From NCBI RefSeq assembly GCF_028641065.1, contig NC_073387.1, forward strand, positions 21,700,001-21,764,000: a stretch of 64,000 nucleotides of DNA, in the 5' to 3' direction. A model generated the notes under the pieces. The model saw only the letters and a list, made by a program, of their open reading frames with translations, was not told the origin of the DNA and searched no databases. The stretch is from Leucoraja erinacea (lineage: Eukaryota). The first letter of the stretch is position 1. Each line of letters opens with the position of its first letter. Shown here in pieces: positions 1 to 64,000 of the stretch. The position numbers and the translations under genes were made by a program.

Positions 1-463
1 AAATTCTGGGATAGGCTGCACATCACGCATCAAAATACGAATAAAGAAAGCCCTACATTGATGTTGCAAGTTGAAGACATTTCAAACTTTGGTTATCTGA
101 ACTTCATTTCATTAAGTGTATTTCTGGTTATCAATAGCCGGTGCAGTAGATCACATGCTTAAAGCCACGCTAAATAGATACGAGTTGGAGTGGGCTGGGA
201 AATTAAAGGCAGGGACCATAAGATCCATTTCATAGACAGAAAGGAGAGAGACAGTAAATCAATCCCTCAGTATGAATTTGCTCCTACAGTGCAGTCATTA
301 TACGGGAAGCAGTTAATGGAATTGAAAAAGTGAAAATAAAGTGATAATTTAACTAAATAAATATTTGAGCGCCTTGGTGCCAACGTGAAACAGTTTAAGG
401 GAAAATGTTATATCTCTCCAGTTACATATTAAGATATTCAGGCGTGAAGGGATGGTATTTGGT

Positions 464-549
<86 letters not shown>
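464..549. repeat. Poly-G homopolymer (86 nt), probably of artefactual length
   Basis: Pure G run; generates the spurious poly-Pro and poly-Gly ORFs. Confidence 0.9.
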
Positions 550-2258
550 CTTCCACATGGATATTGACATTAAGAGGACCCCTATTCTTTCTTTCAACAA
601 TAATATGGGGGACAACATCATTTGACTCAAAATGCAGACATTTCATGCCATTTGTCAAGTGTTGTTTAAACCAGAACAGTTAAAGATAATGCGAAAGATG
701 TTTAAAGAATGGAATAGGTATTTGCAGGCAAGATCACGGCAGGATTTGTGGTCAGGCTTGTTGGAAGCATGCGTCGACTGCAATCGACTGTGCACTGGTT
801 GACTGGAGACAATGTTGAGTTGGTTAGGTGAGATTTAGGTCAGATGTGCTGAACGGTGACCTCCAACTGGTGACTGCATTGTGCTATCCAATATGTAGGC
901 AGAGAATTATAAAAAGCGGTTGGCTTGAGAGAATATGATTGACCACATTTCCCCCGTACCGGCCAGTCAGGAGTAGATACTATTAAAACGTGTCCAAGAG
1001 GACAATCAACATTTTCGTAGAGTGATTCATTTGGCAATTCAAGAAAAGTCTGACGTATGAAAAGAACACACGTTGGAACTGAGATATAGTACGTGCGAAG
1101 ATTCATGCAGCACCAACAATTCGTCACATGCCTGATGCATCAATTAAATCATATTCCTACATTAGTATCCAACACTTCGCTTTCACATTTTGTTTCCTGC
1201 AGGCCTGACGCAGAGCGAGTATCATCCGTCAGAATCACCGCAATTACTGGTTCGGGCTTCACGTGCCCCAAAATACTTTGCGGAGGACAAGTGGCGAGCG
1301 CGTCGCAGGAATCAAATAGCACTATTTGTATGTTTGATCAAGAAAATGGATCAACAAATTATCCCAAATATATCAACAACTGAAAATACTAAATAGACCT
1401 GTGCGTAAACTCCCAATGTTTCTCCCTTTATATGATTGGATCATCAGAGTCTGCAACGCAATATGATGACATGGTTTACATTAATCACCATTAATGCTAA
1501 TTGCAGCTCCCTTTTTTTTCTCCGCCTTGATATTTGAGACTTTTATTTTACGGTACGAAATGAAAATGATTTCAAAAGGCGAAGCAAAACCTTGTTACCA
1601 ATACACCCTCATTATATCTGATAGCGATTTTTTTTGCCCACTAAAAGCCATTAACTATGTATTTCTACAATAAATAAATATTATTATGCATTTTATGAGT
1701 ATTTATAAAATAATCAGTTATTAAGTGATCGAATGCTATCCCAGGATGTTCTGAGTTGCCTCTAATATAATTTAGATAACCCTGGAAACAAGTGGAAATG
1801 ATTGCACTTTCAGCGAAAATTGTGAATTTTCTGTATGATCAAACATACAGATTTGGCTGGTTCAATTCCTTCTGAATTTCCTCTTCTATGCAAGAAAGTG
1901 AACCATTAATATTTATTTTGCATTGCCAAGATAGTTTATAATATTTTTCTGCACTGTTCCAGTATTAAAATGACATCATCACTTCAAAGGCGCACCAGAG
2001 GGGCAAGGTTAGTTGTAATATTAACTTCCACAAATCTATTTTTTTTGTTCACGCAGATAATTGCACGTCAGCAAAGAAACAAATTGCAATGTGGATCGGA
2101 AAGTCAGATATTTTGTGCAGGTACTTGTTTAAGACATTTCAGGTATTGCAAATCTAACTGAAATACAGGAACTGGCGGTTGTACTTAAGAATGGGTCGGT
2201 ATGTGGAAGCCAACTTCCATCTCTGTCTTGGAGACAATTTTGTTTTAATATTGACGTT

Positions 2259-4733
2259 TTACACATTATTGTTATCACTCACGTGGTCTGGACAGCTCTT
2301 CCTCATCCTTGGGCTATCCGGCAGCATATACCTCGTCTCCTTTCCAGCAACCATTGCCATATGTGGCAATGGCGCGAAGAACATTGCACCAGATTCAGGT
2401 GCGGATCGAATCTTATAACGGCACGTCCCTGAAAGAGATCCGTTGCCTCGAACCTCAAGCAAACTGGGAACGATGTGGAAATCCGGCGTCACTTGAAGGT
2501 TGAAATTGGAATTCTGACATTCCCACTCTTTGGTGCTGCAGCAGCTGGCAAAAGAGCAAGCACCGCCTGAAGCCGTCCTGTTGCCAATCGGGCAAATTAC
2601 AACAACCAAAACAATGATAACCACCAACAAGATAAAAGATGTTGCTCCCAACGAAATAATTATATAAAATGTCAACTGCTTCGTTTCTTTTAAATCTTGA
2701 CGAGGTTCTGTAACGTCAGGCTGATGGGATATACCTTCGTCAATTAATGTCAACGTCAAGGTGGTAGTAGCAGAAAGAGGTGGAAAACCATTATCTTTCA
2801 CCTGGACAATTAGTGTTTGTGTGGTCGCGTCGCCATCTTTGAAATGCCGAACACTCCTTACTTCTCCCGAACTATGCGAAACTTTAAAAAGACCAGGAAC
2901 ACTAGCCTGATTCAGTTGGTACGACAGTTGTGCATTCTTACCGGAATCTGCGTCGGAAGCAAAGATTTTTATAACCAAATGTCCAGGTTTTGCAGTTCGA
3001 GGCACACGCAAACTAGTGTTGTTCTTAGATTTCCATGATATTATGGAGGGTGGATTGTCGTTCTGATCCAGGACTATCACACGCACAACAACATCGCTCG
3101 AAAGTGATGGTAATCCGGCATCTTGGACTCGAACGTGAAACTGAAAACGTTTAATTTGCTCGTAATCTAATGGTCGTTTCGAATAGATACTTCCATTATT
3201 TGTGTTGATATAGAGATAGGATGACAATGGCACTGACTGAATCTGATTTTCCAAAATAGAGTAAGACAGCTGTGAATTCCTGTTAATATCAAGATCCAAA
3301 GCAGTCACTGATCCAATGTAGCTGCCGGGCTCAATATTTTCCGTCACATATACCGTGTACGAAGGCTGCGTAAAGCGCGGCGCGTTATCATTTACATCTG
3401 AGATATTTACCACTATTGTCCGGCTGGTAGATAAGGGTGGGATCCCGCGATCTTTGCAAGTGACAGTTATTCTATATTGAGCAGTGGTTTCTCGATCCAG
3501 TGGTGCACTTGTGATAAGTCTGTAGGAATTGCTGAAGGACGATTTCAAGTCAAAGGGGACATTAGATGAAATGGAGCAGTCGATGTATCCATTTTTATTG
3601 GAATCCTGGTCTATCACGCTAATCAATGCGATTAAAGTTCCACTCGGATCACCTTCACTGACTGTGCCAGAAATGGAATTTAGAGTCAACAGAGGAGCGT
3701 TGTCATTGACATCTGTGATCTCCACGCGCACGCTGCAGTGTGTAGATAGCGGCTGCACATTTCCATCCCTAGCTTCAACATCAATCTCATACACACTTCC
3801 TTCTTCGAAATCCAAAGTTTCCTTTAGGTGTATCGCTCCGGATTTGGGATTAATCGTAAATATTTCGGTTATTTTTGGTTCATTATAACTGCTGAAGAGA
3901 TAGGTTATCGCTGCATTCTGTCCGTCGTCCAAATCAGTAGCGTTTAGCTTAATTAGTAAAGTGCCCAATGGCACGTTTTCTTTCACGCTAACAATGTACA
4001 CCGATTTGTCAAAAACAGGCGGATTATCGTTGGTATCCAAGATTGTAATAGATATATGAGCCGTACCTGATCTTGTTGGTGATCCGCCGTCTAGAGCCGT
4101 GAGCAACAAATGGTAGCTCGATTTTATTTCTCGGTCGACCAATTTGTTCATTATTAATTCGGGTGATTTCCATTGTCCACGACTTCGTATATCTAAACTA
4201 AAATGCTCATTTGTCGAGAGCTGATACGTACGAATAGAATTATTTACCGTATCTATGTCGTGCGCACGCTCTAACGGGAAGCGAGCTCCAGGCAGCGTGG
4301 ATTCTGTAACATCTAAACGAATCTCTTTGTTCTGAAAGATAGGCGAATTATCATTTACATCTAAAATCTGAATCTCCACACGGTACTGTTCCACGGGACT
4401 TTCAGCTACCGCTTCCAGGACCAATACACAGTTAACTCGCTGGCCGCATATTTGTTCTCTATCGATTCTTGCATTCACAAATAAAATCCCATTCATGCGA
4501 TTTACATCCAAATACTGTATCGACGCGGCCGATACAAGTCTGAATTTACGCCGTGATAGCTCCTCCGTGTTTAAACCCAAATCGTCTGCGATATTTCCCA
4601 CGAAGGCCCCGTGTTCCAGTTCTTCAGGAATGGAGTAACGAATCTGCCCGGAAACCAGATTCAACGCACAAAGCAAAAAGATGGATGATATCGCTGACTT
4701 TTTAAGCACACGGAAAATGCCTTTTTGTAACAT
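2259..4733 (-). CDS. Clustered protocadherin variable exon A (intact; signal peptide, 6 EC repeats, TM, variable cytoplasmic part; probable splice donor so exon ends at 2283)
   Basis: 824-aa ORF. QIRYSIPEE N-terminus, EC1 C-X5-C (CGQRVNC), repeated DRE/LDFE/LDYE, DxNDNxPxF and AxDxDxGxN motifs, hydrophobic TM (FYIIISLG...VVVIC). In-frame CAC|GTGAGT donor near the end; upstream CSE. Confidence 0.95.
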   Translation of the reverse strand: MLQKGIFRVLKKSAISSIFLLCALNLVSGQIRYSIPEELEHGAFVGNIADDLGLNTEELSRRKFRLVSAASIQYLDVNRMNGILFVNARIDREQICGQRVNCVLVLEAVAESPVEQYRVEIQILDVNDNSPIFQNKEIRLDVTESTLPGARFPLERAHDIDTVNNSIRTYQLSTNEHFSLDIRSRGQWKSPELIMNKLVDREIKSSYHLLLTALDGGSPTRSGTAHISITILDTNDNPPVFDKSVYIVSVKENVPLGTLLIKLNATDLDDGQNAAITYLFSSYNEPKITEIFTINPKSGAIHLKETLDFEEGSVYEIDVEARDGNVQPLSTHCSVRVEITDVNDNAPLLTLNSISGTVSEGDPSGTLIALISVIDQDSNKNGYIDCSISSNVPFDLKSSFSNSYRLITSAPLDRETTAQYRITVTCKDRGIPPLSTSRTIVVNISDVNDNAPRFTQPSYTVYVTENIEPGSYIGSVTALDLDINRNSQLSYSILENQIQSVPLSSYLYINTNNGSIYSKRPLDYEQIKRFQFHVRVQDAGLPSLSSDVVVRVIVLDQNDNPPSIISWKSKNNTSLRVPRTAKPGHLVIKIFASDADSGKNAQLSYQLNQASVPGLFKVSHSSGEVRSVRHFKDGDATTQTLIVQVKDNGFPPLSATTTLTLTLIDEGISHQPDVTEPRQDLKETKQLTFYIIISLGATSFILLVVIIVLVVVICPIGNRTASGGACSFASCCSTKEWECQNSNFNLQVTPDFHIVPSLLEVRGNGSLSGTCRYKIRSAPESGAMFFAPLPHMAMVAGKETRYMLPDSPRMRKSCPDHVSDNNNV
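2277..2282 (-). other. 5' splice donor (phase 0) of variable exon A
   Basis: CAC|GTGAGT at a codon boundary, 7 codons before the ORF stop. Confidence 0.75.
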
Positions 4734-4954
4734 TTCATTTGCAGGTTGGATTACATAAAAGCTCTGAAACTGATCTGGTTGGTAATATCCTGGATCACAT
4801 CCGAAATAAGTAAATCAATGTAGGAAATAATAGGAAACATTAAGATAATCAGTGGAGATGTTTTGTTCTGCGTTCGTACACACGCCGCCATTATTCTGCT
4901 TTCTTTCCTGAGGATTGGGGGATGGGCGGTGGATCACCAGCTACATTTCACCTC

Positions 4955-4999
4955 CTTATTGGTAGACAGCGACACAAAGAGTCTCAGCCTATAACTGCA
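4955..4999 (-). promoter_or_regulatory. Pcdh promoter conserved sequence element (CSE, CGCT box; putative CTCF site) of exon A
   Basis: Gene-strand TGCAGT-N12-CTCTTTGTGTCGCTGTCTACCAATAAG, about 235 bp upstream of the ATG; same motif before all five exons. Confidence 0.85.
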
Positions 5000-5859
5000 C
5001 TGAGACTATGACTCGCCATGTAAAATAAAAAAATTCTAACTTTTCAGCCAATTGTCCAAGCAGTTTGAAACTCTACTAAGAGATTTTATTTCTGAAGAAG
5101 GGTCCCAAGTGGGAACGTCGCCCTTCCCCTGCCCCCCGTTGGTTTTGGAGCGGGCCAGGGAGCATCTCTGGAGGGCATGGGTTGGTGATTTTTGGGGTCG
5201 GGGGCCTTCTGAGATTGATTGTAATAAGCTGGAGAACGTTGATTTATGGTAAATTATTACAAATTTCAAATTAGTTTTGTTGTACATCTTGCCGTACTTT
5301 TCGATTTCTAATGTAAGGCAACGTCACATTTATTAAGTAACTTAATAACTGAAATGTACAACGTTTATTTAAGTACAACACAGAACTATTCACTGTAGTT
5401 CACCGTTATTCTGCACATTTCGTGTATCTTAACAATGATATTCAAGTACGTTAATTTTACGGCAGAAGTATTTGCTGCTTTGCAGTTCCATGCGAACGGA
5501 CACTGTTATATGATTCAACTCTTACAATGATAACTTTTTCTTTAATGTTATATTGTACAAGAATGTGAAAATTGCATGTATTTCAGCGCTGGTTACTTTC
5601 GCACGTGGAAGTTAATATCCAACTTGAGAGACCAGACGATACCAGCTCAAGATCGATCTATACTTTAAAATCTCAACAGGAAAATCTGCCGGGAGGGAAA
5701 AGATCATAACTTTCCATGTCGATTTACCTGATCAGAATTGGACGGAACTATTCTCATTTGTTATTGAAGCAAGCAAAGGAAAGTACAGTTATAGTTTTCC
5801 GATCGGATAGACGATAGATGAGATCAAATGCATGTTGTGGACTGCCTTTTGGAGCTATT

Positions 5860-6148
5860 GTCACAGTGGCGTAGCAGTATAGTTGCTGCCTTTCGGCGTG
5901 AGAGACCCGGGTTCGATCCTGACCACGGTGTTAGCTGTATGGAGTTTGTACGTTCTCCCTGTTGCCGCGTTGGTTTTCTCCGGCTGACTCGGTTTCTTCC
6001 CACAGTCCAAAGACGTACCGAATTGGCTTCTGTAATTTCTAAATTGTCCTGGGTGTGAAGTATAGTCCCTGTGTACAGTGTGATCGCTGCTCGGCGCGGA
6101 CGCGATATGCCGACGGGCCTGTTTCTATGCTGTATCTCTAAAGTCTAA
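5860..6148 (+). mobile_element. tRNA-derived SINE (HE1/V-SINE-like)
   Basis: A box TGGCGTAGCAG, B box GGTTCGATCC, core GGAGTTTGTACGTTCTCC, CR1-like 3' end GGCCTGTTTC..GCTGTATCTCTAAA. Confidence 0.8.
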
Positions 6149-6937
6149 GGTCCATATATCCTATGCGGGCAATTTCACTATTTTTTGTAGAGGGTGCCAA
6201 CTTCAAACATTTTACACCGACGGACAGTGAAAAAAATATTTTGGAAAATAGAAGTTATCTATGATGCAGGCAACTTTATGTGGACGATGCTGAGATTGAC
6301 GAGTGGTGTTGCAGATGCAATTTATCAGGTGAAAATTGATTATTTAAACATAGTCCTGAATCATGCTTTGCAGAATGCGAGTTTGGTGCATATCAGACCT
6401 CTGCAAGCCTCTGACGTGTTCTTCGAGCCACGGTAGTTATTTGACTGCTCCAGTGGCGCAGTAATTAATATTAATCTAATGAAATGTTCATGGTTAGCAA
6501 ATAAACGATGGTAATGCGATTGAACATCAAGGATATATGGCTATATTTGCTTCGACATGGCCGTTGCCTGAAACCTCCGTGGAGTGATTACTGCTAGCTA
6601 CCCATCAATCGATGCCTGCATACTGTCTGGAATTTACCATTTATACGCATGTGGTTATTCACATGACGACATGTTCTGAATGGAATTGAGCGTGGTGCAA
6701 TCGACATTAACATTATTGATAAAGTAGCCGAGAAGTGCTGGGTATCGATATTCCCTCACGGAACTGTGCTGGCTGCTCTCCAGCAGAAAACTATAATCTT
6801 ATATTGCACGAGGCTTAAATCCAATGAATCGGTTGTTTTCTCCTTGAACCGGTTTTTCGTGGCTTGTCATGGTTACACTGCTTCACGTTCTATATTCACG
6901 TGGAATGAGATGACGATCGTCTCACTCCTTGCTTTCT

Positions 6938-8040
6938 TAGAAACATAGAAACATCGAAAATAGGTGCAGGAGTAGGCCATTCGACCGTTCGAGCCTGCAC
7001 CGCCATTCAATATGATCATGGCTGATCATCCAACTCAGTATCCCATACCTGCCTTCTCTCCATACCGCCTGATCCCTTTAGTCACAAGGCCCAAATCTAA
7101 CTCCCTCTTAAATATAGGCAATGAACTGGCCTCAACTACCTTCTGTGGCAGATAATTCCACAGGTTCATCACTCTCTGTGTAAAAATGATTTTCTCATCT
7201 CCTTCCTAAAATACTTCCCTCTTATCCTTAAACTGTGACCCTTGTTCTGGACTTCCCCAACATCGGGAATAATCTTCCTGCATCTAGCTTGTCCAACCCC
7301 TTAAGAATTTTGTAAGTTTCTATAAGATCCCCCCTCAATCTTCTAAATTCTTACGTGTACAAGCCGAGTCTATCCAGTCTTTATTCACATGAAAGTGCTG
7401 CCATCCCAGGAATCAGTCTGGTGAACTTTCTCTGTACTCCATCTATAGCAAGAATGTATTTCCTCAGATTAGGAGACCAAAACTGTACGCAATACTCCAA
7501 GTGTGGTCTCACCAATACCCTGTACAACTGCAATAGAACATCCCTGCTCTTATACTCAAATCCTTTTGCGATGAATTCTAACATACCATTCGCTTTCTTC
7601 ACTGCCTGCTGCACCTTCATGCCTACTTTCAATGACTGTTGTCCCATGACACCCAGGTCTCGTTGCATCTCCCCGTTTCCTATTCGGCCACCATTCAGAT
7701 AATAGTCTATTTCCTGTTTTTGCCACCAAAGTGGATAACCTCACGTTTATGCACATTATACTGCATCTGCCATGCATTTGCCCACTCACCCAACCTATCC
7801 AAGTCACCTTGCAGCCTCCTAGCATCCTCCTCATAGCTAACACTGCCCCCCAGCTTCGTGTCATCCGCAAACTTGGAGATGTTGCATTCAATTCCCTCAT
7901 CCAGGTCATTAATATATATTGTAAATAGCTGGGGTCCCAGCACTGAGCCTTGCGGTACCCCACTAGTCACTGCCTGCCATTCTGAAAAAGACCCCGTTTA
8001 CGCCTACTCTTTGATTCCTGTCTGCCAGCCAGTTTTCTAT
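6938..8040 (-). mobile_element. 5'-truncated CR1-type LINE (RT C-half + 3' UTR)
   Basis: GVPQGSVLGP, KFADDTKLGG and RPHLEYCVQFW motifs in frameshifted ORFs; (ATGTTTCT)n tail. Confidence 0.9.
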
Positions 8041-8235
8041 GGTGGCACAGAATTACAACACAATGTAACATAATGTAACACACAATAATGTTACAACACA
8101 ATACAACATAATGTAATCCACGTCAAAATACAAGAACATATCAAACTATTGAACAAATATATTTGGCCATTGTGCATTTGTAACTGCAATGCTGCACCCG
8201 CGCTGAGAGCTATGATCATTTACGGCTTAAAATGC

Positions 8236-8410
8236 AATGCTGGAGTAACTCAGAGGGGCAGGCACAGCTTCTCTAGAGGACATGGACAGGCGGATTTTCA
8301 GGTCGAGACCCTTCTGCGGACTCTGAACGTCTAAAGAAGGGTCCCGCCCGAAACGATACGTATCCATGTCCTCCGTGGATGCAGCCTGACCAGCTGAGTT
8401 ACACCAGTAA
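8236..8410. repeat. Inverted pair of Penelope-derived terminal-repeat fragments (hairpin)
   Basis: Arm 8236-8322 is the reverse complement of arm 8329-8410 (TGCTGGAGTAACTCAG...ACCCTTCT / AGAAGGGTC...CTGAGTTACACCAGTA). Confidence 0.7.
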
Positions 8411-9668
8411 TTCCTGGAATATGCAAGATCCCAACGTCTGCGATTTATTGTGTCCCCTTACCGCTTTTCAGTTTGCAGGTATTTGACACGCAACTGTAAA
8501 TAGTGATGCACAATACAATTTCTACCCATTACTCATGTTCAATTGCGCTTTGAGATGATATAAATCATACTTTTCGGTGTGCCGCATTCATGTTTTCAGG
8601 CGTGAATTCAGATATGTAGTAAAATGTACTTTTTATGCAGAGAGCAGCTGTTTTCTGGAACTACGTGAAAGAATGTCAGAAACACTATATAAACACAGGA
8701 ACCGTGCATTGGTGATTTATCTGATGAATGTATAGGATTCTGGAGCGGGATGAGGGATGGGTCAGCAAACCAGTCAAGATGGAGCCTTTTGTTATGCACC
8801 TTGTCGAAGTTTATGAATGATGTCCGACAACAAAAAAATATCCCATCACACTTTTAACTCGTGGTGCAGATTTTGTGGAAATAATTTGCGTTGACTGAAG
8901 GTGATCTGGTGAGGAATAAAGTCGTTCAGAATATGATTAAAATTGTTATTAGTATAGGATTATAATGAGCACCAGCAATGTGACGCAGCCATCTCACAAT
9001 TTATTTGTTGTTGCTGTGTGAAAATTATGCACCACTTCACTATAAATTATAGCATTTTTAGAATATATTTCACAATAACATTCAAGGACTATTGGCAATG
9101 GGCAATAAGTATGGTGTTCAGTATTATTTCCCACGTTGCATAGATAAATGCAAAAAGGAATTTAAAAAAAGAAAGGAGTTTTGTGCCTTGTCAGCAGAAT
9201 TAAACAGGTATTGAATGAAGAAATCTAACGATACATCAGAGCGCAAAGATTTTATTATTTAACTATTCGGTGTATTTATAGGACTACTAAAATGTGACAA
9301 TATCATGCTATATAATCAGACGGGACTGAAGAAACTTTGATTTACAATAAAGATAGGCCAAGTATTGCAAAATAATTCATATTTTCTCTTATTTCTCATA
9401 GCCTTTTTTTTAACTGTACGGAACGAGAATAATTTATCGCTACACTTAATTACAGGATGATTGAGATCTCGGGTGATTTAGCATAGGGTATCTTGATGTA
9501 AACTACTGGAATAGTATTCCATTTTTATTCTTGAAATAGCCTCAAAGGATAATCGATACATTGATTAAAAATCGTTAAGATATTGCGACAGACAAGCACA
9601 AAGACGTTGGCCTCTGCTGGATTAGAAGCGGTGTATTTTTGGAATCGATATTTGTATGTAGGTAGTTA

Positions 9669-12168
9669 TTAGTTGAGGTTGCTACTTACTTTTTTACGTT
9701 TATCAGTGTGATCACTGGTTTCTTTCGCGTAAAGCTGATCCGCAGAAATTCCGTGATTCCACTCATTAGATTCTGCTGTTGTTGGACAGAACGGTGTCGT
9801 AAACGCAGTTGCATCTCCTTGAGCTGTCGAGCGAACTCTGTAGTGGTATGTATCTAGGGAGCCGCCCTTTCGTACCTCCAGGACATTTGTAATCATTTTT
9901 GGATCAGATGCAAACTGCAGATTAAGGTGAGCGTTCCGTATTTGGCGCTCGGATTCCAAGTCACCGACGTAGCAGCATGCCGCACAAGGTCTTCGTCTGG
10001 CATAGGTTGGCCTTCTGTTAATCGGCCAAATTGCGACAGATAGCGCAATTATAACGACCAGAAGTATGAATGATAATAGCCCCAAAGAAATGACGATAAC
10101 AAAGGGTAAATCATATGAATTCTGTAAATGCGTGCTTGTGTCTCCAAAGTCTGAACGTAATTCTGCGATCTGTTCACCAACTGAGAAGGTAACAGTAGTC
10201 GTGGCGGACAGCGTAGGATGGCCATTGTCTCTCACATGTATAATGATTTTTTGTATGATGGAATCCGTGTCCTTGAAATAACGAGCTGTTCGAACTTCTC
10301 CTGAATTACGGGAAATTGTAAACAGTCCAGAATCAGTAGCACTTAGAATATGATAGAAAATGCGTGCATTCTGACCAGAGTCGGCATCGGAATGAATAAT
10401 CTTGGCTGCTAGGTATCCTGGGCTTGCCGACCGTGGTATAGCTGTCATGCTATAGTTTGATGACTCTGGAATTTTTTATCACAGGTGGATTGTCATTCTG
10501 ATCAAGGATAACCACGTTCACAGTAACATTGTTGGAAAGTGGTGGGATTCCACTGTCTTGCGCTTGAATTCTGAACTGGAAGTTTTTAAGATGCTCGTAA
10601 TCAAATGCCCGCTGCGAATAGATAACGCCTGTTTCAGGATTGATCGAGACATAGGAAGATAAAGGCGCATTCTGCACCTCGCTCTCCAGGATAGTATAAG
10701 AAAGGTGGGAGTTCAAGTTTATGTCACCGTCCGTAGCAGCCACCCTTCCGATGGAACTCCCGGGTGGATGGTTTTCCATAACGTGAACTGTGTATGACGA
10801 CAGCTGGAACATCGGTGCGTTATCGTTAATATCTGAAATGTGTATGATAAACATTTTGGTGGTGGATAGCGGAGGAGATCCCCGGTCCTTGCAAGTAATT
10901 GAGATTTTATGCTCAGAAGCTAGCTCTCGATCCAATATATCATCTGTCACCAACCTATATGAATTTTTAAATGATGATTTGAGAGCAAACGGGTGATTTG
11001 GTGAGATGGTGCAATCAACGTGTCCGTTTGCATGAGAGTCCCTGTCTCTCACATTGATTAAAGCTAGCAATGTTCCAGTCGACGCATCTTCCCGTACTAT
11101 CTTAGGAATAGTACTTGGGGCAAAATCAGGAGCGTTATCGTTCACATCGTTGAGATTCACTTGGATCGTGCAATGTGTGGATAAAGGGTGAAACCCCATG
11201 TCCTTCGCTTCCACGTCAATTTCATATTTATTTGTTTCCTCGAAGTCCAAAATTCCCTTAACTGTGATCTCCCCCGATATAGCATTAATGGCAAACAGTT
11301 CGCTCACCCGCGCTTTATTATATCCGCTGAAAGAATAAGCAATGTCGTTATTGGATCCCGCATCTAAATCGCTTGCATGAAGTTTGATCACCAGAGTGCC
11401 GGATGGCACATTTTCCATTAGCCCGACAACATAGAAGGATTGTTGGAATACCGGCGCATTATCATTACCATCCAACACATTAATAATTACATTGGTCGTG
11501 CCCGTCCTTTGCGGAGATCCACCATCCAAAGCTGTGAGCAGTAATCGATGTAGCGATTGTCTCTCTCGGTCGATCGTGTTCGTCAATATCAATTCCGGGA
11601 TTTTTGCTTCCCCGCGGATCTGAACATCTAATACAAAATGGTCATTCGGAGACAGCTGGTACGTGCGAATTGAATTTTCCCCGACGTCCGGATCGTGCGC
11701 ATCTGGTAACGGAAAACGCGCTCCGGGTATCGCGAATTCAGCGATTTCCAAACGTATTTCACTAACCGGGAATCTGGGAGAATTGTCATTAATATCCAAT
11801 ATCTCGATTTCAGCGCGATACTGTTCCACTGGACGTTCAATTAGAGCTTCTAAAGGCAGGATGCAGAGCAGGCTTTCCGGACACAGTTCCTCCCTATCTA
11901 TCGTTTTAGTCACAAACAATATTCCAGTAGTTAGATCTATATCCAGATACTGCGGTGGTGAATCAGAAACAATACGAAATCTGCGACGTAGTAGTTCTTC
12001 CACGGCTAGCCCTAAATCTTCTGCGATTTTACCAACGATAGTTCCAAGATTTTCCTCCTCGGGAATGCTGTAACGAAGCTGACCCGAAACGAGAATCCAG
12101 GCACAAAGAAGAAAGATGGACGGTGTCACAATTCTTTTTAGCGTCCGTCTACAAGCTTCTTGTAACAT
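9669..12168 (-). pseudogene. Clustered protocadherin variable exon B, split by a +1 frameshift at ~10472-10477 (pseudogene or sequencing error); probable donor so exon ends at 9690
   Basis: ORFs 10450..12324 (true start MLQEACRR at 12168, parallel to MLQKGIFR of exon A) and 9669..10448 join into a full 6-EC + TM protein if one A is removed from an A6 run (VIKIPESSNYSMTAIPR). AAA|GTAAGT donor; upstream CSE. Confidence 0.88.
9684..9689 (-). other. 5' splice donor (phase 0) of variable exon B
   Basis: AAA|GTAAGT at a codon boundary, 6 codons before the ORF stop. Confidence 0.75.
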
Positions 12169-12376
12169 ACCTGCAAATATATGATTATTTGTTTTTGGAA
12201 GATGTAAAGGCTTCCCGAAGGTTACGTTAATTGCATGTAAATTAAATGACTGAGGTCGCGAGTGAAGGGCTGGGAAACCGGCGGCTTGTTTCACGTTAAG
12301 CACCAGCAAGGCTTTTGCGTCCACGCCCTGGAATGCGAGGATGGGCAGCGGAGCTCTGGCTAGATTTCATCACCTC

Positions 12377-12418
12377 ATTGGTAGACAGCGACACAAAGTG
12401 TCTCAGCCTATAACTACA
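12377..12418 (-). promoter_or_regulatory. Pcdh promoter CSE of exon B
   Basis: TGTAGTTATAGGCTGAGACACTTTGTGTCGCTGTCTACCAAT, about 220 bp upstream of the ATG; nearly identical to the exon A element. Confidence 0.85.
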
Positions 12419-12439
12419 ATAAATCACAATAACTACAAT

Positions 12440-14130
12440 AAAGCTTCTTTAGGTATGTGACGAGGAAAAAATTAGTTTAGACCAAAGTTGGACCGTTGAA
12501 GACCGAAAAAGGTGAATTTATTAGGGGGAACAAGGAAATGGCAGATGAGTTGAACAGGTACTGTGGATCTGTCTTCACTAAGGGAGTCTGAATCCCAAGG
12601 TACCCAAGGAAATGGCTCTAGAAATCGTGGATGCATTGGTGATATTTTTCCAAAGTTCTATAGACTCAGGATCAGTTCCTGTGGATTGGAGGGTAGCCAA
12701 CGTTATCCCACATTTTAAGAAAGGCGGGAGAGAGAAAATAGGGAAGTATAGATCAGTTAGCCTGACATCGGTGGTGGGGAGTGCTGGAGTCAATTATAAA
12801 AGATGAGATAGCCGCACATTTGGATAGCAGTAACAGGATCAATCCGAGTCAGCATGGATTTACGAAGGGGAAATCATGCTTGACTAATCTTTTGGAATTT
12901 TTTGAAGCTGTAACTGGGAAAATGGACAAGGGAGAGCCAGTGGATGTAATGTATCTGGACTTTCAGAAAGCATTTGATAATGTCCCACATAGGAGATTAA
13001 TGGGCAAAATGAGGGCACATGGTATTGGGGGTAGAGTGCTGACATGGACAGAGAAGTGGTTGGCAGACAGGAAACAAAGAGTAGGGATTAACGGGTCCCT
13101 TTCGGAATGGCAGGCAGTGACTGGTGGGGTACCGCAAGGCTCGGTGCTGGGACTTCAGCCATTTACAATATACATCAATGATTTTGATGAAGGGGTGCCA
13201 AGTGACATGAGCAAATTTGCAGATGACACAAAGTTGGGTGGCAGTGTGAGCTGTGACGAGGATGCTATGAGAATGCAGGGTGACTTGGACAGGTTGGGGG
13301 AGTGGGCAGATGCATGGCAGATGACATTTAATGCGCATAAATGTGAGGGTATCCACTTTGGCAGATTATTACCTAAATCGCGTCAAGTGGGGAAAAGGGG
13401 AAGTACAACGGGATCTGGGAGTCCCTGTTCATCGGTCTATGAAAGTAAGCATGCAGGTACAGCAGGCAGTGAAGAAAGCGAATGGCATGTTGAACTTTAT
13501 AACTCGAGGAATCGAATATAGGAGCAAAGAGGTCTTTCTGCAGTTGTACAGAGCCCTAATGAGACCACACCTGGAGTATTGTGTGCAGTTTTGGTCCCTT
13601 AATTTGAGGAAGGACATTCTTGCTATTGAGGAAGTGCATCGTAGGTTTACAAGGTTAATTCCAGGGATGGCGGGACTGTCATATGCTGAGAGAATGGAGC
13701 AGCTGGGCTTGTACACTCTGGAGTTTAGAAGGATGAGAGGCGATCTCATTGAAACATATAAATTTGTTTCGGGTTTGGACACGCTAGAGGTAGGAAACAT
13801 GTTCCCGATGTTGGGGGAGTCCAGAACCAGGGGCCACTGTTTAAGAATAAGGAGTAAGCCATTTAGAATGGAGACGAGGAAACACTTTCTCACAGAGAGT
13901 GATGAGTCTGTGGAAATCTCTGCTTCAGAGGGCGGTAGAGGCGGGTTCTCTGGCTGCTTTCAAGAGAGAGCTAAATAGGGCTCTTAAAAATAGCGGTCAG
14001 GGGACATGGGGAGAAGGCGGGAACTGGGTACTGATTGGGGATGATCATCCATGATCACATTGAATGGCGGTGCTGGCTCGAATGACCGAATGGCCTACTC
14101 CTGCACCTATTGTCTATTGTCTATTCTCTA
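12440..14130 (+). mobile_element. 5'-truncated CR1-type LINE
   Basis: SQHGFTKGKSCLTNL, DFQKAFD, GVPQGSVLG and KFADDTKL motifs with frameshifts; (CTATTGT)n tail; flanking ACAATAAA duplication. Confidence 0.92.
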
Positions 14131-15164
14131 CTATCACAATAAACTGTGACCTTCTTGAAAATATTGGTCAAAGTTAGTACATGAATCTTCGTTGCAACAT
14201 AATGCTGGCCAACTTAATAGATTCAAAATTGACAATATTTCTCTCTTTGTAGCTTTGATTCTCCCACCTAATATTTCCGTAAAATAATTATCAACGACAA
14301 TATCGAAAATATGTGGATGGTTCCAATATAATTTACTGTTGTACAATATAAATTTGAAGTACTGACTGAAGCTAATACCTTTTAATTATGTCACTTTCGC
14401 AGTATTGGAAATAATAACCCGTATAGAATTTTGGTTTTGTTTGAAATCATAGGCCGAACGGTGCTAAGAAGTGAAAATGTAGAAGGATTGATAATAACTT
14501 TGAACTATGTGTGCTGTACCGTCCTTTTTCTATCATCTATTACACCGGATTCAAATCCATTCATCTGCAAGACACTTTCTGAAGTTCATCAATTACCTTT
14601 TTCAAATTAACATTAAAAAGAACAACATAGGTAAACAACATAGGTAAACTAACGAAGATGATGATAGTCGATCAAAGAACAACTTGGTATTCGTTGCATT
14701 TTCTCGCAATTTGCAGCAAATCACTGACGTGACGCATTGTCCACGCCTTCAAACATATCAAAACATCACGATAGGCATATTGCGAGAAAACATAACGGGG
14801 TTTGTGAAACTATATAATAGTGCCTATATATTAGTAAAATATTAATAGGAAAACCAGTAAGCAACGTTACCTCACTTTTATGCACAGCACTGATAAGATA
14901 TTGGCTTTGATTAGTCCCATGAGAGATGGTGGGAGGTGAAGTGGTGTGTTGATGGACTCACAAATCTCCTTATTCTCAGTCCATAATATGTTCTGCCCCA
15001 TGTACCTGGACCGCTGAAGGTATATTTCCAATCGAAAAGGTTTCAACACAGACATTTGATCTGGATCATGGTATTTTCAGATCGTAATGTAGCCCAGCAT
15101 CTTAGCTGTAGAAAGGCAAAGTAAGTCGAAGTACTATTATATCATTGAGACTCGATGAGACTCA

Positions 15165-15290
15165 ATGAACTGCGGTTGCTGGAATCTTGAGCGACACAAC
15201 AAGTGCTGGAAGAAGTCAGCTTGTCATGCAGCATCAATGGAGGGAATGGATAAATGACGTTTCGGGTCGGGACCCTTCTCGAGACTGCAA
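15165..15290 (-). repeat. Penelope-derived terminal-repeat fragment (degenerate hammerhead motif)
   Basis: Minus strand GAGAAGGGTCCCGACCCGAAACGTCA...GATGCTG...TCCAGCAC. Confidence 0.65.
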
Positions 15291-16139
15291 AAAGCGGCTT
15301 CAGCCAAATACAAAGTTAATATTCCACGTCGAAATGTACATCAGAACAAAGAGATTGCCTCTACACGATTGAAACCAGTGTAATCACATTGACGAAAACA
15401 ATAGAGTTTTGTATAAAATAAAATTGGATTTAGGAAGAAGCGGAAGAAAAGACAACATGGCTTTACCAGTGATCTCTTCGATGTTCGCCACTTCACGGAT
15501 GTTTCATTTCTGTTTCCATCCTCCTTCGCTTCTTGCAATTGCAGTTGCGTAAAATCTGTTACATGTCTGCAATTTATTTCTTCAAATTCTGAGTAAAGTT
15601 CATGGCGTGAAATGACAATTTTATTTATTTTAGAACGCATATATACGACATGCTGCCTACGTCCTGCATTTCTCTTTGTATCGTATGCAGTATTTTGCTT
15701 CCCTTTATTTGTACTCCTACGAACGTACTTAATTTGAGAGTGTATGTCTGCCAATAGAGAGGTACGCGCGCGCGCACACGCACACACGCACACACGCACA
15801 GATGTACACGTCAACCTAAAGCCTGCAATATTTAGACTAACTCAACCTTGTCCATAAGCTAAGGTATCAGAGGGCTCCATCAGAATTCCTCTCCTCATGA
15901 ATACACAATAATGGAACAATGAACGAACCATGTATCAAATGAACAAATTATATTTGCTTTTGATTAGTACTGATTACGATATATCAATGGAGGAAGAACA
16001 GTACTTCTCTCTAATATCCATCCTTCTTGGATGCAATGAGGATTGCAAAGCATGAAATTAACAAATGCCTGAAACGTCACTGTTTATAATCAAAAGTTGT
16101 CACATCACTGTGGCATTACTGATTGGAATATCTAACATT

Positions 16140-16480
16140 CAGTCATAGTGCCATCGAGTTATACAGCACGGAAACAGGCCCTTCAGCCCAACCTGGCAAT
16201 GCCAAAAAAGGTGTTCCATAAATGCGAGTTCCACCTTCCGGCGTTTGGACCAGAATCCTCTAAGCCTTTCCTACCCATGTACCTGTCCAATCGTATTTTA
16301 ACAGTCTGAAGAAGGGTGCTGACCTGAAAGATTACCCATCTCTGCTCTGCACGGATGCTGCCTGACCCGCTGATTTACTCCAGCACTTTTTGTCTGTCTT
16401 TTTAAAGTTGTTATAGTACCTGTCTCACCTACCTCCGCTGGCAGCTTGTTTCATATCCCCATCAGTCTCGGTATGAAATG
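16140..16480 (-). mobile_element. CR1-type 3' end fragment interrupted by a Penelope-derived fragment (16302-16400, +)
   Basis: ATACAGCACGGAAACAGGCCCTTC tail resembles 52862ff; the insert starts GTCTGAAGAAGGGTGCTGACCTGAAA. Confidence 0.65.
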
Positions 16481-17499
16481 TTGCTCTTACACAATGGAAA
16501 ACAGGCACAGCACCGTATGGAGTACATAATTCCAAGAGGATGGTGCATAGATGTTCAATACTTCAATTGTACTTTATTGTTACATGTTCCTTGGTATAGT
16601 AACATTTCCCTTTTGCCCCTTTAATTCCATAAAAATGATAGGCAAGTAAAACTGACATTCTCATCATAGATTTTATCCCGGGAATTAACAGGCGTAAAAT
16701 GCGAATCGTCCTCACTTTCATGTGCATCTAATTGTATTCTGTCTATTAGCAGATTCGCGCAATATCAAATGTGGTCAGGTTTGTATGGAATGTAAACTGT
16801 CTCGTTTAATAGTATTGCAACGGCACCTTACACTGAACGAAGACCTGTTAAGGATGCAACAAATTAACTTTTATTTCACTAGGGAGAGATATATACTAAT
16901 TAGCTGCAACCAATACTTAATGCGGTTCACTCTCTTCATGTGTTTCACATTTTCCTTATCCTTGGAGATTCCTATTTTTCATAGATTAAGAGCTACTCTT
17001 TTCAAATATAATGCTAATGATGTTTGTTTACCTTGGTTCTGCACTGTACTACACCATTGTCAATGTGTATTTGGGGATGTAGTCGAGGTTATATCAGAGC
17101 ATCGAATCACAGCATAGACCATGTTGGAGGAAGTGCGCACGTACCTTTGCCTCACTTGGAAGTGCTATTTACGTCCCCGTATGCCGGTGAGATAAGAGTT
17201 ATGCGACCAAGTGCTGTGCAACCACCAGGTTTATGAGGAAAGGGCTAGGGATTATGGAGAGATATATGAGGAGGGATGGGAGAACAAGGCTATCACGGAG
17301 AACGGGGGTCCACCGGAAAACGTGAAGTGTTGGGAGGAAGATGTGGTGGGGTTCCGCTGTCGCTGATTAAAATGAGGAAGATCATATGCTGGATGTGATG
17401 GCTGGTTGGGATGTAGGGTGAGGATTAGAGAGCTTTATCGCTGCTCGTTTGGAGGGAGGGAATTTGATTGGATAGTTTGCAAAACAGAGCTTTTCATTG

Positions 17500-18000
17500 T
17501 ATGTCGGTGGACGTGACAATAATCACCTGATCCTAAAGTTGGCCCCTGTTGTAACTTCCTTTCAGGAGGCCAACGGGTTTAATCCAGCAAATTACAGTAT
17601 GACGTGCCTTACATTAATGGCAGGAAAGTTATTGGAGAGGATTCTTAGGAGTCGGATTACTTACATTTGGCTAATCACTGACTTATTATGAAGGGTCAGC
17701 ATGGCTTTGTTCGTAGCGGGTTCTGTCTCACATGCCTGATTGAGTATTTTGGATGAGATGACGAATTTGATTGATGAGGGAATGGGAGTGAATGCTGCTG
17801 ACATGGACTTCCTTAAGACATACGGTTGGTCCCTCGCGGTAGGCCAATCCCGAAGTGTAATGTGCATGATGAGTCCATAAGATTCCAAATTGGCGTGGCC
17901 AGAGAAGACAGACGATAGTGGTGGAAGTGTGTTTATCTGACAGGTGGTCTGTGACTATGAGTGTTTCACGAGGTTTAGTGCTGGGATTATTTTAGTCAAG
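17500..18000 (+). mobile_element. Old degenerate CR1-type RT fragment
   Basis: NPANYS...LTLMAGKLLERIL, plus QHGFV...SCLT-like remnants. Confidence 0.65.
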
Positions 18001-18059
18001 TTATTCGTTGGAGTTGCTTTTGCAGTCGAAACGATTAAAAACAATAAAGACTGAAACGT

Positions 18060-19465
18060 AAAGCACCAACGGAAAGTGTAAGGCATATGTTGTCAGTAGA
18101 GGGCGGTTGATCAACTTCAGGACTACCTTGAGTCAGTAGACCGGAACATGCTCATGGCCACTTCATCCAGTTGTAATGGATATATTCTGTCAAGGACAAT
18201 TTAGGGATATTTTAGCCATAACCCATGCATGAACAGGCAGACACCCACTCTCTACTAAGGCCCGGACCTAAAGCCTTCGAGAAGGATGATATTGCGCTAG
18301 ACAAGAATGCTTCGTATGATCTCTACAAGACTCTCGGGGATAAAAGGGAGACCTTTGAAACGACCCAGATGATCAATTTAGTCATGTAGATGCCAGCTGT
18401 TAAGGCCATCAGGGGCTCCAAACCAAAGTTATGGAAGTTTCTAGTAATAGCTCACTTCTAGTGATGATTCCTTTTAAATCAATGTTTAGCAGGCACTATA
18501 TACAACAGTGGCACAGTCAGATCGGCTTGCTTTAATAAGAGAACATTCTTGGAAAGTGGCCAACCTAAATAAAGTTCCTGCATTGGTTCTGAAATTGTGA
18601 GCCAATGAACTGGCCATAGTTTTCTATTATCATCTCTAACCTCCGACGTCAGTAGATTTCTGTGTCGATCTGCTTCAAGTAACCTCCATTATGATAGCAC
18701 TCACGGTTCTCCGATAATCTGTGCGCACAATGCTATGAAAAAATGGTATTGGTCACATGTTTTCCATTATCATGCTCTGAAACGAAACACTCCGACGTCA
18801 GTGGGTTTTCTGTGCCGATCTGATGGTTCAAACAGGAAATAACCTGCCATTATGACAGCACTCACGACAAAATAGTGATCCAGGGGTCTCAATGACGACC
18901 GCCCGATAGCTCTAACACTGAACATAATGAAATGCTATGAAAGAATGGAATTGCAGGGAAATATGTCTTCAGAGTATGCCAGCTACCTTGTATAGCATTA
19001 CGCCATGAATCATCTTGACAACAGAACACCTTTGGCAAGATGCTCTCCGTTAAGTGCAGCTCAGACTTCAGTGCCATAATACATAATAAGATCACCTCAA
19101 AACATCTGAACTTTGGCCTTATTGCCTTCATCCGCAAATGGCTTCTGGAAATGTTGACCAGCAGATCTTAGACAGTTGGAAATTATTATTGCTGTTTATC
19201 ATCATTTTCCCATTGACGGAGCTGCCATCCCGTCCTCTTGTCCTTATCTGCTCCTGATTTAGTTATTATGTTATTAACCTTACGTGTCCTTTTGCATTAT
19301 TCGGATTTGCATTGCAATTTTGTTAACATTCTGCCGTTTCACAAAATTTACTGTTCTATTTTTCTTTATCCTATGTATATTCTATTCTCGGTGAGCACCG
19401 TGTTTGCAGGGAACCTCGTTGCACCTGGCGCATATGACAATAATCTAACCTAATACAATCTAGTC
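18060..19465 (+). mobile_element. Old degenerate Rex1/Babar-type LINE with an internal ~75-bp duplication
   Basis: LQDYLESVD and NDDRPIALTLNIMKCYER remnants; 3' end TGACAATAA + short repeats; 18640-18706 is repeated at 18790-18866. Confidence 0.6.
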
Positions 19466-19591
19466 TACCGAAGAAAGCTGCAAAAATGATACAGCAAGAT
19501 AAAGATGGAGACATGGCCGGAAAAGTGGATTCTGAATTCAGTAGTGAAAGTATAACGTGCTGTTCTTTGCTATATAATCATATCTGTCTAA

Positions 19592-20210
19592 ATTGATTTA
19601 TATAGTCATTTCTGTATTTGATTTTGTATCACAGCCTGTAAGTAAAACCAAACATTAAATAATCCAAATGTTTCATATCTGGATGCTTAATCTACGTAGT
19701 GGAATTTTTATTTCCTTTTATATGCTTTTGCCAAAGCAATATAACTGATAAGACGAAGCATGCATATTTGGAGGATGATGTGCCGTCGTCATTAGAAAGA
19801 GATGTCACTGTGGAGTGCGCGCGCGCGCACGTGGGCATGTTTGTGTGCGTGACTGTGAGCAGGGACCTCGTTGGGAGGGACCGAAGACACAGATACAGAA
19901 AGAAGAGAGAAGGAGATAGACAGTAGTGAGAGAGAGAGCGGTTCTTTGAGATTGATTTATATAGTCATTTCTGTATTTGATTTTGTATCACAGCCTGTAA
20001 GTAAAAACAAACATTAAATAATCCAAATGTTTCATATCTGGATGCTTAATCTACGTAGTGGAATTTTTATTTCCTTTTATATGCTTTTGCCAAATGCAAT
20101 ATAACTGATAAGACGAAGCATGCATCTTTGGGGGATGAGGTGCCGTCGTCATTAGAAAGAGGTGTCACTGTGGAGTGCGAGCGCGCACGTGGGAATGTTT
20201 GTGTGCGTGA
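19592..20210. repeat. ~260-bp direct duplication (period 359 bp) next to the assembly gap
   Basis: 19592-19852 is almost identical to 19951-20210. Confidence 0.9.
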
Positions 20211-20231
20211 GAGAGGGATGGGGGGGGGGGG

Positions 20232-20394
20232 NNNNNNNNNNNNNNNNNNNNNNNNNNNNNNNNNNNNNNNNNNNNNNNNNNNNNNNNNNNNNNNNNNNNN
20301 NNNNNNNNNNNNNNNNNNNNNNNNNNNNNNNNNNNNNNNNNNNNNNNNNNNNNNNNNNNNNNNNNNNNNNNNNNNNNNNNNNNNNNNNNNNNNN
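20232..20394. other. Assembly gap (163 N)
   Basis: Run of N preceded by a G homopolymer. Confidence 1.
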
Positions 20395-20697
20395 ATTTAC
20401 CAGGGTTGTTGGGTTCTCGTGGAACTACCAGTACTCAGAGACTGGAAGAGTAATGTATCATCTGCCTGGATACGGTTGACAGTCAGAACCTTTTGTAACA
20501 TGTGTGTTTGTCCGGAAGGGGCCTTCGAAAGGCTTTGCGGTTGCTGGCTTCTCCTGCAGCAGTAAGCTGCGTCCCAACGTCTCTAGTCGGTCGCCCCAGT
20601 AGGGCAAGACCTCCCTATGATCGGGTCCACTTTCCTGAGATTAGCAGCTAGAGGTGGTGGTTTTCATCAGCTGGAAGCGTTTCAGAAGAATTGGGGT

Positions 20698-20974
20698 TGG
20701 TTTAGTTTAAGATTAGAGATACTGAGTGATAACAGGCCCATCGGCCACCGAGTCCGCGCCGACAAGCGTTCGTCCAAACAATAATTCTATACTACACAAT
20801 AGGACATTTTACAGAAGCTACTTAAGCTACTTAACCTAAAAACCTGCACCCGGAGAAAACCCAAGCGGTCACAGGGAGAACTTACAGACTCCGTACAGAC
20901 AGCACCCGTCGTCACGACCGAATTCGGGTCTCCACCGCGGTAAGGCAGAACGTCTACCGCTGCACTGTGCCGCC
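20698..20974 (-). mobile_element. HE1/V-SINE-like SINE
   Basis: Reverse complement of the 5860 family, with tRNA-like head and (CTAAA)-type tail. Confidence 0.75.
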
Positions 20975-23537
20975 AATTCAGTTATTATTGAGATATTCAG
21001 TTCAATGTTTATGTATACGTGCTGTTTCCATCGGCTAGCTATTACGATACAGCATAAAACTGTCTTTTACGCACGGCATTGTAGGCTAATTTATCTTCAT
21101 TTAGGTTAAATTATTTCTTAAATATATTACTGATCATTCTTCATTACATTTTCAGTTTACATTTCCCAGAAATAAAAAAAATATATAACTTATAAACCCC
21201 GTTTGTCTCTATAATATTTATTTCGCCGCAAAATTTCAGATAGGCGTCCAGAAGATATTTTTTCTCGCTACCCCCAAAATATTCCGTACACTTATTCGTT
21301 GTAGATTGCCTTAAACTGGGGTAACAGAAAACCACATCACGTCCAGTCGTCTCACATGCCGGTGCTGCAGGTAGGCCCAGCGAAATGATTTTAATTTTGT
21401 ACACGAGAGAACATATGACCTTTATATACTAAGGATAACGTACCTTTAATTTATGTTAGTTTGTTATCTAATTCTATGTGCTTGTGGTGCTATTGTAAGC
21501 AAGGATTTATTAGTACCCGTACCTCACCGTGCTTGTGTATATGCCAATAAACTCGACCTGAAACGTAAAGATTTGCTGGATTTCAATGCATATTTTAATG
21601 ACCATTCTTTCTTTACAAAATGTGTCTTCTTCGAATAATTTTTATATTAAAAGGGGGAATGGAATGCCATCCCTCCCTTCATAAGAGATTATACTTCAAA
21701 TTAAGCATTTCACAAGATTCACTAAAGAAATATCGGAATTTACTGAACCTTCATGCAAATGCTGGCCAAAAACTGAACACCGGTTAATCCCACTGCCCAG
21801 ATCCACTCTTCAGGTCGAATCTGGTACTTTTAAAATTGATGGAAGGCTTACTTTTCCACCATCCCCCGGGTCACTAATTCCCAGAACTCCACCAGTTATC
21901 GTATTTAACATTCTTAATTCAATTTAATCCTTTCATTCATTATCGCAATTCAACGTTCACTAAATACTGAATATCTACAGATTCTTCCATTTCAAGACAA
22001 CCAGGAACAGCATCAATGCACATATCTTTAAATCTACTTCGATGTGTTTTATTCGGAAAGCACAATCCAAGTCACGTAAGAGACGAAATTGTAAATTTAA
22101 GACAATAGTGAGGATCATAACACAAGAATCCTTTGGCGTTCTCTATCGAGATAACTGTCTAGTCCAAGTCGAATCTACTTGAGAAGGAAACAGTCAAATT
22201 TCCGGACAAACGTCATAACATCTACGAGGAGGATGCTCATCCATGATAATCTTAAACTGGCTCCAGGGTCGACATGACTGATAGTCTTCCAGCAATATGC
22301 TAACGAGATTTTCTATGGCTCACGAAGGAAGGAACATATTTATCACCTAATAGAACAATTACACAATTACGTGAAAAATACTACAATGGTGGTACTATAT
22401 ACTTATTCCTAGGTACAGCAGGTGTGGACCAGAAGCCAGTGAGATACCAAATCACGGGATTTAATGATTATTAATAAGAACAATATGAAGAATAATTACA
22501 ACACATACAATTCTCTATTGAATTATAATAAATATTTTCCCATTTTCAGTCACAAAGCGAATTTGCATGCTGGTCAAAAGTGGGCACGGGTTAATACCAT
22601 TTCCCAACCTGTCTCTTCTGATTTAATCATTCTCTTGTGCCGTTTTCTTTTTTCATCTATGGTCTAGTCCCTAATTACCAGCCTCGGCACGCATTGAATT
22701 TTGTACATAAATCTATCTGCTCTTTTCATTGAGTATCTTAATTCAACATTGTCCATTTACTGCCTCTATGCTTTCGGCGATAGATTATTTCGGTTCAGCC
22801 CACCCAAGAGCAGTGTCAATATGTACATATGTAAATCTCCTTGGATGTGCTTTCTTCAGAAAATACAAGCCCATTCATCACTTAAGAGACGGAGTCGCAC
22901 ATTTAAGATAGCCACGAGGGGAATGTTTCGCTCACTACATAAGGATATTGTGGTGTTCTCTCTCACACGTAGTTGACGATGCCAAATCGTTGAATCTGCT
23001 TCAGAAAAAGACAGATCTTAACAGGAAATGCAACAATATGTATGAGGAGAGGGAGAAAACAAAATATTGATGGTCATCTGTGATATTATTGAGCTCACTG
23101 GAAATGTCAAATGGCCCACCTTTCTCAAATGTTCTGTACTTCCACAGAAGTAAAGTTCTGCACCCTAAGAAAATCCTCCCCCACGCCAAATCATCTCTGA
23201 TTCATTATGGCGCAATGGTAACCGTCCTGTAATGTTAACCAGGATATTATTTTGTGCTCATGCATGAAGGACAATATTTATTCCAATACACTCGGCACAA
23301 ACTATGAGGCCAAACGTTTAACATTATAAGACGAACACTTACTCCGAGGTACAGCAGATTAAATCTAGAAGCCAGCGAGATATAACATTATTCGGAAATA
23401 TCCAATGACTATTGCTAGGGGCAATAGAGCGCCACGAAGAAAAATGATTACAACACACAACATTATATTTTGAATTATATTAAGCATTTTTCTGCATTTA
23501 ACCCATCAGTCACAAAGTGAAATTGCACTCCAACAGC

Positions 23538-25937
23538 CTACTTAAATGCTAAATCATCCGTGCTGATGTCATTTAGTGGCAATGTCGGATGGCAAGTCGA
23601 TAGAAACAGGAAATCGCTCTTGGACGATTCCGGCGCTAATCGAACCGTATATTGATAAGGATCTGAATTAGCCTGCACCTGCCCAGCTCTATAATAATTT
23701 AGTGATTCATTTGGGACAGGTCTTCCCTGAAATGCGACATCGGAATTTCTCCGCATACAGCAACAATACGTTGCAGAGCTCTGGTAAATAGCATTACTCC
23801 GATCTTGTTTGCATTTGAAGACCACCAATAAGATGATTATTACGAGAAACAAGAGGCTGGTTGATCCTAGAATTAATATTAAATATGTATTGAGATCCGG
23901 AAAATGTTCCACATTTTTCTGTTGAATTGTACGCTCCGAAGGGCTTTCGGTACTGTTCGCAGTGATTGATAAACTGATTGTAACTGTGTTTGAAAGACTT
24001 GGTTGACCATTGTCCTTCACTAAGACCACAATTTTCTGTGTGGGGCCATCGCCTTCTGTGAAAGTTCGGGTTGTTCTGATTTCTCCATTGTGAAGACCCA
24101 TGGTGAAAAGATTGCGATCAGTGGCCTCTGTAATCTCATAGGAAAGCCGCGCGTTCTGCCCTGAATCTTCGTCGTTTGCGACTACTTTGGTGACTAAGTA
24201 GTTTGGATATATAGAGCGCGGTACAGCGGCGAAAGCCGCGGTACCGTTCCACGTGGCTGGCGAAATTATAAAAGGAATATTGTCGTTTTGATCCAAGATA
24301 ATAACTCTCACAATAGCAGTGCTGCTTAGTGACGGGGATCCAGCATCACGAGCTAAAATTGTTATTTGGAAATTCTTCGTTTGTTCATAGTCAAAAGAAC
24401 GCAGAGCAAATATGCTCCCGCGTTGCGAATTTATTGCAAAGTTGGAAGCGTCGCGTACGTTTTCGAGTTTGTCATCCAGAATAGAATAGGCCACGTTTCC
24501 ATTATCGTCCAGATCAGGATCCACAGCGGTAACCGAAGAAACAGAACCGCCCGGAAAATTGTTCTCCATTAAATATATGTCGTATGAAGATTTGGAGAAA
24601 CGTGGGACGTTATCATTTATATCAGATACTGAAACTGTGATGGTTTCAATTGTAGTAAGTGAAGGCGAGCCAGCATCGCGTGCTGAAATGGATATGTTAT
24701 ACTCTGAGATTGTTTCACGGTCAAGTTTCTTGCTGGTCATAATTTTGTAGTGATTAGGCAAAGTCGGTTCCATCTTAAATGGAATATTGACTGGAATTTG
24801 GCACTGAACGAGCCCGTTTTCTCCAGAATCCCTATCGGTTACTTCAAAAACAGCAATTACAGTGTCTGTTACTGCATCCTCTAGTACCACTTTCCTTGCT
24901 GAAGTCAGCTTAATGTCGGGAGCATTATCATTCACATCAACGATACTAACCAGAACTTTAGCATGTCCCACGTTTGGCAGGTTGTCCACAGCTTGTACAT
25001 CAAGTTCATATTCATATGCCGTTTCAAAATCCAATAAACCTGCAACTTTGATCTCGCCCGTTTCAGCATCCAAATTGAACAACGTCCGTACTTTTTGTGA
25101 GGCGTAATTACCAAAAGAATATTTGAACTCTGCGTTAGAACCTTCGTCTAAATCAATTGCGTGTACTTTTATCAGCAGTGTGCCTACGGGTACATTTTCT
25201 AATACGGTAATCTTATATATGCTTTGATCGAATGCAGGTGCATTGTCATTTATGTCTGTAACAATAATAAATATCTTTGTAGTACCGGACCTGTGCGGGA
25301 TCCCACCATCTTCAGCCGTCAATACTAATTCAAAAGACGGATGTTTTTCGCGGTCTAAGGATTTCTCTAAAAATAGATCCACGATTTTACTTCCATCTTT
25401 TCTTGTATGAACTTTAATGCTGAAAAAATCATTAAGGCTCAGGTGGTATTTAGCGACAGAGTTTAAACCAACGTCCGGGTCGTGCGCGCTCTCGAGAGGG
25501 AAGCGCGCTCCCGGTGCAAGTAATTCAGACAGTTGCAAAGAAATGACGTCGGCTGTGAACATCGGCGAATTGTCGTTTATATCTAATATCTCCACCTCCG
25601 CTGGAAAAATGACATCAGGTTTTTCCACCGCGAGATCCAACGAAATGGAGCATGTCGATGCTTCCATGCAAAACTGTTCTCTGTCGATTCTCTCGTTGAC
25701 AGATAAAATTCCGGTCTGTGTATTTACCGCGAAATAATGGTTCATGTCACGAGGAAGCAGTTGCAGTCTTCGGACTAATAATTCACGAACATTTATCCCC
25801 AAATCCTCAGCAATGTTTCCGACAAAGGCACCGATCTCCAGTTCTTCGGGAATAGAGTATTTTGTTTGTCCGCAAACCAAACCGGTGAGACGAAGTAACA
25901 ATACAACACAGAGTGCTGTGCAGTCCACGTTCGCCAT
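23538..25937 (-). CDS. Clustered protocadherin exon C (intact, ends in a stop codon)
   Basis: 799-aa ORF. QTKYSIPEE, CMEASTC, six cadherin repeats, TM (YLILILGS...VVFKC), cytoplasmic YCCC and SSKSDFLFL; upstream CSE. Confidence 0.95.
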   Translation of the reverse strand: MANVDCTALCVVLLLRLTGLVCGQTKYSIPEELEIGAFVGNIAEDLGINVRELLVRRLQLLPRDMNHYFAVNTQTGILSVNERIDREQFCMEASTCSISLDLAVEKPDVIFPAEVEILDINDNSPMFTADVISLQLSELLAPGARFPLESAHDPDVGLNSVAKYHLSLNDFFSIKVHTRKDGSKIVDLFLEKSLDREKHPSFELVLTAEDGGIPHRSGTTKIFIIVTDINDNAPAFDQSIYKITVLENVPVGTLLIKVHAIDLDEGSNAEFKYSFGNYASQKVRTLFNLDAETGEIKVAGLLDFETAYEYELDVQAVDNLPNVGHAKVLVSIVDVNDNAPDIKLTSARKVVLEDAVTDTVIAVFEVTDRDSGENGLVQCQIPVNIPFKMEPTLPNHYKIMTSKKLDRETISEYNISISARDAGSPSLTTIETITVSVSDINDNVPRFSKSSYDIYLMENNFPGGSVSSVTAVDPDLDDNGNVAYSILDDKLENVRDASNFAINSQRGSIFALRSFDYEQTKNFQITILARDAGSPSLSSTAIVRVIILDQNDNIPFIISPATWNGTAAFAAVPRSIYPNYLVTKVVANDEDSGQNARLSYEITEATDRNLFTMGLHNGEIRTTRTFTEGDGPTQKIVVLVKDNGQPSLSNTVTISLSITANSTESPSERTIQQKNVEHFPDLNTYLILILGSTSLLFLVIIILLVVFKCKQDRSNAIYQSSATYCCCMRRNSDVAFQGRPVPNESLNYYRAGQVQANSDPYQYTVRLAPESSKSDFLFLSTCHPTLPLNDISTDDLAFK

Positions 25938-26186
25938 TGCGAGAGTGTATGTATTTTACTGATATCCGAATCGGAAACACACGATTTGTTCACCGAGTTA
26001 GGCCAGTACGAGGATCTGCTATAAATATATTAACTCTGAACACAAAAGCAAATTAAAAAAAACCTCACCCAATTTAACTGATCACAGCTGTATGCTGTAA
26101 ACGCAGTCACCGCGTCTCTTTGCCGGAGATTCATTCTGTGTTTGATAATTATGGCGGAGGGTCGATCCCTCGCAGCGTCATAGCTT

Positions 26187-26231
26187 CTTATTGGCGGACA
26201 GCGAAACAAAGAGACACATCCACTGACTACA
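26187..26231 (-). promoter_or_regulatory. Pcdh promoter CSE of exon C
   Basis: TGTAGT...CTCTTTGTTTCGCTGTCCGCCAATAAG, about 263 bp upstream of the ATG. Confidence 0.82.
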
Positions 26232-26844
26232 TCGTGGTTTTCTTAAAGCAGATTTTCCTTCACATATTTAAAGGTGTTCAATTAAAAAGGAAGGGTTTTC
26301 ATAAATTACTTTCGCAAAAGCACATTAGATAAAATAAAAAGCAGATCAATTATTAGGTACAGCTGTAACATAATTTCCATCTAAAAATGTCACCATTGAC
26401 GTTTATTCAACTAATTGGTTTGAAAATTGTTCTTCATGATTAATACATATAAAACATTCAAAACTAAAATGATCCCATAAGTCGAACCGAAACGTTGCCA
26501 TCTGCGGAAAATCACGTTACTTCCATCGGTATAAAAACGTCGGTTTCATATTTTTCCTGAAGGCATTGTTCAGTTCCATCGTACAGAATGAAAGAATCTC
26601 TACCGGAGAAATGGCCGTCAATAACAACAATGAAAAACAATGTGTAATAACCTCACGCAAGTTGAACACATCACCTTTCGCAGTTTGCATAATGTCATAT
26701 CTTGCTTATATTAACACTACCATATTACACTGCTCGCCGCAGGTTACATGCGCCATAACTCCCATTTGGACTAGCAGAAGGATTCACTATTCGGTCGAAT
26801 TTTATTGATGACGAAATAAATCCGTATTCAACACATGGCGTTCT

Positions 26845-26875
<31 letters not shown>

Positions 26876-26935
26876 GGTGTGTGTGTGTGTGGGATTATGT
26901 AGTATGTCGTTTGTGGTGTGTGCGTGTATGTGTGC
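26845..26935. repeat. Compound (GA)n/(GT)n microsatellite
   Basis: Dinucleotide runs seen directly. Confidence 0.85.
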
Positions 26936-28559
26936 TATAGAGAAATCACCACGTGAGCATGGTTTAGACTCTCAGAACGCATAAATGTCCGTTTTTCTTT
27001 CACATCGCTGAAGAGCCCTGCAGGTAATCAGCGCTGGAAAATAATAAAAAAAACATAATTGATTTAAATGTTTACACCGTTATTGCATCCGGTTTAATAA
27101 ATACTGAATATAATTAATGGAAGCAGAAGTGCGACATTTTGTTTTATAACTATAATGATCGTGCGTAATTTTGGAATCAGTTATTCGGAATGGATTCATT
27201 ACGCAGTTACATTATTTTACTTTCTTTGCCTTGAACACAAATTGATTCGGGGAAATCATCATCTATGCAGACAGAGCTGCCCTCTGCTGGAAATGCAGGA
27301 GCTTTGTTGCATTCTGTATATAAAGGGCAATATTGGTAATCTGATAGATGATTATCCCCATGTAACGTAGAGACAGTACACAAACATGTCTTTCGCAGCA
27401 GGAACAGTTCTCCGCGCGTCTGGGTAATAAACGTAACAAATGCATGACTGTATAGTTTACTAATGTTTTTTTTATTTCATTATCTAACATAAATATATTG
27501 TAACTGTGAGTTCTCAATATTATAGCAGATTACTGGGAAGTGTTATCTATATCTCTTATATCAAGCATTGTATTTTTTAAACGAAGGAAAATACTCACGA
27601 GGCTAACTCATTTAGAGTTCCCTCTCCCTACGAATCTACCAGTATGAATGGATACAATGTGGGCAATTTCAAGCAACCCCGGTGATCATTGGTGATGATC
27701 AATTAAAATCTCACGATATTTTATTTTTTTTCGTAAATCCGAGAATGTTGGTATTACTATTTACCACAGCTGTGTTCTCTTCTGTGTTGTTCCGATTTCC
27801 GGAACTCTTCGACGTTCAATTGAGATGGGAGGTTGTACAATCGTATACAATTACGAATTCCACCCAACCCATTTTGCACCATTCATAGCACCCTCTATCA
27901 ATTTTAGTTCAATTCACTCCATCAACGTGCTCTTTAACTCTATACACACAAATAGCTTCGTCTTCAATGAATTAATAAAAATCCATTGCAACATTCCATA
28001 GAAATGTTACCAGATATTTACCTGGTCTACCTCCTTGATGCCTGTAGCATTGTTTTCATACGCAAACAATGCATACTAGTATTGTCCATTCGTGATTTAA
28101 CATGTATTTAAACCAGAGACTTACCACTCACAGTTGGAAAACTGTTATTGCCAAAACATGAGGTCATGCGTAACTGACATCCAAGCATCAATAAACGGCG
28201 TTGACCAGCTAATACATAAGCAACAGACTATCGAATGTAAAATGACCCGATGAATAATACATTCAAATGAGAACAGGGGAACTGTATTAGAAGAACAATA
28301 CCGCTCTGTGGTTGAATCATAAAACATTTATGATCCAGAACAAAAAGCGTACATTACCATATCATCCAGGTTTCCACAAATCTCTTCTGGTCTAAAATGT
28401 TTCCAGAAATCTATTCTGGTCTAAATCTCTTCCCGTCTAAAGCTGAAAATGTCAATGGTGTCATGCGTATGTTAACAGGGATATATTAAGTGCTGTGCGA
28501 TTAGCCTGGAAGAGGTCCGCTGGTTAATGCGAACACTAGCAATTACATGTTTCGTTCAA

Positions 28560-29030
28560 GTCGATTTAGTTACGATCTCGCTCGGAGAGGGAAGGTGGCC
28601 GATCCCGGCCGTTGTTCACCCAATGGATCGGGAATCTGAGAGTCAGTGGAAGGAGACGTCGACGGAGGCGGACGCCGGACAAGGGGCCCGGAAAAAAGGG
28701 CCAGGAAAGGGGGGATACCTTCCGCGCCCTCGAGATTGGCTGCGGGAGGCGCCCACCGGGGAACGAGGACTGAAGGGGGGCAGGCGTAAAGAGGGACCAT
28801 CGAAATAGAAGCGACGGGACCAACGGGATTTGTGGCCAGCTGCACCTGGGACTGTCAAATGGCGCCACATTGGCGACTCTTGCAAATGGGCTCAGTGGGC
28901 TGTTCTGGTCATACTGTACTGGCTTGGCGAATACGCTTATCTGCGGAGATAGTTTTGTTGAGCTGTATGCAAAAAATGTAATCCACTCGATCTGATACAC
29001 GTGACATTAAAGAAAACAATGAAACAATTG
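28560..29030 (+). mobile_element. GC-rich non-coding retroelement fragment with TGACATTAAAG + short-repeat tail
   Basis: Sharp GC-rich island ending in GTGACATTAAAGAAAACAATGAAACAAT, resembling the 3' ends at 41045 and 42860. Confidence 0.5.
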
Positions 29031-30940
29031 TAACCACTGTCAGCTGAAAACACACATGTTTGAAAAGGATCAATTTGTTTTCATGTATTCATGTCCATGA
29101 TCCACGCATTTCTAATCCGCAGCAAACTTAGGCTGCCCATCACTTCTGTTCTTAGCCTCTGCCCAAAGAACTTGTCCAACTATTGACTGACACTATTAAG
29201 TTAAGGAAAATAGTTATTTATTGATTCGATGCAAGTAATGATTAATGTCTTATTGTGTTTATGTTCTAGATGATGTGCACAGTTTCTATTGCCTTTCTCT
29301 TGAAAACTGAATATGCCACTTTGTCCTCAGTCTACGTCACCATTGGCTTAGGAGGGAATCGTAGAAACTTGGATAAGGTGCCATTGTAGCATTTGGGCCG
29401 AGCTTCTCTTGTAGGCTCAGATATAATTGAATAATTTGGGTTTATCTTGACTTCGCCGTTGAATTATCGTGCCCTCCTTTTGCTGCATCATATCCACGTT
29501 TCTTTTGCTCGCCGAAACTGCCCCTGGTCTTTGAATTATAAAAATAGGGCCGGATAGCAAATTCCACAACTGTTACTAACTTCATTTTTACGCACGACTA
29601 CAACAACATAGAATGTGGGAGAAAATATTGCAGTTACACGAATGCTGAAACCGAGCACAGATGCCACCTCAAATCAGAATTGAAATGCCGAAATAGCAAT
29701 CCAGGAATTCACATTCACTTCCTTAATTAGGCTGTGTCATTTTCCTTTCGTTTAAAAGTACAGTTTAAGCTATAATAAATAGCAAACTCCAGCTTATTGT
29801 TCGCAAATGCCACTCAAAAAGGAAATCGTCCAACCTTATGGTTATGTCTGTGTGAAATTGGAATAAAGTCGGTTAACGCTTAATAAACTCTGATCAATTA
29901 ATAGCGACAAATCCGTTAAGTTGTTGCACAATAATTATGAAACTGGACAACTGAGATTTTTCAAAATTTTCGCAGTGCACCATTATTTCCAATGTTCATT
30001 CACTGCATTTGGGGACCGAAGTCCTATTGGGAGAGATATAACGTAGATTGGACCAGGAACAATCGGGCATTCTCATACACACAAAATTATTTAGGTCAGC
30101 AAATATCCCTTTCCCATCCCATCCCATTCTCAAACATTCCTGATTAAAGTGGAAGCAAAGTGTACCACTGATGAATCAAAGTGATACACACTGAAGAAGG
30201 ATGCTTATGGTCCCTGCAAAGTCCACGTTCGTTAACTAAACCCGCAAAAATGAACAAAGAACGTTCGTGCATAACTGATGAAAGGACGCCTCATAAATGA
30301 ATGTCTTAATATTCAAGTGAAGTATGTAGGTGGGACAATATATGGTCTGATTTTGGGTATATGAGTAAAAATGTATTATTTCAGCCATATGATACTTGCT
30401 GAGAGTGCATACAGTGATTATGTGCAATGCTCTGGTATCGTGGGTTCTAGGTATGGTGGGTTTTCTGTAGGAGGAGAGATTTAAATTATTTGACTTATCT
30501 TCACTAGTTATCTGGTCTCTTTGAAAATTAATAATACTTAATGTATTGAATATCCAAAGTATTTAGAACCGGAGGTATAATTTCGAAATGGGGGCTGGTC
30601 AATTTGGGCGATGATGAGTAAACGTAGCTTCATTCACATGGTGTGAAACTTTGGAATTCGGCATGGAGAGGGCTGTGCATGGTCTCATTGGGTTAATTCC
30701 AAACCAAGTTGGCGGTTTTTCCGATATTAATGATATGGTGATACGCGGAGAAAATGCAGACATATAAAAGATCAACCATGATGCCATAAATAGTGGAGTG
30801 GCAACGAGGGGCCAATGGTCCAGTCGTGCTCCCTCTTTTAAAATCTATTATTATAATATCATGGGGTCAAGGAAAGAGCGTTCACGTCGCGGCCCCGTTT
30901 CCACCAACCTTTCCACCACCACGCACAAGAAGCACAATAA

Positions 30941-31820
30941 TAGGAGGGTTGCATGTAAGGTCACTGGGTCATAGGGCTCGACGCACGGAGCCGCTAAATC
31001 CAACTGGAAGACATCCGTCACTTCCGGTATATGTTATTAATGCTAGAAACGCGTACATTCCTACCTGTTAAAAACCGCCAAAATGTTGAATATTTGCGCT
31101 GAAATGAATTGTGGGAGTCGGGGTAAGTGTGCGAGACATGTACCCAACTTTAGAATTCCAAAGGTGAAGCGAAATGAAGGTATAGAGAAGCGAGAACTGA
31201 AGGGACTACAGCAGCTAAAGTGCTTGGTAACATTGAAAATATTGGAAATTATCGCGTTTGCTCACTGCATTTCATCAACAGTAAGGCATTGTTTGTGTTT
31301 TTTCTTGATTCCTTTGATATCTAAAAATTCTCAGAAGTGATAAATCTGGCTGTAAATTTTTCTTCAAATGCGTTTTCATTTTGTATGTAAAAACCCACTT
31401 GGGAACCATGGGCGATTTAAAAAAATTACAGCGAGGTTTATCACTTCTGAAACTTTTTAGATGCCAAAGTATTAAAACAAACCCACAAATAATGCCTTAG
31501 TTGATGAAATGCAGTGAGCAAACGGCCAATGTTCGCTAAGCACTGTGGCTGTTGTTGTCCCTTGAGCTCTAGCTTCTATCTACCGTCATTTCTCCTCACC
31601 TTTGGAATTGTGAAGTAGGCTAAATGTCTCACACGCTTATCCCGATTTCTTTAATTATTTATAGCGCAAAAATTGACAATTTTGGCGGGGTTTAACGAGC
31701 CCGCTACGTTTGAAACAATGGTAAGTGCCTACCTGCAGCACATCGCGTGTAATCCATTTGGAGTAGCGTAGCAACAGTACGGGTCATGGGTCGTGACCCG
31801 ACTGCCGTGAAACCTCCCTA
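30941..31820. mobile_element. Palindromic non-autonomous DNA transposon (MITE-like)
   Basis: Long inverted arms 31067-31361 / 31419-31696; imperfect ~15-bp termini TAGGAGGGTTGCATG / CGTGAAACCTCCCTA with TA at both ends; no coding capacity. Confidence 0.75.
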
Positions 31821-32178
31821 TACACAATTGTATGCAGATACCGAGAAGTGTGTTCAGCTCTTACTGAACAACTTCTAATCTTGTGTGTGGACTCGATAAG
31901 GAGAAGATTATAAGAACATGTTGTTACTTTGGTAAGATAGCTAAGTTGCAAATGTTTTTCTTGCATCAAGGACAATTTGAGGGTATTTGTGTGAGCATTT
32001 AGTTTCAAATCAAAATAGGGCATACCGATGAATAATTTCCAGCGGGTGGACTGGTGTAGAGAAGCGGCTGCGCTTCCAAGTTCACAGTTCTCCAGCATCA
32101 CATGTAGGTAAAGTGGCATCATGGATAGGTGAAGTTGTAAGGAAGGTGTGTGGTCTGCTTACATTCATCGGTCGATGC

Positions 32179-33750
32179 ACCATCAACCTTGCCAAGTGTC
32201 AGTTCGACCTTACTTCTATCAACTTCCTCAGCTACCACATCAACCAGCATAGAGCACTCCCACTCCCAACCAAGGTCGATGCCATCCGCAAGTGTGCCAA
32301 ACTCTCTACTGTGAAAGGACTCCAAGAATTTGTTGGCATGGTCAACTTGCACAAGCACTTCGTGCCAGCAGCTGCCAGGATTATGCAACCGCTGTTCAAG
32401 GCCCTGACCAAAGAGGCAAAATAGATCATTTGGGATACGCGGCCACATCAGACAATGCCAAGGAGGCAATGGCAAAGGCAACGACGCTGGTACATCCATA
32501 GGCCAACGCACCAACAGCTCTCATGGTCAAAACATCTGGCACAGCCGTGGGCTGAGTGCTTCAACAACTGATCAATGGTAGCTGGAAGCCCTTCCCCTTT
32601 TCAGTCGTCACCTGAGACCCCCCAGTAGAAATACAGCGCTTTCGACCGGAAACTCCTCGCTCTCAACCTGGACATCCGGCATTTCCGCTACTTCCTCGAG
32701 GGCAGAGATTTCACAACTTTCACCGACCACAAACCACCCACGTTTGCCTTTTCCAAAGTGTCTGATCCTTGGCCAGCCCGACAGCAGCGCCACCTGACCT
32801 ATATCTTTGAATACACGACTTGCGTCCAGCACATCGCAGGCAAGAGCAACCATGTCGCAGATGCATTTTCCCACATTGTCCCACATCCACGCTGTGGCCA
32901 CAGGTATCGACTACACGGCCGTGGCTGCCGCCCAGCGTGAGGTGGAACATATGATCACCTACAGCACCGCCACCTCAGTCCTACTGTTGGAGGATGTGCA
33001 ATTCCGGCCCGATGACACCACACTCACCTGTGACGTGTCTATGGGGCAGCAAAAACCCATCATCCCCGCTGCTTGGCGCCGCCGGATGTTCGACATGATT
33101 CATGGCCCAGCTCACCCTTCCATCAAAGGCACTGATGGCAGCCAAGTTCATGTGACACGGGTTGCGTAAACAGGTCGGCAACTGGGACAGAGCGTGCATC
33201 CCCTGTCAAATCTCCAAAATTCAGCGACACATCAAGGAGCCGCTGCAGAACTTTGCCCTGACACACCGGCGTTTAGACCACATCCACGTCGACATCGTTG
33301 GATCACTGCCCCCCATCCACAGGTGTCATCCACCTCGTCACCATCGTGGACAGATTCGCGAGATAGCCGGAAACCATCACACTCTCGAATACCTCCACTG
33401 CGACGTGCACATGCTTTCACCGCCCACTGGATCGCCCGCTTTGGCGTGCCGGCGGACATCTCGGACAGACGTGCGCAGTTCATCTCCGAGATGTGGTCAG
33501 CAATGGCCCGGTAGCTCGACACTAAGCTGCACCGCATAACGGCCTACCACCCGCAAGAAAACGGTCTAGTGGAACGCATTCACCGGCACCTGAAGGCATC
33601 TCTCAATGCACGGCTCACAGGCCCAGACTGCATGGACGAATTGCCATGGGTCATGCTATGTATAGCACTGCCCCAAAGGAGGACCTGGCAACCTCTACGG
33701 CCGAGCTGGTGCACGGCGCCCGATTTACGGTCCCAGGGGCCTACATCCCA
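32179..33750 (+). mobile_element. Defective Gypsy/Ty3 pol fragment (RT end, RNase H, integrase)
   Basis: INLAKCQF...FLSYHI, KYSAFDRKLLAL, FTTFTDHKP, NHVADA, zinc finger H..H/CIPC, and DDE motifs HIHVDIVG, SDRRAQF, YHPQENGLVER; many stops and frameshifts. Confidence 0.9.
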
Positions 33751-34017
33751 TAACAGAAAATACATGGAATTGTGACCTGAAAACTCTTCAGAAAGCGACT
33801 GCAATAATTGAACTGTTTTCCCCATCGTGCTCTATAGTGTGGATTAAATAGAATGCCACTGGTTGCCTTGATGCAAAGGGTTCTTTGATCATTCCTATCA
33901 TTTATATCTGTATCCTTACTTTGTATTAATAATAAAAGAACATATTCAGAAAAGAAAAACTGATTATTTAAAGACTTGAAAACCTTTTTGTCCAGGCACC
34001 TAAACGTGCATGTGTAA

Positions 34018-34150
34018 TATGTAGGAAGGAAATACAGATGCTGGTTTAAACAGAAGATAAACACAAAATGCTGGAGTAACACAGCGGGACAGCAGCACTG
34101 TGGAGAGACGGAATGGGTGACGTCTCGGGTCAAAACCGTTCTTCAGACCG
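34018..34150 (-). repeat. Penelope-derived terminal-repeat fragment
   Basis: Minus strand GGTCTGAAGAACGGTTTTGACCCGAGACGTCACC...GTTACTCCAGCATTTTGTG. Confidence 0.7.
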
Positions 34151-35210
34151 GTCAGCCCGTCAGAAAATATAATGTCACCTTATATTTTCTAAGTTAATTT
34201 AACTTTCAAGCCAGAGTTATGGTGCGAGTTGTTGTTCTGCTGGACCTCCACAGGTTTGAATCTCCTATTTTTCTGTTGACGCTGGTAACTAGTAGTTGCA
34301 ATTGTCTTGCCCAAAGCCACAATGTAAAAAAACGCGCACTTTCTGCATCGGGTGCACTGATTAAAATCAGCATCCCTAGCCTTCCACATAGTTGTAACGG
34401 CGAGTAATATTTATTTCCTTCAAAAATTACGCACTGATTTCATTTTTACGCAATGATTTCATCAAATACCCACACTATGCTTCGGCATTGAAGAGAAACG
34501 CATATTTTTCTGGTTTGGGGTTTATCACACATTGTGCCATTGTATATTATCTAACATTAATAAGTGGGAAACTATGCTTATAAGCTATCATTTTTCACTG
34601 CATTCATAACCAAAAAGGAATATTCCACAGGAAATTAGTCACAAAGACTAAGATATAGAAAGCCATGGGCCCAACTCCTCCATGTCAACTAAGCCTTTCC
34701 AATACACTTGGTGTTCTGCAATTTCACATGGACCCAATCCAGTTAATGAATTTTCTAGACATTAACTTCTTTCATTCAAGGTTTTTAATTAAATCAGACC
34801 AATTCCGGAGCTCTTTGAGCCATGTGCCATGCAAAAATATGTTTTACTTCAATTTTTGTGCTTTCGGCCTCATTGATCGTTCTCAGCATTGCAGGTTTGC
34901 GGACGTTTTCAATTAAAGCGCACAATTAAATATCGGTTTATTATCATTCATGTTATCAATGATAATCTGAGATGTGATCAATCTATCAGTGGCAGCGAAA
35001 TTTCTCAACGGTGAATTTACATACTGTACATCTGATAATTAAAAACTAAAAATGCCAGGCTGCATCTGTGCGAAAACAAACCAAGCAGAGGCTGGGGAAT
35101 GATGGGTAGAACAAACGAAATATTATTGTGAGATTGAGCCTGGGGTGTCACCAAGATCAAGAGACACAAGCAACGGCAAGTTTACAACAAGAAGAAACAA
35201 AAAAACCACA

Positions 35211-35310
35211 GCGGCTGAAGAAGGGTCCGACCTGAAAGGTCACATATCCATGATGTACAGAGATGATCTACCCGCCCATCTGAGTTACTCCAGCACATAT
35301 TGTCCTTTTT
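35211..35310 (+). repeat. Penelope-derived terminal-repeat fragment
   Basis: GGCTGAAGAAGGGTCCGACCTGAAAGGTCAC...CTGAGTTACTCCAGCAC. Confidence 0.7.
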
Positions 35311-36228
35311 CACCAAGATCAATTATAGATTTTCACTGGATTTGTGAGAGAATACTTTACTTTTAAGTCGGAGAGGTAGAGTTCAGGAGAAAGGGCAATT
35401 CTAAAATCGGTGGCAGAAGGTGACTCCTGATAGGTTCGCGAGGGCCAATAGAGAAAAAAACATAATTGTTGGCTATTGGGAAACAACATAAACAATGGCT
35501 ATTGGAAAACTAAGACGAAGAGCGAAAGGTAGTATGTTGTGAAAATGGGAACAGATCGAAGAGTGGCAAATGAGGTAGGAACACCGAGAAAACATTACAG
35601 CAGAGCTGGCCAGGTCAAAAAACTAACGGGGGCGGGGAACGAGTGAGGATCAAATAATATGACATTATTTTGATTCGGTTTGCGGACTTCTTGCTTGTTT
35701 GCTCTCCTCAAACTGCACTTTAACAAATCACATACCATTCCCAAACAGCAGAATGATGTATGCAACCCGCACTTAGCGTTTGACACAATACTGGCAAAAA
35801 TAACACAGGTATTTTGGTGACCAGCAAATCGAATTTTGTCAGTTTTCACCTAGTCTTTTTTTATGAGTGGATTTAGAAATTGCAAACTTTAATCTATTGA
35901 GTAGAGTTTAGTTTATTGTCATGTGTACCGAGGTACAGAGAAAAGCTTTTGTTGCGTGCTAACCAGTCAGCGGAAATCTATAGGCGCAAGATACGTACTT
36001 GTAATAAATCGTGTCATGATTTGCAAATACGAGAGTTGAAATCAGCGTGGCGTATTACTGAGAAAACAATTGTCCCATGGATGATTGGATGAACATGCGG
36101 AGATTATGAAGCCTTCGAGCCTGTACTTGCTGGAGTTTTGAAGAATGGGCAGATTGGGGTTTGGGTCTCATTGACATTTACTGGATAATGAAAGGCCTAT
36201 ATAGAGTGGACGTGGAAAGGACGTTTTG

Positions 36229-36608
36229 ATAGACAATAGACAATGGGTGCAGGAGTAAGATATTCGACCCTTCGAGCCAGCACCGCCATTCAATGTGATC
36301 ATGGCTGATCATCCTCAATCAGTACCTCGTCCCTGCCTTCTCCCCATATCCCCTGACTTCGCTATCTTTAAGAGCCTCATATAGCTCTCCCTCGAAAGTA
36401 TCCAGAGAACCGGCCTCCACCGCCCCCCGAGGCAGAGAATTCCACAGACTCACAACTCTCTGTGTGAAAAAGAGTTTCCTCATCTCCGTTCCAAATGACT
36501 TACCCATTATTCTTAAACTGTGGCCCCTGGTTCTGGACTGCCCTAACATCGGGAACATGTTTCCTGCCTCTAGCGTCCAAACCGTTAATAATCGTAGAAG
36601 TTTCAATA
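36229..36608 (-). mobile_element. CR1-type LINE 3' fragment
   Basis: MFPMLGQSRTRGHSL...FFTQRVVSLWNSLP; (CTATTGT)n tail; same family as 12440-14130. Confidence 0.88.
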
Positions 36609-36722
36609 ATCGCTTGGGTAGTTACACCCCAGCGGTATGAATATTGACCTCCAATTTCAGGTAGTCCTTGTTTTCTCCCTCCTTCCCCTCCCCTTTCCCA
36701 GCTCTCCCACAAGCCCATTGTC

Positions 36723-36761
<39 letters not shown>

Positions 36762-36865
36762 ACACACATCAGTCTGAAGAAGGGTCTTGACCTGAAACGT
36801 CGCATATTCCTTCTCTCCATAGATGCTGCCTCATCCTCTGAATTTCTCCAGCATATTTGTCTACC
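36609..36865 (+). mobile_element. Penelope-like element 3' fragment (GIY-YIG C-terminus remnant + terminal repeat)
   Basis: CGCTTGGGTAGTTACACCCCAGCGGTATGAATATTGAC..AATTTCAGGTAG reads RLGS(L)HPSGMNID..NFR*, the L-x-P-x-G-[LM]-N end of PLE endonucleases; followed by a C-rich tract and the hammerhead motif. Confidence 0.72.
36771..36804 (+). ncRNA. Minimal type I hammerhead ribozyme motif
   Basis: CUGAAGA + A + helix II GGGUC-UU-GACCU + GAAA + CG + UC (cleavage position 36801); helix III is reduced to the palindrome ACGU and helix I is very short. Confidence 0.6.
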
Positions 36866-37019
36866 CCCATTCTTATAAAGTCACATTGGCTTAAAATGTT
36901 AAAGTTGAAGTGTATGTCCATAGTTATATTTGTTGGTAACTTGAACTCTTATTATTCCCGTACATTCAACTCATCTATGATGTAATTGGAAGTCTGATTA
37001 CGTGGGATAGTTATTCTAC

Positions 37020-37558
37020 GGATGTAATGTAGAAAGTAATTTTTCAGGACGCATCACAGCATGGTTTGGGAACAGCTCCATCCAAGACCGTACGAAAATG
37101 CAGAAAACTGTTGATGCCGCCCAGGACATCGCAGAAACCAAACTCTTTTGCTGATACTCCGTTTACACCTCACGCTACCTCGGCAAGGCCACCAGCATAA
37201 TCAAGGACTAGTCCGGACCCCGGTAACTCCCTCTTGTCCCCTCAGGCAAAAGGGATACGTGTGGAAATGCACATCTACAGATTCTGGGACATTTGCTTCC
37301 CAGCTGTTATCAGGTAACTGAATTATTCCATCAACAACTGGAGCGCGATCCTCAGCTACTATGTACCTCATTGGAGTCTCTCTGACGATCTTTAATCGGA
37401 CATTACTGGACTTTCTCCTGCACTAAACTTATTCCCTTGATCATGTATCTGTAAACCATGGTTGGCTCGATCCTAATCTTCTATTGTCTGGTTAGTACGC
37501 AGCAAAAGCTTTTCACTGATCCTCATTGACCATAAAATAAACTAAAATAAACTAAACT
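37020..37558 (+). mobile_element. Rex1/Babar-type 3' fragment
   Basis: ITAWFGNSSIQDR.KMQKTVDAAQDI remnant, parallel to [26 protein letters not shown] of the 38447 ORF; (TAAAC)-like tail; matching 3' tip on the minus strand at 35900-35975. Confidence 0.65.
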
Positions 37559-38364
37559 TGCCGAGCCATTGGCACTATTGCCTTTGAGCACACATGTCTC
37601 GAGAATGCTTACTAATCGCTCTGGCTCCGTGGGTCGGAAATCCGCCCTGAACAGTAATTATTTTATCGTGTTGATCAACTGAAAGAAACAAAGAGCAAGG
37701 AGAAACTGCTTCTTTCCAGGGTGGAGTTCACTGGAGAGTCACAGGGTGGAGGCTATGGCCCCAGTAATTGATAATCTATATCATTCATTCGGAGAAACCG
37801 AGCCTGTAATATATCCAGATCTGTTAGTAGTAGAAAGCACTGCAATTTGAAATATAACTAGAAACGGAATTGGATCTGTGGAGTATGATCAAATGGAATG
37901 AACTGTTCGGAAGATGGCAGATGCCATACAACATGGACAAATTATGGGGCCATCCATATAGGTAGGAAGAACAAAAAGCAAATCAGAGTCGTTTTCACGG
38001 TGAGAAATTTAAATGCATTGCTTTTCAAAGAAACGGGTTGGCTGGCATAATTATTATTCAAAATCAATAGCAGCAATGACAATATCTTAGGCGAGCGGGC
38101 AACGTTCTATGTTTTTTATATTTCCTACTGGTTTACTATTGACGAGTATATTAAGGGTCAACGAGGTAAAGATGGTATGACAGCATTTGAAATTTTGCAC
38201 AGAAATCTGGCTTCGCTGCATAATTAAGAGCATACTAGCGATCGGGGCAATTCTTTGAACGAACGCCAAGCAATTGAATCGTCAATGAGGAAGATTGTAC
38301 CTGTAGGCATATGTTTATATTAAGTTGGGTTACTTAAGGAGCCAGACAGGGTGAGTGCAACACT

Positions 38365-41125
38365 AAGTTGGAGGGACTTATGCTACACAGAGCTGATAGA
38401 GTAGCCTCGCTAGCTGGTAAGGCAAGGGGGGGGGGGGGGGCTGGCTGTGTATGTGAACAGATCATGGTGCCGGGATGCTGTGGTGATTTCCACCTACTGC
38501 TCACCCCACGTGGAGCTAATGACTGTGAAATGCCGACCCTTCTACCTACCCAGAGAACTAACAGCTGTCTTCATAACCGCTGACTATGTACCACCGAGCG
38601 CGGACGTGAAAGAGGCTATGACAGTGCTCTATAACAACATCAGTGAGCAGCAGAGGGAACATCCAGATGCTTTCTTCATGGCAGCGGGGGACTTCAACCA
38701 GGCAAGTCTCAAATCTGTTCTGCCTAAATTCTACCAGCACGTGAACATTGCAACCAGGGGGAAGAACAAACTAGACCTGGTGTACACCAACATTAAAGAT
38801 GCATATAAAGCAGCCCCCCTCCCCCATATCGGCAACTCTGACCACTTAGCGGTCATGCTCACACCTGCATATAGACCCAGGGTGAAACAGGACAGGCCAA
38901 CGGTCAAAGATGTCAGAACATGGCCACAGGGAGCAACGGCAGCACTACAGGACTGTTTTGAAACCACACAGTGGGCCATCTTCAGAGAGGCAGCAACAGA
39001 CGACAGTGGCATCAACCTCCAAGAATATACAGAATCCGTCATCGCATACATCAACAAATGTATTGAGGATGTAACGGTGGTAAAAACCATCAGGAGGCGT
39101 GCCAATCAGAAACCTTGGCTAACTGGGGAAGTGTGTTCCCTACTGAGAATCCGGAATGCGGCATTCAAATCTGGGGACAACGAAGCATACAAACTGGCAA
39201 GGGGTAACCTATCCCGGGGGATCAGGGAAGCGAAGAGGCTGTACGGACAAAAGCTCAATAGCCACTTCGAAAATGAAAAAGACACACGCCGCTTGTGGCA
39301 GGGATTTCAGACCATCACTGACTACAAGCCTCCCCCGATGCGGATATGCCAAAGCAACCCCTCCCTACCAGATGAACTGAACGAGTTCTACGCACGGTTT
39401 GAGGTTAAAAACAGCACCCAGACACGTGCACCACTGCCATCTCCCAGTGACCAGTCGCTCAGGCTGTCCGCAGCCAGAGTTAAAAAGGCCTTCGCCAGCG
39501 TCAATCCACGCAAAGCTGCAGGGCCGGACAACATTCCTGGATGCGTTCTAAGAGACTGTGCCGAGCAACTGAAGGATGTCTTCACAGACATTTTTAACAT
39601 CTCACTCTGCCAGGCAGTAGTGCCGAATTGTCTTAAGAGTGCCACCATCGTCCCTGTACCGAAGAAACCAAACCCAGCCTGCCATAACGACTTTCGACCA
39701 GTGGCCCTAACACCCATTGTAATGAAGTGTTTTGAGCGACTAGTTATGCAGCACATCAAAAACAGTCTACCTGCCGACCTAGACCCACTGCAGTTCGCCT
39801 ACAGAGCCAACCGATCCACAGAGGACGCAGTCTCAACAACACTGAACCTCGTGTTGTCACATCTCGATCGGAAAAACACCTATGCCAGGATCCTCTTCAT
39901 AGACTTCAGCTCCGCTTTCAACACAATCATCCCGCAGCAGCTGGTGGAGAAGTTGGAGCTGTTGGGGGTTGATGCTGGCACATGTAGCTGGGTCCTGAAC
40001 TTCCTGTCGCAGCGGCAGCAGACAGTCAGGGTGGGCAGTAGGACATCAAAAACGATAGCCGTGAGCACTGGCTCACCCCAAGGCTGTGTCCTAAGCCCCC
40101 TTCTGTTTAGTCTGCTGACACACGACTGTACTGCCAGACTCAATAACAACGTCATCAGCAAGTTCGCTGTTGACACAACAGTAGTGGGTCTCATCAGTGA
40201 CAACGATGAATCGGCGTACAGGATGGAGGTGGAGCTGCTCACAGGTTGGTGCAAATCCCACAACCTCATTCTTAACGTGGGAAAAACTAAGGAGATGGTG
40301 GTTGACTTCAGGAGGGCGGGGAAACAACACCATACACCTCTGCACATCGACGGAGCTGATGTGGAAAGGGTCAGCAGCATGAAGTTCCTAGGACTACACC
40401 TGTCTGATGACCTGACGTCCACGGCCAACACCACAGCTCTGGTCAAGAGAGCCCAGCAGCGACTTCACCCCCTCCGAAGACTACGGAAAGCAGGCCTCCC
40501 CACCACACACCGACGGACTTTTTACAGGGGGACTGTTGAGAGCACACTGACATACGGCATCACTTCCTGGTCCGGGAGCTGCAAGGCGTACGATCGTCAC
40601 CAACTGGACAGGATAGTGAAGACCGCAAGCAGGATTATTGGTGCTCCACTCCCCTTCCTGCTGGACATATACAAGAAGAGATGCATCAACAGAGCCATCT
40701 CCATCATCAAAGACCCTTACCACCCATCGCATGACTTTTTCACCATCCTCCCATCTGGGAAGAGGTACAGGAGCATCAGCTGCAAAACCAGCAGGATGCT
40801 CCTCAGCTTCTTCCCACAGGCTATAAGACTGTTAAATGAACTTTCCCCCCTGCCAAGTATCGCGCACAAACACCCCGCTGCCGGTCGGAACGGCTGTTGA
40901 ATGTTATTGAATGTTATTAGAGGGTTAAATTGTTCATGACATGTATTTTAACTTTAATTGCTATTTATTTTGTAACGAAAACTGAATGGACACTGGTTGA
41001 GAAACGTTTTTTTGTTTCCTCTGAGTATGCGAATACTCAGGAAATGACAATAAAGATTTACAATTACAATTACAATTACAATTACAATTACAATTACAAT
41101 TACAATTACAATTACAAATTACAAT
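38365..41125 (+). mobile_element. Rex1/Babar-clade LINE, 5'-truncated, young copy
   Basis: 817-aa ORF 38447..40900 with APE motifs (GDFN, LDL, SDH) and RT motifs ([55 protein letters not shown]); 3' hairpin + TGACAATAAAG + (TACAAT)n tail. Confidence 0.92.
38447..40900 (+). CDS. LINE ORF2-like endonuclease/reverse transcriptase (partial; FADD changed to FAVD)
   Basis: Uninterrupted 817-codon frame; extends upstream (LMLHRADR...GKARGGG) across a G15 frameshift at 38426-38440. Confidence 0.8.
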
Positions 41126-41187
41126 CCTTACTATGGCATGTGTGTCTAGAACAGGAGATCACTGTCCCAAAATAAACGTTTCCAATT

Positions 41188-41482
41188 AGGTTTTTTTTGG
41201 AGATACAGCGCGAAACCAGACCCTTCGGTTCATCGAGTCCGCGCCAACCAACGACCCCCGAACACTTACACTATCATATACACGCAAGGGAAATTTTCCA
41301 ATTATACCAAGACAATTAGCCTACAAACCTGTACGTATTTGGAGTGTTGGAGGAAACCGGAGCACCCGGAAAAACCCAAGCAAGTCCCCGGAGAACGAAC
41401 AGACACCGTACAGACAAGCACCCGTAGTCAGGATCGAACCAAGTTCTATGGCGCTATGAGGCAGCACATCTACCGCTGCGCC
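41188..41482 (-). mobile_element. HE1/V-SINE-like SINE
   Basis: Minus strand TGGCGCAGCGGTAGA (A box), GGTTCGATCC (B box) and shared core. Confidence 0.8.
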
Positions 41483-42850
41483 AATTAGTATTCAGATAAA
41501 GAATTTCATAATTCACAGCATATTGAACTTTTTCAATTCTTGACCGAAAAAAACAGCAGGCTTAATCACTAGTATATTAATGATCAGTAGATTTGGAAAT
41601 GTTAGGAGTATTAAGGAAAATTGGACTAAGTAAAACACTCCGACGAATGACGGAGCAGGATGGGGCCTAATTCTTCACATCTGCTTCGGTTTCATATTGT
41701 TTTTAAACGTAGCCACATAAATAACGCATGTAACTTCATTCTGCACTGAGCCGGACCCGTTTAGCAATGATGGCACTGTTGATAATTTGGACACACATGC
41801 CATGCAATATGTACATTTTTTCTTTTGCCACCCTCTGCCTATTTTTAGGTTGTTTAATACAGAAGCGTTATGACTCACATTCACGTTGAGGTCTGAACGG
41901 AAATTCCCATGAAGATCTTGATGCAATCTGCCTTTAAACGGCCAGGATAAATATGTAATCAGTTCCTACAATTGTCCAGGATAGACTGATATATCGAGCG
42001 AATTTGTCATCTGCTGGGTATAAATTAAGTTATTTACACGTGTAACATCTTAATTTCGAGAAGTCCCCAGGTATTGGATGGTATTGCAGGGTAGAACCTT
42101 GTCAAATTTACGGATACGTAAGTGCAACACGTAGTTTCAATTTTATTTCCAAGTTTATTAATATATTTAACTACATTTCTTCGCTCGACGAGAAGAAGAA
42201 ATGGAATCATCTCTACCAAAGATTATTATATAGACAAGTAAAAACAAAACAACAGGAATGTGACAGGAGTTAGCCATTCAGCCAGTCACACCCCTTCCAC
42301 TATTGGATAATATGATGACAGGTATTTTACCTCAACTTCCCTGGACTAATCCAATATCCAGTGTTCCATGTAAAGTCCAAAAGTATCTGTTGATCTCTGA
42401 CAAATAAAGTTTTATATATTTCAACCACGTTCCTTCTATACTTTTTTTCCCAAGCTACATACCAAGTCGAATAAAACCATTCGGAGACCGGATTCAAAGA
42501 ATAGTCCCAAGGCACATGGGGATGTATGGGTGTCTGGTTAATCAAAGATAGACAGAAAAACCTGCAGTAACTCAGCGGGTCAGACAGTATCTCTGGAGAC
42601 AAGGTATAGGTGGCGTTTCAGGTCGAGATCCTTGTTAATCGTAATCGTTTTCAGAGTGTGGACCAGGTTATTTTTTGTTACCTAAAATAAATGTTAAATA
42701 ATTATATTAAGGTGTTCGTTTACCAGCCAGCAATTTATCATTGTGCGGTGTTGTGTGCTCGCATATTAACAACAAAATGTCCCCAAAAATGTAATCAGGT
42801 ACAATCAATTTATTCATCCTTATTACGTGCGTGAAGAACGTGCAATTATA

Positions 42851-43607
42851 TTCAAAGTCAAAGTCAAAGTATCCTTTATTGTCATTCAGACCTTTCAGTC
42901 TGAACGAAATTTCGTGCCCTGCAGTCATAACACAGAATAAAATAACTATAATGAACACAATTTAACATCTACCACAGTGAGTCCACCAGGCTGTCCTCAC
43001 AGTGATGGAAGGCCAAAGTCTTAAAGTCCTTGTCTCTTCCCTCCTTGTTCTCCCTCTACGTTGAGGTGATCCAGGCTTCCCATGTTGTGATCCCGCCGGG
43101 TGATGGTAAGGCCCGCGGCCGATTCCGAGCTCCGCGAACGGGCCGGTTCAAAATCCGCGGCCCGGGGCAGACGAAGCTGCCACCCGCCAGTCCAGCGGAC
43201 GAAGCTGTTGTTCCGTGAGCTCCGGAGAACCGGCCCCCAACCTGGGACCTGCGAGCTCCCGAGGTTGTCATCCACTGGGCTCGCGGGAAAGTCCACTGGG
43301 CCCGCCGCCAAGCCTCCGAAGCTCCGAGTTGGGTCGCCGCCGCCGCAAGGCCACCACAGCCCCGAAGTCGGCCAGCTGGTAAGTCCTGGCTCTGCCTCCG
43401 GAGCCTCGAAGTCTGTCCCAGTTGGAGGCCGCCAGCTCCGCTATTGGGCCTCAGCGCAGACGGAGACGGAGACGGGGGATACGACAAGAAAAGGTCGCAC
43501 CCCCCCCCCCCCCCCCTCCCCCCAAGGAAGAGACCACCCCCCCACACACACACACACACATACACAACCAAACCAAACCGAATAAACTAAAACAACAGGA
43601 CATAAGA
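42851..43607 (-). mobile_element. GC-rich non-coding retroelement (same family as 62130-62905), interrupted by a CR1 LINE
   Basis: (TGACTT)n tail, TGACAATAAAG, hairpin TTCAGAC/GTCTGAA; colinear with the 62130 copy. Confidence 0.75.
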
Positions 43608-45254
43608 GCCAAAAAGGGATGGGGGAGATATTGAACAGTTTCTTTTCTTCGGTATTCACCAAGGAGAAGGATATTGAATTATGTGACGTAAGGGAAACAA
43701 GTAGAGTAGCTATGGAAACTATGAGGATCAAAGAAGAGGAAGTACTGACACTTTTGAGAAATATAAAAGTGGATAAGTCTCCAGGTCCGGACAGGATATT
43801 CCCTAGGACATTGAGGGAAGTTAGTGTAGAGCAGGGGCTATGGCTTCAAATGTCATTCACACAGGATGGCGTTGCGCATCCAGGGGTCTGTAAACTAAGT
43901 GTTGGATCACAAAACAAGAATACTTAGAGATAAATATATAAGATCTGGATAAAATGATTAGGAACAGTCAACATGGATTTGTGCCTGGAAGGTCTTGTTT
44001 AACTAATCTTCTTGAATTTTTTGAAGATGTTACTCGTGAAATTGATGAGGGTAAAGCAGTGGATGTTGTGTATATGGACTTCAGTAAGGCCTTTGACAAG
44101 GTTCCTCATGGAAGGTTGGTTAAGAAGGTTCAATGGTTGGGTATTAATGGTGGAGTAGCAAGATGATTCAACAGTGGCTGAATGGGAGATGCCAGAGAGT
44201 AATGGTGGATGGTTGTTTGTCAGGTTGGAGGCCAGTGACGAGTGGGATGCAACAGGGATCTGTGTTGGGTCCACTGTTGTTTGTCATGTACATCAATGAT
44301 CTGGATGATGGTGTGGTAAATTGGATTAGTAAATATGCAGATGATACTAAGATAGGTGGGGTTGCGGGTAATGAAGTAGAGTTTCAAAGTCTACAGAGAG
44401 ATTTATGCCAGTTGGAAGAGTGGGCTGAAAGATGGCAGATGGAGTTTAATGCTGATAAGTGTGAGGTGCTACATCTTGGCAGGACAAATCAAAATAGGAC
44501 GTACATGGTAAATGGTAGGGAATTGAAGAATGTAGGTGAACAGAGGGATCTGGAAATAACTGTGCACAGTTCCCTGAAAGTGGAATCTCATGTAGATAGG
44601 GTGGTAAAGAAAGCTTTTGGTGTGCTGGCCTTTATAAATCAGAGCATTGAGTATAGAAGTTGGGATGTAATGTTAAAATTGTACAAGGCATTGGTGAGGC
44701 CAATTCTGGAGTATGGTGTACAATTTTAGTCGTCTAATTATAGGAAGGATGTCAACAAAATAGAGAGAGTACAGAGGAGATTTACTAGAATGTTGCCTGG
44801 GTTTCAGCAACTAAGTTACAGAGAAAGGTTGAACAAGTTAGGGCTTTATTCTTTGGAGCGCAGAAGGTTAAGGGGGGACTTGATAGAGGTTTTTAAAATG
44901 ATGAGAGGGATAGACATAGTTGACATGGAAAAGCTTTTCCCACTGAGAGTAGGGAAGATTCAAACAAGGGGACATGACATGAGAATTAAGGGACTGAAGT
45001 TTAGGGGTAACATGAACTTCTTTACTCAGAGAGTGGTAGCTGTGTAGAATGAGCTTCCAGTGAAGGTGGTGGAGGCAGGTTCGTTTTTATCATTTAAAAA
45101 TAAATTGGATAGTTATATGGATGGGAAGGGAATGGAGGGTTACGGTCTGAGCGCAGGTATATGGGACTAGGGGAGATTATGTGTTCGGCACGGACTAGAA
45201 GGGTCGAGATGGCCTGTTTCCGTGCTGTAATTGTTATATGGATATTATATGGTT
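43608..45254 (+). mobile_element. 5'-truncated CR1-type LINE with ATAAGA target-site duplication
   Basis: MGEILNSFFSSVFT, DKSPGPD, SQHGF..GRSCLTNL and KYADDTKIGG; stops and an internal deletion; (GTTATAT)-like tail; ATAAGA at 43602-43607 and 45255-45260. Confidence 0.92.
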
Positions 45255-45783
45255 ATAAGAAAAACAAACAAAAAAAGACACAGACGCTAGATTCCATGAG
45301 ACGCAGGCTGGATCACACAAACTTCATCCACTGAACAAGTCTGGATCACAACAAGTAGGGATTAAGATGACATGGAAATGTCCAAGGCAATTAAAACCCG
45401 GAACCTTATGCCGAAAGGCTACTGCTTGGATGTCAGCCTCTCGATCCTACCGCTATTGCCATTTGGATTTAAGCTAATCCCGCTTCCTCTCTTACCAAAT
45501 GCAGATGAATCGTAATGAAGTCCTCCATTCAGAGGATTTTCTGTACAATGCAGCTGAAGTTATGTGAGGACGAGGTCTCACCAGTGCTGCAAGCGAATGT
45601 TTAACTGCATTCAACAGGAATAGTTGCAATAAGCTTATGTCGCTGCTTTTATAGTTTGGGGGACATTGAGAGACATTTGAAAGCAAAGTGACTACATTAA
45701 GCATTTAGAAGAAATTTATTTAAACAAATAAAAATAAATGGAAATAATACATTTTATTAAATAAATCAGTACGTTCAACTGCT

Positions 45784-46128
45784 GGGTCGCCACTGTGGCT
45801 CACGTGCTTGAGGCGAAGCCCAGCAATGTCAGAGAGCCGATTATAATCCTGAACTCCGGTACTGTGTGCATAGATTTGCACTTACTACTTGTGAACACGT
45901 GAGTTTCTTCCCGGTGCTCCGTTTCCTCCCACATTCCAATGACATGAAAGTAGGTTAATTGATCAATATAAACCGTTCATAATGTGCAGGCAGTAGAATA
46001 TTGGAGAAATTGATGTGAATGTAGGAAGTGTTTACTTTAAAATTACGATAAGTGTTGAATTAGGGTAAATGTGCGTTGGCGTCAGCGTGGACTAAGTGGG
46101 TCGAATGACCTTATTCGTGTTATATCAT
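45784..46128 (+). mobile_element. Old V-SINE-like SINE
   Basis: Degenerate tRNA head and core CGTGAGTTTCTTCCCGGTGCTCCG..TTCCTCCCACATTCC. Confidence 0.6.
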
Positions 46129-46569
46129 CCTGCGATATTACGACTGTGACCCCTCAACTCAGTGTGCTCAAGAATTGCCCATGAACTCAATGGTCGAAAT
46201 ATATTGATCATTTTATTCACTATAGTCCATGAAATGACAAGCCAATAGTGCAAGTGGGTGAAGCTGCTCGCTGCATTGAATCGATGGGCTTCAACTATCA
46301 GTTAAAGCACGGATTGACACCAGAACTGAAAGGCAACTCAACACAGCAAGCAAAGACTGCATTTTTAGCATTTATAGAGAGCATTGCAGCAACAGACCCA
46401 TGTTACTTCCAGGCGACCCTGCAAAGCACGAGCATGGGCAAACATACATACAGTGACATGTGAAACATACAACGGCAAATGCAGGGATTGCCCCGGATCA
46501 CAATAGCATGCAAACATTGCGTCGAGTAAGATACCGGTTCTTCGATAACTATAAAATGCAAGCGAGACG

Positions 46570-46695
46570 TGTGAAACCTCGGATGCTGGAATCTCAAGTA
46601 AAACATAAAATGTTGGCGGAACTCAATGGGTCAGGCAGCATTTCTGGAGGTAATGGAAAGACGACGTTTTGGGTTGGGGGTCTTCTTCAGACTGA
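46570..46695 (-). repeat. Penelope-derived terminal-repeat fragment
   Basis: Minus strand CAGTCTGAAGAAGACCCCCAACCCAAAACGTCG...ATGCTGCCTGACCC. Confidence 0.65.
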
Positions 46696-47351
46696 TTGCC
46701 TTCTGTTGAAGTCCGTAGCACCCTAAAAGTTGTAACATAAATAGATGGATTCGGATGAGGCGTTAGAAAATGAGATAGCATTGTCAGATGGAATGTAATC
46801 CCGATTAGTGCAAGATGATGGGACGCACAATAGGTATAGATGATCAGCCATGATCACATTGAATGGTGGTGCTAGCTCGAAGGGCCGACCGGCCTACTCC
46901 TGCATCTATTGTTTATTGTCTATTTCTATTGTCTATTGTTTATGAAATATATAGTAAATTAAGGGTATGATCAATATAAATGAATAGAGAGACACAGGGG
47001 AGTAAATCCATATTTGCCTAGACGTTGCGACACAGATGCGTAGGATGATAAACTCATGTAACATGCTACCCTTTCAGAGTTCTGTCATATGATATAATAA
47101 TTGGTCTATTGCAAGTTTACAAACCACTGTTTTGACCGCCCTTGGAGTATTGTGCGCGGTTCGGGTGGCTACATTTTAGAAAATATGTGATTGAACTCAA
47201 GTGACTGCAGAGATATGTGTCTCTGTCTTGTTTAAAGGACTTTGGCTACTCCTGCACCTATTGTCTATTGTCTATATGCCAGTAAGAGGCATAGCTAGGG
47301 CTAAGTTTTCTTTTTGCCAAGGTGGGTGTATCAAAAATAAGAGGCCATAGT

Positions 47352-47631
47352 TTTAGTTAAGATTAGTTTAAAGAACGTGGAAACAGGCACAGGCCCATCA
47401 TTGATTACCTGTTCACACCAGTTCTGCTCTTCCAACACAACAGAGATAATTTATCATGGCAGATTAACATACACGCACATATATCCTCGGGATGCAGAAG
47501 GACAGAGGAGTTCCCGGAGGAAACCAATCCGTTCACAGGGAGAACGTGCAGGCTCCGCACAGAGAGCACCTGAAGTCAGGATCGAACGCGCATCTCTGGC
47601 GCGTTGAGGTAGTAGCTCTACCAGCTGCGTC
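47352..47631 (-). mobile_element. HE1/V-SINE-like SINE
   Basis: Minus strand TGACGCAGCTGGTAGAGC...GTTCGATCCTGAC and core. Confidence 0.7.
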
Positions 47632-49150
47632 ATTCTATCTAATATCATTATGAGGGACAAGAGTTTTAAATTAGATTTAAAATGAACTGATTTACGAAGA
47701 TAGTGATTGAGAGTGATGAAGCACATGGCCCAAATAATTAATGGAATCAGGCGGCATTCAGACAATCACAGGCAGTCACAGAGGAGAACTATGTAGTCAT
47801 AGTGAGCAAATAGGATGGGTGTTTAAGGACGTAAATGTGGTCGATTTGTTGCACACAAGGGCCAAGTTTTATGATATGCATAGCTAAGATACTATAATTA
47901 ACTATGTTACTATAATTAAAATGTAAATAGAGAGCAACCTCTCAGAAGTGCCTAGTTAAAATGTTCATTTCTTACACCGCCGCTATAAGAAATGCACAAA
48001 GCCCCTTAGTGAGATATCCAGAGATCAGCAATAGATTCTGAATTTTCTCTAGGCAGAAATAAGTCTACAATAATATCCATTGCCCTATACAATGAACAAG
48101 GAAGTAACGCCGTCCAGTGAGAGGAGCTAAATAGATGAAAAAAGAAGTTCACTATCATATTATTTTTGTCATATTTTATATATTTTAAGCAGTGATTAAC
48201 AGATTCTTAATTAGTACAGTTGTAAATTCTTATGGGGAGAAGGCGAGAGAATAGGGTTGAGTGCGAAAGATAGATCATCCATGATTGAATGCGGAGTAGA
48301 CTTGATATGCCGAATGGCTTAATTCTGCGCCTACAATATATGAACTTATTAACTAGCGTCACAGGGTCACAAAGCGTGAAACTGACTATTCGACCGTTCG
48401 TGGCTGCGCCGGCAAACATGCACCTATCTACTTTAAGCGCAGTTTCGTACACGCATCACCAACAACCCCAACGATAAACTTAGCAGCATTTAAACATGAA
48501 ACAACTTATAATAGCCTACCAACCACTAAGTCATTAACGTGTGAATGGAAACCAGGGCCCACGAGGTTGCAGGAAGAACGTGAGTATTCTGCAGAGACAG
48601 AACAGATGGAGAATTCAATCATGGATTGAAATCGGGTATCTAAAGTTGTGATGAGACATTGATAACTACTGCGCAACTTTACCGCCGGAAATATACTTAT
48701 GTCTAAAATGCTGCGAGCCAGATCTTGTCAGATTCCACACAACCTCAGTATACCAAACCTTGCAATGATAGGGAGACGACATTAATGTCAATCACTTAAT
48801 CGCAACCAATATGGAAATAAAAGATTAACAATTGTTGCAAAGTTACTGCTAAAAACTAAGAGTTGGATATGAGTGCATCACTCCGCTTCATTTAATTGGA
48901 TGATTATTGATTTTTTTGTTGATCAACAGTTGCATATTTAAACATTTCAAGATACCTTTTGCCAACTTTAGCAAACATAATTGCTTTTTTTTTAAAATTT
49001 AAGAAGGCTCAGGTTTATGCGTTACTTAATCCAAACACCGAAACTGCATCCGCCAACATATCTATATATCCTAACAGTGAACATTATTGTGTGTTCCATG
49101 GAATTTACAATGCGAATACACATAAAATATAATGAAACTGACTTTGAGAA

Positions 49151-51538
49151 TTATTTTCTCGAATCACAAACATTGAAATCATCCAGAGGCAAGGTGGGAT
49201 GGAGCGTTTTTAAAAATAAGAAATCACTTCTGGATGAATCAGGGGACAGCGCAACTGTATAATTGTACGATTCCCGAACGGGCAGTGTCTGCCCAGCAGC
49301 ATAACTTAATACTGGTTTAGGAACAGCTCTGCGATGAAAGTCGGCAGCTGAATTCTCACCGGTGTAACAACAGATTCTGGAACCATATCCATACACATTG
49401 CTATCTTGCCTACACTTCAGAATAACGAGCAAGACTATTATCAATAGAAATATACAAGATGTTGATCCCAAACCTATGATTAACATAACATTTAATTCTG
49501 AAAAATAAACTGGATCGATTGGCTTATTTGTTAGTTCAGAGAAGCTTTCCGTAGCGTTGGGCAGGAATGCAAGCAGAATTGTGGCTGTACTTGATAGACT
49601 GGGTTGCCCGTTGTCCTTCACCAGAATTACAAGTCTATGTTGAAGTTTATCTTGATCCTTAAATTTCCGAGAGATTCTGATTTCTCCAGAGGGAAATCCC
49701 ACACTGAACAATGTGCGATCTGTCGCTTCCAAAAGTTTGTAGGAAAGGCGTGCATTCTGTCCAGAATCTGCATCAGTTGCAACTACCTTGTGTACTAAGA
49801 GTCCAGGATATGCTGACTGGGTTGCAATCTGTGTCACTTTCGAACTGTTCCATTTTGAAGGCGAAACAATAACCGGAGTATTGTCGTTTTGGTCCAAGAT
49901 TATGACATTCACTGTAGCAGTGTTGCTCAATGAAGGAGATCCAGCATCAGAAGCTTGAACTTGGAACTGGAAATTCTTCAGTTTTTCATAGTCAAAGGAG
50001 CGTAGTGCGTAAATACATCCAGTTTCTGAGTTAACGGTAATCGCACCAGGCAAAGAATCATCTACAGATAAACTCTCCAGAAGTGAATAAGCCACCTCGC
50101 TATTCTTGCCCAAATCACGATCCAAAGCTGTAACAGTAAATATAGATCCGCCTGGTGTGTTGTTCTCCATCAGAAACACACTGTACGGCGATTGTGTAAA
50201 CTTCGGCATATTATCATTTATATCTGATACTGAAATTAGCAATGTTTTGTTTGTGGAAAGAGATGGTAGCCCTGCGTCCCATGCCGCTATAGAAATATTA
50301 TACAACGGAGTACTTTCTCGGTCCAGTGCACCGTCAATGATCAACTTAAACTGGTTGTTCAAAGACTTCTGAAGTTTAAACGGGATATCGGTAGGAATTT
50401 GACAATGTACCTGCCCATTCTCGCCAGAATCACGATCCATAACATTTATTATAGCGACTACAGTCCCGATGGCATCATCTTCACGAACGTTGTTGGATAC
50501 CGAGGTCAGCCTTATTTCCGGAGCGTTATCATTAATGTCAGTTAATCCAATAATAATTGTGGCGCGTCTACCTAATGGCGGTACCCCTTTGTCAAATGCC
50601 TGCACCTCAAACTGGTAAATATTTTTTCCTTCATAGTCCAGTGGACCCTTCACACAAATCTGTCCAGTTTTGGAGTCTAAAGTGAACAACTCTCGGATAT
50701 TTTGAGAAACATGGTTACTGAATGAGTATTTTACTTCACCATTCGCGCCTTCGTCCAAATCGGCGGCATGTACCGTGCTTACCATGGTACCTGAATTCGC
50801 ATTCTCTACAACATTAGCCCTATATATGTGATGGTCAAATACTGGCGCATTATCATTGGCATCCAGGACTGTGATTACAATTTCCGCTGTGCCAGATCTC
50901 GGAGGAATTCCACCGTCAATGGCCGTCAATATTAAATGCAACGTCGACTGCTTCTCACGGTCTAAGGGTTTTTCTAGCAACAACTCTGTAATTTTATCGT
51001 CTGCTTTCTGTTGCTTCAGACCGAAGTGCTTGTTTGAGCTGATTTTGTATGAGGCGACTGCATTTGTTCCCATATCTGCATCGTACGCTCGCTCAAGAGC
51101 AAAGAGAGTGCCTATTGAGGTTATTTCAGAGATATATAAATGGTACTTATCCTCCGTGAATCTCGGCGCGTTATCATTTATGTCCAATATCTCCACGTTA
51201 ACGCGATGTACCTCCAATGGATTTTCTAAAGATGCATCATAAGAAACAGAACAAGTCCAACTTTCGCTGCAAAGAGTATCCCTGTCGATTCGCTCGTTCA
51301 CACCCAATATGCCGTTATGTGTGTTTACCTTCAATAACTGAATCGGGTCATCGGAGACTAGTCTGAAATTTCGTGCGGTCATTTCTCGAATGCTTAGGCC
51401 TAAATCCTCAGCGATATTCCCAACGACGGCACCGAGCTCCAGCTCCTCGGGAATGGAGTACCGAATTTGTCCGCAAACAAGATGCAAGATGCACACAAGA
51501 TGAAGAAACGACAATCCGTGGCGGAGTTCTGTCGCCAT
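49151..51538 (-). CDS. Clustered protocadherin exon D (intact, ends in a stop codon)
   Basis: 795-aa ORF. QIRYSIPEE, CSESWTC, six cadherin repeats, TM, cytoplasmic ICCY and SSRSDFLFLK; upstream CSE. Confidence 0.95.
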   Translation of the reverse strand: MATELRHGLSFLHLVCILHLVCGQIRYSIPEELELGAVVGNIAEDLGLSIREMTARNFRLVSDDPIQLLKVNTHNGILGVNERIDRDTLCSESWTCSVSYDASLENPLEVHRVNVEILDINDNAPRFTEDKYHLYISEITSIGTLFALERAYDADMGTNAVASYKISSNKHFGLKQQKADDKITELLLEKPLDREKQSTLHLILTAIDGGIPPRSGTAEIVITVLDANDNAPVFDHHIYRANVVENANSGTMVSTVHAADLDEGANGEVKYSFSNHVSQNIRELFTLDSKTGQICVKGPLDYEGKNIYQFEVQAFDKGVPPLGRRATIIIGLTDINDNAPEIRLTSVSNNVREDDAIGTVVAIINVMDRDSGENGQVHCQIPTDIPFKLQKSLNNQFKLIIDGALDRESTPLYNISIAAWDAGLPSLSTNKTLLISVSDINDNMPKFTQSPYSVFLMENNTPGGSIFTVTALDRDLGKNSEVAYSLLESLSVDDSLPGAITVNSETGCIYALRSFDYEKLKNFQFQVQASDAGSPSLSNTATVNVIILDQNDNTPVIVSPSKWNSSKVTQIATQSAYPGLLVHKVVATDADSGQNARLSYKLLEATDRTLFSVGFPSGEIRISRKFKDQDKLQHRLVILVKDNGQPSLSSTATILLAFLPNATESFSELTNKPIDPVYFSELNVMLIIGLGSTSCIFLLIIVLLVILKCRQDSNVYGYGSRICCYTGENSAADFHRRAVPKPVLSYAAGQTLPVRESYNYTVALSPDSSRSDFLFLKTLHPTLPLDDFNVCDSRK

Positions 51539-51799
51539 TGTTCTGCGTTAGATTAAATAAATTATCCCAGAATTTTCACGAGCCGTTCGCTGAAATCTGG
51601 ATCTTAGTAGAAATAAGTACAAAATACTGGTCACAAAAATCTGGATATAACATTTAGATTCAATAAAACTCGCACCGAGATTTTCTTTGCAGCCTAGCGC
51701 GGCGATATCACCCGACAGCTTTTGCCTTCTCCTCGCTTCTCTTCCGAGTTCAGCAATGCTGGGGGAGGGGGAGGTAGATCTCTCTCTACGCCTGAGTGT

Positions 51800-51844
51800 C
51801 TTATTGGTAGACAGCGACACAAAGAGTCCTTACCCATTATTGCA
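51800..51844 (-). promoter_or_regulatory. Pcdh promoter CSE of exon D
   Basis: TGCAAT...CTCTTTGTGTCGCTGTCTACCAATAAG, about 275 bp upstream of the ATG. Confidence 0.85.
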
Positions 51845-52861
51845 CCAGCCATTTCTTAAAGCTGTACTGCATTCACATCACTGCGTTTAATGGCGCGCAA
51901 TTAAAATTCTTCCGAGTGCTGGATGTAACGCTGTTATACATTGTTGTTTACCTGAATATGTTTTACCGTTTGCAACTATTCGGCCGCAAGCAATGATAAG
52001 TTCATTCAAAATATTACCGTTTTTCGAGTTACCACATCAATGGCATTGCACTTTAAGTTAAATCACAATGTTAAACATTTCGTTTCATGGCCATTGAAAA
52101 TACCAATGCCGAATCAATTTCGAGATTCTCTGACTAGCATAACCCTTAACTGTTGCACTAACTTGTTATTTCACTAACAATGTTACTTTATCTCTTTTTT
52201 TCATATTTTGCCTACCTTGTTATTGGATATCCCTTAATGATCATTTGTCACCCGTTGTCACTTATTAACCATGCCTCTTTAATCGCTGCAATATCACAGC
52301 TATTTACATCTACTTGTTTGCTTATTTAATGCATCTCATTGTGAACACTCTTAACTTTCAGACACAAAGCGCCGCTATTTTTAAAATTCTTATATATTTT
52401 GCATTATGAACCTGTTTATTTCTTGCTAAAACTTAATTCTATTTTTCTTTTCTTTTTTTAAAATTCCCCAGCATTCATTTACAGTTTCTTCCATCTTCTT
52501 CGGTGTTTTGGCCAGATATTCTTCTCCCCGCCGTTCTCGTTTTGCTCTCCCTAGCATCGCTCCAAGGTGTTGCCATATGAGTAACTGTTTCGGCTTTGCC
52601 TGTCAGTATTGTGTCTACCCACCCGATTCGGTTAAAATTCAGCTGAACTTTACTTATTGCGCAAATTTGGACGATATAACTTATTTGCTTTTCCTACAAT
52701 AAATAAGCTAAGAAGTCCAGGATGGCTACCTCCTTCGTAAAGGTTCACTGTGATGTTTTTCCCTGTCGGATGAAAACTTATGTTTATAAAGCACAAAAGC
52801 CCTCACTGTTTTCTCAACATTCCATATTTAGTGCAAAGTTGTACGGATATCAAGTCTGTTT

Positions 52862-54256
52862 ACATAGAGTCAGAGAGTCATCGAGTGATACAGTGTGGAA
52901 ATAGACCCTTCGGCCCAACTTGCTCACAATGGCCAACATGTCTCAGCTACACTAGTCCCTCCTGCCTGCGCTTGGTCCACATCCCTCCAAACCTGTCATA
53001 TTCATGTACCTGTCTAAATCTTTCTTAAACGGTGGGATAGTCCCAACCTAAACTACCTCCTCTGGCAGCTGGTTCCATACACCCACCACCCTTGGTGTGA
53101 AAAGGTTACCCCTCAGATTCCTATTAAATCGTTTCCCCTTCACATTGAACCTATATCTCTGGTCCTCGATTCCCCTACACTGGGCAAGAGATTCTTAGCA
53201 TCTACCCGATCTTTTCCTCACATTATTTTATAAACCTCTATCAGATCACCCCTCATCCTCCTGCGCACCAAGGAATAGAGACCCAGCCTACTCAACCTCT
53301 CCCTATAGCTCACACCCTCCAGCCCTGGCAACATCCTCGTAAATCTTTTCTTAACCCTTTCAAGCTTGACAATATATTTCCTATAACATGGTGCCCAGAA
53401 GTGAACACAATATTCTAAATGCTGTCTCACCAACGTCTTATACAACTGCAACATGACCTCCCAACGACTATATTCAATACTCTGACTGATGAAAGCCAAT
53501 GTGTCAAAAGCCGTTTTGACCACCTTACCTACCTGCGACTCGGCCTTCAAGGAACCACGTACCTGCACTCCTGGATCTCTGCTCTACAACACTCCCCAGA
53601 AGCCGACCATTCACTGTAGATACTGCCCTTGTTAGACGTCCCGAAATGCAACTCTGCAATTCCCTCAACCATTCCTCAGCCCACCTGGTCAATCGATCCA
53701 GATCCTGTTGCAATCATTCAAAACCTTCTTCACTCTCTGCAAAACCACCCACTTCTGTATCATCAGCAAACTTGCAAATCTTGCCCTGTATGTTCTCATC
53801 CAAACCATTGATGCAGATGACAAACAGTAACGGGCCCAGCACCGGACCCTGAGGCACACCACTAGTCTCAGGCCTTCAATCAGAGAAGCAACCTTCCACC
53901 ATCACCCTTCCATGAAGCCAAATTGCTATCTGTTCAGCTATGTCTCCTTGGATCCCATGCGACCTAGCCTTCCAGAGTGGAATCCCATGCTGGACATTGT
54001 CGAATGCCTTACTGAAATCCATGTATACAACATCCACATCGCCTTTCTTGGTCAAGTCTTCAAAAAACTCAATCAAATGTGTGAGACATGACCTCCCACG
54101 TACAAAACCATACTGATTATTCCTAATCAGCCCTTGCCCATCCAAATGCCCGAATAACATGTTCCTTAGAATTCTCTCTAGTGACTGTACAACTACAGAT
54201 GTTTGGCTGACCGGCCTATAGTTCCCGGCATTTTCCCTGCAGTCCTTCTTGAAATG
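52862..54256 (-). mobile_element. 5'-truncated CR1-type LINE
   Basis: QYGFVRGRSCLTHL, DFSKAFD, HLEYCVHFWAP and RRMRGDLIEVYKI; (GACTCT)-like tail. Confidence 0.9.
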
Positions 54257-56144
54257 AGGTCACCCTTCTTCCCACAAGAGATCCAATGGTCCAGCTATCG
54301 CACCAATGCTCCCACTTTTCAGTCAACATTGCTTTTGTATCCGTTCCTTGCCATTCACATTGAGGCACTTTCCCAAACCGAACATAACTATCCTGTATCT
54401 CCAAGCTCCAATTTTCAGAAAATACCGTCTTCTTATGTTTCAATCACTCCTCCCAAACAAAAGTCAAATTCAGAAGAATAAATTCCTTAAATTCGAATCA
54501 GAGAACGCAGAAATACTGAGGTATGTATGGATTTAATTCGACATGTGAATTGCTTCCCTGCAGAGCAAAACCGTTATTTCTATCTTATGCACTTCCCCAC
54601 AATCATCCCCATTATTTTCAAACAAGAGCTCCAAAGGTGACGCACAATGCCCCACTTTTAGTGAAGTCAGCATGTAACCGTTCATTGGGTAAATTGTTTT
54701 CCCAACATTACCCTACCTTTAAATATTTTCCCATACATGGAATCTGCTATTATATTTCGTGAAGTATCTCCAATTTGATTGTCATCTCTATAAACCGGCT
54801 ATTAAATCATACTCAATCCTTTTATCGAATAGAGGAAGATATCATTTAATCTGTTGTAAACTTGACAATTAAATATATAATCGCTGGGGCCCTTCTAGTA
54901 TATGCATTCTACACCATACGTAGATCTTTTACATTCTTCCTTAAATGTCGTGCATCAGACAAGAATGCTATACCAAACGTTAAATGTGAGTGAATTATAA
55001 ATATTTAAAATAACAACTTTCCACTTGAACCTACCTACCAATCAATGTATCTCAGCATTCGGAACAGGGTATAAACTAATCTCCGAACGTTTTATGACAC
55101 TAACAATGTGCATGCATATATGCAGGCCTTCATTCCCCTCCATTTTACATTTCTAAAATAATCTTAAATAATAAATAACTGAGAAACATAAATGTATTAA
55201 AACACACTTATTTTGGTGACACAAGTTGAAATGTTGCTCAGCCAGAAGTAATTAATATGTGTATGCCTTAGATATCTGCTGAGTTACTCATCATGCTGGG
55301 ACCATCTTCAGCCAATGCGATTTAATCCATGCGGTATGGAGAAGAAGGCAGGATATTGCAAAAGGCGTGGAACCAAGCACCATCATTGAAATAGTATGGA
55401 AGATGTAGCATATACATCTTACTTAGGAGCAAACTGTATATTTCGCCACACTCTTCCCTTTGTAGCTGTAATATTGTGGTCTGTTCAATATTGTGGACAA
55501 TTGCCAAGATATTTCGAGATCACATCAATCTGGGAAAATCCGATCTGGATAATTACCACTCAATGAGCTCACTCTCAATCATCACCAAACTGATGGAAAA
55601 ATGTAATTGACATCACCGTAAAAAAACATTTACTCAACATTACCCTGATCACCGATAACCAGCATGTTTCAAGACAACTAGACTGCATTCCTGATCAGGA
55701 CTTGTTCCCCAAACTGGAATTCTAGAGAAGATGTTGAACTAACGGCTCTTGACATCAAAGCATTACTGTACTGCGTGTAGTAAGTATAAAGAGCCTCCGG
55801 TAAACTGAAGTCAAGAGAATCAAGGGGAAATATTTCAATCGTTGGAGCCAACCCGTGCGTAAAGTAATGCGACAATGCTTGTATGAAAGATTAATCATCA
55901 AAGTCGACACATCACCTAAACCACATCACCAGACTGTGTACATGGCCGGCTGCTTGACAGACAACCTTCCTTCCATTATAAAATGAAAGGTAGGTTTACC
56001 TGGTCAGTGCACCATTGTCAATTCGAGGCAATATCCCTCAATAAATGGAACAGTGTGTGCTAGCATGCCCGCAATTCCAAAATTAATTTCAAATATGGGT
56101 GGCAGAGAACTAAGCAACACTGTATTAAAACGCATTAAAAATGT

Positions 56145-56245
56145 CAGATGAACACAAAGTGCTGGAGTGAATCAGCGGGTCAGGTAGCATCTCTGGGGAA
56201 AAAGCAAATGTGCAAAATTCGGGTCACGACATTCCTTCAGACTGA
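56145..56245 (-). repeat. Penelope-derived terminal-repeat fragment
   Basis: ACACAAAGTGCTGGAGTGAATCAGCGGGTCAGGTAGCATCTCT...CTTCAGAC on the plus strand. Confidence 0.65.
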
Positions 56246-56869
56246 AAGTAGGGAGTGGGGGAGGGTGGGTGGGAGGGGGAGGGTGGGTGGGGGGGGAATG
56301 GGGTGAATGAAGAACTGGAGGCAAGAAATGTGCAGGACCAATCTAGGCCAGGAACAAATTACCTCAGGCAGGGTTGAGCCCTGGTAGACCTATTGTTGGC
56401 TCTTAAAAAAAAAATACAAATACTTATATTTAAAAAAAATAGATAAACAAACAAATTAACACAATCAAAGACTGCCTCGATCCCTGACACACTCCATTTC
56501 CCTCATTGGTTAGGATTATTAAATTTATTATTTTATATTACAATGCTGTCTTCAATGTAGATTCACCCCTTTGTTATTGTTGAAAAACAATTTGAAAGTG
56601 TTCTCGAGTGATGCTTGTCAAAACGACGATTTAAATGTTTGCATTTCCTTACCTATTCATACTCTGCATTCATTTGCTATGTTGGTTAAGGCATCCATAA
56701 TCATCAGGACATTAAATAAAATATTTGCATTACCTACACTAAATGCCACAGTGGAATTCATGTATTCATCCATTTGCATGTCAAATTTATGTGTGCAAAG
56801 TCCGACCAGATGAAAGTGCACTCTTTAAAAACGGACATTAATTAGCTTAAAACTACAAATCTGAAGCAC

Positions 56870-57006
56870 TGACATCAGTCGGAAGAAGAGTCTCGACCCG
56901 AAACGTCACCCATTCATTCTCTGCAGAAATGATGCCTGTCCGCTGAGTTGCTCCAGCATTTTGCGTCTACCTTCCATTTAAACCAGCATCAGCAGTTCTT
57001 TCCTAC
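56870..57006 (+). repeat. Penelope-derived terminal-repeat fragment
   Basis: CAGTCGGAAGAAGAGTCTCGACCCGAAACGTCACC...GCTGAGTTGCTCCAGCATTTTG. Confidence 0.72.
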
Positions 57007-57280
57007 TACAAACTCTCTTATTTATGGTTGTTCGTGGTGTTTTCAAACTATAAACAAACTTCAACAAAGCGTTGATTAGAACGACAAATCACGTATTTAT
57101 GGAACAAAACCTTTTTTCTACTGAGGCTAATGGGTAAACCGAAGTACAACAAAGATTCATCATTGTCATTATGTTATATAGAAAGTATTTCTGTCATATT
57201 ATTTGAATCGGTGAAGCTTGGTTAGAATCGCAGGATACATACATTTCCTATCACACTCGCAATACAAACCATGATGTATG

Positions 57281-59678
57281 TCATTCTCTTCCGATGGTAC
57301 TACGAGTATTCATGTAATTGGAATTCAAGGTAGGTTTTAGGAATAAGAAATCACATTTAGAAGATTCAGAAGACAGTCCAACTGCGTAGTGACAAGTTCC
57401 AGATAAGGGAAGAGTTGGAGCAGCTCCACTATAACGCAACCCTTCATGAAGAACCGCTCTCCGATTAAAGGCATCAGTCGAGTGCCACTTGCTGCAGGGA
57501 AAGCAGCATCTGGTCTCATCCACGTTGTTAGTCCTGTTTTGCTTGCATTTTAGTAGAAGCAGCAAAATTATGATTGCCAGGAAGATAACGGAAGTTGATC
57601 CAAAAATTATGATTAAATAAACATTCGGCCCGGAAAATTGACTAACATTCCTATGTTGGTGCAATTCTGAGGACATTTTTTCAGTAATATTCGCCAAAAC
57701 TGATACAATGATGGTGATTGTGCTGGAGAGGCGCGGCTGTCCGTTGTCCATGACGTGAATTACCATCCTTTGATTGGTGGCGTCTTCAATCTTCAAATTT
57801 CTCACAGTCTTAATTTCCCCAGAGTGTGGCCCAATATTGAATAGGCTTTTGTCGGTGGCCTCCAAAATTTGGAAGGAAAGGCGCATGTTCTGCCCTGAAT
57901 CCGCGTCACTTGCGATTATCTTAGTGACCAAGTATCCTGGATATAACGATTGACGAGCAATCTCCAATGAAGCTGTATTGTTCCACATTAAAGGTGAATC
58001 AATCACTGGTGCATTGTCATTTTGATCTAAAATAATAACATTTACAATGCCTGTGCTGCTCAGCTTGGGGAATCCAGCATCTTCAGCTTTAACTTTGATC
58101 CTGAATTGCTTTAGGTTTTCGTAGTCAAAAGGACGCACTGCGAAAACATTTCCACTCTTAGAGTTAATTGTAACAATATGCGTTGCTGAAACATCTTGTA
58201 TCCTGCTATCCACCATCGAATACGTTAACATGCCATTCAGATCCAAATCTGCATCTAATGCAGTAACAGCAAATATGGAAGCACCAGGTCTGTTATTCTC
58301 CATTATGAACACGTTGTATGTGGATTGGGTAAACCTCGGTGCATTATCATTTACGTCGGAAACGGTGATTAGTATATGCTTACTTGCTGAAAGGGGAGGA
58401 GAACCTCGGTCCCACGAGGAAATTGAAATGTTATAAACTGAGACCGTTTCTCGATCCAAAGCATCACTCGTCACCAAATTATAATTGTTGCTTGAAATCT
58501 TTTGAAGTTTAAATGGTAGGTTTTTATCAACACCGCACTGCACTTGCCCGTTTTCGCCAGAATCAGGATCACTTACGCTGATTTCGGCTAACATTGTTCC
58601 AATTTGCGCATCTTCAGGAACCGTATTGGATGAGGACACTACCTCTATCTCGGGTGCATTATCATTCATATCAATTAATCGAACCATAACCTTGGTATGC
58701 CCTACTAGTGCGTATGGGCCTTTATCCGTAGCTTCTACACCAAGTTCATAAATATGTGCCTTTTCAAAATCTAATACTTCTTCAACTCTGATCTCTCCAG
58801 TTACAGGATCTAAGTTGAACAATTCTCGAGTCGATGGTGACGTGTGGCTGGTGAAAGAATACACGAAATCACCATTTGTACCTTCGTCTAAATCAGCAGC
58901 ACTCACCTTCGTCACCTAACGTACCCTTGGGAGTGTTTTCTCGTATGTTAGCTCTGTATAATTCATGGTCAAATACAGGAGCATTATCATTCGCATCCAC
59001 AACAGTGATGATAATTTGAGCAGTACCAGTTCTCTGGGGAATCCCACCATCAATGGCCGTTAGTACAAGATAAAATGTGGGCTGTTCTTCACGGTCCAGC
59101 GATTTTTCCAATGATAATTCGGCGATTACGTCTCCATTACTTCTTTTCTGCAATTTGAGATCAAAGTATTCATTTGTACTAATCTGGTAAGTGCTGATAG
59201 TGTTTGTGCCCACATCCGGATCGTGCGCGCTCTCAAGTGGGAAGCGCGCTCCTGGTGCAAGTACTTCACTAATCCGTAAAGAAAATTCGCCTTTAGAAAA
59301 GCGAGGTGGATTGTCATTTACATCAATTATTTCCACGGCAACACTGTGCATTTCCGGAGGATTATCCAGCGATATTTTGTAGGCAAGGGAACAAAGAGAG
59401 TGTTCGCCACAAACCTGTTCCCTGTCAATTCGCTCACTGACAAATAAAATCCCATTTTCCAGGTTTAGAGACAGATATTTTTTCGTATCATCGGAAATCA
59501 GACGAAACCTTCTTGTCCACAATTCCGAAATCCCAATGTTTAAATCCTCGGCGATATTACCAACAAATGCCCCTTGCTCCAGCTCCTCTTGAATAGAGTA
59601 GCGAATTCGTCCCGCAACATGGCCCGACAGAATGAGCAGAGAGATAAAATGCACCGCGTCGCTGGCTGCAGTCGCCAT
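57281..59678 (-). pseudogene. Clustered protocadherin exon E, split by a +1 frameshift at 58915-58916 (pseudogene or sequencing error)
   Basis: ORFs 58893..59678 (signal peptide, EC1-2, start of EC3) and 57281..58915 (EC3-6, TM, tail) fuse as ...PKGTL-VTKVSAADLDEG if one G of TTAGGTG is removed; upstream CSE intact. Confidence 0.88.
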
Positions 59679-59925
59679 TGTTCTAGGATGAAATTTGTTT
59701 TATAATTAATAAAGATTGTACCAATCAGCAAGATTATTCTGTGCTCCGAGTCAAATAAGTCGAATGTTCAAATAAATCCCAATGCGGCGACACACTAAAG
59801 CGCAACCAGAGTGTTATTCAGAACATGTTCTCGATCTTAGACGTTTACACAGCCATGTCTCTCTTCGACTCTCCTGCGTCTCCCTGCCGAAAGGAAGGGG
59901 TAGATCACTCAAAGCGACTCGACGT

Positions 59926-59971
59926 CTTATTGGTAGACAGCGACACAAAGTGTTCCGCCCAAATAACTGCA
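59926..59971 (-). promoter_or_regulatory. Pcdh promoter CSE of exon E
   Basis: TGCAGT...CACTTTGTGTCGCTGTCTACCAATAAG, about 261 bp upstream of the ATG. Confidence 0.85.
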
Positions 59972-62129
59972 ACAACTGTTCTTAAAGCTGGCCTGTTCGA
60001 TCAATATTTACATGCATTTTATTTATAATCGTAGACAAATAGAAACAGTTCACTGAATCAAATTCAATTGATAGTGAATACGTCATGACAAGAAAGGAAG
60101 GCAAACGTACGCTTTCTACAGGAATGCACGTGCACCATTCGCCAATTATTAGTTGTCACGATGTCATGACATAGGTCTCAGGTGGCGCGACATAAGTAAA
60201 GTCTGTAAAAAAGATGAGAATAATACCCAGAAAAATCTAATTTAGTCTAAATCTTCAAGCATTCAGCTATGCACCCGAGAACGTGTCTGTTGCTTATGAA
60301 TATGAAATACAGGGAATAGGCCCCCGTACTGTCGAACTACACCGTTTTTAATGTAATCATGGCTGGCTAGTTTGGCGCTTCAAGCACGCATTCCTGTCTA
60401 CGGGCATTACTTATATTAACGCCCTTGCTTATCCATAGCCTTCCAGTTTCCTTGAGATAAAGTAAATTGTTTTCATTTCGACACGAGTGTTTAGCTCTGC
60501 GCAATGACTCCTGGTTACGAAGCCTCACACATGATTAAACATTATCTTCATATCTGCCTTGTCGAGACACTCATCCCCCTCCGCCGCTCCTCCTTCACCC
60601 CTTCATCGTCTTGTGTGCCTACATGTATAACATTTTTGCAAATGTCCAGTCTATTCCAGATATACAGCTCGAAAGCCTTACTCGAACTGCCTACTGTGCA
60701 TTAACATTCCACAACATAGAAACCCATAATAACACAGACTCCCGACTTTCTCTCACCCGTGTCCCACATGACCGATAAGCAACGTCCGATTGTTACATTC
60801 ATCTGCAGTCGCAATACAACTCTACGAGCTTTCCAAGATATTTATTGCATCTGCTTCGTTGTTTTACCTTGAATGTGCTTGCCGTTAATTGTAGATTCTG
60901 GGACATATAACAATTGAAAAAACATAGTACTCTTTTAATCGAACGAGTATAATTTGTGTCGCCGTTAATTTTATTAACCGAACAATACAGCACCAGTCAG
61001 GTACCCACAAGATAAACATACTCGTCTTCCGTTGGATGATAGTGCGGAGGGCCGAGTCACTTTGGCCTCGAACCGTCGTCCGTCGAGCTCGTACACTCGC
61101 GTAGACCTGGTGTGATCTGGGCCGACCAATCAACGCCGATCTGCGTGGGTGCAGCGGACGACGGAGCTAATATTCATTTCACAGTCAACGGGTGAACACA
61201 CACACCTTGCCATTTTGTACTAATTGTTGAGCTGTCTCGTTTAAATATTAAACTGTTTAGACAACACGTGAACCTCTTCAGTGGTGACCCAACGATCCAA
61301 AACGGCATCTTTTGGATTTCATCATGCTAGGAGGAGACCCCAGATCAGCAGAACGCAGTTTCACTCTAACTGCCCTCCTTCTGGACATCGCAGCCCCAAG
61401 TTTGGCTTGAACAAGCCAAAACCTAATTCCACATCCGCCAGATAACTGCCGACGTCAACAAGTACTACCACGTGTACGAAGGGATCAAGACGGTCCTCAA
61501 GTACACATTCGGTCTCAGCTACAGCGACAGGGCAGCAAAACTCCTGTACAAGGATTGCCTTGACGACCGCAAACCATCGGTGTACATGAAATAAATGTTC
61601 ACCCTGATGGATGCCTCCTTTTCGAACAGGGCTTCCTCGAGCACATGCCTGAGGACATCCGCCTGCTCCTCGCGGCTGATTATTTCACCGACTCCAGACG
61701 GCTGGCAGCCGGTGCAGATGTGCTGTGGCAGGCCAAACATCAGGGTGGAGCTACCATCAATCGGGTGGTGGCTGTGCCTCGGCAGGTCATAATGGTGGTC
61801 CCAACCTCCATGGAATGAGTGGCAGTAATGTCGGCCACACAGGGCGCCAGCAAGGACAAGTGGTGCTACTACCGCCAAAGGTGGGGCTTCGAGGCCAGCC
61901 GATGCCAACCACCATGCACACACCTGGGAAAAGCCACGGCCAGCCGTCAGTAGTGGCAACTGCCGCCGCCAAAATCATCATCTCCTCTACACTTGGGATC
62001 ATCATTCAGGGCGGCGTTTTCTCGCTGACACGGGAGTGGAGATCAGTGTTTTCCCCCCCCCCCCCCCCCCCCCACTCGGCACTGACACTCGTTCCAGAAA
62101 GAAGGGGCTTCCCCTGACTGCAGCCAACA

Positions 62130-62905
62130 GATTAGATTAGATTAGATTAGATTAGATCCTTTATTTGTCATTCAGATCTTTCGGTCTGAACGAAATGTCA
62201 TTGCCTGCAGCCATACATATAATAATAAACAACAAAACACACAATAAACACAAATTAACATCCACCACAGTGAGTTCACCAGGCACCCCCTCACTGTGAT
62301 GGAGGCAAAAGTCTTAAGGTTACTGTCGCTTCCCTCCTCATTCTCCCTCTGCGCTGAGGCGATATGTTGTTACCCCACCAGGCGATGGTAGTCAGTCCCG
62401 CGGCTCAACCAAGCTCCGCGGCCCGGGGTGGTCGAAGCTGCCGCCCTCCAGTCAAGCGGACGCAGCTGTTGCCGCGAGAGCTCCGGAAAACAGGCACCAG
62501 CTTGTGACCTGTGAGCTCCCGGCCGAGCCCCGGATCCATGTCGCCGCCGCCGGAACGCCGCCGCCGGAACGCCGCCTCAGTCACCGGAGCACCGTCTCAG
62601 CCTCAGCCACCGGAGCACCGTCTCAGCCCCGCGCCGGCCCGCTCTCAGGGAGCACCGTCTCAGCCCCGAGCCTGGACACCCGGAGCGCCGTCTCAGCCCC
62701 GAGCCGGGCCGCACTGACCGGAGCGCCGTCCCAGCCCCTCACCGGGCCGCCCTCACCGGAGCACCGTCTCAGCCCCGAGTCGTGCCGCTGCCACTGGAGC
62801 GCCTGAACGCCGCCTCGCGTTGGTGAGTCCTGGCTGGCTCTGCCTCCGGAACCTCGAGGTCGGTCGCAGGTTGGAGGCCGCCAGCTCCGCCATTAGGCCT
62901 CAGCG
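62130..62905 (-). mobile_element. GC-rich non-coding retroelement nested in the Gypsy protease
   Basis: (TCTAA)n tail and hairpin-TGACAAATAAAG end; interrupts the LTAAN|..NIRIYG protease reading; homologous to 42851-43607. Confidence 0.78.
62575..62780. repeat. GC-rich minisatellite (GGAGCACCGTCTCAGCC core, about 6 units)
   Basis: Core recurs at ~62586, 62612, 62648, 62682, 62720 and 62758 with variable spacers. Confidence 0.85.
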
Positions 62906-64000
62906 CAACATCCGAATATACGGGGGCCACACGATCCCGCGCAACATCAACTCCTGTCGCTTCAATTCGACCATTACCATCGCCGACGTCTCACAACCAC
63001 TGCTGGGCACCGACTTCCTACGGGCGCAATCCCTGCTGGTCGACGTGAAAGGACAACGTCTCGTTAATTCTGAGACGTTGGAGCCGATCGCCGAATGGAC
63101 TGCACCCCACCTCGGCTCCGTGACCTCCGTCAACGGATACGCCAGGATCTTGGCTGATTTCCCTGACATCATAACTCCCCGCTTCACAACGTCCAGCCCC
63201 AAGCATGGGGTGAAGCTCCATATCCCCACCACCCAACCACCACTCCATGCATGCGCAAGCAGGCTGGCCCCCCATCAACTCCAACTGGCCAAAGACGAGT
63301 TCCGCAAGATGGAGGAAATGGGCATAGTGCGCTGCTCAGGCAGCCCGTGGGCATCCCTGCCATCTCAACGAGGTCACAACAGCCGACCGGTACCCTGTCC
63401 CTCACATCCGAAATTTCACGGCAAACCTGGATGGTGACAAGGTATTTTTCAAGATCAACCTGGTATGCGGCTACCATCAGATTCTGGTCCACCCAGACGA
63501 CATCCCTAAGACGGCCTTCATCACCCCGTTCGGGCTCTTTAAGTTCCTGTGCATGCCTCTCGGCCTCAAGAACGGCGCCTAAACGTTCTACCGGCTCATT
63601 GACACGGTGGGCCGCGGGCTGGACTTCATGTTCATCTACCTCGACGACATCCTCGTCGCCAGCCGCAGGAACACCACGCACACTCCCGGCTGCTCTGCCA
63701 GCGGCTCAACGAGCATGGCCATACCATCAACCTTGCCAAGTGTCAGTTTGGCCTTACTTCTATCAACTTCCTCAGCTACCACATCAACCAGCATAGAGCA
63801 CTCCCACTCCCAACCAAGGTCGATGCCATCCGCAAGTGTGCCAAACTCTCTACTGTGAAAGGACTCCAAGAGTTTGTTGGCATGGTCAACTTGTACAAGC
63901 ACTTCGTGCCAGCAGCTGCCAGGATTATGCAACCGCTGTTCAAGGTCCTGGCCAAAAAGGCAAAATAAATCATTTGGGATACGCCGCCACATTCGACAAT

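Follow-up and report, generated by a model that had tools for sequence, protein, structure and literature searches.

A probable 5′-truncated Penelope-like element end with a minimal hammerhead motif in the protocadherin cluster of Leucoraja erinacea

RESULTS

The window, by which we mean the whole stretch of 64,000 nucleotides analysed here, lies in a protocadherin (Pcdh) cluster. Protocadherin variable-type exons are found on its plus strand at 23538–25955 and 49151–51547 and on its minus strand at 2259–4814 and 9669–12366; the remaining window exons are on the plus strand, as are the first-listed matches in the two flanks. Two of the exons (9669–12366 and 57281–59699) are each divided between two frames.

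A fragment on the plus strand at 36610–36865 reads as the 5′-truncated 3′ end of a Penelope-like element (PLE), composed of an endonuclease C-terminus, a pyrimidine tract, a hammerhead motif and a pLTR end. It was assigned by its identity to related copies elsewhere in the genome, 87% to locus L012 over 257 nt and 70% to locus L124, which belongs to a young group described below. The first-pass annotation had noticed a GIY-YIG-type C-terminus ahead of a ribozyme-like core, and such a C-terminus is indeed present as a broken remnant (36613–36651): three-frame translation places the peptide LHPSGMN at 36622–36642, separated by a frame break from the preceding RLGS, and by tblastn the remnant agrees with the C-terminus of the element in 10 of 13 residues (E = 6e–5); the same end is found in relatives with a Pfam GIY-YIG match. 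It is followed by a pyrimidine tract with a poly-C run (36660–36768), which in long copies, too, separates the ORF end from the hammerhead, and by the initiator-like TCAGTCT at 36769–36775. The latter, which we take to fit the initiator consensus, coincides in copy-end mapping with a family-wide hot spot of 5′ ends and is a candidate transcription start. The minimal type I hammerhead motif, recognised by a descriptor and by a published alignment, occupies 36772–36803, with a predicted cut after 36801. Here CUGAAGA (36774–36780) and an extra A (36781) precede helix II (GGGU/ACCU, 36782–36793), GAAA stands at 36794–36797, the palindrome ACGU at 36797–36800 and C17 at 36801, and helix I is just 2 bp long. 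The core of this copy, called 36774 below, is intact, as had been claimed: it passes the full descriptor (core, helix II, 2-bp helix I, ACGU palindrome), with the G10.1–C11.1 pair of helix II decayed to a G–U wobble. A competing hairpin is predicted by folding at 36778–36814, in which the core and the 5′ strand of helix II pair with downstream UUCCUUC.

The fragment begins exactly where a 4.4-kb intergenic duplication stops. The duplicated block (32179–36609, plus strand) is derived from just past the window end, within the Pcdh cluster, and has 96.7% identity to 63723–68124 (window numbering; L153); it contains two further copies of the family. A host repeat at the block end runs on in the paralog and is interrupted at the 36610 locus. 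Duplication of the block by the PLE itself was considered and rejected: neither a flanking target-site duplication nor an inverted pLTR was found at 32179–36609.

The first half of 36610–36865 has 2258 first-look candidates genome-wide, and the 126 bases 5′ of the pyrimidine tract match at thousands of genome places; in most of the fetched loci that match those bases the hammerhead part comes directly next. Copies reaching into the ORF, like this one, are a minority (16 of 213 sampled). Frames from loci fetched with the upstream part of the fragment give Pfam GIY-YIG matches, one of them above the curated cut-off, and a protein search yields 120,992 first-look candidates. Three long-copy ORFs of 755–844 aa match both RVT_1 (E = 1e–6 to 8e–6) and GIY-YIG, just below the curated cut-offs, and the one frame checked for finer motifs, that of L124, has YIDD, a CX4CxxC linker at residue 622 and LIY-CxxC-YIG. 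The relatives show the single-ORF layout of EN+ PLEs (RT followed by C-terminal GIY-YIG), of which the window holds the C-terminal remnant. The motif lies in direct repeats flanking the ORF on both sides in L124, L131 and L141 and in inverted repeats in L132 and L142. Long copies may carry a tail of ~35 nt, to be compared with the 30–40 nt tail of PLEs; among 35 head-to-head (inverted) pairs this tail is present on a single arm in 26 and on both arms in none. The layout of the long copies (pLTRs on both sides, inverted 5′-truncated copies, optional tail) is the published PLE layout, and the long copies support the proposal that the repeat is Penelope-derived and attached to RT and GIY-YIG ORFs. 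The linker of L124 agrees with the CX2-5CxxC linker of Neptune and Nematis, which makes these the candidate clade. The PLE group of loci L123–L142 is very young; its open frames are 700–1,000 codons long, UUCG caps helix II and the cleavage triplet is GUU.

Two further derivatives of the element should be mentioned. An internal piece of its endonuclease region, without an adjoining hammerhead end, is found in the window at 17094–17435 on the minus strand. At L051:4921–5567 the pLTR end forms short head-to-tail arrays (66–82 nt unit) that start inside the hammerhead, so their units are without a CUGA box.

Thirteen dispersed copies of the repeat had been listed for the window. An nhmmer profile built from nine genomic copies recovers the same 13 positions and strands (13 places at ≥12 bits, 12 at ≥15 and 11 at ≥30) and has no match in the reversed window used as a control. 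The full descriptor is passed by 36774 alone, and a descriptor scan, one of the checks suggested at the outset, separately yields it as the single window site. CUGANGA, GAAA and UH are retained in three copies (16306, 35215 and 36774) and the core boxes are broken in the other 10. Apart from 36774, the boxes are kept at 16300–16402 (plus strand), where the palindrome is lost, and at 35213–35310 (plus strand), the nearest same-strand neighbour of 36774, where helix I is damaged and GG stands in the place of the palindrome. Broken or decayed copies on the minus strand lie at 5149–5218 (core broken), 15193–15287 (CUGA box broken), 34037–34151 (GAAA broken; within the 4.4-kb block), 42534–42636 (beginning inside the motif), 46583–46696 (G12 and helix II broken) and 56139–56245 (with a pyrimidine tract ahead of it). 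Two decayed arms at 8235–8322 (minus strand) and 8329–8413 (plus strand) make up a head-to-head pair. The least diverged copy (9%), at 56869–56990 on the plus strand, has a mutated U4, and a marginal 40-nt fragment with a broken core at 5091–5130, also on the plus strand, scores 14 bits. All positions come from nhmmer, and the state of the core boxes from an alignment of the 13 copies to the motif.

Exact 32-base forms of the motif are present in 8,447 and, for the young group, 13,260 genome copies (21,707 together) and in none of the controls. A genome sample of 800 kb, made up of eighty stretches of 10 kb at round coordinates of 26 contigs, contains 318 copies of the repeat, which extrapolates to ~870,000 genome-wide, and the 18 descriptor-intact motifs in 600 kb extrapolate to ~66,000. 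At the threshold of the sample the window has 12 copies versus 25.4 expected; its copies are divided into six on the plus and seven on the minus strand, and the window taken with 200-kb flanks does not differ from arbitrary stretches (Mann-Whitney, P-value = 0.28). The idea that the Pcdh locus has been seeded with ribozyme sequence is contradicted by a density below the genome average and by unbiased strands, and enrichment in the cluster was rejected both with flanks, on the P-value just given, and for the window alone, which is under expectation. The repeat has no preference for protocadherin exons, and as a sample of a very abundant family the locus is unremarkable.

The CUGANGA, GAAA and UH core is present in all five sequence-group majorities, as is the ACGU palindrome at 15.2–16.2 that replaces helix III. 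An unpaired base after A9 and the pair G10.1–C11.1 are features of the family, 36774 having G–U at 10.1–11.1. Both this anatomy and the pLTR position match the published alignment, and the motif can be regarded, as first proposed, as a minimal type I hammerhead of the PLE kind. Its 2-bp helix I is shorter than the typical 4–5 bp; variants with 2 bp occur in the alignment of PMC4209133. All 18 descriptor matches in 600 kb belong to this family, and the reversed control has none. The Rfam search that had been recommended as a check returned no hammerhead for the window, L124 or L002 at E ≤ 10, a result that is not surprising, since the motif lacks helix III.

Conservation of the motif was followed in 194 of 350 copies, those that cover it, clustered on downstream columns only. 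Between five groups none of the 11 core columns varies versus 17 of 59 downstream columns (Fisher exact test, P-value = 0.035). With seven groups, A replaces G12, which lies in a CpG, in one group of 15 copies, and the same comparison loses significance (P-value = 0.19). Six between-group changes fall within the motif, namely C17 to U, two in the loop and three that create wobbles; each of them keeps the descriptor, while the random expectation is 26 of 96 for single changes and 13 of 32 for transitions; a two-sided compensatory change in the helices was not found among them. In single copies G12 decays like other CpG sites, with A in 46 of 193; the figure for a CpG further downstream is 35 of 192. 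Among copies selected on the downstream part alone, core and flank are equally worn. Protection of the core in single copies, which a lower decay of core A (4.4% versus 10.3%) had seemed to indicate, was rejected, as the difference vanishes with downstream-only picking. The pattern is consistent with a motif that is under constraint in source elements but not in their copies.

Folding predictions, which ignore co-transcriptional folding and protein, give the 36774 monomer a minimum of –9.3 kcal/mol versus –2.8 kcal/mol for the hammerhead form, with a probability of helix II of ~0. This probability is near 0 in 36774, older and young forms alike, and in the dimer the double-hammerhead form is far worse than the predicted minimum. 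The competing hairpin is thus predicted to dominate the 36774 monomer. In an arbitrary sample, one of 183 copies begins at +28, the base after the cut, and none at +27 or +29, so 5′ ends of copies defined by cleavage were rejected. A search of sequencing runs listed none recorded as RNA among those with the sequence, which is evidence in neither direction. RNA was taken from four raw runs labelled as related species and mapped to a young element (57,654 reads). No pile-up of reads is seen at the cut site at a depth of thousands in these poly(A) or single-cell libraries, which are insensitive to cut ends and perhaps from other species; one pile-up of read beginnings was observed, far from the cut site. 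A GT..AG joint is absent from the best 15 of 125 RNA joints in the same four runs. According to the accessible text of Cervera and de la Pena (2014, PMC4209133), a single minimal hammerhead gives no cleavage and dimers give low cleavage. The hammerhead of an anole PLE is described as cutting only with protein and as dispensable for insertion (Frangieh 2024, PMC11167929), and the accessible text of that paper reports no reads ending at the hammerhead cut site of the element PAc. Activity of 36774 in place is unlikely, because it has no intact same-strand partner nearby and because the competing hairpin is predicted.

In the same arbitrary sample, 70 of 183 copies have their 5′ end between –10 and –1, counted from C3. 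As a guard against alignment artefacts we retrieved 63 young copies out of the first 64 listed, all from one contig; they had been chosen for the motif from –2 onward, and starts inside the motif are invisible in this set. Thirty-five of them start at most 10 nt upstream of C3 (29 at 2–5 nt and six at 6–10 nt), around TCAGT, and the start rate is ~0.08 per base in the hot spot versus ~0.002 beyond 20 nt. A target-site duplication of at least 8 bases adjoins 15 of 39 short copies versus 2% in mismatched pairs; as this short class includes ~4 copies that extend further, the mapping of the 63 copies is the primary count. G precedes 13 of 24 starts at –2/–3, a weak excess (P-value = 0.012 versus an assumed 0.30). 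The 3′ ends of the young copies fall at +88 to +97 in 32 of 63 and at +124 to +134 in 23 of 63.

DISCUSSION

It is very probable that 36610–36865 is the 5′-truncated 3′ end of an endonuclease-bearing PLE whose pLTR carries a minimal type I hammerhead motif, that this motif is likely selected in source elements and that the 13 window copies are likely inert fossils. Hammerheads in Penelope pLTRs are already known, and the locus itself adds little. The family is useful for the question of what role the hammerhead has in PLEs, since it offers a young group, long open frames and >13,000 identical motifs. Its copy ends, known at the nucleotide level, agree with the in vitro model of 2024, in which priming is internal and the RNA uncut, and suggest a start site, open to test, at the 5′ edge of the ribozyme.

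By analogy, the two 3′ ends of the young copies seem to correspond to the two internal RT starts of PAc, which bound its tail (PMC11167929). The simplest reading of the 5′ hot spot suggests run-off of cDNA at a capped 5′ end, with the start at the hammerhead. If the skate element behaves like PAc, its protein would bind its own RNA and nick the target, reverse transcription would begin at either of two internal sites, ~95 and ~130 nt 3′ of C3, and the uncut RNA would be copied through the hammerhead. Most cDNAs would likely run off the RNA 5′ end at TCAGT, before the hammerhead, and produce solo copies of 100–135 nt, and longer copies such as 36610–36865 would come from read-through or from tandem transcripts. 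Cutting by the ribozyme would require a partner and the help of the protein, and would come later in the cycle. We tentatively extend this to a possible, still doubtful, scheme in which the initiator for transcription is directly joined to the hammerhead's first bases, the ribozyme within the first 30 nt serves as a protein-triggered decapping switch, and internal priming 95–130 nt downstream together with run-off at the cap explains the near-million tiny uncut copies. Should this be true, copy ends would constitute a genome-wide map of the start site of the element, with tens of thousands of copies intact.

The hot spot could also be produced by stopping of the RT or by a splice acceptor, the pyrimidine tract followed by CAG, and not by a transcription start; this is possible but we would not count on it. 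A C-rich tract and CAG do lie directly upstream, and in D. virilis the 3′ end of an intron maps to the 5′ end of helix I (PMC4209133), and this intron begins 46 nt after the transcription start. However, the peak of starts is 6–7 nt before the C-tract begins, target-site duplications, where found, abut the start with no common upstream exon, and the best 15 RNA joints out of 125 lack the GT..AG expected of splicing. The G that precedes 13 of 24 starts at –2/–3 is also, if weakly, what a copied cap would give.

Less probably, the copies of 100–135 nt form a separate non-autonomous family, SINE- or retrozyme-like, which is transcribed from an initiator of its own and depends on the PLE protein for mobilisation in trans. 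Short copies are in the majority, their 5′ end is fixed and they have target-site duplications, retrozymes have been proposed to derive from pLTRs, and a few short tandem arrays exist (L051). Yet short young copies share their motif variant with the pLTR of long elements, and the great majority of copies are monomers or pair head to head instead of forming head-to-tail arrays. It should be noted as well that insertion of PAc needs sequence within the first 172 nt of the ORF, 3′ of the pLTR (PMC11167929), while the short copies have no body sequence.

It is very unlikely that copies in Pcdh introns are ribozymes, active or co-opted, whose cutting of pre-mRNA affects the expression of variable exons. 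The copy at 36774 retains all descriptor positions and is sense to the plus-strand variable exons 23538–25955 and 49151–51547, and RNA containing the repeat is abundant in the mapped runs. But one intact copy among 13 is close to the genome-wide rate (27 of 194), neither enrichment nor strand bias is seen, 35215 as the nearest same-strand copy has GG for the palindrome, and 36774 itself combines the wobble at 10.1–11.1 with a predicted competing hairpin; a published single minimal hammerhead also failed to cleave (PMC4209133, accessible text). That the motif is a chance hammerhead likeness inside a repeat, for which one could cite the lack of an Rfam match, the helix I of just 2 bp and a predicted minimum that differs from the hammerhead fold, is hardly credible in view of a pLTR position and an anatomy (extra base after A9, G10.1–C11.1, CG palindrome, NUH) equal to those in the published PLE alignment, of 18 descriptor matches in 600 kb restricted to the family with 0 in the reversed control, and of between-group changes that respect the structure.

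The preferred reading, a PLE with a hammerhead in its pLTR, places the skate family among several known systems. With the metazoan PLE minimal hammerheads (PMC4209133, as far as its accessible part goes) it shares CUGANGAH...GAAA, the unpaired base before helix II, G10.1–C11.1, a loopless helix III with palindromic 15.2–16.2, the pLTR location and the prevalence of single dispersed motifs from truncated elements. It differs by a helix I of 2 bp, a length also found in D. virilis and Culex, by a helix II of 4–5 bp with a YYCG loop, and by far larger numbers: 21,707 perfect 32-mers and, by extrapolation, ~66,000 descriptor-intact motifs, versus ~4,000 motifs in coelacanth and ~9,000 in Xenopus. 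The accessible part of supplementary file 2 of that paper has no row for a shark or skate. With PAc, a Poseidon element of Anolis carolinensis, the family has in common two preferred 3′ ends bounding a tail of 30–40 nt, a pLTR hammerhead, insertion of uncut RNA and the lack of ends at the cut site (PMC11167929, accessible text). In contrast to PAc, the skate element has a CX2-5CxxC linker, which Penelope and Poseidon lack according to the accessible text of PMC8557442, and its family shows a hot spot of 5′ ends at the hammerhead edge, a feature that the accessible text of PMC11167929 does not describe for PAc. The EN+ PLEs Neptune and Nematis (Craig 2021, PMC8557442, accessible text) resemble it in the C-terminal GIY-YIG with internal CxxC, the CX2-5CxxC linker, partial tandems, an inverted 5′-truncated copy and a tail at one end. 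We found no description of this PLE family from a skate or shark in the open literature, although it may well be catalogued in Repbase or Dfam.

Non-LTR retrozymes (Li et al. 2026, bioRxiv 10.64898/2026.07.22.740005, accessible text), reported from one chondrichthyan genome, also have a type I hammerhead and are related to pLTRs. They form head-to-tail arrays with a hammerhead per unit, whereas in the skate the copies are ends of a coding PLE that occur singly or head to head, and head-to-tail units with a complete hammerhead each are absent among the window copies.

Several other elements are present in the window. The two segments 30861–30940 and 31822–31911 on the plus strand make up a ~170-nt retroposon whose 5′ end has an HDV/CPEB3-like ribozyme fold (Rfam CPEB3, 33.5 bits, E = 4e–5, below the gathering threshold). 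It has 1,712 first-look candidates, homology starts at G1, and target-site duplications are found in relatives. An 880-bp repeat with terminal inverted repeats GGAGGG...CCCTCC is inserted in it (30941–31822) and is likely a non-autonomous DNA transposon; its internal hairpin (31312–31471) attracts spurious miRNA matches. Two plus-strand coding regions are of LINE type by inspection, an endonuclease- and RT-like open frame of 828 codons at 38414–40900 and an RT fragment of 251 codons at 12766–13521.
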